From the NCBI GenBank assembly GCA_964598185.1, contig CAZRAT010000001.1:3419-67418 (forward strand): a stretch of DNA of 64,000 bases, read 5' to 3'. The stretch comes from Candidatus Woesearchaeota archaeon. GTDB taxonomy: Archaea > Nanobdellota > Nanobdellia > Pacearchaeales > GW2011-AR1. Positions within the stretch are counted from its first letter, which is position 1; every line of letters starts with the position of its first letter. The translations under genes were made by a program, and so were the position numbers. This document shows positions 1-64,000 of the stretch, one piece after another. Below the pieces are notes generated by a model that searched no databases, was not told the origin of the DNA, and saw nothing but the letters and a program-made list of their open reading frames with translations.

Positions 1-373
1 TTATAAGCCGAGCTGGAGTGCCATTGGCAGGGCGAGAATTTACACTTGCATTAAATCCTAAAAGTAAAAATAAAAAATCGCGAGTGTGGACTCGAGTTGG
101 CGAGGCGCCAACTGCAGTTAGAATGGATAAAAAATTATAATAGAAATATTTAAAAATACCATTCTTAAATAATATCATGGAAGAAAATTTATGTGAATAC
201 GCAAAACCAGTTTATTTTTTGGACAATCTAGTAATTTTATGTGAAGGAAATTTATGTGATGGAAAATATAAAAAAACAATTCATGTGGATGGAGAACCAA
301 AAAATATTTGTTTGATAAACGGATTACTAAATAACGAAGTAAGAGAAATAAGTTTAATTAAAAAAATGAATGA

Positions 374-1192
374 TTAAACTAATTCTAAATCAACCCTCAA
401 TCTAATTTTATAAGGGGCTATCTCTCCTGCGTGTTTTATTTTCAAAACTTTAATTTTCTTTTTACTTTTCTTAGCCTCTAATTTTATCTTCTCAATAATC
501 AAACCCTCTTCTCCAACTTTACAAAAGTCATAATAATAAATTCTTGTTTTCTTTTTACTCAACATAAATGCTTGTTCAAGAAAACTATCTTTCAAACGAG
601 GACGAGGCATAACTATAACATCCATCTTAGGCAAAGTTTTCGCAACTCGCTTAATATCTCCAGGAACAATCTCAACTTTATTTTTCAAATTATTTCTCTC
701 AACATTCAACTTTGCATATTTGTTTGCTTCCCTATTTATCTCGTTAGAATAAACTTTACCACATTTTGAATTCTTCGCAATAACAATTGAAAAAGGCGCA
801 ACACCTGCAAACATCACCAAAACAGTTTCTCTTTTTTTTATCTTCTTCGCAATTTCATTTCTCTCATTACTCAACCTTGGAGAAAAATAAGTTGTATCAA
901 CATTAAAACGAAAAACACATCCGTTCTCCCTATACAAAACTTCTTTAGTCTTCTCGCCAGCCAAATGCTTTGTCTCCATCTTCCTCAATCTTCCTTTAAA
1001 CTTTCCAGACTTTTCCAAAACAGTTGTAATCTGCTTTTGCTCTTTAAGAATTTTCTTTGCAAATTTTGCCCTTAGTAAAGATTTTCTCTGAAAATCTTTC
1101 GGGGTACACCCTTGGGTGATAGAACTACTTATATCGTCTGAAAAATTCACAATAGCAATATTTCCAAGGATGTTGAATGCTCGTTGTTTCAT
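374..1192 (-). CDS. Class I SAM-dependent tRNA methyltransferase, Trm5/Taw22-like (tRNA m1G37 / wyosine pathway); carries an in-frame copy of the 54-nt palindromic element near the N-terminus
   Basis: 272 aa; motif VLVMFAGVAPFSI resembles the Trm5 D-FAGxG SAM pocket and DVIVMPRP the NLPP-like motif; the N-terminal segment GCTPKDFQRKSLLRA is encoded by a repeat copy. Confidence 0.55.
   Translation of the reverse strand: MKQRAFNILGNIAIVNFSDDISSSITQGCTPKDFQRKSLLRAKFAKKILKEQKQITTVLEKSGKFKGRLRKMETKHLAGEKTKEVLYRENGCVFRFNVDTTYFSPRLSNERNEIAKKIKKRETVLVMFAGVAPFSIVIAKNSKCGKVYSNEINREANKYAKLNVERNNLKNKVEIVPGDIKRVAKTLPKMDVIVMPRPRLKDSFLEQAFMLSKKKTRIYYYDFCKVGEEGLIIEKIKLEAKKSKKKIKVLKIKHAGEIAPYKIRLRVDLELV
1065..1120 (-). 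repeat. Palindromic in-frame mini-element (~54 nt), copy 1, inside the Trm5-like gene
   Basis: TTTGCCCTTAGTAAAGATTTTCTCTGAAAATCTTTCGGGGTACACCCTTGGGTGAT; same flanks as the other copies, with a compensated internal stem AAGATTTTC/GAAAATCTT. Confidence 0.7.
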
Positions 1193-1722
1193 ATTAATTT
1201 AAACTCCTTATACACTCTCCAGTATTTTCCAGATTTTTTCATGATTGTAATATTATCAAACATTAATTCAAATTTAGGTTTATCTAATTTTTTAAGGTAA
1301 TTCCAAATTCCATCAAAGCTCTCTTTAGTATTTCCATAAGAGATTGTTGAATGTGGATTCCATTTTTTATCAAATTTATTAATTTCAATTCCTTTTATTT
1401 TCTTAATATCATTAATCATTTCTCTTTGTATATGTAAAGCTGATTTAGAAAATTCAAATTTTAAAAACGCAACAAATCTACGAAAATGGCTAAACCCAAC
1501 AATATTTATTTTAGAAGGTTTATGATTTTTAACAAATTCACTTAAAATTTTTTCTACTTCTTTTATATTATCAATTTCAAAAGGAACTTTTAAAGTGATA
1601 TGTGCTGGAAGTTTTGATTCTAAAACATATCTCTCTCCAAATTTTGGACCAACTTCTTTAACTAGTTTTTGTCTGTATTTCCCTACTTCCCCTTTAATTA
1701 AATAAAATATTGAATACTTCAT
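1189..1722 (-). CDS. 2H phosphoesterase superfamily (RNA 2',3'-cyclic phosphodiesterase / LigT-ThpR-like)
   Basis: 177 aa with two H-x-T/S-x motifs (AHITLK, PHSTIS) at the expected spacing; 4-nt overlap with the upstream gene. Confidence 0.55.
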   Translation of the reverse strand: MKYSIFYLIKGEVGKYRQKLVKEVGPKFGERYVLESKLPAHITLKVPFEIDNIKEVEKILSEFVKNHKPSKINIVGFSHFRRFVAFLKFEFSKSALHIQREMINDIKKIKGIEINKFDKKWNPHSTISYGNTKESFDGIWNYLKKLDKPKFELMFDNITIMKKSGKYWRVYKEFKLI

Positions 1723-1746
1723 AATTAAAACAAGAACTTATTATTT

Positions 1747-2787
1747 TTAAAACCATCTCCCCAAATCTTTTTGTTTCTGCTTTTCCTCAATTCCCTTCAA
1801 CCTTTCTAATTGTTTATTCACTCTTTCCTCTGAAAAATTATGTCTCTCAACTAAAATTTCTTTTATCTTCTTTTCATCAACTTTCTTAAAATCAAACTCA
1901 GCATCAACAAATTCTGGCTTATGAAACAACTCAAAAATCTCTTTCCAATCAAATCTATCCTCTTCACTTAACCCCATCATCTGCTCCTCAACACTCTCAA
2001 AAATCAAAACCGGCTGCTTGTATTTCTTAACAATATCCAACGCTCTCTTCTGCCCAATTCCAGGAATCCCCTTTGGATTATAATCTGTCCCAACCAAAAT
2101 CCCAAGACAAATCAACTGGTCCAAATCAATCTCCAGAGAATTCAACACATCATCCAGTTTAATCAATTCTATTTTAATTTCAACATACCCTGAATAAGTT
2201 TTTCTTTTTCTGGACAAAGTCAAATTCCTAATTAATTTAGGTGCTCCAAAAAGTAAACTATCGTAATCTTGACTCGCGCTCGCATAAACTTCTTCTTTAA
2301 CTTTACAAAGATAAGCTGCCTCTGCCTCGCCCTCTCCAAAAGCCTGAACAACCGGAATCCCCATTGCCTTCAAAAGTTCCTTGCTCTCTTCAATCATCTC
2401 GTTATCAAGACGAACCATCTGCGAACTATATTTTTTCATCCCAGATAAATCCTCTTCTTGCTTTGCATTTTCATATTTTTCTTTAGCCAAGTCCCGAATC
2501 CCTTCTCGCTTCTCATGTGTCTTTGACTTCAAATCAGGAGCAACCCCATCAAAAACATAAACTAACTTCATTCCCTCAGAAAGCAACGCAATATTTCTAT
2601 AAAAAATTCCAGAAAGGTGGCTCGTCACTTTCTTATTATCGTCCATCAACGGCGTCCCGTCATATTGCCTAATAGTGGACAAAAACTGATACAAAACATT
2701 AAATGCATCAACACACAAAGTTTTGTCTTTCAGCGCAACAACTTCAATTTCCTTCCGAGGTATTATTTCCCTTATGTTTAATCCCAT
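1747..2787 (-). CDS. fen: Flap endonuclease FEN1
   Basis: 346 aa; the N-terminus MGLNIREIIPRKEIEVVALKDKTLCVDAFNVLYQFL and XPG N/I domains are typical of archaeal FEN-1. Confidence 0.9.
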   Translation of the reverse strand: MGLNIREIIPRKEIEVVALKDKTLCVDAFNVLYQFLSTIRQYDGTPLMDDNKKVTSHLSGIFYRNIALLSEGMKLVYVFDGVAPDLKSKTHEKREGIRDLAKEKYENAKQEEDLSGMKKYSSQMVRLDNEMIEESKELLKAMGIPVVQAFGEGEAEAAYLCKVKEEVYASASQDYDSLLFGAPKLIRNLTLSRKRKTYSGYVEIKIELIKLDDVLNSLEIDLDQLICLGILVGTDYNPKGIPGIGQKRALDIVKKYKQPVLIFESVEEQMMGLSEEDRFDWKEIFELFHKPEFVDAEFDFKKVDEKKIKEILVERHNFSEERVNKQLERLKGIEEKQKQKDLGRWF

Positions 2788-2817
2788 ATTATTTAGATGT
2801 ATAAGAAATATAAATAT

Positions 2818-3153
2818 TTATCTAAAGCCCTTAGATTCTGGAAAAAATATAAGATTAAAGGGAGAGTCATAATGAGAATCGCAATTACCTATGCTTGTCA
2901 TAACTCCATCTTGAAAATCAGAAATAATCCTTTGATAACTTCCTAAATATTTACTTTCTCTAAAAAATGGTAAAGAAAAGTTAAAAGGGATTTTATTGAT
3001 TTCCCCAGAGATTGAGACTCCCCTTGGTTTTTCTGTATTTACATAAAGCTTTGCTAATCGTGAAAATCCTTTAAAAGATAAATCTCCTTTTATTTTTCCA
3101 ACTAAAGAATCTAATGTTATAATTTCTTCTTTATCTTCTTTTGAGCTATTCAT
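2818..3153 (-). CDS. Hypothetical protein
   Basis: 111-aa ORF with good coding density and no recognisable motif. Confidence 0.3.
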   Translation of the reverse strand: MNSSKEDKEEIITLDSLVGKIKGDLSFKGFSRLAKLYVNTEKPRGVSISGEINKIPFNFSLPFFRESKYLGSYQRIISDFQDGVMTSIGNCDSHYDSPFNLIFFPESKGFR

Positions 3154-3235
3154 AATATAACCACTATTTAGTAGTATTTAAAGTTTTTGTTTTATAATTA
3201 TTAACCTTTAAATAATTCAAATTTCTCTTATATTT

Positions 3236-5794
3236 ATGAAAACAGATTTCATCCCAATTGATTATGATTTTTTCGATTTTCAAGGGAAAAACTATGCGAA
3301 AATCATAGGAAGAAACAGCCAAGGCCATAGAGTTTGCATAATAGACTCTTGTCCAATTTACCTCTGGGCTATTTTAAAAGATAATCTAAAAAAAGAGAAG
3401 ATAAACAAATTAATAGAAAAATTAAAAAAAATAAAATTGGATTCAAAAGGAAGAAACACAAAAGTCGAATCAGTGGAATTGCATGAAAAAAAATTTCTAG
3501 GGAAAAAAGTCAAAGCACTAAAAGTTTTCGCAACAAACTACAAAGATTTACACGAGATTGCAAACAAACTTGACTTTTCAGAAATAGAAAAAAGAAGAGG
3601 ATATGATTTAGGACTCACAACACATTACATAATAGAAAAAAATATTTTACCTTTAAACTGGTATGAAATCTCTGGAGAAGTTTTAAACAATTCCTTAGAA
3701 TTTGGGGGAATAGATTCTATTCTTGAAGTTGATTTATGTTTAAAATTAGAGAACTCAAAAAAAATTCCAGACAAAAAATTCAAGCCAAAAGTCCTTTCTT
3801 ACGACATTGAAACAGACTCGTTAAAAATCGGTGAAGGAGAAATATTAATGATTTCATTAGTTTCAGATAATTTCAAAAAGGTTTTAACTTGGAAAGGTAA
3901 AAAAGATAATGAAAAAGAACTTGCGACTTCCATCGGAGGCTCTAAAAGAAGTCGCCGCACAGCACTTCGAGGAAGTTTGAAAGAAACCAACGGGTGTCAT
4001 TCATATGTTGAATATGTAAAAGATGAAACAGAACTTTTGGAAAAATTTGTAGAATACGTCAAAAAAATTTCTCCGGATTTTCTTACAGGATACTTTTCAG
4101 ATGGTTTTGATATGCCTTACATAAAAGCCAGAGCAGAAAAAAACAAAATAAAACTACCCTTAGGTTTAGACGGAACTCAACCAAAATTCTCAAGAGGAAT
4201 AAATTTAACAGGAAAAATAAACGGAATTGTCCACGTCGACCTTTTAAAATTTTTAAGAACTTCTTACGCCCAATATATGCAATCAGAAACCCTTTCATTA
4301 AACGAAGTTTCAAAAGAATTTCTCGGCGACACGAAAAAAGATTTCAAAATGAGGCATTCGTCAAATTTCAAAGGAATGGAGTGGAAAAAATATTACGAAT
4401 ACAATTTACATGATTCAGTTTTAGTCTTCAATTTATTTGAAAAATTCTGGCCAGACTTATTAGAATTTTCAAAAATTATACAAGAACCAATTTTCGAAGT
4501 CTCACGTAATGGTTTGTCAAAACAAGTTGAATCTTACATCTTACATAACCTAAAAACTTTCAATGAAATTCCAGAAAAACGCCCAACCTATGATGAAATT
4601 CGTGAAAGGCGTGAAAGACCTCATTCAAAAGGAGCATTTGTCTTCGAGCCAAAACCAGGGCTTTACAAAAAAATAGCAATGTTCGACTTTACATCAATGC
4701 ACACAAGCATAATCGTCTCATTTAATTTATCAAAATCAACACTTTTAGAAAAAAGGGAAAAGAATTCTTACGAATCTCCGGAGATAAATTACAAAGGAAA
4801 ACAAACAAAATTTTATTTTGAAAAAAAACCAGGATTTTTCCCAATACTTGTAAAAGAAATTTTTGAAAAAAGAAAACAATTCAAAACAGAATACAAAAAA
4901 AACTCAAACACAATCACTCAAGCACGAAGCAATGCATTTAAATTATTATCTGCATCAGTGCACGGCTATGTCGCTTTTTTCGGTGCAAGATATTTTTCAG
5001 CTGAAGCATCAAATTCAATTCTTGCTTTTGTAAGAAAACTAAACAAAGAAGCGATTGAAAAAACAAAAGAAGCAGGTTACAAAGTTATCTATGCTGATAC
5101 CGACAGCGTCGCTTTTTCCCTTGAAAACAAAACCCAAAAACAAGCACTAGAATTTTTAAAAAAATTAAATTCAGAACTTCCAGGAATTATGGAACTTGAA
5201 TTAGATGGATTTTTTGAAAGAGGACTATGGGTCACAACTCGTGCAGGAACAACAGGTGCCAAGAAAAAATATGCTTTAATAGACAAACAAGGAAAAATAA
5301 AAATAAGAGGTTTTGAAACAGTTCGAAGAGATTGGTGCAAAATAGCAAGAGAAGTTCAAAACAAAATTATCAGGCAAATTCTAAAAGAAGGTAATGAAAA
5401 GAAATCGCTTGAATATGTAAAAGAAATAATTAAAAAAATAAAGCAAAGAAAAATTGATAGAGAAGATTTAATTATAAGGACTCAGTTGAAAAAACCAATT
5501 TCAGAATACCTTGCAATTACTCCTCACGTTATTGCTGCAAAAAAAATGCAAGAACAAGAAATTCCAATAAGTCAAGGAAATTTAATAGAATATTTTATCG
5601 CGGAAACTCCCGGAAAGAAAAAACTCGTCAGAGATAGAGTGAAACTTCCTAATGAAAAAGGCGACTACGATATAGATTATTATTTGGAGAACCAAGTTCT
5701 TCCAGCTGTTGAAAACATTTTTCAAGTTTTTGGTTTAAACATTAAAGAAATCATTGATGGTAAGAAGCAGGATAAATTGGAGAAATGGTTTTAA
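3236..5794 (+). CDS. polB: DNA polymerase, family B
   Basis: 852 aa; exonuclease motif LSYDIETDS, polymerase motif C YADTDS (IYADTDSVAF), and a KKKYA-type motif. Confidence 0.9.
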   Translation: MKTDFIPIDYDFFDFQGKNYAKIIGRNSQGHRVCIIDSCPIYLWAILKDNLKKEKINKLIEKLKKIKLDSKGRNTKVESVELHEKKFLGKKVKALKVFATNYKDLHEIANKLDFSEIEKRRGYDLGLTTHYIIEKNILPLNWYEISGEVLNNSLEFGGIDSILEVDLCLKLENSKKIPDKKFKPKVLSYDIETDSLKIGEGEILMISLVSDNFKKVLTWKGKKDNEKELATSIGGSKRSRRTALRGSLKETNGCHSYVEYVKDETELLEKFVEYVKKISPDFLTGYFSDGFDMPYIKARAEKNKIKLPLGLDGTQPKFSRGINLTGKINGIVHVDLLKFLRTSYAQYMQSETLSLNEVSKEFLGDTKKDFKMRHSSNFKGMEWKKYYEYNLHDSVLVFNLFEKFWPDLLEFSKIIQEPIFEVSRNGLSKQVESYILHNLKTFNEIPEKRPTYDEIRERRERPHSKGAFVFEPKPGLYKKIAMFDFTSMHTSIIVSFNLSKSTLLEKREKNSYESPEINYKGKQTKFYFEKKPGFFPILVKEIFEKRKQFKTEYKKNSNTITQARSNAFKLLSASVHGYVAFFGARYFSAEASNSILAFVRKLNKEAIEKTKEAGYKVIYADTDSVAFSLENKTQKQALEFLKKLNSELPGIMELELDGFFERGLWVTTRAGTTGAKKKYALIDKQGKIKIRGFETVRRDWCKIAREVQNKIIRQILKEGNEKKSLEYVKEIIKKIKQRKIDREDLIIRTQLKKPISEYLAITPHVIAAKKMQEQEIPISQGNLIEYFIAETPGKKKLVRDRVKLPNEKGDYDIDYYLENQVLPAVENIFQVFGLNIKEIIDGKKQDKLEKWF

Positions 5795-5862
5795 ACATAA
5801 CCATTAAAAAAATATATGTTTTAGTTGCTATAAAGATATAAAGAATTAAATGATTAAGAAAT

Positions 5863-6840
5863 ATGCAAACAGCAATAGCAATAGATTATAGAGATTTTAT
5901 TCCAAATCCAGGAAATTGGCCAAGCACCTCTGAACAAAAAAAATTAGTGAATTTGGCAAGGGAAGAAATAAAAAAGAATAAAAAATATGATTCTACTTAT
6001 TGCTCTTATAAAGAAATAAAAGAGAGGGCAAAAGATAATCCTTTTTTAGGATTGCTACTTTTAAATGCTGTTCCTTTTCATAAAGAAACCTTTCAATATC
6101 TACAAGAAAAAGGAATTAATACATTAAAAAGAAGAGAATACTCTTCAGCAACAATATTTGCAAAAGCAACATTTCTTCCAGAAAAAGAATTCTCAATGTT
6201 ATTTAAAAAAGGATTAAAATTTTATCAAGAAGAAGTAAGTAACCACGAAAAGGAAATTTTAGAATTAGAAACAAACCTTTCAAAAACAGAATTTAATTTG
6301 GACTATGAAGAGGCTTTAATACATAAAAGCAATGCTTTAGAACAGCTTTCTATAATGCACAAGCTAATACACCATGAACAAGAAGCAGAAATAAAAGCTA
6401 TTCAAGCAGTTAAAATATTAGAAAAACTTGGAAAATATTCATGGAAAATAGGAGGAGTTAGCCCAGAAGAATGTCATTTTCAGCAAGCAGCAGGAATATT
6501 AGAAGATGTTAATGTTGAAGGACACATTTCAAAAAGAATAAGATACCTTACTAAAGGAGGAAATTATAGAGGGGCACTAGAACTCTCCAAAAGAACACAG
6601 GAATTTAATAAAAAAACAAGAAAAATTTTAAAAAAAGCTGCACACCAATACCAACAAGATTTCCTAGAAGATGAAGAGTTAAATTTTAGATCTGGACAAA
6701 TTGAATCATTACTTAAAAGGATAAATTGTTTTAAAGAATTAGGCTTACTCAAAAAAATAGATGAAGTACAAGGAGAATTAGATAAATTAACCTTTGGAGG
6801 ACAAAAAGAAAAAGAAGAATTCTATGCCAAATATGCTTAA
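5863..6840 (+). CDS. Hypothetical coiled-coil protein
   Basis: 325 aa, helical and charged, no recognisable domain. Confidence 0.3.
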   Translation: MQTAIAIDYRDFIPNPGNWPSTSEQKKLVNLAREEIKKNKKYDSTYCSYKEIKERAKDNPFLGLLLLNAVPFHKETFQYLQEKGINTLKRREYSSATIFAKATFLPEKEFSMLFKKGLKFYQEEVSNHEKEILELETNLSKTEFNLDYEEALIHKSNALEQLSIMHKLIHHEQEAEIKAIQAVKILEKLGKYSWKIGGVSPEECHFQQAAGILEDVNVEGHISKRIRYLTKGGNYRGALELSKRTQEFNKKTRKILKKAAHQYQQDFLEDEELNFRSGQIESLLKRINCFKELGLLKKIDEVQGELDKLTFGGQKEKEEFYAKYA

Positions 6841-6941
6841 AAAATCCTCCATAAAAATTTAAAGAAAATCAAAGAAATTATATTTTTCTCCAAAAAGAAA
6901 AAATCCATTAAGAATATAAAACCCTTTGAAGATATCTTATT

Positions 6942-7976
6942 ATGCAAAGAAAAACAACTCCCGACCTCGCACGAGAAATTAATAAAAAAGAATATTTCTC
7001 TCTACCACGAAATCGCTCGCCAGAACCTAAACCACTTTTTTTAGAAAGAATGCAAGAACTTCTTCCAGATAAAAAAGATTTTCAAAACTATTTAGATATT
7101 TTGAAAGTTCCTCCTGTGCGTTCTATTCGCTGTAATAAATTAAAAATTTCTCCAGAAGAATTAAAGAAAAAACTTGAAAATAAAAAATGGAAAATAAAAC
7201 AACCTTGGAAAAATTATCCAGAAGTTATGATTGTTGAAAATAATTTAGAACCAGGAGAATTAGGAAGAGCACTTGAACATCTTCTTGGCTATTATTATAT
7301 TCAAGAACTTGCAAGCATGTTACCTGTAATGGCTTTTGACCTAAAAGAAAATGAAACAATTTTAGATTTGTGTTCTTCTCCAGGAAGCAAAACAACACAA
7401 CTTGCTTCTGAAATAAAAAATATAGGAACAATAATCGCGAATGAAGTTAGTATAGGAAGAATAAAAATTCTTGCATCAAATTTAGAAAGATGTGGAGTAA
7501 CAAATACAATTATAACAAAAAAAGAAGGAAGATCATTTTGCAAAAGAATTAAAAAATACGACCCAGAATTTAAATTTTCAAAAATATTAGTAGATGCACC
7601 TTGCTCTGGAGAAGGAACCTTGCGAAGTTCTCTAAAAACTTATGTTATGTGGAATATTAAAACAATAAAAGCACTTCCAAGAATCCAAAAACAACTTGTT
7701 CTCTCTGCTTTTGAAATCTTAGAACCAGGAGGAGAATTAATTTATTCAACTTGCACTCACGCGCCAGAAGAAAACGAAGAAGTTATTGATTTTGTTTTAA
7801 AGGAATTAGGAAATAAAATAAAACTTGAAAAAGTTTCTTTACCTATAAAAGTAAGAGAAGGAATTATAAAATGGGAAAATCAAGATTTTTCATCAAAAGT
7901 AAAAAAATGTGCAAGAATTTATCCGCAAGACAATAATACTGAGGGATTTTTTATTGCGAAGTTTAGGAAAAAATGA
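6942..7976 (+). CDS. NOL1/NOP2/Sun-family RNA cytosine-C5 methyltransferase
   Basis: SAM motif LDLCSSPGSKTT, motif IV DAPCSGEG, motif VI YSTCT with catalytic Cys. Confidence 0.8.
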   Translation: MQRKTTPDLAREINKKEYFSLPRNRSPEPKPLFLERMQELLPDKKDFQNYLDILKVPPVRSIRCNKLKISPEELKKKLENKKWKIKQPWKNYPEVMIVENNLEPGELGRALEHLLGYYYIQELASMLPVMAFDLKENETILDLCSSPGSKTTQLASEIKNIGTIIANEVSIGRIKILASNLERCGVTNTIITKKEGRSFCKRIKKYDPEFKFSKILVDAPCSGEGTLRSSLKTYVMWNIKTIKALPRIQKQLVLSAFEILEPGGELIYSTCTHAPEENEEVIDFVLKELGNKIKLEKVSLPIKVREGIIKWENQDFSSKVKKCARIYPQDNNTEGFFIAKFRKK

Positions 7977-8431
7977 ACTATCTAAAAATTTTCTCACAAA
8001 AAGAAAAAGAAAACATAATTGAAAAATTAAAACAACAATTGGGAGTAACAAAAGTAAATGGAATTTTTGTTAAAAAAGGAACAGAACGATTGTTTTTATT
8101 TCAAGGGGATCTTACGCAAAAACAAATACATAATTTAGAACAAACTATTCCTATTGAACGAGTAGGTATTTATTTTGGAAAAATAATACATGATGAAATA
8201 CGATTAAGTATTGATGGGGTTCAGTTATTAAAAAACCAAATAACAAAGAACATTTTTGAACTTGATAAAGAACAAGCAGAACTTTGGATGAAAGGAAATG
8301 AACTTGAAATCAAAACAGGGAAAAAAGGATTTTTGATTATGAAATACAAAAATAATTTTCTTGGATGTGGAAAAGCCTCTGAACTAAAAATAGGGAATTT
8401 TATTCCTAAATCACGAAGACTTAAAAAATAA
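7973..8431 (+). CDS. PUA-like small RNA-binding protein; possibly the detached C-terminal module of the upstream m5C methyltransferase
   Basis: 152 aa; ATGA start/stop overlap with the NSUN gene; C-terminal GFLIMKYKNNFLGCGKAS resembles a PUA beta-barrel. Confidence 0.3.
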   Translation: MNYLKIFSQKEKENIIEKLKQQLGVTKVNGIFVKKGTERLFLFQGDLTQKQIHNLEQTIPIERVGIYFGKIIHDEIRLSIDGVQLLKNQITKNIFELDKEQAELWMKGNELEIKTGKKGFLIMKYKNNFLGCGKASELKIGNFIPKSRRLKK

Positions 8432-8449
8432 AGAATTCTATTAAAAAAA

Positions 8450-9328
8450 ATGAACAATCAAAAAATCCTCCAAGCAGGAAAAATATCATCAGAAGTTAAA
8501 AAATACGCAAGGTCTTTTATAAAAAAAGATATGCCCCTCTTAGAAATAGCTGAAAAAATAGAAAATAAAATTATAGAACTTGGAGGCAAAATGGCTTTTC
8601 CTACAAATTTGAGCATAAACAACATTGCTGCACATTATACCCCCTCTTACGACGATAAATCTCTTGCACATGGACTTTTAAAAATTGATTTAGGAGTTCA
8701 TATAGATGGGTGGATTGCAGATACTGCTTTTTCAATGGATTTAGAAGATAGCGAAGAAAACAAAAAATTAATTCAAGCTTCTAAAAAAGCATTAGAAAAT
8801 GCAATTAAAATTGCAAAAGAAAATGTTAGTGTAGGAAAAATAGGGCAAGTTGTTCAAGAAACAATTGAATCTTATGGATTTTCTTCTGTGATTAATTTAT
8901 CCGGACATCAGATTGAACAATATGAATTACACGCAGGATTAACAATTCCAAATATTGATAATAAACAAAAAGATAAACTAGAAAAAGGACTTTATGCAAT
9001 AGAACCATTTGCAACAACAAGAAATGGAAAAGTTCATGATGGAAAACCTTCAGGGATATATGTTTTAATTAATGAGAAAAATATAAGAAGTTCAATTGCA
9101 AGAGAAGTTTTGAAATTTATTTCTAAAGAATATAAGACCATTCCTTTTTGCTCAAGGTGGCTTGTAAAAAAATTTGGAACAAAAGCCTTGTTTGGATTAA
9201 AACAATTAGAAGACAATGGAAATCTGCACCACTTTGCACAATTAGTTGAAAAACAAGGTTCAAAAGTTGCACAAACAGAACAAACAATTTTAATTGATGA
9301 TAAAGAAGTTATTGTGACAAGCGAATAA
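8450..9328 (+). CDS. map: Methionine aminopeptidase, type 2 (archaeal)
   Basis: 292 aa; HYTP, DLGVHIDGWIADTAF, GHQIEQYELHAG and YAIEPFATT metal-ligand motifs. Confidence 0.85.
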   Translation: MNNQKILQAGKISSEVKKYARSFIKKDMPLLEIAEKIENKIIELGGKMAFPTNLSINNIAAHYTPSYDDKSLAHGLLKIDLGVHIDGWIADTAFSMDLEDSEENKKLIQASKKALENAIKIAKENVSVGKIGQVVQETIESYGFSSVINLSGHQIEQYELHAGLTIPNIDNKQKDKLEKGLYAIEPFATTRNGKVHDGKPSGIYVLINEKNIRSSIAREVLKFISKEYKTIPFCSRWLVKKFGTKALFGLKQLEDNGNLHHFAQLVEKQGSKVAQTEQTILIDDKEVIVTSE

Positions 9329-9332
9329 TTAT

Positions 9333-9698
9333 TTATTTAGAATATTTATTAACAGCCTCATCTAATTCTTCTAAATCAAATGGTTTCCCCAAAACAATTT
9401 TCGCTCCCAAATCAAGTGCTTTTTTTTCGACTTCCTCAACATTCCCTGTCATCATAATACAAGGAAATTTTTTCGCATATTTTTCAAGAAATCCCAACCC
9501 ATTTATTTCAGGTATTTTATAATTATAATCTGTAAGTATTAAACTTGGATTTATTTCTTCTGATTCTATTGCCTTATGAGACAACAATCCATTTTCATAA
9601 GTCTCAACATTATATCCCTTAAATATAAGAAAATTTTCTACAAATTCTCTAATAGATTCTTCATCATCCACTACTGCAATTGTTTTTTTATTTTCCAT
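9333..9698 (-). CDS. Standalone CheY-like response-regulator receiver domain
   Basis: 121 aa; DD pair (VVDDEE), phospho-acceptor Asp in LILTDYN, Thr in IMMTG, Lys in LGKPF. Confidence 0.7.
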   Translation of the reverse strand: MENKKTIAVVDDEESIREFVENFLIFKGYNVETYENGLLSHKAIESEEINPSLILTDYNYKIPEINGLGFLEKYAKKFPCIMMTGNVEEVEKKALDLGAKIVLGKPFDLEELDEAVNKYSK

Positions 9699-9704
9699 AG
9701 TAAA

Positions 9705-10311
9705 TTAATCAAAACAAATCTTATTTTTACCTTTCTCTTTAGCCTGATATAATTGTTCATCAGCCCTTTGAATAAATTCTTTAGAAGACTTTTCATCAAT
9801 ATATTGTGCAACCCCAAAACTAGCAGAAACATTAACTCTATTCCCTTGGGGGAAAGAACCTCTTTTCTACCAGCCTTTCTCTAATTCTTTCAGCAAGAAT
9901 AACAGCATTATCTTTTGTAGTTTCTGGTAAAATAACCGCAAATTCCTCTCCACCATATCTACAAGGAACATCTATCTTTCTTATAGAAGATTTAATTATT
10001 GAGCCAATATCTTTTAAGACTTCATCTCCTTCAGGATGCCCATAAGTATCATTATAATTTTTAAAATTATCTACATCCAACATAATTAAAGATAAAGAAT
10101 TATCGTGACGAGTTGAACGTGCCATCTCTTTTGATAAAGAATCATCAAAATACCTTCGGTTATAAAGATTAGTAAGACCATCAGTTATAGTTAAATTTTT
10201 ATACACCTCCACTCCTGCAGAAATTATTTTTTTTATTTCTGGTGAAACGTTATCATTAACTAATAAATTATTCAAAGCAATTATATCCAAAGATTTTTCT
10301 AATTTTTCCAT
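9705..10311 (-). pseudogene. GGDEF-domain diguanylate cyclase, disrupted by a 1-nt frameshift in a C5/G5 homopolymer around 9848-9852 (real pseudogene or sequencing error)
   Basis: Frame 1 encodes DGLTNLYNRRYF...RYGGEEFAVILPET and stops at 9838; the adjacent frame continues GNRVNVSASFGVAQY...ADEQLYQAKEKGKNKICFD to a TAA at 9705; removing one C restores an intact ~200-aa GGDEF domain. Confidence 0.6.
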
Positions 10312-10372
10312 AATCTCTTTAGAAATATTTAGTTTAAAAATCTTTCTATTTGTTGTTATTAAAAAGTAGGTA

Positions 10373-12535
10373 CTAATTTTTAGTAACTTCCTTCTTATTT
10401 TTTTCTTCTTGCTTAATTTCTTTTCCTGTTGATTCTGAAACCTCTTTTAATGCATAATCAAAATCTTGTTTTGTAATTATTAAATCTATTTTTTTCTTTG
10501 ATAAATAAACTCTTTTAATTGCACTAGTTCCAGCTTTTCTACAAACTGCTTCTATATCCGCACCATTCCAATCTTTTGTTTTATTAATGTAATCTGAAAT
10601 TTTGAAATTTTTTGCCAAAGGCATTTTTCTTATATGAACTTCGAATATTTTTTCTCTTTCTATTTTAGTTGGAATTTTTAATCTTACAATTGAGTCAATT
10701 CTTCCTGGGCGAAGTAATGCAGGATCTATTAAATCTTGCCTGTTTGTAGCAGCAATAATAATTACTTTTTCTAATTCTTCAACACCGTCTAATTCTGTAA
10801 GCAATTGATTAACAACTTTTTCAGTAGAATCATTCATTGAAGAGCCTCTTAATTTTGAAATACTATCAAACTCATCAAAAAAGATAATTGAAGGAGAAAC
10901 CATTTTTGCCTTTTTAAAAATTTCTCTAACATGTTTTTCTGACTCTCCAACCCACTTGCTTATTAATTCCGGGCCTTTTATTGAAATAAAATTAGCATTT
11001 GATTCATTTGCAACAGCTTTAGCCAAAAGAGTTTTGCCAGTTCCAGGAGGGCCTGTTAAAAGAATGCCCTTTGAAGGATTTATTCCTGCTTTAGAAAACA
11101 AATCAGGTCTTAACAAAGGTAACTCAACTAATTCTCTTAATTTTTCTTTTTCATTTTCTAAACCACCAATATCTTTCCAAGTTGTTTTCGGTTTTTTTAT
11201 TAAAACTTCTCTCATCGCAGAAGGTTCTACAAATTTCATAGCATCAATAAAATGTTGTCTTGAAATTTTTATTTTATCTAATAATTCAGTTGGAATTTTC
11301 TCTTCTAAATTTTTTAGCTGAGAAAAATATGGTTTAATAGATTTTAATCCAGCTTCTTTGCATAAAACTTCTAAATCTGCACCAGTATATCCAATAGTTT
11401 TTTCAGCAATCTCATCAAAATTGACATCTTTATCAAGGGGCATTCCACGAGTATGAATTCTTAAGATTTCTTTTCTTGCGGTTTCACTTGGAGGATTAAT
11501 TTTTAATTCTCTATCAAATCTACCAGGCCTTCTTAATGCTTCATCAACATCCTCTGGCCTATTTGTAGCAGCCATAACTACAACTTGCCCTCGGGATTTC
11601 AAACCATCCATTAAAGTTAATAACTGAGCCACAACTCTTTTTTCTGTTTGATCTATTCCTTCTGCTCTTTTAGGAGCAATAGAATCAATTTCATCAATAA
11701 AAATAATTGTAGGTGCATTCTTCTCTGCTTTTTCAAAGACATCACGAATATGCTTTTCTGATTCTCCATAATATTTTGACATTATTTCTGGACCAGCAAT
11801 AGAATAAAATGTTGAATCTGTTTCTGTTGCAACAGCTTTAGCCAAAAGAGTTTTGCCAGTTCCAGGAGGGCCTGTTAAAAGAACTCCTTTTGGAGCACCA
11901 ACACCTAATTTTTGAAAAACTTCAGGATGCTTCATTGGCATTTCAACCATTTCCCTTACTAATTCAATCTCATCTTTCAAACCTCCAATATCTTCATAAG
12001 AAATCCCTGTAGAAGTTAAATCTCCGGAATAAGCATTTTCTGAAACAATTATTTTTGTTGAGGGTGTAATAATTACATTTTCTTTTGGCAAAATTTTTGA
12101 AACAACATAGCTCAATTTTGTTCCAAAAACATCAATGACTATTTTTTGATTTAATGTTAAAGGCACATCTAATAATCTGCTATGAAAATATTCTGTTGGA
12201 TTAGCACTAAATTTTACTTCTTGCATTGGAGAAAGAGTAATTGTTTTTGCTTCACTTACTTTTGCCAAAGAAATTTCAACTTGTTCTCCAATAGAAGTAT
12301 TTATATTCGATCTTGTTGTTCCATCTAATCTTACTATTTTTTTATTTGTATCTTCTGTATGCGCTCTCATTAGTTTTAAAACAACACTTTTCTTCCCAGT
12401 TACCTCAATCAAATCTCCAGAATTAAATTTTAGAGATTCCATTATTTGTGAAGGCATTCTTGCAATTCCCTTATCAATATCCTCTTGAAGTGATTCAATA
12501 ACTTCAAGTTTTATTCTTCTCTCTTTTTTAGTCAT
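10373..12535 (-). CDS. cdc48: CDC48/VCP-like AAA+ ATPase (tandem D1+D2)
   Basis: 720 aa; N-domain plus two Walker A motifs GPPGTGKT and two Walker B motifs DEID/DEFD. Confidence 0.9.
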   Translation of the reverse strand: MTKKERRIKLEVIESLQEDIDKGIARMPSQIMESLKFNSGDLIEVTGKKSVVLKLMRAHTEDTNKKIVRLDGTTRSNINTSIGEQVEISLAKVSEAKTITLSPMQEVKFSANPTEYFHSRLLDVPLTLNQKIVIDVFGTKLSYVVSKILPKENVIITPSTKIIVSENAYSGDLTSTGISYEDIGGLKDEIELVREMVEMPMKHPEVFQKLGVGAPKGVLLTGPPGTGKTLLAKAVATETDSTFYSIAGPEIMSKYYGESEKHIRDVFEKAEKNAPTIIFIDEIDSIAPKRAEGIDQTEKRVVAQLLTLMDGLKSRGQVVVMAATNRPEDVDEALRRPGRFDRELKINPPSETARKEILRIHTRGMPLDKDVNFDEIAEKTIGYTGADLEVLCKEAGLKSIKPYFSQLKNLEEKIPTELLDKIKISRQHFIDAMKFVEPSAMREVLIKKPKTTWKDIGGLENEKEKLRELVELPLLRPDLFSKAGINPSKGILLTGPPGTGKTLLAKAVANESNANFISIKGPELISKWVGESEKHVREIFKKAKMVSPSIIFFDEFDSISKLRGSSMNDSTEKVVNQLLTELDGVEELEKVIIIAATNRQDLIDPALLRPGRIDSIVRLKIPTKIEREKIFEVHIRKMPLAKNFKISDYINKTKDWNGADIEAVCRKAGTSAIKRVYLSKKKIDLIITKQDFDYALKEVSESTGKEIKQEEKNKKEVTKN

Positions 12536-12912
12536 TTTTTATCAAAAACCACCTCTAAAACTCCATTTTTAAAAGTATGACTAAAATTTTTAGTTTTAAT
12601 AAAATCTGGCAGAGATTTTTTTATTGACCTTCCCTGAAGCAATTTTTGGGATAGATAACCTTGTATTTTTTCAATGTTTTTTTTCTTAATTTTAATTTCA
12701 ATATTTCTTTTAGCAACTATTAAATTTATATCTTCTTTAAAATATCCTGGCAATTCAAAAATAACAAAAATTTTATTTTCAGTTTCTACAAAATCAATAA
12801 TTCTTTCTTCTCTTTCAGTTTGTATCATTTTTTCTGAAGGTTGCAATCTTGAATCACCAAAAAATTCTCTTACAATATTTTCAAAAGGATCTTCTTCATC
12901 AAAAAAACTCAT
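12532..12912 (-). CDS. Small heat-shock protein (Hsp20/alpha-crystallin)
   Basis: 126 aa; alpha-crystallin-domain core DFVETENKIFVIFELPGYFKEDINL; overlaps the CDC48 gene by 4 nt. Confidence 0.7.
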   Translation of the reverse strand: MSFFDEEDPFENIVREFFGDSRLQPSEKMIQTEREERIIDFVETENKIFVIFELPGYFKEDINLIVAKRNIEIKIKKKNIEKIQGYLSQKLLQGRSIKKSLPDFIKTKNFSHTFKNGVLEVVFDKK

Positions 12913-12936
12913 TTTATTTATTCTCCATTTTCCATT

Positions 12937-15228
12937 TTATCCAAGATAACTATTAGCCATCGGCACAGCCGCCTTTGCAGATTTCAAAAAATTCTCTTCA
13001 ACTTTTTTGTAAACATCAAGAGTTGATTTTGTCACACTCGGCTTTATTTTCTTCAATGCCTCATCAAAATGTTTCTTCTTCACTTCTTTAGAACTCATAT
13101 CCTCTCTCAACGCAAGCATCGCAGCCTCACGAACCAACGCCTCCAAGTCAGCACCTGTATAACCAATTGTCTTTTTCGCAACTTCCTTCATCTTCACATT
13201 TTTAGCCAAAGGCATTTTCTTAGTATGAATATCCAAAATCATTTTCCTGCCTTCTTCTTCCGGCGCATTCACCAACAAAATTCTATCAAACCTTCCTGGT
13301 CTTAACAAAGCAGGGTCAAGCATATCAGGACGATTAGTTGCTCCAATAATAAGAATGTCATTCAAGTCCTCCAGCCCGTCCATTTCTGCAAGCAACTGAT
13401 TCAAAACTCTTTCTGTAACTTTTGAGCCAGTCTCATTACCTCTCTTACCAGCCAAAGAATCAATCTCATCAAAAAACACAATACATGGTGCAACTTGTCT
13501 TGCTCTCTCAAAAATCTTCCTCATGCCTTCCTCAGATTTACCAACCCACATACTCAATAACGAAGGTCCTTTAACTTGAATAAAATTTGCCTCTGATTCT
13601 TTTGCAACAGCCTTAGCCAAAAGCGTCTTCCCTGTTCCAGGCGGTCCATACAATAAAATCCCCCTCGACGGACGAATCCCCATCCTTTCAAAACTTTCAG
13701 GATATTTCATTGGCCATTCAACTGCTTCTTTCAATTCCCCCTTCACACTATCCAAACCTCCAACAGAATCCCAATCAACATTAGGCGTCTCAACCAAAAC
13801 TTCTCTCATTGCCGAAGGTCTAACAACTCTAAGAGCATCCATAAAATCATCCTTCTTAACAATTAACTTCGCCAACACTTCTGGAGAAATCTGTTCATCA
13901 CTCTCCATTTTCATATCAGGCAAAACTTTCCTCAAAACACTCATTGCTGCTTCTTTTGTTAATGCTTCCAAATCAGCCCCGACAAAACCATGTGTAACAG
14001 AAGCTATTTCTTCCAATTTAACTTCTTTAGTCAACGGCATTCCTCTAGAATGGATTTTCAAAACAGCCAACCTTCCTTCTTTATCTGGAACATTAATTAT
14101 AATTTCTCTATCAAACCTTCCTGGTCTTCTCAATGCAGGGTCAAGCGCATTAACACGATTTGTTGCTCCAATAACTACAACATTGCCTCTTGATTTCAAA
14201 CCATCCATCATTGTCAAAATCTGCGATACAACTCTTCGCTCAACTTCGCCACTAACATCTTCTCTCTTCGGTGCAATCGCATCTATTTCATCAATAAAAA
14301 TAATTGAAGGAGCGTTCTTTTCTGCTTCTTCAAAAATATCTCTAATTTTTTTTTCTGATTCTCCATAATATTTAGACATAATTTCTGGCCCATTTAATAA
14401 AATAAAATGTGCCTCAGATTCATTTGCAACTGCTTTAGCTAAAAGAGTTTTCCCTGTTCCAGGTGGCCCGTGTAACAAAACACCTTTAGGTGGTTCAATT
14501 CCTAACTTCTGAAAAATCTCAGGGTGCTTTATCGGAATCTCAACCATCTCACGAATTTTTTTAATTTCTTCTTGCAAACCTCCAATATCTTCATAATTAA
14601 TTTCAGATACAATGTCCTCGCTAATTTCAACGGCTTTAGGATTCAAAACAACCTCTGTATTGTCTGTGATAATAACTGGTTGATTAGGATTAGTTGATAC
14701 AACTAAAAATTTAATTTGTGCAACACCTCCTCCTAAATTTCCAAAACCTAAATTTCCTAACATTCCTCCAAACATATCATTAAACTCTCCAAAATCATCT
14801 GACAACAAATCCTGTCTTCTTTGCACCCCGCCTAAAACAACTATATCTCCTTTAATTGTTGCCCGTCCCAAAAGTCCTCTTCTCAAACTTTCTGGGTCTC
14901 CTTTAACCATAATTCCTTTTTGCGCAGGAGCAATCATAATTTTCTTTGCTTCTTTAATTTCAACTTTAGAAACTTCGACAACATCTCCTAAACCACTCTT
15001 TGCATTTTTTCTCAAAATACCATCAATTCGAATAATGCCCTCGCCAACATCAGCAGGGTATGCCCTATCAGCAATGGCAACAGTCGCACGATTACCCTTA
15101 ATCAAAATCACATCCCCTCGCTGAACCCCCAACTCTTTCATCAACTCATGGTCCAACCGAGCAATGCCTTTGTAAACATCGTCCTGCTGTGCTTCTACAA
15201 CTTTTAATTGAATTTTATTTTTTGTCAT
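12937..15228 (-). CDS. cdc48: CDC48/VCP-like AAA+ ATPase, second paralog
   Basis: 763 aa; two GPPGTGKT Walker A motifs, a glycine-rich linker, and second-region homology. Confidence 0.9.
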
Positions 15229-15566
15229 CGTCTATTAAAGTCTAAACTTAACCTCCCCATATCTTCAAAACATAACTTTACCATTTCACTCATTGCTTTT
15301 TCTTGCTCATTCATGAACGAAACAATTTCTTTTGGAATTGAAACAGCATAACTATTTCCAACCAATCTCATCTTAACTCTAAATTCCTTATTTTTTAAAT
15401 CTTTAAATCTATTGTACTCTTGCTCATCAACCGGATGGATAATTTTCTCCTCGCATTTTGGACAAACCATTGCTCTAAACAAAAAATTCCTCTTTACAAA
15501 TTTTGCTTTTTTCATTTTTGTATTGCACTTATTGCAAAGAATTGTGTTGTCAAATATATCTGCCAT
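15225..15566 (-). CDS. Zn-ribbon plus AbrB/SpoVT-like swapped-hairpin DNA-binding protein
   Basis: 113 aa; CNKC...CPKC zinc ribbon followed by RVKMRLVGNSYAVSIPKEIV; ATGA overlap with CDC48. Confidence 0.4.
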   Translation of the reverse strand: MADIFDNTILCNKCNTKMKKAKFVKRNFLFRAMVCPKCEEKIIHPVDEQEYNRFKDLKNKEFRVKMRLVGNSYAVSIPKEIVSFMNEQEKAMSEMVKLCFEDMGRLSLDFNRR

Positions 15567-15674
15567 TTTAATAAAAAGGTTTAGTATATACCTTATGTAT
15601 ACACAAAGAAATATACACTATTTAAAGTTTTCCCAATCACACATTTTAAAAACTACAATTTTCTAACCTATTAA

Positions 15675-16298
15675 ATGAAAGGTGATTTGAAAAAATTCTG
15701 GAACAAATTTATTTTCATAGTTTGGAAAGACGATAGCCTAAAAGGTTGGCTCGTCTCAATACTTTTTATTTTCATTGTAATAAAATTTATATTTTTCCCA
15801 GTAATGAGCTTGGCCACCGGAACTTCTCTCCCTCTTGCAATTGTTGAATCCTGTAGTATGTATCATCAAGGAAATCTTTTATCTAACTTTGACACCTGGT
15901 GGGAAAATCACGAATCAAAATACTCTCCACACATAATAAACAATTTAGATTTCCAAGATTTTGTATTCAAAAATGGTTTTAACAAAGGAGACATTTTATT
16001 TATAATAAAAGCAAGACCAGAAAAATTAGAAGTTGGTGATGTGATAATTTTTCAATCAGCCCAAAAAACTCCAATAATCCATAGAATAATTGAAATAAAA
16101 AAAGAAAACAACAAATATCTTTTTTCAACAATTGGCGACAATAATAATGGGCAATTAACTTTTGAGAAAAATATTCAAGAAGAACAATTAATAGGAAAAG
16201 CTGTTTTGAAAATTGCTCCTTATATTGGATGGGGCAAATTAATATTTTATGAACATATGAAACCTAAATCAGAAAAAGGTTTATGTAAAGAAAATTAG
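15675..16298 (+). CDS. Signal peptidase I, archaeal Sec11/S26B type
   Basis: 207 aa; N-terminal TM, catalytic-Ser box ESCSM, HRIIEI His box, conserved GDNN. Confidence 0.7.
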   Translation: MKGDLKKFWNKFIFIVWKDDSLKGWLVSILFIFIVIKFIFFPVMSLATGTSLPLAIVESCSMYHQGNLLSNFDTWWENHESKYSPHIINNLDFQDFVFKNGFNKGDILFIIKARPEKLEVGDVIIFQSAQKTPIIHRIIEIKKENNKYLFSTIGDNNNGQLTFEKNIQEEQLIGKAVLKIAPYIGWGKLIFYEHMKPKSEKGLCKEN

Positions 16299-16332
16299 AA
16301 AAGTTTTTAAAGAGGTTTAATTAAAAATTAAA

Positions 16333-16641
16333 ATGCAATTTTGTCCAAAGTGCGGTACAATTCTTATGCAAAAAAGAAAGAATTTCGGATGTCCTAGATG
16401 TAATTATTCTACTAAGGAAAAAATAAAAATAATTTCTTCTGAAAAAATAGATGCAAGAAAAGAAGTTGCAGTGATTAGAGAAAAAGACATTGACACTAGA
16501 CCAATTACATCCGAAAAATGCGTGAAATGTCCAAACGAAAGAGCATACTTCTGGACTGTTCAGGCACGTGCAGCAGACGAAGCAGAAACAAAATTCTTTC
16601 AGTGCACAAAATGCGGGCATACAACAAAAGATAATAGTTAA
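16333..16641 (+). CDS. tfs: Transcription factor S (TFIIS-type Zn ribbon; RpoM-like)
   Basis: 102 aa; N-terminal CPKCG...CPRC and C-terminal KCVKCPNERAYFWTVQARAADEAETKFFQCTKCGH. Confidence 0.85.
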   Translation: MQFCPKCGTILMQKRKNFGCPRCNYSTKEKIKIISSEKIDARKEVAVIREKDIDTRPITSEKCVKCPNERAYFWTVQARAADEAETKFFQCTKCGHTTKDNS

Positions 16642-16728
16642 GAACAATGGCCCTGAGAGATATAATAAAAAGTTAATTTTGAGTATTTTGATTTATCATT
16701 TGTTAGAAATACTGTAAATTTATTTTAA

Positions 16729-17154
16729 CTATTTAATTAATATCCTTTTAAATATTCCATCTTTTTTTTGAACAAGAACCTCTAAATTAAATTCTTTTGG
16801 ACCCTCTTTTTTATTATTTTCTTGACTATAACGGTGTGTAATCTTTAAATCTTTTAATCCATCTTCATTATAATCAAATACTTCAATATCTGGCATATAA
16901 CAATCAACAGCAGGAATGGGATGAGTAGTCTTAATTCCTGTTTTTTTACCATCAATTAATAATTCATAATTTCTATAAAAATTCATAAAACCTTTTCTGT
17001 TGACAATTTCCCTTTCATCCCATTTTAAAATTTCTTCTATTTGATCCCCTATAATATCTATCTTATGATATTTCTTACAAGGTTCTGGAGGGGAACATCC
17101 AATAAGATTTAAACCTAAAAGTGCACTTATAACATAAGGGATTATTTTTTTCAT
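16729..17154 (-). CDS. Putative lipoprotein
   Basis: 141 aa; signal peptide with lipobox LIGCSP. Confidence 0.35.
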   Translation of the reverse strand: MKKIIPYVISALLGLNLIGCSPPEPCKKYHKIDIIGDQIEEILKWDEREIVNRKGFMNFYRNYELLIDGKKTGIKTTHPIPAVDCYMPDIEVFDYNEDGLKDLKITHRYSQENNKKEGPKEFNLEVLVQKKDGIFKRILIK

Positions 17155-17218
17155 TAAAGAAGATTAAAATTATAGTTTTTAAATCTTTCCCCTGTAGTAA
17201 CTTTTAAGTTATAACTTA

Positions 17219-17240
17219 TGGCCCTGGAGGGATTTGCGGC
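17219..17240 (-). repeat. Partial copy of the tRNA-Lys 3' end (CAAATCCCTCCAGGGCCA), about 50 nt downstream of the gene
   Basis: Minus strand ...GCCGCAAATCCCTCCAGGGCCAT versus tRNA ...GGTTCAAATCCCTCCAGGGCCA. Confidence 0.6.
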
Positions 17241-17287
17241 TTCGAAGAAGTCATCCCTGTGGGAAACCCCTTGGGGTGAAAATCCAA

Positions 17288-17411
17288 TGGCCCTGGAGGG
17301 ATTTGAACCCCCGACACCTAGATATCTCTGAAACAAGTCCAGTTTAAATTCGCTGAACAAAGTTCATTGTCTTAAGAGTCTAGTGCTCTAACCAGGCTGA
17401 GCTACAGAGCC
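17288..17411 (-). tRNA. tRNA-Lys (anticodon CTT) with a ~49-nt intron at the canonical 37/38 site; CCA not encoded
   Basis: Reverse complement gives GGCTCTG-TA-GCTCAGCCTGGTTAGAGC-A-CTAGA-CTCTTAA-[intron GACAATG...AGATA]-TCTAG-GTGTC-GGGGGTTCAAATCCCTC-CAGGGCC-A; all stems pair. Confidence 0.8.
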
Positions 17412-17470
17412 ATCATGACTGCGAAGCAACTTAAAGGCTGAGGCCTCGAATGAGGTCATCCCGTGGGAAG

Positions 17471-17484
17471 CTACAGAGCCATAC
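17471..17484 (-). repeat. Partial copy of the tRNA-Lys 5' end (GGCTCTGTAGCT), about 57 nt upstream of the gene
   Basis: Plus strand gaagctacagagccat versus gene gagctacagagccat. Confidence 0.55.
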
Positions 17485-17569
17485 TAAACAATTAAATAAA
17501 AACTTTAAAAATCTTTCATAAAGCATACTATCCAGTTTAGAATTCTTTATTCAGGGGCGGTAGATTAAT

Positions 17570-17836
17570 TCACTTAATCAAACTTTGTATATTCTCAATT
17601 GCGTCTGCAACTTCTCTTCCTTTCTTTGTTAGTTGTATCACTTTTATTCGCCCCTTTTTTTCAAACCCAACTAACTTCAATAACTCAAGTGTCTGCAAAA
17701 TCTTTACTGCATGGCTATAAGTACAATCCACTTCTTTAGCCAATACACTACCATACCTCATCCTTGTATTTTTCGTCAAAGAAACCAACATCATCGCCGG
17801 CTTTCTCCTAAAAAAAATGTCCAAATTATCTTTCAT
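17570..17836 (-). CDS. Winged-helix transcriptional regulator
   Basis: 88 aa; helix-turn-helix core SVLAKEVDCTYSHAVKILQTLELLKLV followed by a basic wing. Confidence 0.45.
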   Translation of the reverse strand: MKDNLDIFFRRKPAMMLVSLTKNTRMRYGSVLAKEVDCTYSHAVKILQTLELLKLVGFEKKGRIKVIQLTKKGREVADAIENIQSLIK

Positions 17837-17961
17837 TTTAGGTATTCCAATGTATATATTCAGAAAGTAATATCCTTATAAATGTTTTGTAATATATATT
17901 TTACAGTAGCATAGTAGTGAATTTTAAGAAGTTTTATTAATTAAAAAAATATCTAATATAC

Positions 17962-18570
17962 ATGAAAAAGAAAACAAAAATCCTTGCTGTAGGAGACATT
18001 CACGGAGACACAGGATTAGTAAAAAAACTTGCCCAAAGAGCAAAAAAAGAAAACGTTGATTTAGTGATACTTGCAGGAGACATGACCTTTGTAGAAAACT
18101 CAACAAAAAACCTAATCGGTCCTTTTGTAAAAGCAAAAAAACAAGTTTTATTAATCCCAGGGAACCACGAATCTTTTGCAACTGCAGATTTCTTAGCACA
18201 GATGTATCCTGGAACAAAAAATATCCATGGCTATTCTTTTCAAAAAGGAAATCTCGGAATTTTCGGTGCAGGTGGAGGAAACGTGATAAATATTACACCA
18301 GACAAAGAAATATTCAATGCGCTTCAAAGAGGACATAAGAATATTAAAGATATGGAAAAGAAAATAATGGTAACACATATGCATCACAAAGGAAGCAAGG
18401 CTGAATTCTCAGGTTTTCCCGGTTCAAAGGCAGTAAAAAAAGCCATCAAAGAATTTCATCCAGATATTTTAATCAGCGCACACATTCACGAAGCAGGCGG
18501 ACTACAAGAAAAAATAGGAAAGACAGAGGTTATAAATGTTTCACGAAAGGCTGTTATTTTTGAGATATAA
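17962..18570 (+). CDS. Calcineurin-like metallophosphoesterase
   Basis: 202 aa; GDIHGD, GDMT, GNHE and HIHE metal-ligand motifs. Confidence 0.75.
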   Translation: MKKKTKILAVGDIHGDTGLVKKLAQRAKKENVDLVILAGDMTFVENSTKNLIGPFVKAKKQVLLIPGNHESFATADFLAQMYPGTKNIHGYSFQKGNLGIFGAGGGNVINITPDKEIFNALQRGHKNIKDMEKKIMVTHMHHKGSKAEFSGFPGSKAVKKAIKEFHPDILISAHIHEAGGLQEKIGKTEVINVSRKAVIFEI

Positions 18571-18712
18571 CATCGCGATTAAAGAAATCTAAAGCGTAGG
18601 GGAGTAAGAGAGAGTGAAACAACAAAGAAGGTTGAGATTCAGACGATAAATTTATATAAAAGTAAATCTAAATTAATTTATATTTAAACACAGGTTAAAA
18701 AGGAGACAAAAA

Positions 18713-18988
18713 ATGATTGAATATGATAAAAGACATATTGTAGGATATGATAAACTTGGAACAGGAAAATTTTATGTAGGTACAGGACATGAAATTTTGC
18801 CGCCTCAACTTCTTGAAGAAAAAAAACTGAGCCCTAAAATTACAGAAAAAGAATTACAAAAAATATTGGATCGTATGGACATGACAAGATTTTCGCAAGA
18901 AGTTATGGAAAAGGTAATACCCCAGACCGAAGCATACCGCAGGGCAAAAGCAAAGTCCAGAGAAAATGCCCACAATGTTTTTCTTTAA
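18713..18988 (+). CDS. Hypothetical protein
   Basis: 91-aa ORF with an upstream GGAG ribosome-binding site. Confidence 0.3.
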   Translation: MIEYDKRHIVGYDKLGTGKFYVGTGHEILPPQLLEEKKLSPKITEKELQKILDRMDMTRFSQEVMEKVIPQTEAYRRAKAKSRENAHNVFL

Positions 18989-19078
18989 AACCAGACTTCT
19001 GAATTAGATATAACATAAGTCATCATAAGTAAATTTATATACCACAAAATAATAAAACATCTAATTCTAACTATAACT

Positions 19079-21436
19079 ATGAAAAAAGCTCCAGAAAAAA
19101 CAAAGGAAGAAAAAACCGCTGAAAATTATTTTCCAGTTGACACAACAGATTTAAAATATACAACTGAAAAAATAGAAAAAGCTCCTCCTAAAAGAGAAGA
19201 AGTCTTAAGAGGTTCAATTGAAAAAGAATACAAAAAACCAGAAAGAACTTCTTTAGAAACAATTGAAAAAATAAATCCTATAAAAAAGAAAACAAGGAAA
19301 AAAAGAATTACTAAAAAAAGAAACACAAAAACAACAATAAAAAAATTTATTCCTCAAAAAATTACTCTTAAAAAAACAGGTTATGAATTAATTATCACAG
19401 AAAAACCTCAAGCCGCATCAAAAATTGCTCAGGCACTTGGAAAAGCAACTCAAAAGACAGACAATAAAATTTCTTATTATGAAGTAAATCGAGAAGGAAA
19501 ACAAATAATTGTCGCGTGCGCTGTTGGACATTTATTAACTTTAAAACAAAATGTTCCCGGCTCATCTGTCCCAATTTTTGACATCTCCTGGGTTCCAAAT
19601 TATTTAGCAAATTCAAAAGCAAGTTTCACAAAAAAATATTACAACACTTTGTTAAAATTAGCAAAAAACGCAGGAAGCCTAACAGTTGCAACAGATTATG
19701 ATATTGAAGGAGAAGTAATCGGCATGAATATTGTCAGATTCATTTGCAATCAAAAAGACGCAAACCGAATGAAGTTCTCTACCTTGACAGAACAAGAATT
19801 AAATGAAGCATATGAAAACAAATCAAAACATATTGATTGGGGACAGGCAATTGCAGGAGAAACAAGACATCATTTAGATTGGTATTATGGTATAAATTTA
19901 TCACGGGCTTTGATGAACGCAATAAAAACAACCGGCAAATTTCGGATAATGTCTATTGGAAGAGTCCAAGGTCCTGCTCTAAATTTAATTGTTCAAAGAG
20001 AGAGAAAAATCCAGACTTTCAAACCAGAACCTTATTGGCAGGTTTTTATTAATATTCAAAAAGAAGGAGAAAAACCATTTCCTGAAAAATTAAAGCACAA
20101 TAAAGATATTTTTAATAAAAATGATTTGCCCCAATTTGAAGGATTAATTGGAAAAACAGTTGAAGCGAAAACAAAAAAAACAGAACAAATTATTCCTCCA
20201 AATCCTCCATTTAATTTAACAACTCTTCAAACAGAATCTTACAAATTTTATGGCTTGACTCCATCTAAAACTTTACAAATTGCCCAATCACTTTATTTAG
20301 CAGGATTAATTTCTTACCCTAGAACATCTTCTCAAAAACTTCCTGCTTCAATTGGTTACAAAGAAATTTTAAAAAAACTTGCAAAAGAATACGATGTTGA
20401 AAAATTAATCACAAAAAATAAACCAATTGAAGGGAAAAAATCAGACTCTGCTCACCCTTCAATTTACCCAACAGGGAACAAACAAATTTTATCTGGAGAT
20501 GAAGAAAAAATATACAATTTAATCGTTAAAAGATTTCTATCTCTCTTCTGCGACGACGCTATTATTGATAATAAAAAAGTTTCTGTAACAACCAACAATT
20601 TATTATTTAGTGCTAATGGTTCTTCAATTAGAAAAAAGGCTTGGCTTGAAATTTACCCTTCTAAATCTAAACATGTTGAAATTCCTGATTTAGAAGGACC
20701 AGTAAAAATCATAGATCTGAAAACAGAAGAAAAAGAAACTCAACCTCCAAAAAGATATTCTCCTGCTTCAATTTTATCCGAACTTGAAAAAAGAAACCTC
20801 GGAACAAAAACAACTCGTTCTTCAATTCTTGAAACACTTTATAATAGAGGATATGTAAAAGAAAAATCAATTGAAGCAACCCCTCTTGGAATTTCTTTAA
20901 TCTCAACTCTTGAAAAATATTCTCCAATTATAATTGATGAAAAATTGACCAGAAGTTTTGAAGACCAAATGCAATCAATTGTTGAAGCAAAAAAAGAATT
21001 AAAAATAAAAGAAGAAAAAATTTTGGAAAAAGCAAAAAAAACTTTAATTGACATTTCAAAAGACTTTAATAAGAATGAAAAAGAAATTGGAAAAGAACTT
21101 TTAGTTGCGAATCTTAAATTAAGAGAACAACAAAAAATCGAAAATACTTTAACTCAATGCCCTGTTTGTAAAAAAGGAGACCTCGCAATAACTTATTCAA
21201 GAAAAACAAAAAAGCATTTTGTTGCCTGCGATGCCTATCCAAATTGCAAAACAACTTTTAGTCTTCCTCCTGGAACAATCAAAAAAACAGAAAAAACCTG
21301 TGAAAAATGTGGCTTTCCTTTAATGATGAGTTTAAAGCATGGAAAACGCCCATGGTTTTTTTGTTTTAATTCTGCTTGCGAATCAAATAAAGAAAGACTA
21401 GAGGAATATAGAAAAAAGCAAGAAGAAAAAGCCTAA
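19079..21436 (+). CDS. topA: DNA topoisomerase, type IA, with a lysine-rich N-terminal extension and C-terminal Zn ribbons
   Basis: 785 aa; Toprim DYDIEGE, active-site Tyr in ISYPRTSSQ, C-terminal CPVCKKG...CDAYPNC...CEKCG zinc fingers. Confidence 0.9.
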   Translation: MKKAPEKTKEEKTAENYFPVDTTDLKYTTEKIEKAPPKREEVLRGSIEKEYKKPERTSLETIEKINPIKKKTRKKRITKKRNTKTTIKKFIPQKITLKKTGYELIITEKPQAASKIAQALGKATQKTDNKISYYEVNREGKQIIVACAVGHLLTLKQNVPGSSVPIFDISWVPNYLANSKASFTKKYYNTLLKLAKNAGSLTVATDYDIEGEVIGMNIVRFICNQKDANRMKFSTLTEQELNEAYENKSKHIDWGQAIAGETRHHLDWYYGINLSRALMNAIKTTGKFRIMSIGRVQGPALNLIVQRERKIQTFKPEPYWQVFINIQKEGEKPFPEKLKHNKDIFNKNDLPQFEGLIGKTVEAKTKKTEQIIPPNPPFNLTTLQTESYKFYGLTPSKTLQIAQSLYLAGLISYPRTSSQKLPASIGYKEILKKLAKEYDVEKLITKNKPIEGKKSDSAHPSIYPTGNKQILSGDEEKIYNLIVKRFLSLFCDDAIIDNKKVSVTTNNLLFSANGSSIRKKAWLEIYPSKSKHVEIPDLEGPVKIIDLKTEEKETQPPKRYSPASILSELEKRNLGTKTTRSSILETLYNRGYVKEKSIEATPLGISLISTLEKYSPIIIDEKLTRSFEDQMQSIVEAKKELKIKEEKILEKAKKTLIDISKDFNKNEKEIGKELLVANLKLREQQKIENTLTQCPVCKKGDLAITYSRKTKKHFVACDAYPNCKTTFSLPPGTIKKTEKTCEKCGFPLMMSLKHGKRPWFFCFNSACESNKERLEEYRKKQEEKA

Positions 21437-21466
21437 GTTTTTATATCCTATTTTGTTATTAAAATA

Positions 21467-22060
21467 ATGGACGCAAAGAAAAAAAGATGGTTGATTATTT
21501 GCATTGCAATTGGAGTTTTATTAATCTTGTACTTTCTTAAAAATTCTTCAATGTTTGTGCGAGTTGCAGGTTTTGCAATAGGTTTTCTAATTTTTTATTT
21601 TCTTGATACTTTTTTCAAAATAAATTTCCAACCAAAACATTACATCTACATTTTAATTATCTTAATTTCAGGAATTCTTCTTGCACCACTTTATTTTCTT
21701 TCTGAAAACTACGACAAAATCCTACACCTTATCTCGCCAATTTTAGGAAGTGCATTAATTTTCCATATGATTAATAACCAACGTCTAAATTTTCAATGGA
21801 AATTATTAGTCACTTTCATGTTTATTTTATCTTTTCTTGCACTTCACGAAATGGGTGAATACCTTATTGACTTGCTCTGGGATTTCAAATTACAAGGAGT
21901 TTATATTCGGGATATATCTGGAATTGAAAAACTAAATTTAGTTTTGCCTAAAAACGACGACACAATGATTGATATGCTAATTGGAACTCTTGGAGGAGCA
22001 ATATTCACAATAGGAAAATCAATTACTTATATGTGGAAAAAGAAAACAAGAAGAAAATAA
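21467..22060 (+). CDS. Hypothetical polytopic membrane protein
   Basis: 197 aa with about 5 hydrophobic helices. Confidence 0.35.
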   Translation: MDAKKKRWLIICIAIGVLLILYFLKNSSMFVRVAGFAIGFLIFYFLDTFFKINFQPKHYIYILIILISGILLAPLYFLSENYDKILHLISPILGSALIFHMINNQRLNFQWKLLVTFMFILSFLALHEMGEYLIDLLWDFKLQGVYIRDISGIEKLNLVLPKNDDTMIDMLIGTLGGAIFTIGKSITYMWKKKTRRK

Positions 22061-22255
22061 AAAAATAAAATTAATAACAAACATTTCTTATACCAAAGAT
22101 TATGAAAAATTTGTGACCGGCTTACCAATACCATTTGTTCAAACACAATGGAAAAGATCAGGAAACGATACACTCCATATTTCTAGAAAAGATTCTGAAG
22201 AATATTTTTTTATAATAAGTCCCTCAGAATCTCCCTTGATAAAAAAAATTTAATT

Positions 22256-22987
22256 TTATATCCAACCGCGTCTTCTAATCCCGCTATCAATAATTTCAAA
22301 ACTAAATTCTTTCTCAGGCAAACTCCTATGCTTCAACAAAACTGCTTTTCGCCTTGCCCCACTTTTCTTTAACTCAATTATACATTTACTCCAATATTTC
22401 ATTAAGTCTCCTCCAACAATATTCATCTCACGTTCAACTCCTTTCTTCCAATCGTCTTCAGATAAAAACCCCCCATAAACCTGATTTGTAATAATAATAG
22501 GAATCTTCTGCTTCCGCGCAATCTCAGCCAAAACCCTCATCTGTTTTGCAATCTCACTATTTACTTTTTTGATACTATCAGAATTTTTCGATTTAATTGC
22601 ATCCCCCAACTCAAGCCGATACAACATCGCCATCCCGTCAACAACAATCAAACTAACATGATTTTTCTTAACCCTTTCCAACAACTTCAAAAAACACTTT
22701 TTCTGCTCTTCAAAATTCACAGGCTCCAGCAACAAAATATTTTCTAAAACCTTCTCGCAATCTTCTCCAACAATTTGTCTAACTCTATCAACAGAAAACC
22801 CTCCTTCTGTATCAACAAAAATAATCTTGTTATCTTTTTTTGCCTGACTACAACAAACCAAAAAACAAAAATTCGTCTTCCCACAACCTGGAGGCCCAGC
22901 AATCATCGTAATCACATCTTTCTCATAACCTCCTTCAATCCATTTTGTAAAATCCAAGTTCCCTGTAGAAATTTTATTTTCATTCAT
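22256..22987 (-). CDS. radB: RadB-type recombinase paralog (RecA/RadA superfamily ATPase)
   Basis: 243 aa; Walker A GPPGCGKT and DTEGGFSVDRVRQI typical of RadA/RadB. Confidence 0.65.
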   Translation of the reverse strand: MNENKISTGNLDFTKWIEGGYEKDVITMIAGPPGCGKTNFCFLVCCSQAKKDNKIIFVDTEGGFSVDRVRQIVGEDCEKVLENILLLEPVNFEEQKKCFLKLLERVKKNHVSLIVVDGMAMLYRLELGDAIKSKNSDSIKKVNSEIAKQMRVLAEIARKQKIPIIITNQVYGGFLSEDDWKKGVEREMNIVGGDLMKYWSKCIIELKKSGARRKAVLLKHRSLPEKEFSFEIIDSGIRRRGWI

Positions 22988-23026
22988 AAAAAATAAAGAA
23001 AACTAATGTTAATAAGGATTATGATA

Positions 23027-23290
23027 CTACTTCATCTTTTTAAAATCATTAAGTGTTTTATCCAAATCTTTTCCAATAGAATTAATCGCATCTGTAATTG
23101 CTTTCTTCGCTATTTTGCCCTTTGTCTTGACTTTCAAAACAGGTTTCTCTGTAGGGTGCTTTCTTTCCCACGCTGCAAAATCAACAGAAGAATCCTTATT
23201 CAAATAAACTCTAAGAATCTCCGCAATCGTCAAACTTTCAACTTCAACTTCCATTTCGTCTTTTGATTGTTTCAAAATATTAATTTCCAT
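23027..23290 (-). CDS. rpoL: DNA-directed RNA polymerase subunit L (Rpo11)
   Basis: 87 aa; pattern EVEVESLTIAEILRVYL...FAAWERKHPTEKPVLKVKT matches RpoL/RPB11. Confidence 0.75.
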   Translation of the reverse strand: MEINILKQSKDEMEVEVESLTIAEILRVYLNKDSSVDFAAWERKHPTEKPVLKVKTKGKIAKKAITDAINSIGKDLDKTLNDFKKMK

Positions 23291-23324
23291 ATTAAATTAG
23301 AATAAATTTGATTTAAAAAACTTG

Positions 23325-24113
23325 TCATTTTCCAAAAAGAATCCTGTCAATCTCTTCTTGAGAAATATCTTCCTTATCAAAATCAATTTTCTCTGGCTTC
23401 TCAAAAATCTCTTCTTCTCTTTTCTGTTTCATCTCCTGTAAATCAGAAATTGTTAAAGTTCTTGTAGTAATATCATCAAACTTAACCTTGTCTTCATTAA
23501 CCTTTTGCGCAAATTCTTCTTTAATAATCTCAACATCTTCATCAAAAGAATCTTTGCTATCTGTATTTACTTCCCTATTCACAAAGAGTTCTCCCCTTGG
23601 TGCAAACTCGTCCCTAATTCTAATTCCCAAATAATCCTCAATTTTATTTACTAATACAAAATCATTCTTAGGAAGAACCCCTTTCTCTGCCATCTTAATT
23701 GCCTCCTCAGATTCTTCAATTGCTTCTGCAAACTGTTTTTGGTTCAATTTCTTAGACCTTCTCGCTCTCATAATAATCCAATGAAAATTATCAATCATTC
23801 CCAAAGGATTTTTATCTAAAACATTCTTGCGAAAATTTTCATTTGCAATCTTCATCAAAGATTCATCTAATACTTCTTTTGATACTTGCATGCACTCTTC
23901 TTTCTCATTTTTCACTTCAATTCCAGATAAACGGGAAAGCCTTTCATGAACCGTCGGTCTCTTTTCAAACTCTTCTTGCATATATTTCATAAGCGGTATA
24001 TCCTCTTCAAAAGAACATTTCCTACAAATTCTAACAATTCCTTTTTCAGAAATAGCACCAAAAAGCAAAGCCCTATCTCCTGAAACCCCGCACTTAAAAC
24101 ATTTATCCATCAT
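23325..24113 (-). CDS. MBF1-like protein: N-terminal Zn ribbon, Cro/C1-type HTH, and a long acidic C-terminal tail
   Basis: 262 aa; CFKCG...CRKC, then IMRARRSKKLNQKQFAEAIEESEEAIKMAEKG (HTH_3-like). Confidence 0.5.
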   Translation of the reverse strand: MMDKCFKCGVSGDRALLFGAISEKGIVRICRKCSFEEDIPLMKYMQEEFEKRPTVHERLSRLSGIEVKNEKEECMQVSKEVLDESLMKIANENFRKNVLDKNPLGMIDNFHWIIMRARRSKKLNQKQFAEAIEESEEAIKMAEKGVLPKNDFVLVNKIEDYLGIRIRDEFAPRGELFVNREVNTDSKDSFDEDVEIIKEEFAQKVNEDKVKFDDITTRTLTISDLQEMKQKREEEIFEKPEKIDFDKEDISQEEIDRILFGK

Positions 24114-24156
24114 AAAAAAAGAAAAAGGGCATTTTTTAAGATTGTTGTGTTAGAAA

Positions 24157-24813
24157 TCAATTAAGATATTTATCTATTTCTTCTAATTCATTAATACTTA
24201 CAATTTTGATTTTCTCGTCAATCAAAACCGTAGGCAATTCAGTAATATTATATTCTTCAATAAGCAAATTAATTGCGAAAAGATTATTATCTGCTGCTAT
24301 AGGAATAAGCATAATCTTGTCTTGTTTTTCTTGTTTTAACTGAAATAATAAATTTGAAATAACATTTTGCTTTGATTTTTGTTCAAGAGAAGGTTCATTA
24401 TATTTATAAAAATAAACTAAATTATGGTAATCAGGATTGCATTTTTCTTTAATCTTAATACTATTAATCCAAAAAAGAGTTCTCAAAAGATCATATCTTT
24501 TATGCTGAATAACAATTTCGTTATTAATTCTACTTGCTTTTTCATATTCTTCGATAATTTGTGCTTGCTCATAAATGTCATCTGCAAATCTTATGTTTTC
24601 TCTCACAAGAAGGTCGCAATCAAAATCAATAAGCCCAAAAGCATCACTTTGAATTTTTTGATCCAAAAGTTCTAAATCTGATTCAAGATACCATTGATTT
24701 ATTTTATCTATCCTAGAACTTTCTAATTTATTACCCATAAAAATTCCAATATTAAAAACTATAAAAGTAATTACCAATGCTTGTAAAAATATGTATTTTT
24801 GATTTTTTTCCAT
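24157..24813 (-). CDS. Hypothetical membrane-anchored protein (translationally coupled to the GT2 gene)
   Basis: 218 aa; single N-terminal TM; its start abuts the GT2 stop. Confidence 0.3.
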   Translation of the reverse strand: MEKNQKYIFLQALVITFIVFNIGIFMGNKLESSRIDKINQWYLESDLELLDQKIQSDAFGLIDFDCDLLVRENIRFADDIYEQAQIIEEYEKASRINNEIVIQHKRYDLLRTLFWINSIKIKEKCNPDYHNLVYFYKYNEPSLEQKSKQNVISNLLFQLKQEKQDKIMLIPIAADNNLFAINLLIEEYNITELPTVLIDEKIKIVSINELEEIDKYLN

Positions 24814-24814
24814 T

Positions 24815-26038
24815 TTATCTCCAAGTTCCAGTTCCCCTAATAAACTGATAAAGAGCTGTTATCATAATAAATGGGTATACTGAAAGATATATCAATAAAT
24901 AAAATAATAGATTAAAAATGTTTTGTTTAACTAAAATCTGAGATTTCATTATAAATAAAACTAAGATTGAGAAAACCGCTCCTGAAATAAACAAAATAAC
25001 CCCTAAATAATTAAGAAAACTTGGAGTGATTAAAAGATCATTCATAGTAAGAATAGATGTTCCTAATTCAATAGAATATTTTGTATAAAAAAAATTACTA
25101 ATGAATCTTGTACTAACCAAATAAACAAATATGCTTAACCCTAAAAGCCCCAAAAAAAGTTGAAGTGCAAAAAAAGGCAAGATAAAAAATCCTAACATTC
25201 CTTTTTTAAAAAAATATTTTTTATATTTAGAAATACATTGCAACCCCCCAATATTCCACCTTCTTCTTTGTTTATACCAAGCTTTAAATTTAATAGGAAC
25301 AGTGGTGGTAGCATGAGTTGCTAAACACATTTTTCTTTTATATCCTTCAAAAGCCAAATGCCAGGTTGCTTCTATATCTTCAGTAAGATTATTTTTATCA
25401 AATCCTTTTATCTTCTTAAGAGCAAATTTTCTATATAATGCAAGAGGACCAGGAGTAACATAAATAGCATCAACATAACCTAAAAGTTTTCTTGTAAAAG
25501 CGATAATATTATACTCAATTGCTTGTAATCTTTCAAAAAATCTTTTGTCATTCCTTGGTATAAAAACACATGTTACTGCTCCAACTTTCTTGTCATCAAA
25601 AAAACCAATCATTTTTTCAAACGAACCTTTATCCGGATAACTATCTGCATCAACAACCGCCACCAATTCTCCTTTAGCCATTTCAAGGCCCTGATTTAAT
25701 GAATCAGCTTTTCCAGAATTTTCTTTATTGAGAATTGTTAATTTTGGATATTCTTTTAATAATTTATCAACAATTTTTTTTGTATTATCCTTTGAACCAT
25801 CATTTAAAACAATTACTTCTTCCAAATCATATCCTGAAGAAAAAATCGCTCTAATTGTTCCTTCAATAGTTTTTTCCTCATTCCATGCAGGAACTAAAAC
25901 AGAAATAGAATACTTTTTATTTGTTTTTGGATAGTCAAAAAAATCTTTTCTATTCTTAAAAAATAAAGATAAAAATAAAGAAAGAAAATAAATTGAAACA
26001 AACATATACATTAAATAGATTATCGGGAGTGTTTCCAT
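24815..26038 (-). CDS. Processive family-2 glycosyltransferase (cellulose/chitin/hyaluronan-synthase-like)
   Basis: 407 aa; D,D,D GT-A core (NDGSKDNT, DADS) plus Q-R-R-R-W (QxxRW) and flanking TM helices. Confidence 0.8.
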   Translation of the reverse strand: METLPIIYLMYMFVSIYFLSLFLSLFFKNRKDFFDYPKTNKKYSISVLVPAWNEEKTIEGTIRAIFSSGYDLEEVIVLNDGSKDNTKKIVDKLLKEYPKLTILNKENSGKADSLNQGLEMAKGELVAVVDADSYPDKGSFEKMIGFFDDKKVGAVTCVFIPRNDKRFFERLQAIEYNIIAFTRKLLGYVDAIYVTPGPLALYRKFALKKIKGFDKNNLTEDIEATWHLAFEGYKRKMCLATHATTTVPIKFKAWYKQRRRWNIGGLQCISKYKKYFFKKGMLGFFILPFFALQLFLGLLGLSIFVYLVSTRFISNFFYTKYSIELGTSILTMNDLLITPSFLNYLGVILFISGAVFSILVLFIMKSQILVKQNIFNLLFYLLIYLSVYPFIMITALYQFIRGTGTWR

Positions 26039-26039
26039 T

Positions 26040-26588
26040 TTATCTTTCAGAAGACACTTCTTTTAAAGATTCTTGTAATCCACTACCAGAATCAGCAACA
26101 TTAAAATAATCATAAAACTCGTCACTCAAACTAAGAATATTTGTGTGCCCCTCTTTCTTTTTCTTTATTAAATTTAATTCAGAAAACTTTTTCACATGGT
26201 CATATGCCTTGTTCCCACGAATTTTAATCACAACCGACTGTTTAATCGGTTGCTTAAACGCAATAATCGCCAAAGTCTCTTGCTCTGCTTTTGAAAACTC
26301 AGCACTCCCTGTTGCTAACTTATTAATTATTCCTGAATATTCCTGCCTCACATCCATCTTCCACAAACCATTTTTTTCCACAATCTCCATGGCTGACTCT
26401 TGCTTTTCATATTTGTCTTTCAATTTATCAATCAACTTATTAATTATTATCGGATTCAAATCACTCAATGAAATCAATTCCCTCATATTCAAAAATCTGC
26501 CAGACACAAAAAAAACAGCTTCCAACCTTTTCAAATCTTCCTTCTCCCTGCTTTCATCAATTTCCTCTAATGTTTTGCTAGATACCAT
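26040..26588 (-). CDS. scpB: Segregation and condensation protein B (ScpB)
   Basis: 182 aa; LEAVFFVSGRF, QETLAIIAFKQPIKQSVVIKIRG and SDEFYDYF match the ScpB tandem winged-helix consensus. Confidence 0.75.
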   Translation of the reverse strand: MVSSKTLEEIDESREKEDLKRLEAVFFVSGRFLNMRELISLSDLNPIIINKLIDKLKDKYEKQESAMEIVEKNGLWKMDVRQEYSGIINKLATGSAEFSKAEQETLAIIAFKQPIKQSVVIKIRGNKAYDHVKKFSELNLIKKKKEGHTNILSLSDEFYDYFNVADSGSGLQESLKEVSSER

Positions 26589-26636
26589 AAATAAAATAAT
26601 AAGAAGTTATTTATAAGTATTTTCAATAATATTAAT

Positions 26637-27218
26637 ATGGGAGAAAACAAAACAGCAAATATTGTGGGGATAATTTTTCTTATTTTTGGGGTTGTTTCTA
26701 TTGTAAATTCTTTTTTCTTGAAAAACTTTCAAGGCATTCTATGGTTCTGTTATATAAGTCTAATAATTTTAGGAATAGGTTTTTTAAAAAAAAATCATTT
26801 TCTAATAAAAAGCCAACTTAACATTATTGCTATCCCTCTAATCATTTGGACATTTGATTTTATTTATTTTTTAATATTCAAACATTCTCTCTTAAACATA
26901 GTGGATTATTTTTTTCTATCAGGACCAATTTTATCAAAGATTATAACCCTCCAACATATATTCACAATTCCTCTTGCTATTTATACAATAAAATTTATCA
27001 AACCAATTTCAAAAAATTCCTGGAAGTTAAGTTTTATACAAACCTCAATAATTTTTATTCTTTCAAGAATTTTTTCAAATCCTGAACAAAACTTAAACTG
27101 GGTTTATCACACGAGTTTAAACTTAAATCTTCCTTATTATCCTATATTCTGGTTTGCAGGGATATTTTTTATGATAATATCAACAAATTTTTTACTTAAA
27201 AAAATAATTAAATTCTAA
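26637..27218 (+). CDS. Hypothetical polytopic membrane protein
   Basis: 193 aa, very hydrophobic. Confidence 0.3.
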   Translation: MGENKTANIVGIIFLIFGVVSIVNSFFLKNFQGILWFCYISLIILGIGFLKKNHFLIKSQLNIIAIPLIIWTFDFIYFLIFKHSLLNIVDYFFLSGPILSKIITLQHIFTIPLAIYTIKFIKPISKNSWKLSFIQTSIIFILSRIFSNPEQNLNWVYHTSLNLNLPYYPIFWFAGIFFMIISTNFLLKKIIKF

Positions 27219-28293
27219 ATCTAAGTATTGCACCAATCCCACTTAAATTCAAAAACTGTTCTCCTTCTGAATTATCAGTAGAAATAATCTCAATTGTAGA
27301 ACCAGTGTTTTTCGCGATTTTAATTAATTCTTGGGAAATCTTTTTATTAATTTCCTTAGAAAGCAACAAAGTCTCAACAGCCCCGTAATTCAATGCCTGT
27401 TTTGTATCTTCTTCTCCACGCGTCACCAAATAAGGTTTCTCTCCCAAAGTCTCAAAAAATTTCTCTAAAATTTTCTTTTCATGAATAACTTCTTGCTCAG
27501 CCAAAATATCCTGACTTGCTGTCACCAAATCTTTAAGCCCTGATTCATCTGTATTCCCAATATCTTTAACCCCAATAACTTTATCCTGCAACTGAGTTTG
27601 CAAATACTTTCCGTCAAGAAACTCATCTTTTGTCGGCACAGGACCTCCAACCAAAATCCCTTTCAACTTTTTATTCTCAAAAAAAATCTTCTTCATCTCC
27701 TCTGCAATTCTCTTATAAAAATCTTTTGTCAAACCTTCTGTAATTCTATGAAACCTCTGACTTGACTGCCCACCAGCCCTAACCTTGCTCGGAATACCAG
27801 AAGACATATTGTGCAACATCTCAATTCTCTTTCCTTCTAAAATTCCAATTGTTGCCTCTTTCCGGTCCATTACCAAAAGCCCATAAACCTCCTCAATCTC
27901 CAACTGGTCCTGTAAAACTTCTAGAACAAATTCTTTATCACAACGATACAACCTCATCTTCAAGGGCTGCGGCGGCTCAATATCCCACAATTGCAAATCA
28001 CTCTGTCCTTCTTGCTTAGAAATATTCCCTGCAAAAACAGCCATTCCATTCTCAGGAGTCTTCTTAAAATCCTTCAAAAATCGCACAATCTTATCCAAAG
28101 CATCACTAACATTCTTCCTCGTCGCAGTTGACTTAATATTCTTTGCCGTAGACTTCTCTGCCTCCAACTGCCTCTGCACAGCATTCACATCATAACCCTC
28201 CGGAATATAAACACTAATCAACTCAGTCGCACGCCCCTTATGTTTTTGCAATTCTTCTAAAACACTTTCAAGTTCTTCTTTAGATAGTTTCAT
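27208..28293 (-). CDS. prf1: Peptide chain release factor aRF1
   Basis: 361 aa; NIKS motif (TAKNIKSTATRKN) and GGQ motif (RAGGQSSQRF). Confidence 0.9.
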   Translation of the reverse strand: MKLSKEELESVLEELQKHKGRATELISVYIPEGYDVNAVQRQLEAEKSTAKNIKSTATRKNVSDALDKIVRFLKDFKKTPENGMAVFAGNISKQEGQSDLQLWDIEPPQPLKMRLYRCDKEFVLEVLQDQLEIEEVYGLLVMDRKEATIGILEGKRIEMLHNMSSGIPSKVRAGGQSSQRFHRITEGLTKDFYKRIAEEMKKIFFENKKLKGILVGGPVPTKDEFLDGKYLQTQLQDKVIGVKDIGNTDESGLKDLVTASQDILAEQEVIHEKKILEKFFETLGEKPYLVTRGEEDTKQALNYGAVETLLLSKEINKKISQELIKIAKNTGSTIEIISTDNSEGEQFLNLSGIGAILRFRI

Positions 28294-28360
28294 TGTTTCT
28301 CCTGAAATTGTCTAATAGAAATTTCATATTTGCTTTTGTTAATTTTGTCATTTTTATTTC

Positions 28361-30778
28361 CTAAAATTCAACTTTAAATTTCCCTTTCTTAATCTCTCTC
28401 ACATTTGTAACACCTTTCAAATCTTCAAGAACATCTTTTAATTTCTCTTTATTACTAATTGTTAAAACACATTCTGCATTCATTGGCTTTCCTACTTTTG
28501 TTTTTTCCTGACGAACTTTTGAAATAATCTCTAAAATCAAATCCAAAGTTTTATCTGATTTATCTTTGCCCCTAGTAGATATTTTCTTAGAAAATGTCTC
28601 GGGGTACGCCTGTGGTGTCCCAACTTCAGGCCAATCAGAAATATGAATACTCTTCTCTTTTTCAATCTTCCTAAAATATTCTTGATAAATTTCTTCTGTA
28701 ATAAAAGGCATAATCGGGGAAGCCATTTTCAAAATATCTAAGAGCATCTTGTACAAAGCGTACTGTGCAGAAATCTTCTTCTCCCCTTTCTCATTGTAAA
28801 TTCTCTTCTTAACAATCTCAAGATAATTATCACAAAACATTTTCCAGAAAAAATTCTCAAATAATAACTTTGCTCTTGGAATATTATATTCTTCATAAGC
28901 CTTAGTGACTTTCTTAATTACTTGATTAAGTTCCCCTAAAAATAAAGAATCTAATTTTTCCAATTTTTTTGGCCGCTTACAATCCCAATCTTCTAAATTC
29001 ATAAAAACAAACCTTGATGCATTAATTAATTTTGTTGAAAATCGTTTTCCTGCTACAAGTTCTTTATCTGAAAACGCTACAGCCTCAGCAGGTCCAATTG
29101 ACGCGCAAAGATACCTCAAAACATCTGCACCATATTTCTCAAAAATTTCTTGAAGCGAAATTCCGTTTCCTAAAGACTTACTCATTTTTCTTCCGTCTCT
29201 GCCAAGCATCCAACCATTTATGTACAATTCTTCCCAAGGGTTTCTTTTATAATGAAGCTGAGATTTAACAATTGTATTAAAATCCCAAAACGTAATTATA
29301 TCCTGCCCATTACGTCGAATTGAAAAAGGTTTATCTTTAATTTTTTTATGAGCAGGAGTGCCCTTTAAAATATCTTTAATAATTGTCGGTGTCAAGGAAG
29401 AAGTGGCCCAAGTATTCATAATATCTTTTTCAGGGATAAATTCTTTGCTCTTGCATTTTGGACACTCTTTTATAGGAGGTTTTGTTTCCATTGGAACAAC
29501 AGGCAAATCCTCTTCATTAGCTAAAATAACTTCACCGCATTTAGCACAATACCACACAGGAAAAGAAATCCCAAAAGGAATCTGACGCGAAATACACCAA
29601 TCCCACTTCAATCCTTTAACCCAATTATCATAACGAACTTTCATATTAGGAGGGGACCATTTAATCTCATTGCCCCACTTTAACAAATCATTTTTCAAAT
29701 CAAGATATTTAACAAACCATTGTTTATGACTAAAAAATTCAGCAGGATTTTTACACCGCTCACACACATTAACTATATGCACAATTTTCTTCTTGCTCTT
29801 AAGAAAACCGCCTTTCTTTAAATCATTCAAAATCTCTTCACGCGCTTCTTCAATTTTCATTCCTTCATATTTCCCTGCCAAAGAAGTCATTCTTCCATCC
29901 TTACCAATTGCTTCTTTAATTGGAAGGTTATATTGTCTCTGCCACTCCATGTCCTTCTGGTCCCCAAAAGTCGCAGAATATGCAATCCCTGTTCCTTTAT
30001 CCATTTCAACACCCTCATCTTCCATAATCGGAACTTCAATATTAAACAAAGGAATCTTCGCCATCTTCCCTTTAAGATGTTTGTACCTCTTATCTTTTGG
30101 ATGATAAAAAACCGCAACACTTGCAGGAAATAATTCAGGACGTGTTGTCGAAATAACCAAATCCTTGTCATCAACTTTCAAAATTATATCTGAAAATGTA
30201 CCAAACACTTCTTTATCTTCTAACTCAACCTGTCCCATTGTAGTCTGACAACAAGGACACCATAAAGCAGGAGCATCTACTCTGTACTCCCTACCCATTT
30301 TATATAAATCAATAAAAGACTTCTGGGAAATACGTCTCGCTCTTTTATCAATAGTCGAATAAAAAATATCAAAATCCGCAGACACCCCCAATGTTTTCAT
30401 GTCTTTAAAAAACATAGGAATAAATTCTTCGTGAATCATCTTATCTGCTAACTCAATAAATTCTCCCCTTTTTATTTTTTTAGAATCAACTTTTTTCTCT
30501 TTCTCAACAAGCTTCAATGTAGGCAACCCATTATTATCTGTTCCAAACGGGTTCAAAATCTCAAATCCACGCATCCTCTTAAACCTGGCAAAAAAATCCT
30601 GATGACTATCACCTAACGCGTGACCAATATGAAGCCTACCACTAACTGTTGGCGGAGGAGTATCAAATGAAAAAATTTCCTTCTTTGTATTAACATCAAA
30701 CTTGTACATCTTCTCTTTATCCCAAAAATCTGCCCATTTCTTTTCTATTGCCTTAAAATCAAAATTATTTTTAGCCAT
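28361..30778 (-). CDS. valS: Valyl-tRNA synthetase (class Ia); contains an in-frame copy of the 54-nt palindromic element in the C-terminal region
   Basis: 805 aa; PPPTVSGRLHIGHALG (HIGH), KMSKSLGN, WCISRQ; size and PPxxTG motif favour ValRS over IleRS/LeuRS. Confidence 0.75.
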   Translation of the reverse strand: MAKNNFDFKAIEKKWADFWDKEKMYKFDVNTKKEIFSFDTPPPTVSGRLHIGHALGDSHQDFFARFKRMRGFEILNPFGTDNNGLPTLKLVEKEKKVDSKKIKRGEFIELADKMIHEEFIPMFFKDMKTLGVSADFDIFYSTIDKRARRISQKSFIDLYKMGREYRVDAPALWCPCCQTTMGQVELEDKEVFGTFSDIILKVDDKDLVISTTRPELFPASVAVFYHPKDKRYKHLKGKMAKIPLFNIEVPIMEDEGVEMDKGTGIAYSATFGDQKDMEWQRQYNLPIKEAIGKDGRMTSLAGKYEGMKIEEAREEILNDLKKGGFLKSKKKIVHIVNVCERCKNPAEFFSHKQWFVKYLDLKNDLLKWGNEIKWSPPNMKVRYDNWVKGLKWDWCISRQIPFGISFPVWYCAKCGEVILANEEDLPVVPMETKPPIKECPKCKSKEFIPEKDIMNTWATSSLTPTIIKDILKGTPAHKKIKDKPFSIRRNGQDIITFWDFNTIVKSQLHYKRNPWEELYINGWMLGRDGRKMSKSLGNGISLQEIFEKYGADVLRYLCASIGPAEAVAFSDKELVAGKRFSTKLINASRFVFMNLEDWDCKRPKKLEKLDSLFLGELNQVIKKVTKAYEEYNIPRAKLLFENFFWKMFCDNYLEIVKKRIYNEKGEKKISAQYALYKMLLDILKMASPIMPFITEEIYQEYFRKIEKEKSIHISDWPEVGTPQAYPETFSKKISTRGKDKSDKTLDLILEIISKVRQEKTKVGKPMNAECVLTISNKEKLKDVLEDLKGVTNVREIKKGKFKVEF
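28565..28618 (-). repeat. Palindromic in-frame mini-element, copy 2, inside ValRS
   Basis: TTTGCCCCTAGTAGATATTTTCTTAGAAAATGTCTCGGGGTACGCCTGTGGTGT. Confidence 0.7.
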
Positions 30779-30829
30779 AATTTATTACAATCAAGAAACT
30801 TTTAAAAACTATCTATATCTAAAATAATT

Positions 30830-30991
30830 ATGGCACAACAAAACCAAGTCCAGATGCCCGGAGGATTCGGCGGGTTAATGCGATTCAGTGAAGAATACTC
30901 AAGCAAATTCAATTTAAAACCAACTCACATAATTGTATTCATAATTCTGATAATTATTTTCAGATTTTCTTTACCAATTTTCTTTAATTAA
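30830..30991 (+). CDS. Preprotein translocase subunit Sec61-beta (archaeal SecG); below the ORF-track size cutoff
   Basis: 53 aa: MAQQNQVQMPGGFGGLMRFSEEYSSKFNLKPTHIIVFIILIIIFRFSLPIFFN, i.e. GGLxRF motif plus a C-terminal TM. Confidence 0.6.
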   Translation: MAQQNQVQMPGGFGGLMRFSEEYSSKFNLKPTHIIVFIILIIIFRFSLPIFFN

Positions 30992-30992
30992 A

Positions 30993-31193
30993 ATGACAAA
31001 GGTTTATAACTCTATAATTGAAATAGAAAAAGATTTTCTTCCTAAAGATTATCAAAAAAGATTAGCGAAATTAGGGGAGGTTGAAGGATTAATTAAGTAT
31101 TCAAAAAAAGAAAGTCTTAAAATAAGCAATGAAATTAAAACAATCTTGTTCGAAAAAGGTAGTTTAGCAAGGTTAATTTTTTTACAAAATTAA
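30993..31193 (+). CDS. Hypothetical small protein
   Basis: 66-aa ORF directly upstream of NAC. Confidence 0.25.
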   Translation: MTKVYNSIIEIEKDFLPKDYQKRLAKLGEVEGLIKYSKKESLKISNEIKTILFEKGSLARLIFLQN

Positions 31194-31194
31194 A

Positions 31195-31524
31195 ATGATT
31201 CCAGGAATGAACCCAAAAAAAATGCAAGCAGTTATGAAACAGATGGGAATCTCCCAAGAAGAAATTGATACATCAAGGGTGATAATTGAAAAAACAGACA
31301 ACACCAAAATAATAATTGAACCTGTTTCAGTAACAAAAGTAAAAATGCAAGGACAAGAAACTTTTCAAATTGCAGGAGAAACCAGAGAAGAAACTTCTTC
31401 TCCTAAAACTTCAGAAGAAGACATAAAAACAATTATTGAAAAAACAGGGGCTTCAGAATCAGAAGCAAAACAAGCTTTAGAAAAAACAGGTGATTTGGCA
31501 GAAGCTATTTTAGAATTGAGTTAA
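31195..31524 (+). CDS. nac: Nascent polypeptide-associated complex, alpha subunit
   Basis: 109 aa; NAC domain PKKMQAVMKQMGI...IIEPVSV and C-terminal UBA SEAKQALEKTGDLAEAILEL. Confidence 0.8.
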   Translation: MIPGMNPKKMQAVMKQMGISQEEIDTSRVIIEKTDNTKIIIEPVSVTKVKMQGQETFQIAGETREETSSPKTSEEDIKTIIEKTGASESEAKQALEKTGDLAEAILELS

Positions 31525-31570
31525 AAATTTTTATATAAATTATTATATATTCTGATTTCTTTATAATTTA

Positions 31571-32029
31571 ATGGATAAGTTCCTCAAAAATCTCCAAGAA
31601 GCAAGCAAAATAATCTCCACTGCAGACCATATGCTTTATGTGACATTTCCCTTAATCAAGGACAAAAAACTCTTGTTAAAAATTCTAATAGACACAAAAA
31701 TAGCAATCTCAAAATGCATTAGTTCAATACTCCAATATGAATATCTTTACAAAAGAATAAATCTTTACAACAACCCAAAAACAAATTTCAAAACATTTGA
31801 AGAAAAATGTGCTAAAAAATATGATGTCACAAAACAAGATATAAAATTAATTTTAGAATTATTTGATATTGTAGAAGAACATAAAAAAAGTTCAATGGAA
31901 TTTATGAAAAACACAAAAATTATTATTCTCTCTCAAAATTTACAACAAAAAACAATAACAATTGAAAAAATAAAAGAATTTTTAACATTAGCTAAAAATA
32001 TTCTGAAAAAAATTAAAGAAACAATTTAA
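31571..32029 (+). CDS. Hypothetical helical protein, paralog A of a tandem pair
   Basis: 152 aa; shares the N-terminal ADH-M/L-LYV motif with the next ORF. Confidence 0.3.
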   Translation: MDKFLKNLQEASKIISTADHMLYVTFPLIKDKKLLLKILIDTKIAISKCISSILQYEYLYKRINLYNNPKTNFKTFEEKCAKKYDVTKQDIKLILELFDIVEEHKKSSMEFMKNTKIIILSQNLQQKTITIEKIKEFLTLAKNILKKIKETI

Positions 32030-32086
32030 AGATAAATATAAAAAGCCCTTATCCTTAATGAAATATAGTTCTATTTATTAGATAAT

Positions 32087-32527
32087 ATGGAAGAAATAAT
32101 TCAAGAAAAAATAAGTGCAGATCATCTTCTTTATGTTAGCTTGAAGTATACAAAAACCTGTGATGTAATATTAAATCTCATTTTAAGGTGGAAAAGGATG
32201 ATTGAAACTAGCATTAACGGAATATTAAAACACGCCAAGAAAAAAAAGAAAATCTCCTCAATTTCTTTAAATCCAATCGGAAAAATAGAAGATGTAAAAA
32301 AACTATTCAAGAAAGATAAAGATTTCTTACAAGTTATAGAAATGTATGAAATGTTTAGAAAAATTGAAGAATTAAAAAAAGAAAGAACAGGAGAATTTAG
32401 AAAAAACGTTAATCTAAAAATATTTTACAAAGGGAAAGAAATAAATGTAAATTTAGAACAACTAAAAATCTATGCAGAAAAGTTGGAAAAGTTTATAAGT
32501 ACAACAAGGCAATTTCTTCTATCATAA
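32087..32527 (+). CDS. Hypothetical helical protein, paralog B of a tandem pair
   Basis: 146 aa; ISADHLLYVSL...ILNLIL parallels paralog A. Confidence 0.3.
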   Translation: MEEIIQEKISADHLLYVSLKYTKTCDVILNLILRWKRMIETSINGILKHAKKKKKISSISLNPIGKIEDVKKLFKKDKDFLQVIEMYEMFRKIEELKKERTGEFRKNVNLKIFYKGKEINVNLEQLKIYAEKLEKFISTTRQFLLS

Positions 32528-32542
32528 AATTATATCGCGAAA

Positions 32543-33319
32543 ATGTCAAAAATAATCGTTATTACATCTGGTAAAGGTGGTGTTGGAAAAACCACTTCTG
32601 CAATAAATCTAGGCGCAGCCATAAATTATTTTGGTGGACAATCATTAATTATAGACGGAAATCTCTCTACACCAAACATTGGAATCCATTTAAATTCGCC
32701 AGAAGTTCCAATAAATTTAAATCATGTTTTATTAAATAAAGCAGACCCTTTCGAAGCTGTTTACGAACATGAATCAGGAATGAAAATCATGCCTTCTTCT
32801 TTATCAATAAAAGAACTGAAAAAAATAGATTTGAAAAAAATAAAAAATTTTAAAAAAGAATTCAAAGAAATTTCAGACTATGTTATTATTGATTGTGCCG
32901 CAGGACTTGGTGAAGAAGCAATATCTGCAATTGAAATTGCCGATGAATTAATAATAATCACAAATCCAGAAATGCCCGCAATTACTGATGCATTAAAAAC
33001 AATCAAACTTGCAGAACAAATGAAAAAAACAGTTAGAGGAATAATTATAACAAGGGTTAAAAAAAACAAAATAGAAATGCAACCAGAAACAGTAAAAGAA
33101 ATGTTGGAGACACCTATTCTTGGAATGATCCCAGAGGATATAGATATTCCAAAATCATTAAATCTAAGAGACGCTGTTATTCATACCGCTCCAAAAAGCA
33201 ATTCAGCAAGAGCTTACAAAGAAATTGCAGCAAAAATTTTAGATGTAGAATATGATTCAAATAAAGACAGAGAAAATATAGTGCAAAGAGTTCTTCAAAA
33301 ATTAGGTTTGCGTAATTAA
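32543..33319 (+). CDS. minD: MinD/ParA-family P-loop ATPase
   Basis: 258 aa; deviant Walker A SGKGGVGKTT and the MinD-type core. Confidence 0.8.
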   Translation: MSKIIVITSGKGGVGKTTSAINLGAAINYFGGQSLIIDGNLSTPNIGIHLNSPEVPINLNHVLLNKADPFEAVYEHESGMKIMPSSLSIKELKKIDLKKIKNFKKEFKEISDYVIIDCAAGLGEEAISAIEIADELIIITNPEMPAITDALKTIKLAEQMKKTVRGIIITRVKKNKIEMQPETVKEMLETPILGMIPEDIDIPKSLNLRDAVIHTAPKSNSARAYKEIAAKILDVEYDSNKDRENIVQRVLQKLGLRN

Positions 33320-33526
33320 AATAAATATTAATCTTCAAACAATATTTTTACCATAGAAGAATCGTTTGAAGAAAAAACCTTACTTGTTTCAATATCTTCA
33401 AATGCTTTTTTTCTAGCAAAATCTATAAGTTCATCATTAGAAGGATAAAGCACAACATTTCCTTTCTGATATTTTCCACATTCATTACACATAAAAATCC
33501 CAATCAACTTTAATTTATAAATTTAT

Positions 33527-33871
33527 CTAACTAACACGACTTCCATCATCAATTTCTTTTTCAGGAGAAACTAAAATAACTTCTTTCTCATCCTCACTAA
33601 CAGAAGCCAAAAGCATTCCTTGACTTTCAATACCTCGCATTTTTCTAGGAGCAAGATTCACAAATAAAATTATCTTTTTACCAACTAATTCTTCTTTTGA
33701 ATAATGTTGTTTAATCCCCGCACAAATAACTCTTTCTCCAATTTCAGAACCAACATCTAAAGTTAATTTGTAAAGTTTATCAGCACCTTCAATATCTTCA
33801 ACTTCTTTAATCTGTGCAACTCGCAAATCAATTTTTTCCCAGTCTTTAAATTCAACTATTCCTTCTGTCAT
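33527..33871 (-). CDS. tRNA-binding protein (Trbp111/EMAP-like OB fold), the detached C-terminal domain of MetRS
   Basis: 114 aa; LRVAQIKEVEDIEGADKLYKLTLDVG...NLAPRKMRGIESQGMLLA; overlaps the MetRS stop by 4 nt. Confidence 0.75.
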   Translation of the reverse strand: MTEGIVEFKDWEKIDLRVAQIKEVEDIEGADKLYKLTLDVGSEIGERVICAGIKQHYSKEELVGKKIILFVNLAPRKMRGIESQGMLLASVSEDEKEVILVSPEKEIDDGSRVS

Positions 33872-35256
33872 TTTATCTTTTCAAAAAGGATTTTGCCCTT
33901 TTTAATCTCTTCTGCACTAAACTGCTTTTTAATCTTTTCTGCACTTTCAGGAATAAAAGGCAAAAGCAAATCAGCAATTTTTAAAATAGATTCCTTTAAC
34001 TCATAAAGAACTTTCTTATCCTTTGTCTCCCATGGTTTTTTATTTTGAACATATTCATTACAAAAATCAATAAAACCAAAAACCTCATTCAACGCTTTAT
34101 CAAATTCATAATTCTCCAAAAGTTTCTCAATTTTTTTCTCATTCAACTTTTTAATCAATCTGTTTTGTGTTTTTTCCAAACCATTCCTTTCAATCAACCC
34201 ACTAACTCTTGAAACCAAATTCCCTAACTTATTTGCAAGTTCATTGTTGTTTCTTTCTATTAAAATTTCTTCAGAATAATCAGAATCTTCAAACACAGAA
34301 CATCTTAACAAAGAATATCTCACAGGGTCCACGCCGTATTTTTTCACAAGTGCAAGAGGGTCAATCACATTCCCTAGTGATTTTGACATTTTCTTCCCTC
34401 TAACATTCAAATAACCATGAACCAAAAGTTTCTTTGGAAGTTCAATTCCTGCAGACATTAATAACGCAGGCCAGATAACAGAATGAAACCAATTAATCCC
34501 TTTCCCAACAATATGAACATCTGCAGGCCATTTATCTTCTGCTCCAGAAACATAATTAATCAAAGCATCAATCCAAACCCAAACCTTAAAATTTTTATCA
34601 CCAGGAAAATCAACCCCCCATTCTGCTCCTTTTCTACTCACACATACATCTCTCAAATCTTCTTTCAGCCTAGAAAGAATCTCCTTTTTCCTTGATTCAG
34701 GAACAACATAATTCTCTACAAATTTAATTAACTGATTTTTATATTTACTTAATTTAAAAAAATAAGCCTCTTCCTTAGTATGCTCTGGCTTTTTATTATG
34801 CTCAGGACACTTCCCATCAACCAAATCTTTTTCAGTAAGATACGCCTCGCAACCAGAACAATAATCTCCTTCATATACTCCTTTGTAAATATCACCTTTA
34901 TCAATAATCTTCTTCAAAATTTCCTTAACAACTTTAGAATGTTCTTTAGCAGTAGTTCGGATAAATTTATCATGACTAATATTTAATTCCTTACACAATT
35001 CCTTAAACAAAGCAGTATTCTTATCAATAAATTCTTTCACAGGAATTCCTACTTCTCCAGCAGCTTGAACATTTTTTTGAGCATTCTCATCAACTCCTGT
35101 AAGAAAAAAAACCTCGTTCTTTTTCTCTCTCTTCCATCTTGCAAGAGCATCTGCTAAAACTTTTTCAAATGCATGTCCAATGTGGGGTTTTGCATTTACA
35201 TAATCAATTGCTGTAGTAACATAAAATTTCTTCTTCATAATAAATTTAGAAAACAA
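33868..35256 (-). CDS. metG: Methionyl-tRNA synthetase catalytic core
   Basis: 462 aa; HIGH (PHIGHAFE), KMSKSLGN, zinc knuckle CSGCEAYL...CPEHNKKPE. Confidence 0.9.
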   Translation of the reverse strand: MFSKFIMKKKFYVTTAIDYVNAKPHIGHAFEKVLADALARWKREKKNEVFFLTGVDENAQKNVQAAGEVGIPVKEFIDKNTALFKELCKELNISHDKFIRTTAKEHSKVVKEILKKIIDKGDIYKGVYEGDYCSGCEAYLTEKDLVDGKCPEHNKKPEHTKEEAYFFKLSKYKNQLIKFVENYVVPESRKKEILSRLKEDLRDVCVSRKGAEWGVDFPGDKNFKVWVWIDALINYVSGAEDKWPADVHIVGKGINWFHSVIWPALLMSAGIELPKKLLVHGYLNVRGKKMSKSLGNVIDPLALVKKYGVDPVRYSLLRCSVFEDSDYSEEILIERNNNELANKLGNLVSRVSGLIERNGLEKTQNRLIKKLNEKKIEKLLENYEFDKALNEVFGFIDFCNEYVQNKKPWETKDKKVLYELKESILKIADLLLPFIPESAEKIKKQFSAEEIKKGKILFEKIK

Positions 35257-35330
35257 GAATATAAAAAACTAACCTATTTCTTTTTTTGCTTTATCTCTGT
35301 TTCAATAAGCCCAGACAACTCATCAACTTC

Positions 35331-35777
35331 CTACATTTGGGGTTTTAAATGTTCATAGTACATTCTTTCTGCACGCTCTTCTGAAACATTTGCAACATCT
35401 GTTATTACACTCATATAATAATCATCTGACAAATCCATTCCTTCTCTTAACCCATAAGCAAGTATTGTTTTTACTAAAGGGGGCAGTTCTTCCCTCATCT
35501 TTTTTTGCAGTGGTTGACTCCATTTAGGTCTAGATTCAACAAACCAATCAACAGCCTCGCTCATACTTATTTTCCTTTTTCTCCCAGTTTTACTAGTCTT
35601 AATAGCAGTAACAGGACTATCTCCATCTACTATTTGACTATCAATAATCCTGGAATATATTTCTGGGATTAACTCCTGCTCTTTACTTGTGAGGTATCCC
35701 CCAATCCTCTGAAGTGTTCTGCCTTGCCTGGCACAAGCAACTGCAAGTTCTACTAATTTAATAAGTTCCTCCCCCAT
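35331..35777 (-). CDS. Hypothetical protein with atypical composition (higher GC, different codon usage)
   Basis: 148 aa; the local sequence is visibly G+C-richer (codons such as GCC/AGG/CAG/GGC) than neighbouring genes. Confidence 0.3.
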   Translation of the reverse strand: MGEELIKLVELAVACARQGRTLQRIGGYLTSKEQELIPEIYSRIIDSQIVDGDSPVTAIKTSKTGRKRKISMSEAVDWFVESRPKWSQPLQKKMREELPPLVKTILAYGLREGMDLSDDYYMSVITDVANVSEERAERMYYEHLKPQM

Positions 35778-35870
35778 ATTTTATTTAGGAAACTAGATTA
35801 TATAAAAACTCGTATGGTATAACATAACCTTCACAACATTTATTAATAATAATTGCTAATAAATTAAAAG

Positions 35871-37340
35871 ATGGTGAAAAAAAAGAACATGCGATTTCCA
35901 TCGGAAGCCCTTAAAGAAATCGCTAATCGGAACAGGAAGGGAAAATCGAAAAAAACCGCGAGGTTGTTTTCATCTCCTAAAATAGAAAAATTAAAGAAAA
36001 AAGCAAGAAAGTACAGCATAAAAGAAGGAATTTTTACTTCAGCTAAAAACTCCTTTGGAGATTATTATGTTTCTCCATTTGCAATTGCAATTAATTCAAG
36101 TTCATCGGTTGTTGCTATGATAAGTGCTTTCAGCGGATTGCTCGGTCCAATAAGCCAAATGTTCGGCTCAAGACTACCTGAAAAATACCCTAGGAAAAAA
36201 ATTGTTCTAAGAAGTATTTTTTTCGAATCATTAATTTGGTTGCCGTTTATTGCAATTGCAATTTTGTTCTATAGCGGGATTTTATTAGAATCTCTTCCAA
36301 TTTTGGTTTTATTTTCTTTTTCATTATATACAATTGCAGGAAATCTTGGATATCCAGCATGGTTTTCTTGGATGGGTGATATTGTTGAAAATAAACACAG
36401 AGGAAAATATTTCTCAAAAAGAAATCTTTTAATGGGATTCACTTCTGTTGTTCTAGCAATCTCCGCGGCATTTTTCCTAGATTATTTTGGGAAAAACCAC
36501 CATATAATGTTCGGATTTGCAATTTTATTTTCTTTAGCATTACTCTCAAGATTAACTTGTTGGAAAATTCTCCATAAACAATACGAACCAAAAATAAAAT
36601 TAAAAAAAGGTTACTACTTTTCATTTTGGGATTTTTTAATTAATTCAAATAAAAATAACTTCGGAAAATTCTCATTATTCAGATTCTTTTTCACATTCAC
36701 AACTGCAATCTCAAGCCCTCTTTTAGTAGTTTATCTTCTAAGACATTTAAATTTTTCATACACTGCGTATATGGTAATAATCTTCTCAGGAACAATTTTC
36801 TCATTAATTGTTTTAGAATTGTGGGGAAAATTCGCAGACAGATATGGTAATTATAGGACACTATGTATTTCAACTTTAATAATTCCTTTTATTCCAATAT
36901 TGTGGGTTTTAAATTCAAATATTTTTTATTTAATTTTCATCCCGTCAGCATTAAGCGGAATTGCTTGGGCAGGAATCCACTTGTCTGAAACAAATTTTAT
37001 ATACGATAATGTTAGTTACCAAAAAAGGGGGCTCGCAATTTCCTATTACAATATGTTCTGGGGAATTGGACTTTTCTTAGGAGCATCACTAGGGGCACTT
37101 TTAATAAAAATCCTCGACACTAATTTCATACAACCAATAATTTTAATATTCATTATTGGTGCATTAGCAAGAGCTGCATCAGTTATATGGGGGCTTCCAA
37201 AAATAAAAGAAATTAAAAAAACAAAAAAATTCACATCTTCAAAAGCATTCAAGGAAATTATCATGAAAGAAGGAGCCCCAACAATCCATGAAGAAGTAAA
37301 TGATATTATTCATATAAAAAAATATTTATATCTTAAATAA
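35871..37340 (+). CDS. Polytopic membrane transporter (MFS-like); its first ~30 codons are a copy of the duplicated hairpin element
   Basis: 489 aa, about 12 hydrophobic helices; the N-terminal MRFPSEALKEIANRNRKGKSKK... is encoded by repeat 35891-35958. Confidence 0.35.
   Translation: MVKKKNMRFPSEALKEIANRNRKGKSKKTARLFSSPKIEKLKKKARKYSIKEGIFTSAKNSFGDYYVSPFAIAINSSSSVVAMISAFSGLLGPISQMFGSRLPEKYPRKKIVLRSIFFESLIWLPFIAIAILFYSGILLESLPILVLFSFSLYTIAGNLGYPAWFSWMGDIVENKHRGKYFSKRNLLMGFTSVVLAISAAFFLDYFGKNHHIMFGFAILFSLALLSRLTCWKILHKQYEPKIKLKKGYYFSFWDFLINSNKNNFGKFSLFRFFFTFTTAISSPLLVVYLLRHLNFSYTAYMVIIFSGTIFSLIVLELWGKFADRYGNYRTLCISTLIIPFIPILWVLNSNIFYLIFIPSALSGIAWAGIHLSETNFIYDNVSYQKRGLAISYYNMFWGIGLFLGASLGALLIKILDTNFIQPIILIFIIGALARAASVIWGLPKIKEIKKTKKFTSSKAFKEIIMKEGAPTIHEEVNDIIHIKKYLYLK
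35891..35958 (+). repeat. Duplicated hairpin element, copy A (fused in-frame to the transporter N-terminus)
   Basis: GCGATTTCCATCGGAAGCCCTTAAAGAAATCGCTAATCGGAACAGGAAGGGAAAATCGAAAAAAACCGCGAGG; perfect 8-bp inverted repeat GCGATTTC/GAAATCGC. Confidence 0.65.
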
Positions 37341-37376
37341 GAACTTATTTAAACTAATCAAAATTATCTTTTAGTT

Positions 37377-38027
37377 ATGTTCAAAAAAAGAAAATGCCAA
37401 AATTGCAATAGAAAAATAAATAAAAGTTATGATTTCTGCCCTCATTGTGGAAACTCTTTTAATAAAAACGCAGAAGACTGGGGGATGTTAGGAAAAACAG
37501 ACACCATAAATGAATTTGAACAATTTTCTAATTCTTTGTTCGGAGGAGTTGGGGGAAAGATAATCGGAGGGATGTTGGGAAAAACACTCAAAATGTTAGA
37601 AAACGAAATACACAAAGAACTTCAAAATCAAAACAAGACTCCAAAAACAAATTTTGAATTAATAATAAATGGTAAAAGAATTGACCCAAAAGATATAAAA
37701 TTATCACATCAAAAGCAAGTTGTCAAAGAACAAAGAAAAATTCTTCCAAATATTTCGAACGAATCTCTCAAAAAAATCTCAACCTTGCCAAAAAAAGAAC
37801 CTTTAACAAATATAAGAAGATTCGCAGATAAAGTAATATATGAAATAAATATGCCTGGAGTAAATTCAATAAACAACATTTCAATAATCAGCCTCGAGAG
37901 CAGCATTGAAATAAAAGCCCTCGCAGACAAAACAGCTTACTTCAAAATAATTCCTATAAACCTTCCTATAACCAATTATCAATTTCTAGATGAAAAATTA
38001 ACTCTTGAGCTAGGGATTAAAAATTAA
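37377..38027 (+). CDS. Zn-ribbon protein with a C-terminal Hsp20-like beta domain
   Basis: 216 aa; CQNCN...CPHCG, glycine-rich linker, and a C-terminal alpha-crystallin-domain-like segment. Confidence 0.3.
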   Translation: MFKKRKCQNCNRKINKSYDFCPHCGNSFNKNAEDWGMLGKTDTINEFEQFSNSLFGGVGGKIIGGMLGKTLKMLENEIHKELQNQNKTPKTNFELIINGKRIDPKDIKLSHQKQVVKEQRKILPNISNESLKKISTLPKKEPLTNIRRFADKVIYEINMPGVNSINNISIISLESSIEIKALADKTAYFKIIPINLPITNYQFLDEKLTLELGIKN

Positions 38028-38030
38028 TAT

Positions 38031-38052
38031 GAGCCTGCACGGATTTGTGGGT
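38031..38052 (-). repeat. Partial copy of the tRNA-Ile 3' end (CAAATCCGTGCAGGCTCA), about 75 nt downstream of the gene
   Basis: Plus strand atgagcctgcacggatttg occurs at 38031 and again at the gene 3' end (38121). Confidence 0.6.
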
Positions 38053-38121
38053 TGTTTTTTCAAAACTCTCCGTCGTCCGAAATTTCAATTTCAAACGAAA
38101 CCACAAGCGCTTCAAATAATA

Positions 38122-38240
38122 TGAGCCTGCACGGATTTGAACCGTGGACCCCTACCTTTCTGAATCGTATATCGGTTCTAAAGAAACGAACTCGTTTGTA
38201 CTTATCAGAGTAGTGCTCTGCCAGACTGAGCTACAGGCTC
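38122..38240 (-). tRNA. tRNA-Ile (anticodon GAT) with a ~45-nt intron; CCA not encoded
   Basis: Reverse complement gives GAGCCTG-TA-GCTCAGTCTGGCAGAGC-A-CTACT-CTGATAA-[intron GTACAAACGAG...CAGAAA]-GGTAG-GGGTC-CACGGTTCAAATCCGTG-CAGGCTC-A. Confidence 0.8.
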
Positions 38241-38261
38241 ATATAGTATCGAGCAAAATGA

Positions 38262-38280
38262 GATACTATTTAAAATTTAT
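38262..38280 (-). promoter_or_regulatory. Putative TATA box/BRE for tRNA-Ile (minus-strand AAATTTTAAATAG, about 27-35 nt upstream of the tRNA 5' end)
   Basis: AT-rich TTTTAAATA element at the typical archaeal spacing. Confidence 0.35.
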
Positions 38281-38457
38281 GTATGTGAAGGATGACAGTC
38301 AGACAAAGATATTAAACAGCGACAAATTTTAAGAATCAATAACAGATTTTCACTGACCTAATTTAGCTACAGGATCACATATAAATCATATAATTAAGTT
38401 ATTTATCAATTTTGTTAACCCCAAAACCTTTAAAAATTAAAATTCTCTCAACATTTC

Positions 38458-39063
38458 ATGGTAGAAGAAAAACCAAAGGAAAATCTAAAAGGAGTAAAAG
38501 GACTTTATCATTATTTAAGGCAAGCGTGGAAAAAACCTGACAAAAAAACTCTTCGAGAAAGAATGATTGCGTGGAGGAAATCAGGAGTGTTCACAAAAGT
38601 TGACAAACCACTTAGATTAGATAGAGCAAGAACCCTTGGATACAAAGACAAAAAAGGATTTGTCGTAATAAGAATTCGATTGAAGAGAGGAGGTCACAAA
38701 AGACCACGACCAAACAAAGGTAGAAGATCTAAAAGACTTCACACTAGAAAAAATTTAAAAATGAATTACAAATGGATTGCAGAACAAAGAGTTGAAAGAA
38801 AATATAAAAATCTTGTAGTTCTAAATTCATATCCAATTGGAAAAGACGGAATTCATTATTTCTACGAAGTAATTTGTGTTGACCCAACAAAACCAGAAAT
38901 AAAAAATGACAAAACAATGAAATGGGTTTGTGAACCTACAAACAAAAAAAGAGCAATGAGGGGATTAACTTCTGCAGGAAAAAAATCTAGAGGATTAAGA
39001 AGTAAAAATCCAATGAATAAATCACGTCCAAGTATGAGAGCTGGTGGAAGAAAAGGAAAATAA
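38458..39063 (+). CDS. rpl15e: 50S ribosomal protein L15e
   Basis: 201 aa; RLGYKDKKGFVVIRIRLKRGGHKRPRP...YFYEVICVDP...RGLTSAGKKSRGL matches the L15e consensus; a TTTAAAAATT box lies 30 nt upstream. Confidence 0.9.
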   Translation: MVEEKPKENLKGVKGLYHYLRQAWKKPDKKTLRERMIAWRKSGVFTKVDKPLRLDRARTLGYKDKKGFVVIRIRLKRGGHKRPRPNKGRRSKRLHTRKNLKMNYKWIAEQRVERKYKNLVVLNSYPIGKDGIHYFYEVICVDPTKPEIKNDKTMKWVCEPTNKKRAMRGLTSAGKKSRGLRSKNPMNKSRPSMRAGGRKGK

Positions 39064-39327
39064 ATGAAAAAATCATTCACAACGGAACAAGCAAAAGAAA
39101 TTGGTGAACAAATAGGAATCAAGTGGGACAAATTTGATATTGAACAATTTCGTATAGGGATGGACGTTGAACTTGAACACGGAACTATTGATTCTAACAC
39201 AAATGTCACAGACGATGATCCATTAACAACAGGCAAAATCGCATTAGCACATCTAAACGAATTCCCAGATTACTATACCAGACTTGACAAAATGGAAAAA
39301 GAAGGGGACAAGTTTTGGAAGAAATAA
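39064..39327 (+). CDS. Hypothetical small acidic protein
   Basis: 87-aa ORF starting at the L15e stop (TAAATG). Confidence 0.3.
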   Translation: MKKSFTTEQAKEIGEQIGIKWDKFDIEQFRIGMDVELEHGTIDSNTNVTDDDPLTTGKIALAHLNEFPDYYTRLDKMEKEGDKFWKK

Positions 39328-39357
39328 TCTTAAAAACACCTTCTTCTTAAAATAAAT

Positions 39358-39588
39358 ATGGTGATAAATCTCTTTCAAATAATTGGTACATTAGGATTAA
39401 TCTCTATAATTAATGGAACTTTTTTGTTGACAAAAAAATCAAGAAAAAGAAAAACAATTTTCGCTTTTCTATTATTAGGAGGAATTTTATTAGAAATTTA
39501 TAGTATCTACATAAAAGACCCAATCTTTATAATTCTTCAAGCAGTTTACATAATTGTAGCAATCTACGGATGGTTAAAAATAAAATGA
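39358..39588 (+). CDS. Small membrane protein
   Basis: 76 aa with two hydrophobic helices. Confidence 0.25.
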   Translation: MVINLFQIIGTLGLISIINGTFLLTKKSRKRKTIFAFLLLGGILLEIYSIYIKDPIFIILQAVYIIVAIYGWLKIK

Positions 39589-41288
39589 ACTATCTAAAAC
39601 TCGCACAACTTTATGAAGAATTGTCCTCAACAACAAAAAGACTTGAAAAAATAAAAATACTTTCTAAATTCCTTGTACACCTTTCAGATAAAGACAATGA
39701 ACTAATGTATTTATTACAAGGAGACATTTACCCAGAATATGATGAAAGAAGAATTGGTATAAGCAACCAGTTAGCAATAAAAGCTATTTCAAAAGCAACA
39801 GGAACAAACCCAAAAAAAATAATCCAAGAATGGAAATCCGTCGGAGACTTAGGAAAAACTTCTGAAAAATTCACCTTGCACAAAAAACAATCAACACTTC
39901 ATTCACATATTGTAACTACTGAAAAAGTTTTAGAGAACCTAAGAAAACTCCCTGAATTAGAAGGCAAAGGAACAGTGAACAAAAAACTCGCTCTAATCAC
40001 AGAACTCTTAACATCTGCCGAACCCTTAGAAGCCAAATATTTAATCAGAACATTAATCGGGGACTTAAGAATTGGTGTTCAAGAAAGCACAATAAGAGAA
40101 GCAATCTCTTCGGCATTTTTTGATAGAGACAAACACGCATCTGAAATAATCCAAAGAGCAATTGATAAATCAAATGATGTTGCAGAAGTTTTTGATATTG
40201 CTAAAAAAGGTAAAATAAAAGAACTAGAAAAAATAAAACTCCAAGTTGGAAAACCTATCAAAGCCATGTTGGCTCAAAAAGTAAATACAATTAAAGACGG
40301 ATTTAAAGAAGTCGGTCAGCCTTGTGCAATAGAATACAAATATGATGGTTTCAGACTCCTTATCCATAAAAATTCAGAAGGAATAAAATTATTTACAAGA
40401 AGTTTAGAAAATGTCACAAAACAATTTCCAGAAATTGTAGAATACATTGAAAAATATGTTAAAGGAAAATCATTTATCTTAGATTCCGAGGCTGTTGGAT
40501 TTGATAAAAAAACAAAAGAATACAAAGTTTTCCAAGATATTAGTCAGAGAATTAGAAGAAAACACAATATTGAAAGATTACAAAATAAACTTCCAGTAGA
40601 AGTAAATGTTTTTGATATACTTCATTATAATGGAAAATCCCAATTAGATGAACCTTTTGAAAAAAGAACAGCAATAATAAAAAAGATAGTCGAGAATCAT
40701 CCTTACAAAATAATTTGTGCTAAACAAATCACAACTAGTGATGAAAAAAAAGCAAAAGAATTCTACAAAGAAGCATTAAAAAATAATCAAGAAGGAGTTA
40801 TGATGAAAAATCTTAAAGCAGAATATAAACCAGGGAGGAGAGTTGGACATATGATTAAAATAAAACCTGAAGAAAAAGATTTAGATTTAGTAATAACTGG
40901 CGCAGAATATGGAACAGGAAAAAGAAGTGGTTGGTTATCAAGTTTTATACTTTCATGTAAAGAAAATGGAAAATATTTAGAAATTGGAAAAGTTGGCACA
41001 GGCATCAAAGAGAAATCTGAACAAGGAATTTCTTTTGAAGAATTAACCAAACTACTAAAACCATTAATCACAAAAGAAAAAGGGAGACATGTAGAAATAA
41101 AACCAAAAATTGTCGTCTCAGTAACTTATCAAGAAATACAAAAGTCCCAAAACTATGATTCGGGTTTTGCTTTAAGATTTCCAAGATTTACTGCACTCAG
41201 ATTAGACAAACCACTTTCAGAAATAGCAAACATAAATGAAATAAAAAAAGATTTTGAAAAACAAAAAAGAAATTATCATTACGGGTAA
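39570..41288 (+). CDS. lig: ATP-dependent DNA ligase
   Basis: 572 aa; adenylation motif I AIEYKYDGFR and a C-terminal OB domain. Confidence 0.9.
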   Translation: MVKNKMNYLKLAQLYEELSSTTKRLEKIKILSKFLVHLSDKDNELMYLLQGDIYPEYDERRIGISNQLAIKAISKATGTNPKKIIQEWKSVGDLGKTSEKFTLHKKQSTLHSHIVTTEKVLENLRKLPELEGKGTVNKKLALITELLTSAEPLEAKYLIRTLIGDLRIGVQESTIREAISSAFFDRDKHASEIIQRAIDKSNDVAEVFDIAKKGKIKELEKIKLQVGKPIKAMLAQKVNTIKDGFKEVGQPCAIEYKYDGFRLLIHKNSEGIKLFTRSLENVTKQFPEIVEYIEKYVKGKSFILDSEAVGFDKKTKEYKVFQDISQRIRRKHNIERLQNKLPVEVNVFDILHYNGKSQLDEPFEKRTAIIKKIVENHPYKIICAKQITTSDEKKAKEFYKEALKNNQEGVMMKNLKAEYKPGRRVGHMIKIKPEEKDLDLVITGAEYGTGKRSGWLSSFILSCKENGKYLEIGKVGTGIKEKSEQGISFEELTKLLKPLITKEKGRHVEIKPKIVVSVTYQEIQKSQNYDSGFALRFPRFTALRLDKPLSEIANINEIKKDFEKQKRNYHYG

Positions 41289-41321
41289 ATTTATAAACTA
41301 ATTTTCATTTAAAAACCCAAT

Positions 41322-41888
41322 ATGGTAGGAAAAAAGTCCAAAAGCGATTATAAAATTCAAAACATCGTTGCTACAACTTCTTTAGGAAAACCAATTCCTT
41401 TAACAAAACTAGCAAGAACACAGCCAAACACAGAATACAATCCTGAAACATTTCCAGGTCTTGTTCTAAGAGTAAAGGAACCGAAATCTGCTGTCCTTGT
41501 TTTTTCTTCAGGAAATCTTGTTTGCACAGGAACAAAATCAGTTTCTCAAGTGAGACAAGTAATTCAAGCAGTAATAAAACAACTAAGAAAAATAAGCGTC
41601 AACATAACAATAAAACCTGTAATAACGGTTCAAAATATTGTTGCTTCAGGCACAATTAATCTCAAACTTAATTTAAATTTTCTGGCATTAGAAATGCAAA
41701 ACACAGAATATGAGCCAGAACAATTTCCAGGTCTTGTCTATAAATTAATAGAACCAAATGCAACATTCTTACTTTTTAGCAATGGAAAACTTGTTTGCAC
41801 AGGAACAAAAAACAAGCAACAACTAGAAATTAGCATGCAACAACTTCTAAAAAATGTCAAAACTGCTTTGAAGAATTATAAGAAATAA
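41322..41888 (+). CDS. tbp: TATA-box binding protein
   Basis: 188 aa; two repeats QNIVATTSLGKPI...FPGLVLR / QNIVASGTINLKL...FPGLVYK. Confidence 0.9.
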   Translation: MVGKKSKSDYKIQNIVATTSLGKPIPLTKLARTQPNTEYNPETFPGLVLRVKEPKSAVLVFSSGNLVCTGTKSVSQVRQVIQAVIKQLRKISVNITIKPVITVQNIVASGTINLKLNLNFLALEMQNTEYEPEQFPGLVYKLIEPNATFLLFSNGKLVCTGTKNKQQLEISMQQLLKNVKTALKNYKK

Positions 41889-41980
41889 TTATTTAAAACC
41901 ACTAAAAAGTAATCCTATTTTTCTAAAACTACTTAATAATCCACATAAATTTATAAAAACTCTCCCCTATTTTTTTAGCT

Positions 41981-44011
41981 ATGGAAGAAGAGGAAGACCA
42001 ACCAAGACCAAAAAACGAGGAATTAATGATTGAGGCAAAAAATTTCTTTGAATCTTACAAAAAAGAATTAGGAGAATCTTTGAAAAAAGCAGACAATGTT
42101 ATTTATTTGGATTTTATTAAATTGACCGAATTCTCAAACAAACTTGCAGATGAAATACTTTCAAATCCAGAAGAAACTCTAAGTCTTATTGAACAAGCTG
42201 TTGAAGAATCAGGCCTTGTAAAAAACTCCAGAATAAGATTAAAGAATTTACCAAAAATACAAGAGATGAAAATAAGGAACATTCGTTCAAAGCACCTAAA
42301 TGAATTAATCGTTATAGAAGGAATTATTCGTCAAGCTTCAGATGTCTTGCCCCAAGTTGTAAATGCAAAATTCGAGTGCCCAAGTTGCGGAACAGTTATC
42401 TCTGTTTTACAAATTGAAAAAAAATTCAGAGAACCAGCAAGATGCTCGTGCGGAAGAAGGGGCGGGTTCAAATTACTTTCAAAAGAAATGGTTGACACTC
42501 AAAGATTAGTAATTGAAGAATCTCCTGAATCTTTAATGGGGGGAGAACAGCCAAAAAGAATTGATACTTTTGTAAAAGAAGATTTAGTTGAACCGCGAAT
42601 GGAAGAAAAAACAACTCCTGGCGCGCGAATAAAAATCATCGGCATATTAAAAGAAGTTCCTGTGCCCTTATCAACAGGAGGTTTATCAACAAGATTTGCT
42701 CTGGCTGTTGAAGTAAACAACATAATTCCCTTGGAAGAAACTTTTGAAGAATTAGATATAAGCGAGGAAGATGAAAAACAAATTTTAGAATTATCCGAAG
42801 ACCCAGAAGTATTTGAAAAATTAGCAAGAAGTATAACTCCAAGTGTTTGGGGTTATGAAGAAATAAAAAGATCTTTAGTTTTACAATTATTTTCAGGCGT
42901 GCAAAAAGTTTATGCAGACGGACAAAAAAGCAGAGGAGACATCCACATTTTATTAATCGGCGACCCAGGTGTAGCAAAATCAGTAACCTTGGGATTTATG
43001 GCAAACATTTCCCCAAAAGGAAGATATGTTGTGGGCAAATCAGCCTCCGGGGCAGGACTAACCGCAACCGTGGTGAGAGACGAGTATCTAAGGGGTTGGA
43101 GTTTAGAAGCAGGAGCAATGGTATTAGCAAACAAAGGGCTTGTCTGCATAGATGAATTAGAAAAAATGGACCCAGGTGACAGAAGCGCCATGCACGAGGC
43201 AATGGAACAGCAAACTGTGACAATCTCAAAAGCTAATGTGCAAGCAACACTTCGTTCAGAAACGTCTGTCCTTGCCGCCGCAAACCCAAAATTCGGAAGA
43301 TTCGACCCATACCAATCAATAGCACAACAAATTGACTTGCCCCCAACACTAATCAACAGGTTCGATGTTATATTTACATTAAGAGATTTACCAGACAAAG
43401 AAAAAGACAGCAGAATTGCAAGCCATGTTTTATTAGAACATAGAAAACAAGGAGAAACAATGCTTATTCCAAGAGACTTATTTAGAAAGTACATTGCTTA
43501 TTCCAAACAAAGAATAAAACCACAATTAAGCGACGAGGCTGTTGCAGAAATAAAAAAATTCTATGTTGATTTAAGAAACAAACCTGTTTCATCAGATAGT
43601 GCAACAAGACCAATCCCAATTTCAGCCAGGCAGTTGCAAGCACTCATTAGATTGTCTGAAGCCTCAGCAAAAGTAAAACTAAGAGAAATAGTTACAAAAG
43701 AAGATGCTCAAATAGCAATTGGAATCATAAAATATTATTTAACCCAAGTTGGTTATGATTACGAATCCAAAACTTTTGACATTGATAAAATTACATTAGG
43801 TAGAACAGCTTCACAAAGAAATAAAGTGTTTATCGTAAGAGACTTAATAACAGAACTTGAAGACAAAATGGGAAAATTAATTCCTATTGAAGAAATTGAA
43901 AAAGAAATCAAAGACAAATTAACCAAAACAGAATTAGAAGACGCAATCACCGAACTTGTAAAAAACAGCATTATTTTCAAACCACGAAGAGGTTATGTTC
44001 AGAAGATGTAA
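41981..44011 (+). CDS. mcm: MCM replicative helicase
   Basis: 676 aa; Zn finger CPSCG...CSCG, Walker A GDPGVAKS, Walker B CIDELEKM, arginine finger SARQ, C-terminal winged helix. Confidence 0.9.
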   Translation: MEEEEDQPRPKNEELMIEAKNFFESYKKELGESLKKADNVIYLDFIKLTEFSNKLADEILSNPEETLSLIEQAVEESGLVKNSRIRLKNLPKIQEMKIRNIRSKHLNELIVIEGIIRQASDVLPQVVNAKFECPSCGTVISVLQIEKKFREPARCSCGRRGGFKLLSKEMVDTQRLVIEESPESLMGGEQPKRIDTFVKEDLVEPRMEEKTTPGARIKIIGILKEVPVPLSTGGLSTRFALAVEVNNIIPLEETFEELDISEEDEKQILELSEDPEVFEKLARSITPSVWGYEEIKRSLVLQLFSGVQKVYADGQKSRGDIHILLIGDPGVAKSVTLGFMANISPKGRYVVGKSASGAGLTATVVRDEYLRGWSLEAGAMVLANKGLVCIDELEKMDPGDRSAMHEAMEQQTVTISKANVQATLRSETSVLAAANPKFGRFDPYQSIAQQIDLPPTLINRFDVIFTLRDLPDKEKDSRIASHVLLEHRKQGETMLIPRDLFRKYIAYSKQRIKPQLSDEAVAEIKKFYVDLRNKPVSSDSATRPIPISARQLQALIRLSEASAKVKLREIVTKEDAQIAIGIIKYYLTQVGYDYESKTFDIDKITLGRTASQRNKVFIVRDLITELEDKMGKLIPIEEIEKEIKDKLTKTELEDAITELVKNSIIFKPRRGYVQKM

Positions 44012-44212
44012 AAGTTTGATTAAAAGGGGTTATATTCTATTTTAGGGAGAATCATAAATAAACTTATGATTCCATGTTATTGCTTGGCTTCGCCCAAATT
44101 TTAATTCTTCTTTTCCTCCCGCCCTAACAAGAGGAGAGATAAGCCCGCATCCTTCGGACAAATAGTCTAGGCTTAACTCAGTAGAAAAGAATATAAGTTA
44201 TGATTCTTAAGA

Positions 44213-44692
44213 ATGGCTATAGATGTAATTATAAAAACTGCAACAATGGAGGATATAAAAAAGATTCAAGAATTAAGTTTTAAATTATCTAAAAAAGAGC
44301 AAAAAGAATATGATTCTTTATTGGATTTAAGAAAAGACGAATCTAAGCACTATAAAGATAGAATTTCTCAAGATGATAGCTGTGTTTTTGTTGCTATTGT
44401 CAATAAAAAGATTATTGGTTATTTATGTGGAAAATTAGCTAAAACCGGATCTTTCGGACGATTACCTACCGTCTCTGTCGCTGAAATAGAAACCTTCTTT
44501 GTTTTAGATAAGTTTAGATCTAAAGGAATCGGCAAAAAACTATATGAAAAATTTATTGAATGGTGTAAGGCAAAAAAGGTAAACAAAGCAAGATTAGATG
44601 TGCATCATCAAAACAAATTGACATTAAAATTTTATAGAAAAAACAATTTTGAAGATTATTATTTAACCTTAGAAAAAGATTTTCTTTTTTAG
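44213..44692 (+). CDS. GNAT-family N-acetyltransferase
   Basis: 159 aa; acetyl-CoA-binding motif FRSKGIGKKLYEKFIEW. Confidence 0.7.
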   Translation: MAIDVIIKTATMEDIKKIQELSFKLSKKEQKEYDSLLDLRKDESKHYKDRISQDDSCVFVAIVNKKIIGYLCGKLAKTGSFGRLPTVSVAEIETFFVLDKFRSKGIGKKLYEKFIEWCKAKKVNKARLDVHHQNKLTLKFYRKNNFEDYYLTLEKDFLF

Positions 44693-44871
44693 AAAAAAGA
44701 AACAAAAAGCAGGCTTATCTCTCCAATACATTGGTCGTCCCACCTCCTCCCCAACCTGAAAAGAAAAATTAAAACTCTGCGAAAATCAAAGATTTTCTTG
44801 CCACGCCTTGCAGGATTCTCCATCCAAAAAATCTCATAAAAACTTATAAACCATAAACTATTTTTCTTCAT

Positions 44872-45501
44872 ATGACCGAACAACAACAATTCAAACGAAA
44901 CATTGCATTTAAATTAAGAATTGGAGATGTCTTAATGGGAAAACCAATAACGGAAGGAGAAAGGTTTTCAAATTTAGAATTGGGAGATAAAAAAATTGTC
45001 AGAGTAAATGTAATCGGCAACATTGTTGACAAATACAACAGCGAAGGTGAAACAAAATTCACTTCATTAACTTTTGACGATGGTTCAGGCCAGATAAAAT
45101 TAAAATTCTTTGGAGATGATGTAGAAAAATTCAAAGAAGTTTCCCAAGGGCAAACTGTCTTAGTTATCGGGGTTCTAAGAAACTGGAACAATGAAACTTA
45201 TATCCAACCAGAGATAATAAAAGAACAAGACACAAAATACCTTCTTGTCAGAAAACTTGAAATTGAAAAAGAAAAAAACAAAACACCAGACCCTGTTGGA
45301 AGAGACCAAATTGTCGCAGTCAAAGACAAAATACTTAATACAATCAAAAACGCAGAAGAAGACGGGGGAATTGAAATGGACAAAGTAATCATGAATTTAA
45401 GAGACATCTCCCCAACAATCATAAACCAAGAAGTCCAAAAACTACTTGAAGAAGGAATTGTGTTTGAACCAAGACCTGGAAGAGTTAGATATTTAGGTTA
45501 A
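44872..45501 (+). CDS. OB-fold ssDNA-binding protein with a C-terminal winged helix (RPA2/RPA32-like)
   Basis: 209 aa; OB core VRVNVIGNIV...QTVLVIGVLRNWNNETYI followed by a winged helix; sits near MCM. Confidence 0.4.
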   Translation: MTEQQQFKRNIAFKLRIGDVLMGKPITEGERFSNLELGDKKIVRVNVIGNIVDKYNSEGETKFTSLTFDDGSGQIKLKFFGDDVEKFKEVSQGQTVLVIGVLRNWNNETYIQPEIIKEQDTKYLLVRKLEIEKEKNKTPDPVGRDQIVAVKDKILNTIKNAEEDGGIEMDKVIMNLRDISPTIINQEVQKLLEEGIVFEPRPGRVRYLG

Positions 45502-45511
45502 ATTTATTTAA

Positions 45512-45910
45512 TTAAGAATAATTTTTTTCTAATGTAAAATGCCTGTTTCTCCCAAGGTATGAAACAAAAGACAAAAATAAGGAATCATTTTGTACGAAGG
45601 GGGCATTTAATTTTCGGGTTTCATATTCCTCACCAAATTGAATCGCTTTTTGTTCATAAGAATCATCTTTTAAAGTCATAAAACCAGAATCTATAAGCAA
45701 ATTTATTAGTGCAACTTGTGAACCAGAAGATTTCTTATTTATGGAAATTCCAAGATCTTCATGTAAAGAAGTAGCACAATCGTCAAAAACTTCTTTAACT
45801 AATTTTTCCACTTCTCCTATTCTTTTTTTTCTAGCCACAGTTTCAGAAGTTACATCCCTGATTTTCATAAAAAATAAAGAAGTGGCAAGTTTATAAAAAT
45901 TTATATTCAA
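45512..45910 (-). CDS. Hypothetical protein
   Basis: 132-aa ORF. Confidence 0.25.
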   Translation of the reverse strand: MNINFYKLATSLFFMKIRDVTSETVARKKRIGEVEKLVKEVFDDCATSLHEDLGISINKKSSGSQVALINLLIDSGFMTLKDDSYEQKAIQFGEEYETRKLNAPFVQNDSLFLSFVSYLGRNRHFTLEKNYS

Positions 45911-45915
45911 AAGAA

Positions 45916-46539
45916 TTATTTCTTTTTATTCTTAACAGGCTTCCCAAACTTTTTATTAAACCAATAAGCCAAAAATATAACTGCTACCAAACCTAATAAA
46001 GAAATTATAAATCTAAACAATTCTCCTCCATATTGCCAATAACTTCCAGCACCATAAACTAAAGTTCCAACTCCTCCACCCATTAATCCTGCTCCAACTG
46101 CCTCAAGGTGAAAAAGAAATCCTCCAATCAATAAAATCAAAATTCCAAAAGGCAAAGCAACATAAAAAATCTTTTTTGCCCGTTCTTCTCGCGCATCATC
46201 ATAATTTTGTCTACAAGTAAAATCCCTATCACAAAAACCCTCTGCACCTTCAACAGGCTTCACAGCCTCATAAACACTCCACTTGCCCCCAATCTCCTCG
46301 CACCTTTCTTGAGTCTGAATTACTTCTTGTGTTTTCACATCTCCACAAAAATCCTCATATTGTTGAATAGGATAAAAAACACTAATACCATTAATAGTCA
46401 CAAAAATCGTCAATACAACAATTGCAATTCCAAGAATAATGTTCTTCAAACTCATAAAAAATAAAAGACAAAACATTTTATAAACTCTTCTACTACAATT
46501 AAAATATGACAAACTATGAAGAATTACTTGAACAAGCAT
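45916..46539 (-). CDS. Membrane protein with a Cys-rich extracytoplasmic segment
   Basis: 207 aa; N-terminal TM, several Cys residues, C-terminal TM. Confidence 0.3.
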   Translation of the reverse strand: MLVQVILHSLSYFNCSRRVYKMFCLLFFMSLKNIILGIAIVVLTIFVTINGISVFYPIQQYEDFCGDVKTQEVIQTQERCEEIGGKWSVYEAVKPVEGAEGFCDRDFTCRQNYDDAREERAKKIFYVALPFGILILLIGGFLFHLEAVGAGLMGGGVGTLVYGAGSYWQYGGELFRFIISLLGLVAVIFLAYWFNKKFGKPVKNKKK

Positions 46540-46916
46540 ACGAAAAAGTGAAACAAGTTGATAATTCTAGCGAAAGATTTAAAATTCCACAAGTTGAAGG
46601 GCATTTTGAAGGAAGAAAGACAGTTTTGACAAACTTTTTCCAAATCGCTTCTCATCTAAGAAGAAAACCAGAACATTTTCAAAAATTTCTCTTAAAAGAA
46701 CTCGCAGCATCAGGACAACAAGAAGAAGACAGACTCATCTTAAATATAAAAGTTTCAAGCGCAAAAATAAATCAGAAAATAGAACAATATGTCAAGGAAT
46801 TCATTCTATGCAAAGAATGCGGAAAACCAGATACAGAATTAACAAAAGAAGACAGACTAACATTTATTAATTGCCTGGCGTGTGGAGCAAAACACAGTGT
46901 AAGGAGTAAAATCTAA
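46506..46916 (+). CDS. eif2b: Translation initiation factor aIF2 beta subunit
   Basis: 136 aa; C-terminal C4 Zn ribbon CKECGKPDTEL...CLACGAKH and the eIF2-beta/eIF5 core. Confidence 0.8.
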   Translation: MTNYEELLEQAYEKVKQVDNSSERFKIPQVEGHFEGRKTVLTNFFQIASHLRRKPEHFQKFLLKELAASGQQEEDRLILNIKVSSAKINQKIEQYVKEFILCKECGKPDTELTKEDRLTFINCLACGAKHSVRSKI

Positions 46917-46964
46917 ATCAAAAACCTTATAAAACAAATTCTCTTAGAAAATAAAAGATTCATA

Positions 46965-46996
46965 CCCTAAAAATTTAGGGGTACACCAAGTGGTGT
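46965..46996 (-). repeat. Palindromic mini-element, truncated intergenic copy lacking the central hairpin
   Basis: CCCTAAAAATTTAGGGGTACACCAAGTGGTGT: conserved GGGGTAC plus ACACC/GGTGT hairpin and CCCTAAA/TTTAGGG palindrome. Confidence 0.55.
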
Positions 46997-47025
46997 TGAA
47001 TTAAATTAAATTTGAGGTAAAAAAA

Positions 47026-47175
47026 ATGACAGAAGGATATTGTGTTAAGTGTAAAAAAAAGGTTGAAATGCTAAAACCTGTAGAAAGCAAGACCAAAAAA
47101 GGCACAAAAATTGCCAAAGGGAAATGCCCTGACTGCGGAACAACTGTTTGCAGAATGGGTGGGATAACAAAATAA
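47026..47175 (+). CDS. Small Zn-ribbon protein (49 aa); below the ORF-track cutoff
   Basis: MTEGYCVKCKKKVEMLKP...GKCPDCGTTVCRMGGITK with CxxC...CxxC; GAGGT ribosome-binding site 8 nt upstream. Confidence 0.4.
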   Translation: MTEGYCVKCKKKVEMLKPVESKTKKGTKIAKGKCPDCGTTVCRMGGITK

Positions 47176-47260
47176 TTAAATTTATTAATTAATTCTTCCA
47201 GCTAGCCACGCTTTGATAGTCGTTAGTAAAGTTTTTAACTTTACTAATTTTTATTTTTTT

Positions 47261-47560
47261 ATGATTTTAATCAAAATACACAAATCTTATCGGGAAGTGG
47301 TTGCTATTTGTGATTCTAATTTAATTGGAAAAAAATTTGAACAAGGAAAATTCCAATTAGATCTTAAAGAATCTTTTTACAAAGGAGAAGAATACAACGC
47401 AAAAAAAACAAAAGAAATAATTAAAAAAACGTCTGCAGAAGACGCAACTTTTAATATTGTAGGAGAAAAATCAATTCAATGCGCAATCGAAACCGGGATA
47501 TTCACAAAAGAAAACACAAAAAAAATTCAAGGCATTCCTTTTGCATTGGTTTTGATCTAA
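47261..47560 (+). CDS. Conserved archaeal small protein (DUF424-like)
   Basis: Internal ATG start; MILIKIHKSYREVVAICDSNLIGKKFEQGKFQLDLKESFYKGEE...NIVGEKSIQCAIETGI. Confidence 0.4.
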   Translation: MILIKIHKSYREVVAICDSNLIGKKFEQGKFQLDLKESFYKGEEYNAKKTKEIIKKTSAEDATFNIVGEKSIQCAIETGIFTKENTKKIQGIPFALVLI

Positions 47561-47805
47561 ACAATTAATCGGAATTTCTTTTGTTTTTTATCATAAATAA
47601 AAGAATAAGTATTAAGTGTCCCTTCATCTCTTTTGAAAGTCTCTGCACTTGCTTCAGGAAATGTAAAATAACAAAAAGCACCAATAACCAATTCCAAATC
47701 TTTTTTTGCTTCATCTTCTGATTTAAATCCCCAACATGATTGATAGTTCATTTTATTCCAAATCCTATGACCATAAATTTCTTTCATTAGGTTTAACTTA
47801 ATCAA
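47557..47805 (-). CDS. Hypothetical protein
   Basis: 82-aa ORF. Confidence 0.25.
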   Translation of the reverse strand: MIKLNLMKEIYGHRIWNKMNYQSCWGFKSEDEAKKDLELVIGAFCYFTFPEASAETFKRDEGTLNTYSFIYDKKQKKFRLIV

Positions 47806-47878
47806 CTATTTATAATAATTTATATGGTCTACAAATATTTCTCCAAAACTTTATAAAACAAAACCTTCTTCTTTTACT

Positions 47879-47986
47879 ATGAAATTAAAACTATTGGCTT
47901 TCAAGCGATTTCCATCGGAGGCTCTTGAAGAAATCGCATCACGGAACAAGAAGGGAAATCCAAAAAAACCGCTTAGGTTTTGTTGA
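47879..47986 (+). CDS. Upstream ORF/leader peptide (35 codons) encoded by the duplicated hairpin element; its TGA stop lies 1 nt before the aIF1A ATG
   Basis: ATG AAA TTA ... MKLKLLAFKRFPSEALEEIASRNKKGNPKKPLRFC*; about 82% nucleotide identity to the 5' end of the 35871 gene. Confidence 0.3.
   Translation: MKLKLLAFKRFPSEALEEIASRNKKGNPKKPLRFC
47905..47982 (+). repeat. Duplicated hairpin element, copy B (forms the uORF upstream of aIF1A)
   Basis: GCGATTTCCATCGGAGGCTCTTGAAGAAATCGCATCACGGAACAAGAAGGGAAATCCAAAAAAACCGCTTAGG; about 82% identical to copy A. Confidence 0.65.
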
Positions 47987-47987
47987 A

Positions 47988-48314
47988 ATGAAACCAAAAA
48001 AGTTTCTACCAAATCCAGACGAACCAAAAATTATGCGGGCTCCACTTCCAAGAGGCAGAGAAGTAATTGGAATAATTGAACAACGACTTGGAGGAAACAA
48101 AATGATGGTGAACTGCCTTGATGGAAAACAAAGAAACTGCCGGGTTCCAGGAAGATTAAAACGAAGACTCTGGCTTCGCCCAGAAGACGTTATAATTTTA
48201 GAACCTTGGGAACTTAACGACACAAAAGCAGACATTCTTCTCAAATACAAACCAAACCAAATAGCATGGTTAAAAAGAGAAGGTTATTTGAAGACTGAGA
48301 AAGAAGAGTTTTAA
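47988..48314 (+). CDS. eif1a: Translation initiation factor aIF1A
   Basis: 108 aa; EVIGIIEQRLGGNKMMVNCLDGKQRNCRVPGRLKRRLWLRPEDVIILEPW...KADILLKY matches the S1-like eIF1A fold; the start was moved from the track's TTG to the in-frame ATG. Confidence 0.8.
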   Translation: MKPKKFLPNPDEPKIMRAPLPRGREVIGIIEQRLGGNKMMVNCLDGKQRNCRVPGRLKRRLWLRPEDVIILEPWELNDTKADILLKYKPNQIAWLKREGYLKTEKEEF

Positions 48315-48379
48315 TTCAATACTAATATTCTTTATTTACTACAACAATTGATGAACTCCCTAACAAAAGGTTTTTATAC

Positions 48380-48661
48380 TTGTTGCCTATTCTTATTTAT
48401 ATGATACTTAGAGAAATTGTTTTAGGACAAACAGAAGAAAGTAAAAGAGATGCTATCCAAAAAAATTTAGGGAAACAAGTAATTCTTAACGATGACCATA
48501 ATGATTGGTGTCATGGAGTTTTATTAAACGACAAATACGATAATGAAGTTTATCAAATGAAAATTGCTGATGGCAGAGGACAAAGACAACTTCATTATCA
48601 CGATTTAAATCAAATGTTGGTTATATCAAATCATTCAGATTATAGAAGCCCTGAAATATAA
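48380..48661 (+). CDS. Hypothetical protein
   Basis: 93-aa ORF. Confidence 0.25.
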   Translation: MLPILIYMILREIVLGQTEESKRDAIQKNLGKQVILNDDHNDWCHGVLLNDKYDNEVYQMKIADGRGQRQLHYHDLNQMLVISNHSDYRSPEI

Positions 48662-48737
48662 TAGATTATCATTGTTTTCCAAAAGAGTATCTGGAATATA
48701 ACAAAAACCTTAAAACCTTTCTCTTCTTCTTTCTTCT

Positions 48738-49238
48738 ATGAAAATAATACTTTGTGAAAAACTCCCAAGAATAATAAAAAACAAAAAACGACTTGAAAAG
48801 CTCTTGAATGTAAAAATAAAAAATAGAGGAAAAGAAGTTTCTATTGAAGGAAAGCCAGAAAACGAATATGTTGCAGAAAAAGTTATTGATGCTTTGAATT
48901 ACGGGTTTCCATTTTCAAATGCCATTTTGATAAAAGAACAGAACGCAACATTTGAAATCCTAAACATAAAAGAGCACACAAAAAGAAAAGACCTTGAACG
49001 AATTAGAGCGAGAATAATCGGAACACAAGGGAAAACCCTCAAAACACTGCACGACTTAACAAAATGCAAATTTGAATTAAAAGATAATTATATTGGGATA
49101 ATCGGCGAACCAGAATATATTGAAAGCGCCCAAGACGCAATCATCTCAATAATTAAAGGTTCAAAGCAATCTAATGTTTACAATTTCTTAGAAAAACACC
49201 AAGTCAAAGAACCAATTGATTTGGGGTTAAAGAGATAA
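48738..49238 (+). CDS. KH-domain RNA-binding protein (Dim2/Pno1-like)
   Basis: 166 aa; KH GXXG loop in IIGTQGKTLKTL and a second degenerate KH. Confidence 0.45.
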   Translation: MKIILCEKLPRIIKNKKRLEKLLNVKIKNRGKEVSIEGKPENEYVAEKVIDALNYGFPFSNAILIKEQNATFEILNIKEHTKRKDLERIRARIIGTQGKTLKTLHDLTKCKFELKDNYIGIIGEPEYIESAQDAIISIIKGSKQSNVYNFLEKHQVKEPIDLGLKR

Positions 49239-49261
49239 ACTTTAAAAGTAAAAAAAATCTA

Positions 49262-49390
49262 ATTCTTTTATGTCCCGGTGGCTCAGTTGGTAGAGCGATC
49301 GGCTGTTAAGTACAAATCAAGATTTGTTCATTCCATAATCTTGAAATTACGGAAACCGATAGGTCGCTGGTTCGAGTCCAGCCCGGGACG
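49262..49390 (+). tRNA. tRNA-Asn (anticodon GTT) with a ~56-nt intron; followed by a T8 run
   Basis: GTCCCGG-TG-GCTCAGTTGGTAGAGC-G-ATCGG-CTGTTAA-[intron GTACAAATCAAG...GGAAA]-CCGAT-AGGTC-GCTGGTTCGAGTCCAGC-CCGGGAC-G. Confidence 0.8.
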
Positions 49391-49482
49391 TTTTTTTTCC
49401 AGATTGTAAATCTGGACGAGAACTTCGAGTCCGAGCGATTTCGTGGTAGAAGTATAATCCAACAGAAACTTCGTGCGAAGTC

Positions 49483-49503
49483 GTGAGCAAGCCCGGGACG
49501 TTT
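49483..49503 (+). repeat. Partial copy of the tRNA-Asn 3' end (GCCCGGGACGTTTT), about 100 nt downstream of the gene
   Basis: gagcaagcccgggacgttttct versus gene gagtccagcccgggacgtttttttt. Confidence 0.55.
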
Positions 49504-49560
49504 TCTAAATAGATACTCAAAAACAACTATTTATTTAAACTAAAACAAGCAATTTATTAA

Positions 49561-49998
49561 ATGGAACATGATAAAAATTATCCAACAAAATTTGATTTAA
49601 ATGATTTTTCCCTTTCAAGCTTTTTTGGTGCAATTCCAGTTTATTTAAATTTACAAAAGGAAGGAAAATTAACCAAAGAAGATTATTCTGCAATTATTCA
49701 TGCTTCAGAGATATTAAAAGAAAAATCAAGAGACTTTAGGATGAAGGAAAACTTTTTAGAAGAGATAATATTTTTCTGGGAACTTTATGGAAAAAAGGAA
49801 AATGAAAGCAAGATAGAAGTATCAAAAAAATTATTCGCAAATAGATTAATAATCTTAAGTGAAGAACTAGCAATAACCAAAGATTTACCAAAAAAAAGAA
49901 TTGAAGAATTAGAATATATTTGTTCCAATCTTTCTCAAAAAATAGGACAATATTGGGAGATCAAAAATCCTACAGGATTTAAAAGATATCAACACTAA
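49561..49998 (+). CDS. Hypothetical protein
   Basis: 145-aa ORF. Confidence 0.25.
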   Translation: MEHDKNYPTKFDLNDFSLSSFFGAIPVYLNLQKEGKLTKEDYSAIIHASEILKEKSRDFRMKENFLEEIIFFWELYGKKENESKIEVSKKLFANRLIILSEELAITKDLPKKRIEELEYICSNLSQKIGQYWEIKNPTGFKRYQH

Positions 49999-50028
49999 TT
50001 TTATAAACATCTTCTTCTTATACTAATT

Positions 50029-50583
50029 ATGAATCTAGACAAAGCAATCCAAAATAGACATAGTGTAAGAAGATTTACTTCTAAAAAACCAGACTGGAGA
50101 GACATCATAGAATGTATTGATTCTGTAAGATATGCTCCAATGGCAGGAAACATATTTAGTTTAAAATTCATTGTTGTCAGCGACAAGGAAAAAATTCAAA
50201 ACCTCGCAGATGCAGCACAACAATATTTTATTTCTCAAGCACAATATGTTGTAGTAGTTTGCACAAACCCTTCAAGGACAATTAATTCTTTCGAAGAGCA
50301 AGGAAAAAAATACTGCAAACAACAAGCAGGCGCCGCAATACAAAACTTTCTACTAAAAATACAAGAGTCAAAACTCGCAACCTGCTGGATTGGACATTTT
50401 GTTGAAGAACAAGTAAAAAGAGCCTTACAAATTCCAGAGAATATAAATGTTGAAGCAATATTACCAATAGGTTATGAATATGGAAAAACAGAAAACAAAA
50501 GAAAAATAGATTTTAACCAAATTCTTTATTTTGACAAATATGGAAATAAAAAAATGAACAAGATTAAAACCTTGGATGTTTAA
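50029..50583 (+). CDS. Nitroreductase-family protein
   Basis: 184 aa; N-terminal IQNRHSVRRF and a C-terminal FMN-binding core. Confidence 0.75.
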   Translation: MNLDKAIQNRHSVRRFTSKKPDWRDIIECIDSVRYAPMAGNIFSLKFIVVSDKEKIQNLADAAQQYFISQAQYVVVVCTNPSRTINSFEEQGKKYCKQQAGAAIQNFLLKIQESKLATCWIGHFVEEQVKRALQIPENINVEAILPIGYEYGKTENKRKIDFNQILYFDKYGNKKMNKIKTLDV

Positions 50584-50594
50584 AATTAATTTTT

Positions 50595-51032
50595 CTAAGA
50601 ATATAAAACAATTCCTTTAGTTATCTTTGCTGTAAGATTATAAAATAAACCTACGATAAGTCCTGAAAACCACCCCATAATCCCAAAAAGAATTGGGAAG
50701 ATAATTATAGAAAAAGGACTAATTAAAAAAGCCGCAATGCCTCCAACAGTTAATTGTTCAGGAAAAAGTAATAAAACTAATGTTACAAAAATGCCAACAA
50801 TAAGTCCAAAAAACAAATTCAAAACAGCAAACAAATTTGCAAGGGAAAGAACTCCAATTTTTTTAATAGTAACAGATTCTAATTGAACTGCTGATTTTTG
50901 AACCATAGATTTTTGAACAACTTGCTTTGGCTGAGAAACCTTTTTTTGAACCTCTTTTACCATTAAAACAAAAGTGATTCCTAATTTATAAATATTTCTA
51001 AAAAACAAAAACCCTGGGTTTCCCCAGGGCAT
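50595..51032 (-). CDS. Hypothetical membrane protein
   Basis: 145 aa; N-terminal soluble part and C-terminal helices. Confidence 0.3.
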   Translation of the reverse strand: MPWGNPGFLFFRNIYKLGITFVLMVKEVQKKVSQPKQVVQKSMVQKSAVQLESVTIKKIGVLSLANLFAVLNLFFGLIVGIFVTLVLLLFPEQLTVGGIAAFLISPFSIIIFPILFGIMGWFSGLIVGLFYNLTAKITKGIVLYS

Positions 51033-51041
51033 TAATAAAAA

Positions 51042-52163
51042 CTATCTTAAAAATTCTATACCTAAATCAGATATCTCCTTAGCCATAGGAAGTGCTTGTT
51101 CTTCAACAGACCTTCCCAAAACATAAGGCGACTTTACTCCGGTCATAATAGTTATCACTCGCACTTTACCAACAAAATCTTTGCTGATTCTCGCACCAAT
51201 AATAACCTGTGCATCAGGACTCAAATTCTCAGAAACAATTTTTCCAATCAAATCGAATTCCTCAAGCTTCAAATCAGGACCACCGGTTATATGTATTAAA
51301 GCTCCATTAGCCCCTCGATAATCCACATCAAGTAGAGGATGAGTCAAGGCTTGCTTTACAGATTCTGTTATACGATCCGCTGTATCTGATTCACCAATTC
51401 CAATCACAGCAACACCACCGCCTTTCATAATAGCAGAGACGTCAGCATAATCCAAATTAATCAAACTAGGTAAAGTAATTGTCTCAACAATTCCCTTTAT
51501 CATAACACTGATTAATTCATTAGCAACAGCAAAAGCTTGTTCAATAGGTAACTGTCCAGCAATATCGACAAGCCGGTTATTATCAAGAACTATGCACGTG
51601 TCTGTCACATCTCTTAGTTCCTGTAAACCAAATTCTGCCTTATCAATTCTTGATTTCTCTGATTCAAAGGGCATGGTCACAACTGAGATTACAACTGCAC
51701 CAGTTTCCTTAGCCAACTGCGCAATTACAGGTGCAGCACCTGTTCCTGTTCCACCACCTAAACCAGCAACAACAAAAACCATATCTGCTTGTCCAACAGC
51801 TTTCTTAATATCAACAATTGCTTCTTTTGCAGCCTCTCTTCCTCTTCTAGCATCTCCTCCAGCACCTAAACCTCTTGTCAATTCCTTTCCAATAAGAAGT
51901 TTCTCATCGGCCTTGGTAACACTTAAATGAAGCGCATCTGTATTTGCTGCATAAATTGTAGCACCTTGAATACCTTTATTAAAAAGCCATGTAACTGCAT
52001 TGCCACCCATTCCTCCAACACCAATAACTTTTATGTTTGCTTTCCCAGCTCTTAATTCATCAAAATTAATGCTGTGGGAATTTGTATTTTCGATTGCTTC
52101 TTTTGCAAAATCTAACACCATATTTTTTATACCTCCTTTCATCCATTTTAAAACCTCCAACAA
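51042..52163 (-). CDS. ftsZ: Cell division GTPase FtsZ
   Basis: 373 aa; GVGGMGGNAV and the tubulin signature GLGGGTGTGAAPV. Confidence 0.9.
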   Translation of the reverse strand: MLEVLKWMKGGIKNMVLDFAKEAIENTNSHSINFDELRAGKANIKVIGVGGMGGNAVTWLFNKGIQGATIYAANTDALHLSVTKADEKLLIGKELTRGLGAGGDARRGREAAKEAIVDIKKAVGQADMVFVVAGLGGGTGTGAAPVIAQLAKETGAVVISVVTMPFESEKSRIDKAEFGLQELRDVTDTCIVLDNNRLVDIAGQLPIEQAFAVANELISVMIKGIVETITLPSLINLDYADVSAIMKGGGVAVIGIGESDTADRITESVKQALTHPLLDVDYRGANGALIHITGGPDLKLEEFDLIGKIVSENLSPDAQVIIGARISKDFVGKVRVITIMTGVKSPYVLGRSVEEQALPMAKEISDLGIEFLR

Positions 52164-52379
52164 TTAAAATTGTTAAATGGAGAAATCTATGATTTCTCAC
52201 TTATTTTGTATAACTTTTCTACGAAAAGTTTAAATAGTTGGCATACTTCCAACTAATATCAAAAGAATTCAGAGGGAACACCTCTGTATGCATACAGATA
52301 ACATTAATCAACCGCCAAGTAAATTAATATTATAAAAAGACAAACTCATTCTCATTTAAATAATTTTATATTCTAGAAA

Positions 52380-52988
52380 CTATAAGATATCTTTCAATTT
52401 TTCAATCCTTCTCCAACTTTTTTTCAAATTTTCATTAGATTTCTTAACAATCAATTTCAAAAAATCATCATCAACTAAAATTTTACCCTCAGAAATAATT
52501 GGAAACTCAATTTTTTCAGTTCCTATTAATTCCAGAACAAATCTATCTCCCCCAGAAATAATCCCTCCTCGTTTAAAACCAACTGCTCTTGCCTTTTTCA
52601 AAAAATCCAAACTTTGCTCCAAACTTTCACAAGCAACATGCAAAATAACTGGCTCTTGTTTAAATTTGATATTGCCCTTAGTAAAAATCTTCGTAGAAGA
52701 TTTATCGGGGTACACGCGAAGTGTGTCAGATTTTTTTATTTTCTTCAATTCTTTTTTCACTTCTTCAAATGAAATCAAATCATGCCAAACATTTACAAAA
52801 AGTCCTGGGCTTTTTTTTATATTATCAACAATCAAAACAATTCTCCCAGAACACGAAGAAGTTGTATAAAAATTTTCCAAAGAATTAATCTTCTCGCACA
52901 AATTAACAATCTTCTTATCCCAATCTCCTTTAGAAGATTTATCTAATTTAGACAAAGTAGATTTTTTTTGTTGAACAAAACTTTTCAT
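52380..52988 (-). CDS. taw3: tRNA wybutosine/wyosine-synthesizing protein 3 (TYW3/Taw3); contains an in-frame copy of the 54-nt palindromic element
   Basis: 202 aa; signature FYTTSSCSGRIVL; the insert SDTLRVYPDKSSTKIFTKG is encoded by repeat 52672-52726. Confidence 0.7.
   Translation of the reverse strand: MKSFVQQKKSTLSKLDKSSKGDWDKKIVNLCEKINSLENFYTTSSCSGRIVLIVDNIKKSPGLFVNVWHDLISFEEVKKELKKIKKSDTLRVYPDKSSTKIFTKGNIKFKQEPVILHVACESLEQSLDFLKKARAVGFKRGGIISGGDRFVLELIGTEKIEFPIISEGKILVDDDFLKLIVKKSNENLKKSWRRIEKLKDIL
52672..52726 (-). repeat. Palindromic in-frame mini-element, copy 4, inside TYW3
   Basis: TTGCCCTTAGTAAAAATCTTCGTAGAAGATTTATCGGGGTACACGCGAAGTGTGT. Confidence 0.75.
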
Positions 52989-53012
52989 AAAAAAATTAAA
53001 CAGCCAGACTTT

Positions 53013-53729
53013 TTAATCTTTCACCAATATCTCACATTTAATATTTTCTTCCTCGCAAAGTTCCTTGAACTCTTGAGCATCTTCTTCTGTCCCCACTATA
53101 GAACCATAATGCATTGGAATAACCAAATCAGGTTTAATCAATTTCGCCGCCTCAACAGCCTCTTCTACACTCATTGTAAACCTTCCTCCAATAGGCAATA
53201 AAGCAATTAATTTTTTGCCATGTTGTTTATAACCTGTAAGTTTCTGCATTTCAGGAATAACATCTGTGTCTCCTGCATGATAAATTAACAAATTATTTAT
53301 TTTCAAAAAATACCCAACCCATAATTCTTCCTTGGGATGAAAAGGTTTATCAATATTATATGCAGGTAAAACAGAAATCTTTAGATTTCCAAAAATTAAC
53401 TCACTCCCTGGCTCAACAACATCCAATTTAATGGGCACCTCAAACCGCACAATCTTGCTCTGACAATCAGCAGTCAAAACAATCCGCGTCCCTTCCTTAA
53501 TAATTTTCTTAATATCCGCAACACTGCAATGGTCATAATGACTATGTGTCAACAAAATCAAATCTGCCTTCTCAGAATCTTCTTTAATATTATATGGATC
53601 AATGTAAATTATTTTGCCCTTAGTAAAAATCTTCGTAGAAGATTTATCGGGGTACGCCGGTGGTGTAGAATTCTTGATTAAAAACCCTGAATGCCCCAAC
53701 CATTTAAGCTCAAGATCATTAATTTGCAT
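53013..53729 (-). CDS. Metallo-beta-lactamase-fold hydrolase; contains an in-frame copy of the 54-nt palindromic element in the first beta-hairpin
   Basis: 238 aa; WLGHSGFLIK...THSHYDH; insert NSTPPAYPDKSSTKIFTKG falls between FLIK and KIIYIDP. Confidence 0.75.
   Translation of the reverse strand: MQINDLELKWLGHSGFLIKNSTPPAYPDKSSTKIFTKGKIIYIDPYNIKEDSEKADLILLTHSHYDHCSVADIKKIIKEGTRIVLTADCQSKIVRFEVPIKLDVVEPGSELIFGNLKISVLPAYNIDKPFHPKEELWVGYFLKINNLLIYHAGDTDVIPEMQKLTGYKQHGKKLIALLPIGGRFTMSVEEAVEAAKLIKPDLVIPMHYGSIVGTEEDAQEFKELCEEENIKCEILVKD
53613..53666 (-). repeat. Palindromic in-frame mini-element, copy 5, inside the MBL hydrolase gene
   Basis: TTTGCCCTTAGTAAAAATCTTCGTAGAAGATTTATCGGGGTACGCCGGTGGTGT; 42 nt identical to copy 4. 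Confidence 0.75.
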
Positions 53730-53761
53730 AAAATAAAAAATAGAAAATTCTTTTTAAGCTT

Positions 53762-54259
53762 TTAGTAATATTTTCCCCATTCTTGATTCTCACCAGTCTT
53801 TAATTTTTTATCTAACATTTCTAACTCTTCATAAATTCCCTCAATCAAATCAAAATTTTTTGCTTCTTCAAGTGTAACCCATCTATATTCTATCAGAGCA
53901 GGACACAACCTAATAACATCATTAATCGGTTCTGCCCAAAGACTAATTATTAAAGAAGGGATATTATCAGAACGAATATAAACCAAACTAGTCACATATT
54001 CCGGATTTTTAAAATTCAATCCAATTTCCTCCATAACTTCTTTTCTACACAAATCCTCGATAACATTATACCAATGTTCAGAAGTATCTTTTTTCTTCAA
54101 AGCATAATCCAAAACCTCAAGTTTTCCTCCAGGAACAGTCCATTTATTTGGAAAAGCCTTTTCCCAATCAGCACGCTTCGCAATCAAAAATTTTCTCTCT
54201 TTATTAACAAGAATTACTGTCGCAGTAACATAATGAACCTGGTTTTTATCATATTTCAT
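53762..54259 (-). CDS. NUDIX hydrolase
   Basis: 165 aa; extended Nudix box GGKLE...CRKEVMEEIGL. Confidence 0.7.
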   Translation of the reverse strand: MKYDKNQVHYVTATVILVNKERKFLIAKRADWEKAFPNKWTVPGGKLEVLDYALKKKDTSEHWYNVIEDLCRKEVMEEIGLNFKNPEYVTSLVYIRSDNIPSLIISLWAEPINDVIRLCPALIEYRWVTLEEAKNFDLIEGIYEELEMLDKKLKTGENQEWGKYY

Positions 54260-54346
54260 TCAAAATAACCTCCAAGAAATTTTGGATGAATGAAAAATTT
54301 TAATTTTACTTTCATACATTATTAAAAACAATTTATTTTTTAAAGA

Positions 54347-55168
54347 TTATTGTGATTGATTAACGTCCAACAAAATATAATCTCCAGAAAAACCTACATT
54401 GTAAATTTTTGTCTTTCCGATTTTTTTCATCCCTTTACTTTCATGCATATGCCCACAAAAAACATATTTCGGTTGATTTTTCTTAACATAATCCAAAATC
54501 ACTTTACTTCCAGCATGTTTTCCATACCAATCCTTAGGCCCATTTCTATTCATCATCCTATCTAAAATCCCATAAGGTGGCTGATGACAAACTAAAATAT
54601 CCAAATCCTTAAATCTCTTCAAAACTCTTTTAGCTTTTTCAGTCTCTTTTTTAGCCTCATTAATTCTTTTTTTATCTTTTTCTTTAAATTCTTTAATCCA
54701 ACAATTATCAATAAAATATTCTAAAAAACCTATCCTTAATCCATTAATATTTCTTAATTGGTTTTTAACAAGATAAACTCCCTCCATTTTATTAACCATG
54801 CCCAGAGTATAAGGTAATTTAATTCCATATTTTTCTGTATCCTTTTTTATTTGTGAAGCATTAGGGATTCCAACATTTCCTTGAAGAGTATAAACAGGTG
54901 CATGTTTTGATAAAGTTCTCAAGATTTTTATAGTAGAATTATGTATTTCCATATGGATTTTTTTTGCTTCTAATTTAGTAGTCTCTCTTTTTTCTAAACC
55001 TTGTCTTCTTCTTTCAACATTTTCAAAAGCTATCTTCCTTGCTAAATCAGCTTTTCCTAAATCTCCTGGAATAAAAATTAAATCTAAATTTTTAGGAATT
55101 TTTTTGGGCAAAACACCGTGTGGGTCTCCAATAATTAATATTTTCATTTTAATAAAAAATTTATACAA
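54347..55168 (-). CDS. Calcineurin-like metallophosphoesterase
   Basis: 273 aa; IIGDPHG, GDLG, GNVG, GHMHE. Confidence 0.7.
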   Translation of the reverse strand: MYKFFIKMKILIIGDPHGVLPKKIPKNLDLIFIPGDLGKADLARKIAFENVERRRQGLEKRETTKLEAKKIHMEIHNSTIKILRTLSKHAPVYTLQGNVGIPNASQIKKDTEKYGIKLPYTLGMVNKMEGVYLVKNQLRNINGLRIGFLEYFIDNCWIKEFKEKDKKRINEAKKETEKAKRVLKRFKDLDILVCHQPPYGILDRMMNRNGPKDWYGKHAGSKVILDYVKKNQPKYVFCGHMHESKGMKKIGKTKIYNVGFSGDYILLDVNQSQ

Positions 55169-55839
55169 TCTTCTGAGAATCTTAAGACACTTTGAAAACT
55201 TTTTAAGTTTATTTTTCTGCTCAAAATCTTCTCAGAATCCTCAGGAATTTTAATTTCTGGATAATTTTTTTTAAATTCAAGTAACAAATCTTCTTTCTTA
55301 TAAATATCAACATTAGAAAGCATTGCTCTCAAAATCGTTTTGAATAAAAAATTAACAGAATCTTTTTTAGTTTTGGTGTCTAAACAACTTCTTAACGCAA
55401 AATTTACTTCTAATATAATTTTGATAATTATCTGTTTATTAGAAATTTTAAAAGTATCCTTAAAAGGACTTTTTCCAAAAAGAATTTTTTTAGATTTATC
55501 TTGACATAGGTTATTAACTAAAAATGAATCTACACTTAATTTTAAATCTAAACCTTGAAAAGGTACTATCGAAATTTTATATTTTGCGTCCCTTAATCTA
55601 TTACCTGAAGCAATATCAAAAACAATTTCTTCATATTTATCCTCAAAATATTTAATTATTTGAAGTAATTTCTCATAATCTCCTGTAGAGAATATTAGTT
55701 TATTAGAAAACAAAATTAAATCAACATCATCAAAATTCTTTGAATAGGTAGACGAGCCAAATTGGATTATACTTTTAAGATTTAATTTTCTACTGCATTC
55801 ATCAACAAATTCTTTTAAGATATTGTTAAAAATTTTCAT
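55144..55839 (-). CDS. Minimal nucleotidyltransferase (Pol-beta/MNT superfamily)-like protein
   Basis: 231 aa; QFGSSTYSKNFDDVDLILF (GS...D-x-D); 25-nt overlap with the downstream phosphoesterase. Confidence 0.45.
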   Translation of the reverse strand: MKIFNNILKEFVDECSRKLNLKSIIQFGSSTYSKNFDDVDLILFSNKLIFSTGDYEKLLQIIKYFEDKYEEIVFDIASGNRLRDAKYKISIVPFQGLDLKLSVDSFLVNNLCQDKSKKILFGKSPFKDTFKISNKQIIIKIILEVNFALRSCLDTKTKKDSVNFLFKTILRAMLSNVDIYKKEDLLLEFKKNYPEIKIPEDSEKILSRKINLKSFQSVLRFSEDCINFLLK

Positions 55840-55869
55840 AATTAATTTAAAAGACTATCATTTAAAAAT

Positions 55870-57168
55870 CTAAGGATTCATCCTTGTCATTGTCCTTGGA
55901 AAAGCAATCGCATCTTTAATTGTATCTAAACCACAAATCCACGCAATAACTCTTTCAACACCAAGACCATAACCTCCATGAGGAACAGTTCCATACCGAC
56001 GAGTATCAAGATAAAAATCGTATTTTGAAACATCCTCGCCTTTCTCTTTCAAATTCTTTTTTATTTTTTCAATATCTTCTTCTCGCTGTGAAGCCCCAAT
56101 TAACTCGCCATAACCTTCAGGTCCAATAACATCAAAACCAAGAACAACCTTTGGATTACCTGGTGCTTCTTTCATATAAAACGCCTTAACTTTTTTTGGA
56201 TAATGAGTTACAATTATTGGAAGGTCATACAACTTGCTCAACTTATCTTCTTCAATAGTTCTCAAATCTTTTCCCCATGATACTTTCATCTTTCCCTTTT
56301 CCTTCAAAATTTTCAAAGCATCATCATAAGTCATTCGCGGGAATTTCTTTTTTATCACAGGTTCTAATTTTTTAACATCTCTCTCTAAAATTTCTAAATC
56401 AGTTTTATTTTTCTCAAAAACTTTTTTAAGAATAAATTTTATCAATTGCTCAGCATCATCCTGAAGATAATTAAAATCCTCCCAAGCAACTTCCATCTCA
56501 GCCATCCACAACTCTGTTAAATGTCTAGAAGTTTTTGATTTCTCTGCCCTAAATGCAGGTTGTATTGTGAAAATTTTCTCCAAAGAAAAAATCGCAGGTT
56601 CAGCATGCAATTGCCAAGTTTGTGAAAGATAAATCGGTTTTCCAAAATAATCTACTTTAAACAGCGTCGAACCCCCTTCACATTGCATTCCAATAAAAAT
56701 AGGACTATGGTATTCGTAAAAGCCTTTTTTCCTCCAATGTTCTCTAATTGCTTTAAGAACAGTATCACGAATTTTTAAAATAGACGTCATCTTTCTACTT
56801 CTCAACCACAAATGCCTTCTATCTCCAAGCAACTCTTCATTCAAATCTTTATTTATCGGAAACTCGTTTGCAAATCCAATAATATTAATTTTTCCAACCT
56901 GAACTTCAAAACCAGTAGGTGCACGTTTGTCTTTTTTTATTTCTCCAAAAATTTCAACAGAACTTTCAACCTGAAGTTTATCAATTTCTTCCCACTGCTT
57001 TTCAAATTTTTCCCTAACCAAAACACATTGAATAATTTCTGTAGAATCTCTCAAAATAATAAACTTCATTTTATTAGAACCTCGCGCCCGATAAATCCAA
57101 CCATGCAAAGCTACTTTTCCTTTTCCATTTTTCATTGCTTCTTGAATAGATAAAAATTTTTCTTTCAT
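55870..57168 (-). CDS. asnS: Asparaginyl-tRNA synthetase (class IIb)
   Basis: 432 aa; N-terminal OB fold; motif 3 YGTVPHGGYGLGVERV (GTVPH is AsnRS-type). Confidence 0.7.
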   Translation of the reverse strand: MKEKFLSIQEAMKNGKGKVALHGWIYRARGSNKMKFIILRDSTEIIQCVLVREKFEKQWEEIDKLQVESSVEIFGEIKKDKRAPTGFEVQVGKINIIGFANEFPINKDLNEELLGDRRHLWLRSRKMTSILKIRDTVLKAIREHWRKKGFYEYHSPIFIGMQCEGGSTLFKVDYFGKPIYLSQTWQLHAEPAIFSLEKIFTIQPAFRAEKSKTSRHLTELWMAEMEVAWEDFNYLQDDAEQLIKFILKKVFEKNKTDLEILERDVKKLEPVIKKKFPRMTYDDALKILKEKGKMKVSWGKDLRTIEEDKLSKLYDLPIIVTHYPKKVKAFYMKEAPGNPKVVLGFDVIGPEGYGELIGASQREEDIEKIKKNLKEKGEDVSKYDFYLDTRRYGTVPHGGYGLGVERVIAWICGLDTIKDAIAFPRTMTRMNP

Positions 57169-57869
57169 TTTAAAATTCTCTTTATATTTTCTTTAGTTAT
57201 TAATTTATATTCTCTTCTATTTAAATTAAGAGTATCTATCATTGCTAATGAAACTCTTGGATCACCAAATGGATAATCACTTCCAAAAATAATTCTTTCT
57301 GCTCCGAATTTATCATAAATTTTTTTTAAAATAATTGCATATTGTATTCCTGAAGTTTCAAAATAAACATTCTTTGGAAAATCATAGTTATCTATCTTAA
57401 AAAAAGTTTTAGTTACAGCGCCTGAATGAACAGCAATAACAGGGACTTTAACTTTCATTGCTAATTTAGAAACTGTCCCAAGATTAGAAAATTCTTTACT
57501 TTCATTTGTATGAACAAAAACAGGAAGATTAATTTTATTTACAAATTTTACAACTTTTTGATTATCAATATCTATTTTTCCAATATCCGGATGAAATTTA
57601 ATTGCCCTATATTTCTTATTTATCTCATTAGGTAAATCAAAAAAATTAAACCAGTAAATTGGAATTATTGATTTGTTTTTTTTTGCTTCATTTAAAACAG
57701 AATTATTATCTGGAGTTGTTTTGTCAGTAAAATTTTTAGGCAATCCTATTGGAACAAGACAATATTTTTCTATGCCCACTTTCTTTGCTATTTTTTTATA
57801 TTCAATAAAATTTCCCCATTCTTTTCCCTTAAAAGGGATAGAACCTAAATGCAAATGTGCATCTATCAT
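57165..57869 (-). CDS. Metal-dependent amidohydrolase (amidohydrolase-2/TIM-barrel family)
   Basis: 234 aa; MIDAHLHLG N-terminus and GSDYPF C-terminal motif. Confidence 0.55.
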   Translation of the reverse strand: MIDAHLHLGSIPFKGKEWGNFIEYKKIAKKVGIEKYCLVPIGLPKNFTDKTTPDNNSVLNEAKKNKSIIPIYWFNFFDLPNEINKKYRAIKFHPDIGKIDIDNQKVVKFVNKINLPVFVHTNESKEFSNLGTVSKLAMKVKVPVIAVHSGAVTKTFFKIDNYDFPKNVYFETSGIQYAIILKKIYDKFGAERIIFGSDYPFGDPRVSLAMIDTLNLNRREYKLITKENIKRILK

Positions 57870-57870
57870 T

Positions 57871-59163
57871 TTATGGAGTCAACCTATCCCTATCTCTTGG
57901 GAACAAAACAGCTTCCCTGATATTATTTAATTCAAGAAGTGTTTGAGTAAATCTTTCTAATCCTATACTCCAACCAGCATGAGGAGGAGCACCAAATCTA
58001 AAACTATCAATATAACTTTTGAAATCTTTAGGATTAAGCCCTTTTTTCTTTAACAATTTTTCAAGAAGTTCAGGGATATGCACTCTTTGTCCTCCACTTG
58101 ATATCTCTACCCCCTTGTAAAGTGCATCAAAGCCCTCTGTTAATTTCGCATTAGCGTCTTCGTCTTTTCGCATAATATAAAATCCTCTTTGTTCAGAAGG
58201 CCAAGTATGTGTAAAAACAATGTCTCCGTCATACATCTCGCAAAGTTTTTTTTCTTGTTCTGGTGTAAAATCGTCTCCAATTTTTCCACCAACTTTTTTT
58301 ATTGCATCTGCGTAGTTTAAATAATGCGCCTTAGGAACTTTTAATTTAACTCCAATTTTTTCCAAATCTTCTTTATGTTCTTTTATTATTTTTTTAACAA
58401 TATATTGTACAACCAATTCTAATTCCTTCATAATAGACATTTGATCTGCAAAAGCAATTTCAATATCCATTTGTCTTGATTCATTCAAATGTCTAATGGT
58501 ATTATGTTTTTCTGCTCTCCAAACAGGAGTTATTGTAACAACTTTTTCCATAGCACAAGCAACCATTTGTTTATATAATTGAGGAGATTGAGCAAGGAAT
58601 GCATCTTTTTCAAAATATTTTAATTTGTATAACTCGGTTCCTCCTTCACTAGAACTACCTATTATTGAAGGGGGTTGAAATTCAATATGGCCTCTATTTA
58701 CAAAATATTCTCTAAACGCCATTGAAATTGTTGATTGAATCCTAAAAATTGCCTGAGTTTTTTGACGATGTAAATCCAAAAACCGATAATCTAATCTCTT
58801 AGATAAATCCGTAGAAGTTGTTTTTTCATTCACATGAATCGGGAGCTTCTCTGCCTTGCTAATTATTTTAAAATCACTAACACTCACTTCAACATCCTTC
58901 CTAACATATTCTGCTTTAACATTTGCTTTTTTAACTTCTCCTTCCACTTCAACCACACTCTCTAAACTTAATTCAGAAATTTTATTCATCAATTCTTTAT
59001 CTTTGATTATGCATTGAACAATTCCAGAAGAATCCCTTAATAAAAGAAATTTTAATTTAGCCAAGTCCCTAATTTCATAAACCCACCCTTTTAACAAAAC
59101 CTTTTTTCCTACTTTAATATCCTTAACATACTCTCTCTTCATATCTCTTAAAGAAAAAAACAA
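57871..59163 (-). CDS. aspS: Aspartyl-tRNA synthetase (archaeal type, class IIb)
   Basis: 430 aa; FRFGAPPHAGWSIGLER and C-terminal FPRDRDRLTP. Confidence 0.8.
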   Translation of the reverse strand: MFFSLRDMKREYVKDIKVGKKVLLKGWVYEIRDLAKLKFLLLRDSSGIVQCIIKDKELMNKISELSLESVVEVEGEVKKANVKAEYVRKDVEVSVSDFKIISKAEKLPIHVNEKTTSTDLSKRLDYRFLDLHRQKTQAIFRIQSTISMAFREYFVNRGHIEFQPPSIIGSSSEGGTELYKLKYFEKDAFLAQSPQLYKQMVACAMEKVVTITPVWRAEKHNTIRHLNESRQMDIEIAFADQMSIMKELELVVQYIVKKIIKEHKEDLEKIGVKLKVPKAHYLNYADAIKKVGGKIGDDFTPEQEKKLCEMYDGDIVFTHTWPSEQRGFYIMRKDEDANAKLTEGFDALYKGVEISSGGQRVHIPELLEKLLKKKGLNPKDFKSYIDSFRFGAPPHAGWSIGLERFTQTLLELNNIREAVLFPRDRDRLTP

Positions 59164-59178
59164 TTTATTAACTTTTGG

Positions 59179-60606
59179 TTATTTGATAAATTTCTTAATA
59201 ATTTCCATTGCAAACTTTCCGTCAATCCTTCCTGCAAATTCTTTCATCACCAAACCCATATAGGCTTTATCAGAAAGCCCAGGCTTGCTCTGAATAATTT
59301 TCATAATCTTTTCCTCAACATTCTCTAAATCTTCTTTTTCAAATTTAATGGCCTCACTAACATCAACCCCTCTAGCAATTCTTTCTAAACTTTCTTTTAT
59401 CTGTCTTTCATTAATCTTCCCTTTTTTATATTTCTCTAAAATAAATACAAGAATATCTCTCCCAAGTTTCTTTCTTACTTTTATTTTCTTCTCAATCTCC
59501 TTTGGAAACACCAAAAGAACTTTCGCAACCAATTGCGGATTATTCACAATTTCCAACAACTCTCTAAACTCCTCCAGTTTATTCATCTTGAAAATCAATT
59601 TAATCATTTCGTAGTTCAACCCCTTATGGCTCAATTCCTCTTCAATATCTTTTCTTAATCTAGGAATATTTTTCTTAACTTCATTAATTAAATCTCTAGA
59701 AATTTTCAGCATAGGCAAATCAGTTTCAGGATACATTCTCGCTGAACCAGGAAGAGGCCTCAAAAAAATAGTTGTAGTATCAGGATTTCCACGTCGAACT
59801 TCTGCAACAGATTTTTTCTCTTTCACTAAATTAATCTGTCTTTCAATTTCATTATTAATAGTTGGAACAATTAATTTCAAATCCTGAACTCCTTTCATTT
59901 CAACTCTTTCTCCACCTTTTATTGAAACACTAACATCTTGCCGAATTGTCCCAATCCCACGAAGAACTTTACAACTCCTTAAAATCTCTCCAATCTTCAA
60001 CCCAACATTCTTAGCCTGTTCAGGAGTTTTAATATCAGGAGCCGTCACAACTTCAACTAAAGGAATCCCCAACCTATCTAACCTGTAAATCGTTTCTTTA
60101 TCTTTTCGCTCTACAATTCTCGCAGCATCTTCTTCAAGAATCACTGCACTAATACCAACTCTTCCCTCTTCAGTCTCAACATAACCATCCTCTGCAATTA
60201 AAACAGTTCTCTGAAAACCAGAAGTATTTGAACCATCAATAACTGTCTTTCGCATAATTTGAGTTAAAGGTAAAATCTTACAATTCAACAAAAGAGAAAT
60301 CTGCAAAGCAATCTTCAACGCATCTTTATTTATTTCGTGCGGCGGCTCTTCGTCCAACTCAACCAAACAAGTCGTATCATAACCTTGATAAATAAATTCT
60401 TTATCTTTTGTCTTCTCATATTCAGCCGCAACATCAACTACCCCAGACTCTCCTGCAACAGCATTAAGTTTTCTTTTAATAATAAAATCTGGCTCGTCCT
60501 TCCTTAAAACACTCTGACATTCACAAAATAATTTTTTAGTGTCAAGTTGCTGATGAATTTCCAAGCCACATTTAAAACCTAATTCTTGATAATTAATTTC
60601 TTCCAT
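59179..60606 (-). CDS. gatE: GatB/GatE-family tRNA-dependent amidotransferase subunit (GatE-like, short)
   Basis: 475 aa; N-terminal GLEIHQQL...KLFCEC and CLVELDEEPP; C-terminal YqeY/GatB-type helical tail; a GatD gene lies nearby at 62265. Confidence 0.55.
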   Translation of the reverse strand: MEEINYQELGFKCGLEIHQQLDTKKLFCECQSVLRKDEPDFIIKRKLNAVAGESGVVDVAAEYEKTKDKEFIYQGYDTTCLVELDEEPPHEINKDALKIALQISLLLNCKILPLTQIMRKTVIDGSNTSGFQRTVLIAEDGYVETEEGRVGISAVILEEDAARIVERKDKETIYRLDRLGIPLVEVVTAPDIKTPEQAKNVGLKIGEILRSCKVLRGIGTIRQDVSVSIKGGERVEMKGVQDLKLIVPTINNEIERQINLVKEKKSVAEVRRGNPDTTTIFLRPLPGSARMYPETDLPMLKISRDLINEVKKNIPRLRKDIEEELSHKGLNYEMIKLIFKMNKLEEFRELLEIVNNPQLVAKVLLVFPKEIEKKIKVRKKLGRDILVFILEKYKKGKINERQIKESLERIARGVDVSEAIKFEKEDLENVEEKIMKIIQSKPGLSDKAYMGLVMKEFAGRIDGKFAMEIIKKFIK

Positions 60607-60656
60607 AAAAAAACAAAGAAGAACGAGTTTATTAATTTTGGGGAGAAATTAAATAA

Positions 60657-60899
60657 TTAATCTTTTTTAATTACAATCTTTGACTTTTTAAAAAAAGCAA
60701 TAATTCTTGATTCCAAATTATCTGGCATTTCTTTTAAAACCAGATTCCCTTTTTTGTTTTCTCTCTTAATTTTCTTTAATTGTAGAAAAACTTCTGATTC
60801 TATTAAATCTAATCTATTATGTTGTTTTGATCTTTCTAATCCTTCAAAATAAACATACTTCTTCAAAACTGAATTGTAAACAATATTATATCTTTTCAT
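60657..60899 (-). CDS. Hypothetical small basic protein
   Basis: 80-aa ORF. Confidence 0.25.
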   Translation of the reverse strand: MKRYNIVYNSVLKKYVYFEGLERSKQHNRLDLIESEVFLQLKKIKRENKKGNLVLKEMPDNLESRIIAFFKKSKIVIKKD

Positions 60900-60925
60900 T
60901 TTATATTATAAATATTAAAGAAAAT

Positions 60926-61753
60926 TTAAATTAAATTAAGTATTTTATTTTTATCCTTTTTTTTATCATATCTAAATCTTGGAAGCAAATCAAAATTAAC
61001 TTTTCTATCAAAATCAAGATAATCATTTTTTAAGGCATAATTTAATAATTTATCAAGTGCTTTTTCTCTTTGTAAAGGATCAACTTCCCTTATTAACAAA
61101 TTTATATTATTCATAATTGTTGATAATTGATATCCTCCTTTATCTTCTTTTGAAGAGTATTTTAACACTTTTTCTTTTATTCCTAAGGGGGATTCAAATT
61201 CATCTAAAAGATTTATTAAATGGGGAAATGTTTGGAAAAGTTTTATTTTCTTCTTTTCTTCTCCTTCACTAAAAAACCACTCAAACATTTTCGTTACTAA
61301 AGAAGTATTTGAGGTTATTCTTGGACATTTAGCAAATAAATAAGAAAGTTTATTCATATTTATCTCATTAAGGTTCTTTAGAGTAAGTATGTCATAAAAA
61401 TCTTTTTCCCGAGGAGTATCTCTTGCACAAGTTTTAGTGAGAGTGAGAAAATTTCCATCCAAAAAAAAATATTGTTTTCCCTTTAAATTAACAGATGAAA
61501 CATATTTTTTTACTTCTGAAAGAGATAAGGAAGTTACAAATGAAACATCTTTTTTCATAAAAGTATGAATTGGGTAAGATTCATCTTCAAATGCAAGAAT
61601 ATCCAAATCAGAAAGAAATCTTTTTTCTTCGGTTTGGTTTTTTTCTTGATGTAATCTAACTGCAGTTCCTCCTGTAAAAGCATATTTAATTTCCTCTCTT
61701 TTCAATTGGGGAAACTTTTCTACAAATTGAGCCAAACTTTCTAGAGTTTCCAT
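60926..61753 (-). CDS. Hypothetical protein with a possible nucleotidyltransferase-like N-terminus
   Basis: 275 aa; FTGGTAVRLH...LSDLDILAF (GG...D-x-D pattern). Confidence 0.3.
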   Translation of the reverse strand: METLESLAQFVEKFPQLKREEIKYAFTGGTAVRLHQEKNQTEEKRFLSDLDILAFEDESYPIHTFMKKDVSFVTSLSLSEVKKYVSSVNLKGKQYFFLDGNFLTLTKTCARDTPREKDFYDILTLKNLNEINMNKLSYLFAKCPRITSNTSLVTKMFEWFFSEGEEKKKIKLFQTFPHLINLLDEFESPLGIKEKVLKYSSKEDKGGYQLSTIMNNINLLIREVDPLQREKALDKLLNYALKNDYLDFDRKVNFDLLPRFRYDKKKDKNKILNLI

Positions 61754-61868
61754 AAATAAAAGATAATTAAAATATTTATAAACCTTTCTATTTGTAACCC
61801 CTTAACAATCGTAACTATCTTAACTAATTCTCACAAAACTTTATAAAAAACATTTCTCAATAACTTAT

Positions 61869-62264
61869 ATGAAAAAAGTGGCAAAGAATCATAAAGACCT
61901 TCCACACATTTTTAGAATTCCAAAAACACTCGGACAAAAATCCGCAGATCTTATTACAAAATGGGCAGGAAGCTGGACATTTATTTTCGGATTCTTCATA
62001 TTTCTCGCAATCTGGATGGCAACCAATGGATATTTTCTTTTAAGATATTTCAAAGAAGGAATCACAGACCCTTACCCTTTTATTTTATTAAATCTGTGTC
62101 TATCTTGTCTTGCAGCAATCCAAGCACCAATAATTTTAATGTCTCAAAATAGGGAAGCCCAAAGAGAAAGAATAAAATCAGACTACGATTACCAGATAAA
62201 CAAAAAAGCAGAAAAAGAAATTAGAGAAATAAAAAATTTATTAATAAAAAGAAATAAAAAATAA
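61869..62264 (+). CDS. DUF1003-family membrane protein
   Basis: 131 aa; WAGSWTFIFGF...DPYPFILLNLCLSCLAAIQAPIILMSQNREAQRERIKSDYDYQINKKAEKEI matches the DUF1003 signature. Confidence 0.65.
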   Translation: MKKVAKNHKDLPHIFRIPKTLGQKSADLITKWAGSWTFIFGFFIFLAIWMATNGYFLLRYFKEGITDPYPFILLNLCLSCLAAIQAPIILMSQNREAQRERIKSDYDYQINKKAEKEIREIKNLLIKRNKK

Positions 62265-63521
62265 TCACTGCAACCGATTATTTAATTCTCTAGAAATATT
62301 TTCCAACATCAACTTCTTAACTTCTTCTTTTTTATTGGTTTTTCCTAAAACCCAACCCAACTTCACCAACGCTGTTTCACTTAACATGTCCTCCAGATAA
62401 ATAACTCCTGTCTTCAATAACTCTCTCCCATTTGAATAAACCAACGGGTCAACTCTTCCATAAATACACTGCGAAACAGCACAAACAACCAAATCCTTTT
62501 CAATAACGTCTTTCAATTTTTTTGTCCAACCATCCCTCGATCTTTTTGTAGGCACATGCCCCAACCCACTCATCTCCAAAACAACACCCTTGTATTTTTT
62601 CTTCAAATAAAAATCCAAGATTTCTGGATTTTGCCCAGGATAAACTTTCACTAAAGCAACCTTCTCCTCGAAATTCAAATCCAACTTAACCTTTCTTTTG
62701 TTCCTAAAATTATAATCTGAAATTTTATCCATTCTATCTAGAAAAATTTTAGCAAAAGGTTTAGCATTTACAACTTTAAACGCGTCCCTCTTTGAAGTAT
62801 GCAACTTCCTAACTTTTGTTCCAGGCATTGCATAACAAAAATCATCATTTGACGACGCGTGTCCAACAATCATAACTTCTGCCATATCTGAAATAGCCGC
62901 CAACGCAGCACACTGTAAATTCAAGTTAGCGTCGCTTGATGCCCTATCTATACTTCTTTGACTATAAGTTAAAACAACTGGCTTGTTCAAATCTTTCAGG
63001 AAAAAACTCAACGCAGCAGAAGTGTAATGCAAAAAATCAGTCCCATGCGTAACAATAACTCCTTTAATGTTTGGGTCATTCAAAAGTTTCTCAGCAGTTC
63101 GAGCAATCTTCTGCCAATCCTTAAAATCCATATCTTCTGACGCTTTCATAAACGGCACCTCAACTTTCACAACATTAACTTTGTCAAAAACACTTGGATA
63201 AAACTTAAATAAATCTTCTGGTTTTTCAAGGGGATCAACACCTCCTGTTTTCGAATCTAAACGAGCCGCAATTGTCCCTCCAGTAATGATCATCGCAACA
63301 TTCGGTTTGTCCTCTTTTCTTTTAATCACAATTTCTTCTTTCTCTTCTACAAATTTTTTCACAACTTGAATTTCCAAAATATCTTTTTTATTCAATCCAA
63401 TATTATAACCAGAATCCAATTTAAGCAAAACAATGCCAGGCTCAGGATTTTCTAACAAAATTCCTTCATAATCTTTTTTTGTCAAAACTACCTTAACACA
63501 ATCTCCAGTATTTGCTTTCAT
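62265..63521 (-). CDS. gatD: Glutamyl-tRNA(Gln) amidotransferase subunit D (GatD, L-asparaginase-like)
   Basis: 418 aa; asparaginase motif IITGGTIAARLD, the N-terminal GatD-specific domain, HGTDF. Confidence 0.75.
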   Translation of the reverse strand: MKANTGDCVKVVLTKKDYEGILLENPEPGIVLLKLDSGYNIGLNKKDILEIQVVKKFVEEKEEIVIKRKEDKPNVAMIITGGTIAARLDSKTGGVDPLEKPEDLFKFYPSVFDKVNVVKVEVPFMKASEDMDFKDWQKIARTAEKLLNDPNIKGVIVTHGTDFLHYTSAALSFFLKDLNKPVVLTYSQRSIDRASSDANLNLQCAALAAISDMAEVMIVGHASSNDDFCYAMPGTKVRKLHTSKRDAFKVVNAKPFAKIFLDRMDKISDYNFRNKRKVKLDLNFEEKVALVKVYPGQNPEILDFYLKKKYKGVVLEMSGLGHVPTKRSRDGWTKKLKDVIEKDLVVCAVSQCIYGRVDPLVYSNGRELLKTGVIYLEDMLSETALVKLGWVLGKTNKKEEVKKLMLENISRELNNRLQ

Positions 63522-63637
63522 AGAAAAGGGTGTTTTATAATATATAAAAAACTATTGATTAAATATACTAATTTAGTTATAACTTAATAGGAGTAATAAA
63601 TAGAAAGATTTATAAATAAAAAACTTTTAAGATAAAT

Positions 63638-63889
63638 ATGACATACAAAAATTCAGCAATAAATCAAAGAAAAAAAGAAAAAACATTAAGAAAGTACATT
63701 ATAGACAGCGCTTTAATTCTTGCAGCAGTAGGAGCAATAGGGTATGGGGGATATACTCTTTTCAATAAAGCTAATACTCAAGTTAATCTTGAACAAAGTA
63801 AATTAGAACAAACTCTAAACAAAGAAACTACAGAAGATAATAAATTAAGAGAATTAACAGGCGGTTATAATCCTTATTCAAGAGATTAA
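63638..63889 (+). CDS. Hypothetical small membrane protein
   Basis: 83 aa with one TM helix. Confidence 0.25.
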   Translation: MTYKNSAINQRKKEKTLRKYIIDSALILAAVGAIGYGGYTLFNKANTQVNLEQSKLEQTLNKETTEDNKLRELTGGYNPYSRD

Positions 63890-64000
63890 ATGCACCCTCG
63901 AGGATTCAGTTCGCTTCGCTCTCGACTTCGTTTAATACAAAACCTATCTTGAAATTATTTTACATAAACCCACGGTTCGAATCTATGAGCTTGCGAGGAT

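Follow-up and report, generated by a model that had tools for sequence, protein, structure and literature searches.

A two-hairpin repeat at start codons and in frame inside genes of Pacearchaeota-like archaea

Comparison with Known Repeat Systems

Rickettsia palindromic elements (RPEs) are short hairpin-forming repeats of a reduced genome that occur as in-frame inserts at tolerated positions of unrelated, often essential genes, with orthologues lacking them (PMC10969869). The repeat described here is likewise a short hairpin repeat of a reduced genome, found in frame in a family-B DNA polymerase (PolB), a kinase, an MFS transporter and a nucleotidyltransferase-like protein, whose orthologues exist without the insert. 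However, its hosts are archaeal (DPANN), with no reason to expect sequence homology. Its core measures 81 nt, compared with ~100–150 bp for RPEs, and its peptide is not conserved, several frames being used. Furthermore, most copies lie exactly at start codons or at tRNA 5´ ends, creating stop–start coupled upstream ORFs (uORFs). This arrangement is not known to be a feature of RPEs.

The bacterial Correia (CREE), ERIC, BOX and RUP repeats are co-transcribed with genes and can join 5´ UTRs and alter expression; they have terminal inverted repeats and defined target duplications (TA for Correia). The archaeal element is similarly a small multi-copy structured repeat near gene starts, but no terminal inverted repeats were found in it and an ATG is its sole recurrent flank. 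The palindrome-associated elements derived from IS200/IS605 and the REP/RAYT system lack terminal inverted repeats and function via single-stranded DNA hairpins, with orientation-specific insertion beside a short target and possible arrays. The two subterminal hairpins of the element and its one-sided ATG preference are reminiscent of them. In contrast, its hairpins have no sequence relation to each other, its core (~81 nt) exceeds that of REPs (20–40 nt), no TnpA or RAYT is linked to it, and the spacing between hairpin 2 and the ATG is variable (0–7 nt).

An overview of bacterial MITE-like repeats also lists small non-autonomous archaeal repeats, namely Sulfolobus SM1-4 and the Halobacterium and Haloquadratum MITEs (PMC10969869). 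The element shares their small size and non-autonomous character; however, those repeats are IS-derived, carry terminal inverted repeats and are mostly intergenic. Intron transposition in Thermoproteales has left intron-sized sequences common to several tRNA genes. Whereas those introns move among tRNAs, the element is common to tRNA introns, ORFs and start sites. Finally, archaeal translational coupling, as shown in Haloferax, needs overlaps or very short distances between genes, and the stop-to-start distances created by the element (−8 to +2 nt) fall within this range (PMC10666635). Unlike known coupling, the upstream cistron is here the open frame of a repeat and not a gene, and it recurs before many different genes. 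No description of this repeat was found in the literature searched.

Copies in the Window and Anatomy of the Repeat

The window, the whole 64,000-nt stretch of DNA analysed, contains three copies (A, B and C) of a repeat of ~81 nt, all on the forward strand (Table 1), with none expected from shuffled sequences. Two look-alike copies, A and B, had been noticed in a sequence-only reading and were confirmed in place: a 33-nt core pattern (up to three mismatches) matches both at the hairpin 1 positions and gave no match in 100 shuffles. The account was incomplete, since copy C lies within the PolB ORF. The perfect 8-bp inverted repeat described for A and B, with its 17-nt loop, is present in both. 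Their reported identity of ~82% becomes ~82–85% once a 1-nt indel is allowed, the ungapped identity being 77% over 83 nt, and three synonymous differences in the proposed frame (GAA/GAG, GCC/GCT and GCT/GCA) are real.

Table 1. Positions of the repeat copies, their parts and the neighbouring genes in the window.
Feature	Coordinates	Strand	Remarks
PolB ORF	3236–5794	+	852 aa; hosts copy C in exonuclease-domain turn
Copy C	3923–4003	+	Inside PolB ORF, in frame
TATA-like box TTTATTAATAA	35839–35849	+	Putative promoter; ~30 nt before ATG 35871; conserved in empty-site relative L041 (alignment)
MFS transporter ORF	35871–37340	+	489 aa; MVKKKN-element-SSPKIEKL
Copy A	35891–35971	+	81-nt core; covariance model R1, 88.5 bits
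Hairpin 1, copy A	35891–35923	+	GCGATTTC / GAAATCGC, 17-nt loop
Hairpin 2, copy A	35950–35970	+	AAAAAACC gcga GGTTGTTT; RNA fold and family-wide pair counts
TATA-like box TTTATAAAA	47850–47858	+	Putative promoter; starts 29 nt before uORF ATG (~20 nt gap)
35-codon uORF formed by the element	47879–47986	+	TGA 47984–47986, 1 nt before aIF1A ATG 47988
5´ extension, copy B	47879–47904	+	26 nt, ATGAAATTAAAACTATTGGCTTTCAA; comparison with L012, L008, L016
Copy B	47905–47985	+	81-nt core; covariance model R1, 99.2 bits; ends 2 nt before aIF1A ATG
Hairpin 1, copy B	47905–47937	+	RNA fold
Hairpin 2, copy B	47961–47985	+	CAAAAAAACC gctta GGTTTTGTTG
aIF1A gene	47988–48314	+	108 aa; Pfam eIF-1a; homologues 106–114 aa

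The unit is more than the single hairpin first recognized, which is its hairpin 1: a second hairpin lies near the 3´ end of the ~81-nt core, and in copy B the 3´ arm of this hairpin includes a T-run and an SD-like AGGT. The longer form of the repeat, of ~122 nt, includes a 41-nt 5´ module, and the 5´ extension of copy B looks like a shortened version of this module. Both stems are kept via compensatory changes. In the family-wide pair counts, hairpin 1 is paired in 99% and hairpin 2 in 89% of cases, with both sides changed in four of eight and three of eight pairs, respectively, and these pairing and covariation values were reached by none of 500 shuffles. RNAalifold recovered hairpin 1 from an unfitted alignment, and the PolB copies have three different stems, each compensated.

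Distribution and Genomic Contexts

The family proved larger than the original pair, being scattered through a group of tiny archaea, where copies stand right at start codons and, in frame, within essential genes, in a manner that recalls the "selfish" palindromic elements of Rickettsia. The search for further copies proposed in the sequence-only reading yielded ~40 more in related Pacearchaeota-like (DPANN) genomes and metagenomes, including seven in three GTDB genomes and others at 22 metagenome loci. The covariance model gave 41 matches at E ≤ 1e-8 in 223 kb, partly including duplicate loci, and three PolB copies in further loci come in addition to these.

Gene-proximal copies, all in sense orientation, lie 0–7 nt before the start codons of genes (identified by Pfam) for ribosomal proteins S4e, L11, S3Ae and L10e, aIF1A, Spt5, FttA and an RpoP-like protein. 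Two genomes share the element at S3Ae, and three have it at the RpoP-like gene. It also adjoins the 5´ edge of two tRNAs, and nearly all of an 88–90-nt tRNA-Gly(GCC) intron is one copy, antisense to the tRNA. In-frame inserts occur in PolB, in the MFS transporter, in a nucleotidyltransferase-like protein and in a Bud32/RIO-like kinase, here between HGDLTTSNM and DFG. Tandem arrays and nested inserts were also seen. Among the 40 places tabulated, an ATG is located −2 to +9 nt from the 3´ end in 25 (15% of random positions), and in 18 it begins an ORF of 30 aa or more (4.6% at random), although these counts are no unbiased census because the loci were mostly picked by pattern match. Many copies, though not all, are flanked by an ATG on each side. 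The copies revealed no unambiguous target-site duplication, and no transposase or other partner was identified.

Filled and Empty Sites

Relatives differ in whether a given site carries the element, and the closest relatives fetched have it at none of the three window sites. It is missing from MFS homologues at 86–87% identity and from the empty site of L041, whose putative promoter and ATG align with 35871; the homologues are 458–462 aa long and begin MVKKD. Judged by the homologues and this relative, 35871 is the ancestral MFS start, so that copy A reads as an in-frame insert after codon 6. It is not the transporter N-terminus itself (~30 residues), as the earlier view had it: MRFPSEAL begins at ATG 35889, 18 nt downstream of the start of the 489-aa ORF.

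In PolB, the 28-aa insert is absent from the 11 nearest homologues (78–89% aa identity), and the nucleotide alignment shows a clean 84-nt difference between filled and empty genes. The site is a turn, corresponding to three residues of Pfu PolB. Copy C has the stem GCGACTTC/GAAGTCGC and is read in a different frame, with the stop of its frame removed (TCTTAAAG to TCTAAAAG). The insert is carried by 17 of 121 PolBs, which needs at least 14 state changes on a neighbour-joining (NJ) tree. However, the PolB copies make up a sequence subtype of their own, closer to each other than to copies A and B, so this patchy distribution may result from repeated precise losses or from exchange of alleles instead of repeated insertion.

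At aIF1A, the element is lacking in relatives at 81, 84 and 85% identity, where a TATA box is followed after ~21–24 nt by the ATG. In the window, the uORF ATG occupies the position of their aIF1A ATG, with the same box and the same spacing. The 35-codon ORF and its stop–start geometry, as described previously, hold, and the geometry recurs in ~10 other copies with an ATG-to-stop ORF that ends −8 to +2 nt relative to the next ATG; the junctions among the copies include TGATG, TGAATG, TGAAATG and TGATATG. The relative L012, at 76% identity, has the element at aIF1A in the same uORF arrangement, with a 40-aa ORF annotated by a gene caller. Its core is 94% identical to copy B, while the aIF1A coding sequence is 76% (third positions 60%) and the upstream DNA 49% identical.

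Origin and Possible Function

We consider it likely that the family is a small non-autonomous repeat, mobile or formerly mobile, of the RPE or MITE kind, with a strong preference for ATG/start sites and giving rise to uORFs and probably to reinitiation at leaderless genes. Mobility would account for ~40 copies in several genomes and unrelated contexts, with the window sites empty in close relatives. Against it count the lack of terminal inverted repeats, of an identified transposase or other partner and of an unambiguous target-site duplication. The hairpins may be selected as RNA or as single-stranded DNA. The sequence-only reading had left the choice between a mobile mini-element and a cis-regulatory RNA or leader peptide, or a combination of the two; the mobile repeat and the uORF geometry are supported, whereas a constrained peptide and control specific to aIF1A are not.

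The element could instead be a selected 5´ leader RNA shared by translation and transcription genes (ribosomal proteins, aIF1A, Spt5, FttA, RpoP-like, tRNAs), providing common stability or regulation through, for example, a 5´-proximal hairpin, a switch between hairpin 1 and pairing of segment 1 with the third segment, or a protein-binding site. The spread of the element would then have produced the intragenic and array copies as by-products. Such a function would fit the enrichment for highly expressed information-processing genes, the conservation of the core at the orthologous aIF1A locus (94% against 49–76% around it), the sense orientation of gene-proximal copies and the recurrence at S3Ae and RpoP-like genes. 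It also has on its side that stem mismatches are G–U wobbles on the sense strand rather than A–C, and that segment 1 and the downstream third segment can form a 7-bp alternative pairing in 25 of 38 copies. However, this pairing is lost in variants with one extra A, the hairpin 1 loop is freely replaced among copies and Rfam gave no match. The in-frame copies within ORFs, the antisense copy of the tRNA intron, the tandem arrays and the nested inserts are also at odds with a leader, and the absence of the element at the same genes in close relatives indicates that it is dispensable. A shared leader is, on this evidence, rather unlikely.

Control dedicated to aIF1A, the main suggestion of the sequence-only reading, is improbable; the synthesis of aIF1A would then be adjusted to something sensed by the peptide or through its translation, the transporter copy being a duplicate. 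The uORF does start at the promoter-proximal ATG and stop 1 nt before the aIF1A ATG, as it does in L012, but the distribution of the element largely refutes this proposal: it precedes S4e, L11, S3Ae, L10e, Spt5, FttA and two tRNAs, and is missing before aIF1A in the three closest relatives checked. Nor is the peptide conserved: frames shift between copies, loop lengths vary, a stop codon occurs in one copy, the PolB copies are read in a different frame, and stem substitutions are compensatory and non-synonymous. These last observations also make it very improbable that real small-protein genes (~27–47 aa, ..RFPSEALKEIA.RNRKGNPKKPLRF) lie upstream of other genes by chance. Although most copies keep the same frame open and the L012 ORF was called, at least three frames are used in the second half, several copies lack any start codon, the codons are GC-rich and atypical of a 31% GC genome, the stems lack synonymous variation, and some copies stand directly before tRNAs. 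Just as hard to credit is a mobile intron-like element removed from the RNA, e.g., by the archaeal splicing endonuclease, leaving insertions phenotypically silent. All three tRNAs found in the window have introns, and one copy makes up almost the whole tRNA-Gly(GCC) intron; however, that copy is antisense to the tRNA, and a non-rigorous look at the element ends revealed no evident bulge–helix–bulge motif. Moreover, all intragenic copies are in frame and open, and the PolB stop has been mutated away, as expected under selection by translation, not splicing.

A mobile repeat with a start-site preference would land where little harm is done: at the surface turns and in the tails of proteins, never out of frame, in a tRNA intron and, above all, at ATG/start sites. 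At a leaderless gene, it would separate the original start codon from a second ATG, at which the gene now begins, and its open frame would become an upstream ORF of 27–47 codons, translated from the old start site. The gene would then probably be translated by termination–reinitiation, because the uORF stop lies −8 to +2 nt from its ATG. The ribosome would thereby open hairpin 2, which otherwise would cover the SD-like AGGT/GAGGTG just before the ATG.

Three copies of a two-hairpin element

The window contains three copies of an ~81-nt element (see the table). Copy A lies in the gene of an MFS transporter, copy B just before the aIF1A gene and copy C inside the gene of a family-B DNA polymerase (PolB). 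The core pattern (33 nt, with 3 mismatches allowed) matches these three sites and gave 0 matches in 100 shuffles, which excludes chance and confirms as real the two copies described in an earlier, sequence-only reading. The perfect 8-bp inverted repeat of that reading (GCGATTTC/GAAATCGC, with a 17-nt loop) is present in copies A and B and constitutes hairpin 1. Hairpin 2, near the 3´ end of all three copies, has CC/GG-closed, A/T-rich arms (e.g., CAAAAAAACC..GGTTTTGTTG). The two hairpins, with GCGATTTC and AAAAAACC stems, are unrelated to each other, and an inverted-repeat search of five copies and their flanks revealed internal hairpins only, with terminal inverted repeats absent. The element carries codons (CGA, TCG, GAG and CGG) that are atypical in the AT-rich host genome (window GC content of 31%); judged by its PolB and aIF1A relatives, the source of the window is a Pacearchaeota-like DPANN archaeon.

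Beyond these three copies, none was found in the window by nhmmer with a three-copy profile or by a covariance model, and Rfam 15 at gathering thresholds yielded no match to the element and only three tRNAs in the window. Folding the copies, as had been suggested, does find the hairpins, but the single-sequence fold energies are no better than those of shuffles (z −0.1 to −1.2), so the case for structure rests on covariation.

Location of the element, its modules and neighbouring features (window positions; L-numbers denote related genome or metagenome loci)
Feature	Location	Strand	Remark
Copy A	35891-35971	+	core-pattern match 35891-35923
Copy B	47905-47985	+	core-pattern match 47905-47937
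Copy C	3923-4003	+	core-pattern match 3923-3955
uORF formed by copy B	47879-47986		35 codons
TATA-like box before the uORF	47849-47859		CTTTATAAAAC
Partial match	49015-49050		no score with the nhmmer three-copy profile or the covariance model
Degenerate copy	L004 497-587		in frame in a nucleotidyltransferase-like protein of 329 aa (L004 369-1358), within its Lys-rich N-terminal tail
Third repeat, ~60 nt	L033 1534-1668; L036 ~250-400; L008 ~4200-4270, ~5280-5340		CGGAGGCCGAGCGATTTCGTGGTAGAGACATATAGAGATTTCAATCTCTCGTGCGAAGTCGCGAG; in several copies, sits within the hairpin 1 loop or cuts it short
Alternative 5´ module, ~50 nt	L019 ~4670-4725		own hairpin, GGGAAACC..GGTTTCCC
Alternative 5´ module, ~50 nt	L024 ~3737-3795	-	as in L019
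Tandem duplication of an ~110-nt promoter-proximal region	L014 ~1800-2000		upstream of aIF1A; TTTTTTTCAAAAATATTTATA..AAACTTTTATA..
Separate repeat family, four copies	1063-1118; 28563-28618; 52669-52724; 53611-53666		TTGCCCTTAGTAAAAATCTTCGTAGAAGATTTATCGGGGTACRC; own hairpin, AAATCTTC/GAAGATTT
tRNA gene	49272-49390	+
tRNA gene	17288-17411	-
tRNA gene	38122-38240	-

In-frame copies in PolB and the MFS transporter

Copy C is in frame within the 852-aa PolB, in a reading frame (..ELATSIGGSKRSRRTALRGSLKETNGC..) that differs from that of copies A and B. The corresponding ~28 residues are missing from the eleven closest PolB homologues (78–89% identity, nearly all of 823–824 aa), and nucleotide alignment with one homologue shows a clean 84-nt difference at the site. 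In Pfu PolB the equivalent exonuclease-domain site, between ITWKN and PYVE, is a turn of 3 residues, which the insert replaces. Related inserts are found at exactly the same place in more distant PolBs, with a total of 17 insert-bearing sequences among 121, and their scatter on a neighbour-joining tree of the 121 sequences requires at least 14 gains or losses. This patchiness may stem more from precise loss or allele exchange than from repeated insertion. Phylogenetic characters include insertions in universal proteins; the number of gains or losses needed here implies that such characters can be homoplastic.

The hairpin is kept in the DNA of three insert-bearing PolBs through compensated stems (GCGACTTC/GAAGTCGC, GCGATTTC/GAAATCGC and GCGGCTTT/AAAGCCGC), with loops of variable length and sequence, and a stop in the frame of the PolB copies has been mutated away. 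The inserts are 70–85% identical, versus 74–77% for the coding sequence and 59% for third positions, and the PolB copies form a subtype of their own.

The MFS homologues (86–87% identity) have 459–460 aa and N-termini of the MVKKD.. or MVEDSKE.. type, and the window protein begins MVKKKN-[MRFPSEALKEIANRNRKGKSKKTARLF]-SSPKIEKL. The alignment with L041, a relative whose site is empty, extends across the promoter and the equivalent of ATG 35871. These two comparisons identify copy A as an in-frame insert after codon 6 and not, as had been claimed, as the N-terminus of the transporter. The most likely start of the gene is 35871, whereas the sequence-only reading and one gene caller placed it at ATG 35889. 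The public gene call P0241 (483 aa) begins at 35889, at an ATG created at the 5´ edge of the element, 18 nt downstream of the conserved one; the insert has probably led to an annotation error here.

A different insert of ~20 aa (..KKLTQKEKILKNPATTKT..) occupies the same N-terminal position in many MFS homologues (P0285, P0297, P0313, P0314, P0317, P0318, P0320, P0337, P0344 and P0352), and a longer, apparently nested version of the element peptide is found there in P0294. The site seems to be an insertion hot spot.

The start site of aIF1A

The uORF adjoining aIF1A stands as first described, with its TGA one base before the aIF1A ATG (47988). Its own ATG follows the TATA-like box after 20 nt. 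The aIF1A relatives at 81, 84 and 85% identity are devoid of the element, and their ATG is located ~21–24 nt after the same box, of TTTATAAA type, fitting a leaderless mRNA. The element is missing at aIF1A in L014, L015 and L042/L043 and present in L012, a more distant, syntenic locus (76% identity), at the same place before the gene. In the L012 copy, one stem change is compensated (GCGATTTT/AAAATCGC), and the uORF has 40 codons and ends in TGATTATG. Comparison of the aIF1A 5´ region and the transporter N-terminus with relatives, proposed at the outset, thus reveals that the window sites are polymorphic.

The core of the L012 copy shares 94% identity with that of copy B in the window, compared with 76% for the aIF1A coding sequence, 60% for its third positions and 49% for the upstream DNA. 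These identities, set against those of the surroundings at both aIF1A and PolB, indicate that the element is not decaying neutrally; the sequences would be accounted for either by selection on its structure or by homogenisation or replacement of copies.

A dispersed family in related genomes

Exact-pattern scans initially gave 7 copies, spread over three GTDB genomes (with the labels Pacearchaeota, Nanoarchaeota and Woesearchaeota), and 22 metagenome loci with the element. A covariance model was then built from 24 copies; run on ~300 kb of these loci, it detected ~40 distinct copies, including diverged ones outside the reach of the patterns. Searching the window and these loci for further copies, as had been proposed for the whole genome, has returned a third one in the window and ~40 in related loci.

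Pfam or Rfam served to identify downstream genes and contexts. In start-codon contexts, the element has its 3´ end 0–7 nt ahead of the ATG of aIF1A (two lineages), S4e, L11, S3Ae (two genomes), L10e, Spt5, FttA, an RpoP-like zinc ribbon (three genomes), an HVO_A0114-family gene (two) and several membrane proteins; S4e, L11, S3Ae and other downstream genes are not in the window by tblastn. Two copies terminate at most a few nucleotides away from tRNA 5´ ends, and an antisense copy constitutes nearly the whole 88–90-nt intron of a tRNA-Gly(GCC). The in-frame hosts comprise PolB, a Bud32/RIO-like kinase (between HGDLTTSNM and DFG), the N-terminal tail of the MFS transporter and the nucleotidyltransferase-like protein, and all intragenic copies are in frame and open. 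There are also tandem arrays, with a period of 84–86 nt, and nested copies with another ~60-nt element within the hairpin 1 loop. A different ~50-nt 5´ module precedes two copies and, given such alternatives, the family appears to be modular.

In the 40 copies, whose loci were mostly fetched by pattern match and hence are not an unbiased census, an ATG lies −2 to +9 nt from the 3´ end of the element in 25 (15% at random positions) and starts an ORF of at least 30 aa in 18 (4.6% at random positions). An ATG precedes the core (AT|GCGA) in 10 copies, and 13 have the long 5´ module (41 nt), which mostly begins with ATG. One or both flanking ATGs are missing in many copies, and the ATG spacing varies. 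The gene-proximal copies are all sense, the tRNA-intron copy being the one in antisense. In the loci examined, no transposase was noted beside the copies, viral contigs gave 0 matches to a loop-free pattern, and literature searches by sequence, peptide and topic found no paper describing the element.

The element thus belongs to a dispersed, modular repeat family with polymorphic sites, in-frame intragenic copies and a very strong, sense-oriented association with ATGs or start sites. Dispersal and polymorphic sites support the option of a mobile mini-element raised by the sequence-only reading, and we infer that the family is or was mobile, lacks its own coding capacity and survives where it is tolerated.

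Conservation of structure, not of the peptide

In an alignment fitted to the model, on a sample partly selected with Y/R-degenerate patterns, pairing reaches 99% in hairpin 1 and 89% in hairpin 2, and 4/8 and 3/8 pairs, respectively, show double changes. These values are reached by 0/500 shuffles, and slid controls collapse. Hairpin 1 is recovered by RNAalifold on a plain MAFFT alignment, and unselected copies add the stems ATGATTTC/GAAATCAT and GCGACTT/AAGTCGC. The departures in its stem are mostly G–U wobbles, with no A–C mismatches, which points weakly to the sense-strand RNA as what matters.

A constrained peptide had also been proposed, and this is not supported by the comparison. The RFPSEALKEIA.. 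frame is open in most copies, but at least three frames are used to read the second half of the element, and loop lengths differ. A stop interrupts one array copy, start codons are lacking in several copies and another frame is used in the PolB copies.

Alternative explanations and known systems

A serious alternative is that the element is a selected leader shared by translation and transcription genes. The bias to such genes, the sense orientation, the 94% core conservation at aIF1A and a possible alternative pairing (GATTTCC/GGAAATC, in 25/38 copies) all fit a shared leader, whereas its dispensability in close relatives and the existence of intragenic, antisense, tandem and nested copies speak against it. 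A uORF control dedicated to aIF1A, as originally envisaged, is contradicted by the distribution: many other genes are preceded by the element, and close relatives of this aIF1A do without it. The distribution, together with the frame data, equally contradicts a family of small-protein genes. Splicing of the element at the RNA level, for instance as an archaeal bulge-helix-bulge intron, might seem to be suggested by the copy in the tRNA-Gly intron, but that copy is antisense, and the open, in-frame state of all intragenic copies argues for translation; splicing is thus disfavoured. Another possibility considered is a promoter within the long 5´ module (AATTAAATTAA, 26 nt before GCGA), which would make the core a 5´-terminal leader; a canonical TATA upstream, at the right distance from the module ATG, and an in-frame ATG in 11/13 long copies favour an upstream promoter instead.

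Among known systems, the closest analogue, compared by description, is the Rickettsia palindromic element, a class of short hairpin repeats that have inserted into unrelated genes of a reduced genome without breaking the frame (PMC10969869). The likeness lies in a hairpin repeat in frame in unrelated ORFs (PolB, MFS, kinase and nucleotidyltransferase-like) whose orthologues lack it; unlike that class, characterized by a conserved encoded peptide, the peptide of this element is not conserved. The element resembles a classical MITE in being small (81 nt), non-coding and multi-copy, but it has no terminal inverted repeats, and its subterminal hairpins are dissimilar, in contrast to the like ends, bound by one TnpA or RAYT, of IS200/IS605-type and REP elements. 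The DPANN host range, the coupled uORFs adjacent to start codons and the sharing among ORFs, start sites and a tRNA intron appear to be new in combination. Two further candidates were rejected: diversity-generating retroelement repeats (the differences are not adenine-specific and the target-gene architecture is lacking) and a CRISPR-like array (the tandem units abut without spacers).

Proposed working and movement

A recurrent geometry is observed, in which the old start ATG is followed by the open frame of the element and by a stop located −8 to +2 nt from a second ATG, with the stop/start junctions TGATG, TGAATG, TGAAATG, TGATATG and TGATTATG. On the simplest reading, in leaderless genes the uORF would be translated from the 5´-terminal AUG, with termination–reinitiation on the gene. 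In Haloferax, translational coupling requires overlaps or very short distances (PMC10666635). On its 3´ arm, which terminates directly ahead of the ATG, hairpin 2 bears an SD-like AGGT/GAGGTG; a translating ribosome would be expected to open the hairpin. In L033, the uORF before S3Ae stays open from ATG to TGA despite a quite different loop and peptide, which hints that openness of the frame is itself selected.

ATG is the sole recurrent flank, to the right or, as AT|GCGA or opening the long 5´ module, to the left; it could reflect a 3-bp duplication or a target preference. As a speculation, a single-stranded-DNA mechanism at open promoter complexes would explain the start-site bias in highly expressed genes. 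It is conceivable, though rather doubtful, that this is a start-site-seeking mobile element, which would integrate at an ATG at or near the TSS of active leaderless genes and tRNAs and would be 'translationally transparent'. Such an element would perhaps enter via the single-stranded DNA exposed in open promoter complexes; its open frame would run from the old start codon onto the new one, so that a leaderless gene would become uORF-coupled instead of being killed. The same transparency would let it sit in frame in essential proteins, such as PolB.

Significance

The element is an undescribed, structurally constrained repeat remodelling gene starts and essential proteins in DPANN, not a new principle. 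If this is right, the very small, streamlined DPANN genomes hold a structured repeat family that has so far gone unannotated, and core genes of translation and transcription switch at their 5´ ends from leaderless to uORF-coupled, a natural experiment on archaeal leaderless initiation and termination–reinitiation. The element also adds ~28-residue loops to essential proteins, including the replicative polymerase, and its compensated hairpins in a coding region provide a handle on selection at the level of RNA versus single-stranded DNA. Annotation is affected too, through spurious 35- to 40-aa "genes" and misplaced starts, as for the MFS gene.

Other repeats and tRNA introns in the window

The repeat family that the sequence-only reading had listed first has no sequence relation to the two-hairpin element. 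ARAGORN reported no tRNA in the window, missing the three intron-containing ones found by Rfam. All three carry a 47–53-nt intron just after the anticodon, and these introns, unrelated to the element, have a common GTACAAA-like start.

What the first reader, a model, noticed from the sequence alone, without database searches (positions are those of the whole stretch)
52672..53666. A ~54-nt palindromic mini-element inserted in-frame in four unrelated housekeeping genes (RPE-like), at 1065-1120, 28565-28618, 52672-52726, 53613-53666, with a truncated intergenic copy at 46965-46996
Four near-identical copies of TTTGCCCYTAGTARANATYTTCNNAGAARATNTNTCGGGGTAC-RCSNNNRGTGT lie inside the Trm5-like, ValRS, TYW3 and MBL-hydrolase ORFs. 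All are in the same orientation relative to the host gene, are 18 codons long, and contain no stop codon. The host reading frames pass through the element in different phases (Trm5 is phase-shifted by 1 relative to TYW3), so the conservation is at the nucleotide/RNA level, not a shared protein domain. Each copy adds an ~18-aa loop such as YPDKSSTKIFTKG. In the MBL enzyme the insert falls exactly in the short beta-hairpin between the FLIK and KIIYIDP strands, as expected for a tolerated insertion. Two internal stems show compensatory changes between copies: AAATCTTC/GAAGATTT versus AAGATTTTC/GAAAATCTT versus GACATTTTC/GAAAATATC, and ACGCC/GGTGT versus ACACC/GGTGT versus CACCC/GGGTG. This covariation argues for a selected hairpin structure. 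The behaviour resembles Rickettsia palindromic elements, which also insert in-frame into ORFs. I am not aware of a described archaeal equivalent, so this is the strongest candidate for something new in the window. An alternative is an mRNA-level intervening sequence that is excised.
Basis: seen in the sequence. Interest (0 to 1): 0.85.

Follow-up and report, generated by a model that had tools for sequence, protein, structure and literature searches.

The report
Mobile 51-base hairpin inside archaeal genes
A 51-base DNA element that folds into two hairpins has inserted itself, in frame and without breaking them, into essential genes of tiny DPANN archaea, adding a floppy 17-amino-acid loop to each protein; this looks like an undescribed archaeal counterpart of the Rickettsia palindromic elements.

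Summary
Four full copies and one short copy lie at the stated places, and a covariance model finds nothing else like them in the window. Ortholog comparison sets the unit at 51 nt (17 codons, not 18): a bulged 40-nt hairpin followed by an 11-12-nt hairpin.

About 170 non-redundant copies occur in about 30 Woesearchaeota/Pacearchaeota genomes and many metagenomes, and essentially nowhere else.

- **Structure:** the stems covary strongly (98% paired; 0 of 500 shuffles reach the observed covariation).
- **Hosts:** unrelated essential genes. All three reading phases occur, and a stop codon is avoided by length variants, so the copies are translated, not spliced.
- **Mobility:** close orthologs lack the insert exactly. 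The same sites are filled and empty in a patchy way, with different subfamilies. Copies also nest inside the loop of other copies.
- **Conservation:** orthologous copies are far more conserved than the host gene's synonymous sites.
- **Orientation:** about 129 of 130 intragenic copies lie antisense to the host gene. One is sense (PheRS).

Best reading: a non-autonomous, hairpin-dependent mobile element that works like an RPE but belongs to no known family. Its mobilising enzyme and the cause of the orientation rule are unknown.

The parts
53616..53666 (+). Full 51-nt copy inside the MBL-fold hydrolase gene. It is read on the - strand as TPPAYPDKSSTKIFTKG. Hairpin 1 spans 53616-53653: lower stem 53616-53620 with 53649-53653, conserved bulges TA and T around G53623-C53648, upper stem 53625-53634 with 53638-53647, and a triloop. 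Hairpin 2 spans 53654-53666.
   Evidence: 72.7 bits. Boundaries come from empty orthologs P0003 and P0008 (221 aa against 238 aa). In the AF2 model the insert is coil with pLDDT below 50.
52674..52724 (+). Full 51-nt copy inside the TYW3 gene, read as TLRVYPDKSSTKIFTKG. Its hairpin 1 is identical to that of the neighbouring MBL copy. Its hairpin 2 is the rare variant ACACGCGAAGTGT.
   Evidence: 66.9 bits. PDB homologs 2qg3 and 2drv, and orthologs in L078, L079 and L080, lack it; L049 has it.
28568..28618 (+). Full 51-nt copy inside the valyl-tRNA synthetase gene, read as TPQAYPETFSKKISTRG.
   Evidence: 77.2 bits. Members P0140 and P0142 of the same 90% cluster lack exactly these 17 residues. 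P0141 carries a different insert about 10 residues upstream.
1068..1118 (+). Full copy inside the Trm5-like (Met_10) methyltransferase gene, read in another phase as TQGCTPKDFQRKSLLRA.
   Evidence: 76.6 bits. About 100 of 120 homologs are empty at this site and about 14 are filled, always in this phase. The window's version has also changed a few flanking residues, so the end coordinate is good to about 3 nt.
46964..46996 (+). Short form of the element: lower stem with a small loop (CCCTAAA/TTTAGGG), TAC, then hairpin 2. It is intergenic, between the + strand genes aIF2-beta (46506-46916) and a 49-aa zinc-ribbon-like ORF (47026-47175). It is therefore sense to its neighbours.
   Evidence: 15.5 bits, E 0.15; weak on its own. 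Comparable 10-residue short forms occupy the MBL site in about 12 orthologs.
53013..53729 (-). Host gene: MBL-fold metal-dependent hydrolase (UPF0173-like).
52380..52988 (-). Host gene: TYW3 (wybutosine pathway methyltransferase family).
28361..30778 (-). Host gene: valyl-tRNA synthetase.
374..1192 (-). Host gene: Trm5-like tRNA methyltransferase.

Best explanation
**What it is.** A non-autonomous, structure-dependent mobile DNA element of 51 nt. It is a family with several subfamilies, confined to Woesearchaeota/Pacearchaeota (GTDB Nanoarchaeota).

**Shown.**
- It is a self-contained unit running from GCCC to the end of the second hairpin.
- It enters DNA without duplicating the target, immediately 3' of a T-run (YTTT^) on the strand that carries the better-folding form. 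On a host coding strand this is just 5' of AAA.
- It also enters the apical loop of other copies.
- It is gained and/or lost precisely at the same sites in closely related lineages.
- Its length is a multiple of three. Read antisense, it gives Pro/Gly-bounded, Lys/Ser-rich hydrophilic peptides. One phase holds a stop (TAC-TAR), and only 39- or 42-nt core variants occur in that phase.
- Copies therefore persist inside essential genes as translated 17-residue loops.

**Inferred.**
- The conserved lower stem, the bulges (TA, T), the TAC linker and the covarying stems are the recognition features for a trans-acting enzyme that acts on folded (probably single-stranded) DNA. Selection for mobility, not for host function, keeps the hairpins intact.
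- HUH/Y1 'peel-and-paste' (IS200/IS605 or REP-RAYT-like) is the known chemistry that fits best: no terminal inverted repeats, no target duplication, seamless gain and loss, and a short motif next to one end. No such enzyme was looked for successfully, so this step has low confidence (about 0.25).
- The roughly 129:1 antisense bias inside genes most likely combines three things. The target is 2.4 times commoner on template strands. It lies next to Lys codons in surface loops rather than Phe/Leu/Ile codons in protein cores. The sense-frame peptides are more hydrophobic. A transcription-linked effect is not excluded.
For: **Family and structure.**
- 74 loci in 30 MAG species, with only 3 chance hits elsewhere. 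More than 115 metagenome loci.
- Helix 1 is 97.9% paired. Eight pairs show double changes, and 0 of 500 shuffles reach the observed covariation; slid controls collapse to 32-57% paired.
- Hairpin 2 has compensated variants: ACCC/GGGT, ACTC/GAGT, GCT/AGT, GCC/GGC, CTCC/GGAG.
- A lower-stem variant CTCT/AGAG also exists.

**Unit and target.**
- Empty and filled orthologs differ by exactly 17 codons in MBL and ValRS; TYW3 and Trm5 orthologs also mostly lack the insert at that point.
- No duplicated flank is seen.
- The 5' flank is T at -1 in 76 of 77 copies, T at -2 in 63, T at -3 in 53, and Y at -4 in 71.

**Mobility.**
- MBL site: 79 empty, about 20 long, about 12 short and several nested forms, interleaved on the tree with at least 21 state changes.
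- The window's MBL is filled while P0003, in the same 90% cluster, is empty.
- ValRS relatives are filled at site A, empty, or filled at site B.
- The Trm5 site carries several subfamilies.
- Kae1 carries copies at four or more different sites.
- Three nested copies sit in apical loops.
- Element identity is 92-96% (third codon positions 94-100%), against host identity of 79-83% (third positions 58-65%). Flanks show no elevated identity.

**Translation.**
- All roughly 130 intragenic copies keep the frame.
- Phase-0 copies all have 39- or 42-nt cores that dodge the stop.
- The insert is a low-confidence loop between two strands.

**Orientation.**
- 60 + 69 antisense copies in ORFs of at least 300 nt, against one sense copy in PheRS (L089).
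- Sense frames are open in 60-62 of 77 copies, but GRAVY is 0.0/+0.45 against -0.9/-0.83 for antisense frames. YTTT is 2.4 times commoner on template strands.
Against: - No autonomous partner or transposase was found. No long element is bounded by the two halves in about 1.1 Mb of loci, and there is no copy in viral contigs.
- Repeated use of exactly the same nucleotide position in MBL, TYW3 and Trm5 is more site-specific than a YTTT target explains. It needs very strong filtering by selection, precise excision, or an unknown targeting feature.
- The hairpins abut the element ends. In IS200/IS605 the cleavage sites lie 10-19 nt from the hairpins (from my own knowledge).
- Orientation follows local transcription, not a fixed replication direction. 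L003, L004 and L160 hold copies in opposite absolute orientation within a few kb, each antisense to its local gene or rRNA. This does not fit the lagging-strand bias of IS608-type elements.
- The target-frequency and peptide arguments may not be enough for 129:1. Six contigs carry a copy antisense to transcription just upstream of the 16S rRNA 5' end, in the presumed untranslated leader.
- Differences between orthologous MBL copies fall only at unpaired positions. This is also what in-situ selection for a host function would give.
Confidence: 0.72

Rival explanations
1. **Host-functional structured element.** The hairpin, formed either on the template DNA strand or on an antisense RNA transcribed from the + strand, is kept by purifying selection where it sits. 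It might act as an antisense regulator, a protein-binding site, or a pausing signal in highly expressed genes and the rRNA leader. Its spread by mobility would then be secondary or ancient.
For: - Orthologous MBL copies are 92-96% identical where host third codon positions are 58-65% identical, and all their differences lie in loops or mismatch positions.
- G.U/U.G pairs on the + strand number 73, against 7 A.C/C.A. Excluding the Y-G column, whose C/T choice the search pattern allowed, the count is 28 to 7.
- As RNA the + strand is 3.1 kcal/mol more stable on average, in 68 of 77 copies.
- Orientation is tied to transcription even upstream of 16S rRNA.
- The same subfamilies are conserved across species.
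Against: - Most orthologs do without the element, and filled and empty states are interleaved.
- Decayed copies exist, such as TSQEPHDESSVKISTKDK and IPSAYLDKSS, as do possible remnants (TKG, SKG).
- Copies nest inside, and so disrupt, the loop of other copies.
- Host genes and sites are miscellaneous.
- No Rfam family matches.
- Much of the G.U excess comes from two master variants (the Y-G pair and hairpin-2 type B) rather than many independent events. It coincides with Lys/Arg codon choice.
- With DNA energy parameters the two strands differ by only 0.4 kcal/mol.
Confidence: 0.15
2. **Intervening sequence removed or skipped during expression.** The element would be an archaeal bulge-helix-bulge intron in mRNA, or a translational bypass ('byp'-like) element. 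The protein would then lack the 17 residues. The strict orientation relative to transcription would follow naturally.
For: - The near-absolute orientation relative to transcription, including a pre-rRNA leader.
- The organism has the splicing machinery: three tRNA genes carry introns of about 47 nt.
- The element is a compact hairpin of the size of known byps (from my own knowledge).
Against: - Every intragenic copy is a multiple of three and stop-free in the host frame.
- The one phase that would meet TAC-TAR is used only by 39- or 42-nt core variants that avoid the stop. This constraint has no reason to exist if the sequence were removed or skipped.
- Both bulges of hairpin 1 lie on the same strand, so there is no helix-bulge-helix geometry with two 3-nt bulges 4 bp apart on either strand.
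- A sense-oriented copy is also in frame and stop-free in PheRS.
- Intergenic copies occur in both orientations.
Confidence: 0.05
3. **A shared protein motif or small domain, or an assembly/annotation artefact**, rather than a DNA-level element.
For: Three of the four window copies encode nearly the same peptide (..AYP[DE]KSS.KI.TKG).
Against: - The same nucleotide sequence is read in three phases, giving unrelated peptides.
- Copies occur between genes and upstream of 16S rRNA.
- Nucleotide conservation exceeds what the peptide requires.
- The exact filled MBL protein is on record in 104 blocks of independent assemblies, and the family is found in dozens of unrelated studies.
Confidence: 0.02

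Closest known systems
Rickettsia palindromic elements (RPE)
   Same: Both are hairpin-forming repeats found many times inside unrelated essential genes of a reduced genome. Both are in frame and stop-free, are translated as extra surface segments compatible with the fold, and also occur between genes (review PMC10969869).
   Different: - RPEs are about 100-150 bp, bacterial, and read in one conserved frame. This element is 51 nt, archaeal, and read in three phases.
- This element has two unequal hairpins and shows nesting.
- About 99% of its intragenic copies are antisense to the host gene.
- No sequence relationship is expected and none was tested.
Classical prokaryotic MITEs (including Coxiella QMITEs and Correia elements)
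   Same: Both are small, non-coding, multicopy and presumably mobilised in trans. Both can create in-frame fusions.
   Different: - No target-site duplication was found at any resolved junction.
- There are no terminal inverted repeats in the usual sense: a 5-bp stem at one end and a separate hairpin at the other.
- 51 nt is at or below the size that MITE finders use. A 2024 survey recorded a Woesearchaeal genome among the densest in MITEs but described no such element (PMC11602168).
IS200/IS605-derived elements and REP/REPIN-RAYT systems
   Same: Both are recognised by DNA hairpins rather than inverted terminal repeats. Both lack target duplication, are gained and lost seamlessly, lie next to a short conserved flank motif, and have asymmetric strands.
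   Different: - Orientation here follows transcription, not replication direction.
- The hairpins reach the very ends of the element.
- REPs are extragenic, whereas these copies are mostly intragenic.
- No Y1/HUH gene has been linked to the element.
Very small dispersed repeats of cyanobacteria (SDRs) and GC clusters/byps of yeast mitochondria (from my own knowledge)
   Same: Both are tiny (20-55 nt), relatively GC-rich hairpin units in AT-rich genomes. They insert into one another and into genes or structural RNA regions, and their mobilising mechanism is unknown.
   Different: - They occur in different domains of life and have different sequences.
- Byps are skipped by the ribosome and need not be in frame; the element here is constrained to be translatable.

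Membership tests
Rickettsia palindromic elements | Repeated hairpin-forming element inserted in frame in unrelated protein-coding genes | tested here: met
   About 130 intragenic in-frame copies in aaRS, Kae1, topoisomerase, Cbf5, GatE, TYW1/TYW3, Trm5, ribosomal protein and MBL genes.
Rickettsia palindromic elements | Size of about 100-150 bp, occurrence in Rickettsia, and membership of one of the RPE sequence families | tested here: not met
   The unit is 51 nt. The genome scan found real copies only in Woesearchaeota/Pacearchaeota/Nanoarchaeota MAGs. Direct alignment to RPE consensus sequences was not possible with these tools.
Classical MITE | Target-site duplication flanking the element | tested here: not met
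   Empty and filled junctions in MBL and TYW3, and the nested copies, show no duplicated bases. At the protein level, ValRS empty and filled forms differ by exactly 17 residues. An ambiguity of 1-2 nt cannot be excluded.
Classical MITE | Terminal inverted repeats matching those of an autonomous IS in the same genomes | tested here: inconclusive
   The only inverted repeat at the left end pairs internally (GCCCY/GGGGU), and the right end is a separate hairpin. No long element bounded by the halves was found in the fetched loci, but whole genomes could not be searched.
IS200/IS605-type or REP-RAYT-type hairpin elements | Hairpin ends, no inverted terminal repeats, no target duplication, and a short conserved motif flanking one end | tested here: met
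   Structure and covariation. The YTTT^ flank. Seamless junctions.
IS200/IS605-type or REP-RAYT-type hairpin elements | Orientation set by replication direction (lagging-strand template) | tested here: not met
   L003, L004 and L160 hold two copies in opposite absolute orientation within a few kb, each antisense to the local gene or rRNA.
IS200/IS605-type or REP-RAYT-type hairpin elements | A Y1/HUH transposase (TnpA or RAYT) encoded in the same genomes | not tested
Archaeal bulge-helix-bulge intron | Two 3-nt bulges on opposite strands separated by a 4-bp helix at the exon-intron junctions | tested here: not met
   Predicted and covariation-supported structures have both bulges on one strand, and there is no pairing with the flanks.
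Archaeal bulge-helix-bulge intron | Removal from the transcript, so length and stops are unconstrained | tested here: not met
   All intragenic copies keep the frame and avoid the stop-containing phase. Removal itself cannot be tested without RNA data.
Any Rfam RNA family | A match at or near the gathering score | tested here: not met
   Only three tRNAs in the window reach gathering score. Nothing lies at the element even at E up to 10.

The most novel reading that the evidence does not exclude
The elements are not ordinary passengers. They would be a new class of hairpin-guided element with three unusual properties. First, they insert and excise seamlessly at specific positions of essential genes and of the 16S rRNA leader. 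Second, their orientation is coupled to transcription rather than replication. Third, their structure is kept by selection after insertion. This would imply either an unknown single-strand or RNA-linked integration mechanism in DPANN archaea, or a domesticated template-strand or antisense-RNA structure that the host uses. A side effect would be a reversible way of adding and removing loops in core proteins.
Probability: 0.25. Interest if true: 0.85.

Novelty: new variant of a known kind. Interest (0 to 1): 0.68.

Why it matters
- **Selfish DNA in compact genomes.** DPANN archaea have tiny, gene-dense genomes with almost no room for selfish DNA. This element shows one way mobile DNA survives there: it is short, a multiple of three, and harmless when translated. 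It therefore lives inside essential genes such as aminoacyl-tRNA synthetases, Kae1, topoisomerase and ribosomal proteins, and beside 16S rRNA.
- **Practical consequences.** It is a source of lineage-specific 17-residue (and nested, longer) insertions. These will confuse alignments, phylogenies and structure predictions of marker proteins in Woesearchaeota and Pacearchaeota. Conversely, it is a ready-made marker of surface loops that tolerate insertion.
- **A testable mechanistic puzzle.** There is no target duplication and no terminal repeats. The same sites are used recurrently, copies nest in hairpin loops, and orientation relative to transcription is about 99% uniform. Together these point to an enzyme or process not yet characterised in these organisms.
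- **Prior description.** The searchable literature lists archaeal MITEs only for Sulfolobus, haloarchaea and a few others. I found nothing describing an RPE-like intragenic element in archaea.

Tried and rejected
- **Known RNA families.** Rfam at gathering score on the whole window and at E up to 10 on 52640-53700 gave nothing at the element. By eye I also checked for C/D box, H/ACA (ACA is present in only half the copies) and K-turn (no tandem G.A) and rejected all three.
- **Relationship to the tRNA introns.** The approximately 47-nt tRNA introns of the window show no similarity to the element.
- **Bulge-helix-bulge intron and translational bypass.** Rejected on geometry and on the frame and stop constraint.
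- **Viral carriage.** The strict pattern has no match in IMG/VR.
- **Autonomous partner.** I looked for left and right halves separated by more than 130 nt in all fetched loci. I found only diverged or nested copies.
- **Replication-direction explanation of orientation.** Rejected because of opposite orientations within single contigs.
- **Stop codons as the cause of the orientation bias.** Rejected: two sense frames are open in about 80% of copies.
- **Concerted evolution within genomes as the main cause of conservation.** Only weak support: within-genome similarity 0.696 against 0.672 between genomes.
- **Co-conversion of flanks by homologous recombination.** No elevated identity next to the element.
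- **Exact 'excised' versions of three window proteins (MBL, TYW3, Trm5).** None is in the 15-billion-protein collection, so there is no evidence of polymorphism within this species.
- **Intron-like split genes around non-ORF copies.** In L051 the flanks are two separate genes.
- **Literature.** Seven searches and two papers read; none describes this element.
Full report

Yes. The four copies and the shortened fifth are at the stated places on the + strand.
- An all-against-all repeat search groups the four as one family of 56 nt at 71-100% identity (D3).
- The core TCGGGGTAC occurs exactly four times, only in these copies. With one mismatch allowed there are six matches against 1.6 expected.
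- A covariance model built later from 77 family members scores the four copies at 67-77 bits (E 1e-13 to 5e-16). It scores the short copy at 15.5 bits (E 0.15). Nothing else in the window is comparable.
- All four host ORFs are on the - strand and read through the element: Trm5-like 374-1192, ValRS 28361-30778, TYW3 52380-52988 and MBL hydrolase 53013-53729.
- ValRS, TYW3 and MBL use one phase (..AYP[DE]..T[KR]G).

**2. Exact unit.**

- Among 120 MBL homologs, most are 221 aa and read ..FLIKNS-K-IIYIDP... The window protein is 238 aa and carries TPPAYPDKSSTKIFTKG between S and K.
- At the DNA level, the filled gene differs from the empty genes of L077 and L078 by 51 nt. These run from the G of GCCC to the last T of GGTGT (53616-53666), with no duplicated flank.
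- ValRS relatives P0140 and P0142 lack exactly the same 17 residues.
- TYW3 of L078, L079 and L080, and the solved TYW3 homologs, lack them too.
- About 100 of 120 Trm5 homologs are empty at that site.
- The unit is therefore 17 codons, not 18. It consists of a 40-nt bulged hairpin directly followed by an 11-12-nt hairpin.

**3. The family.**

- One scan of 185,579 species-representative genomes with GCCCYTAGTA-N19-23-TCGGGGTAC returned 74 loci. Of these, 71 come from 30 MAGs labelled Woesearchaeota, Pacearchaeota, Nanoarchaeota or 'archaeon'. The other three (Planctomycetota, Fibrella, Bathyarchaeota) lack the upper stem and are chance matches.
- The model found about 20 more diverged copies in the fetched loci. 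They include TAG-to-TTG/CAG variants, a lower stem changed from CCCY/GGGG to CTCT/AGAG, and other second-hairpin types.
- After removing duplicates there are about 170 strict-pattern copies.

**4. Structure.**

- On 77 copies, the proposed first hairpin is 97.9% paired. Eight of 16 pairs show changes on both sides (for example A-U, C-G, G-C and U-A at one position). No shuffle out of 500 reaches the observed covariation, and sliding the partner by 1-3 columns drops pairing to 32-57%.
- The lower stem, the bulges TA and T, and the TAC linker are invariant in this set, partly by construction of the search pattern. The diverged copies show that TAG can vary.
- The second hairpin exists in compensated versions: ACCC/GGGT, ACTC/GAGT, GCT/AGT, GCC/GGC and CTCC/GGAG.
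- The + strand, which is the template strand of the host genes, pairs better. There are 73 G.U against 7 A.C. As RNA it is 3.1 kcal/mol more stable on average, in 68 of 77 copies. With DNA parameters the difference is only 0.4 kcal/mol.
- Much of the G.U excess traces to two ancestral variants and to Lys/Arg codon choice, so I treat the strand asymmetry as suggestive only.

**5. Context and translation.**

- Of 78 copies from genomes plus the window, 60 lie in ORFs of at least 300 nt and 6 in shorter ones, all antisense.
- Of 93 new metagenome copies, 69 lie antisense in long ORFs.
- All three phases occur. They give TPQAYPEKSSKKIFTKG, HHRRTPKNLRRRFLLGA/TQGCTPK.. and TPKGVPRNISKEMSTKG.
- The reverse complement of GCCCYTAGTA contains TAC-TAR, which closes one phase for a 40-nt core. 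Copies in that phase all have 39- or 42-nt cores that step over the stop.
- This constraint, with universal frame preservation, means the copies are translated.
- Hosts are miscellaneous core genes: class I and II aminoacyl-tRNA synthetases, topoisomerase, GatE, Cbf5/TruB, Kae1/TsaD (at least four different sites in different species), TYW1, ribosomal proteins S2 and S4e, and an RNase-Z-like hydrolase.
- An AlphaFold model of the window's MBL protein (mean pLDDT 86) places the insert as coil, with pLDDT below 50, between strands 15-20 and 40-43.

**6. Evidence of mobility.**

- (a) At the single MBL site, 120 homologs show 79 empty, about 20 long, about 12 short (10 residues, APKGVPSPEG-like), several nested (30-46 residues) and one TKG remnant. 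These states are interleaved on a tree of the rest of the protein, with at least 21 changes by parsimony. For example, P0002 (QNS[insert]K) sits between P0039 and P0045 (QNSK). The window protein shares a 90% cluster with the empty P0003.
- (b) ValRS relatives at 83% identity are filled at one site, empty, or filled at another site about 10 residues away.
- (c) The Trm5 and TYW3 sites are filled in scattered lineages by different subfamilies, while the window's nearest relatives are empty.
- (d) Three nested copies (L079, L080, L015) have an inner copy inserted after TCTT(T) in the apical loop of an outer one, in the same orientation and with the same boundaries.
- (e) The 5' flank is T at -1 in 76 of 77 copies, with T, T, Y before it.
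- (f) Between the window, L049 and L079, the MBL gene is 79-83% identical (third codon positions 58-65%). The element is 92-96% identical (third positions 94-100%), its flanks show no elevated identity, and its few differences all lie at unpaired positions.
- (g) Each genome holds several stem subfamilies, and the same subfamilies recur across species. Similarity is 0.696 within genomes against 0.672 between them.
- Together these show an element family whose copies are younger than the host lineages, or are constrained. It enters the same permissive positions repeatedly and/or leaves them precisely.

**7. Orientation.**

- Inside long ORFs the count is about 129 antisense to 1 sense. The exception is a clean in-frame sense copy in PheRS-alpha (L089..HPARDMQDTFFL[APSKNFEKIFRGTPLGV]KESQ..). 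So the sense orientation is possible but rare.
- Stops do not explain this, because two sense frames are open in 60-62 of 77 copies.
- Contributing factors: YTTT is 2.4 times commoner on template strands. In antisense orientation the target lies beside Lys codons. Sense-frame peptides are more hydrophobic, with GRAVY 0.0/+0.45 against -0.9/-0.83.
- Replication direction is not the cause. Three contigs hold copies in opposite absolute orientation, each antisense to its local transcription unit.
- Intergenic copies are mixed. The window's short copy, L108, L124 and L131 are sense; L051, L088, L153 and L168 are antisense.
- Six contigs carry a copy 8-12 nt upstream of the 16S rRNA 5' end, all antisense to the rRNA. 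A transcription- or RNA-level component therefore remains possible. I leave this as the main unexplained point.

**8. What it is.**

- The best-supported reading is a non-autonomous mobile element recognised through its folded shape. It persists in genes because it is frame-neutral and encodes a tolerated loop.
- It works like the Rickettsia palindromic elements but is not a member of that family: size, host and sequence families all differ.
- It fails the MITE criterion of target duplication.
- It shares several features with IS200/IS605 and REP-type hairpin elements, but it fails their replication-linked orientation and no Y1/HUH gene has been tied to it.
- It is not a bulge-helix-bulge intron or a bypass element.
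- No Rfam family matches.
- The literature I could search lists no DPANN or intragenic archaeal equivalent. A 2024 survey only notes a high MITE density in one Woesearchaeal genome.

**9. Verdict.**

The element is a new variant of a known kind. Three features are genuinely odd and deserve experimental follow-up: the orientation rule, the recurrent exact sites, and conservation above the host's synonymous level.

Noticed in passing
window 3920-4002, 35888-35970, 47902-47984 (+ strand): A second repeat family of about 80 nt (61-100% identity) has a stem GCGAYTTC/GAARTCGC that shows one compensatory change (C-G against T-A). In all three copies one frame reads R[FL]PSEAL[KE]E[IV]A. The copy at 35888 lies at the start of a 489-aa ORF (35871-37340). 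No Rfam match. It may be another in-frame mini-element or a shared N-terminal or leader motif.
   Followed up: partly
window 17288-17411 (-), 38122-38240 (-), 49272-49390 (+): Three tRNA genes each carry an intron of about 47 nt at the canonical position. Rfam finds them, but ARAGORN finds none. The introns are unrelated to the 51-nt element.
   Followed up: partly
window 17218-17236 vs 17287-17305; 17401-17413 vs 17470-17482; near 38040 and 49488: Each of the three tRNA genes is followed 50-95 nt downstream by a direct repeat of its own 3' end (19, about 22 and about 14 nt). The tRNA at 17288-17411 also has its first 13 nt repeated 56 nt upstream. This looks like attachment-site remnants or small insertions with long duplications. 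It remains unexplained.
   Followed up: partly
window 17237-17286 and 17414-17469: The spacers between those tRNA-end repeats are GC-rich strings of mini-hairpins (for example TCCCACGGGATGACCTC..GAGGCCTCAGCC on the - strand). They closely match modules fused in frame to the 51-nt element in other genomes (L064, L080..PSHRDDLQGQRPQAYPE..). Several other kinds of mini-hairpin insert therefore circulate in these archaea.
   Followed up: partly
Proteins P0004, P0038, P0041, P0084, P0055, P0033; loci L026:1220-1276, L047:7135-7192, L063:3131-3180: Further insert types sit inside or beside the element at the MBL site and elsewhere. One is a small hairpin plus TTCTC between GGGG and the second hairpin (peptide ..EPLRG..). 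Another is a 20-residue APDQVGLKEGVPFFEG form. A separate 22-residue insert lies upstream in P0055.
   Followed up: partly
L004:6460-6517, L097:~65-115, L139:~150-200, L157:41-91, L160:25-75, L165 (element-oriented position 361 on the - strand): A copy of the element lies 8-12 nt upstream of the mature 5' end of 16S rRNA in six contigs. It is always antisense to the rRNA and belongs to different stem subfamilies in different contigs.
   Followed up: partly
L089:856-906 within ORF 88-1533: This is the only sense-oriented intragenic copy found. It is in frame in phenylalanyl-tRNA synthetase alpha, just after the HPARDMQDTFFL motif, and is read as APSKNFEKIFRGTPLGV.
   Followed up: yes
L078 TYW3 (2561-3121); proteins P0049 and P0026: Three-residue SKG/TKG segments sit at otherwise empty insertion sites. 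In P0026 a TKG is followed by a full copy. These look like footprints of imprecise loss that keep the last 9 nt of the element (ACTAAGGGC).
   Followed up: no
window 10842-14557: Four copies of a 300-nt segment (62-100% identity) are spaced 819, 1775 and 822 nt apart on the - strand. They are probably tandem paralogous genes and were not examined.
   Followed up: no
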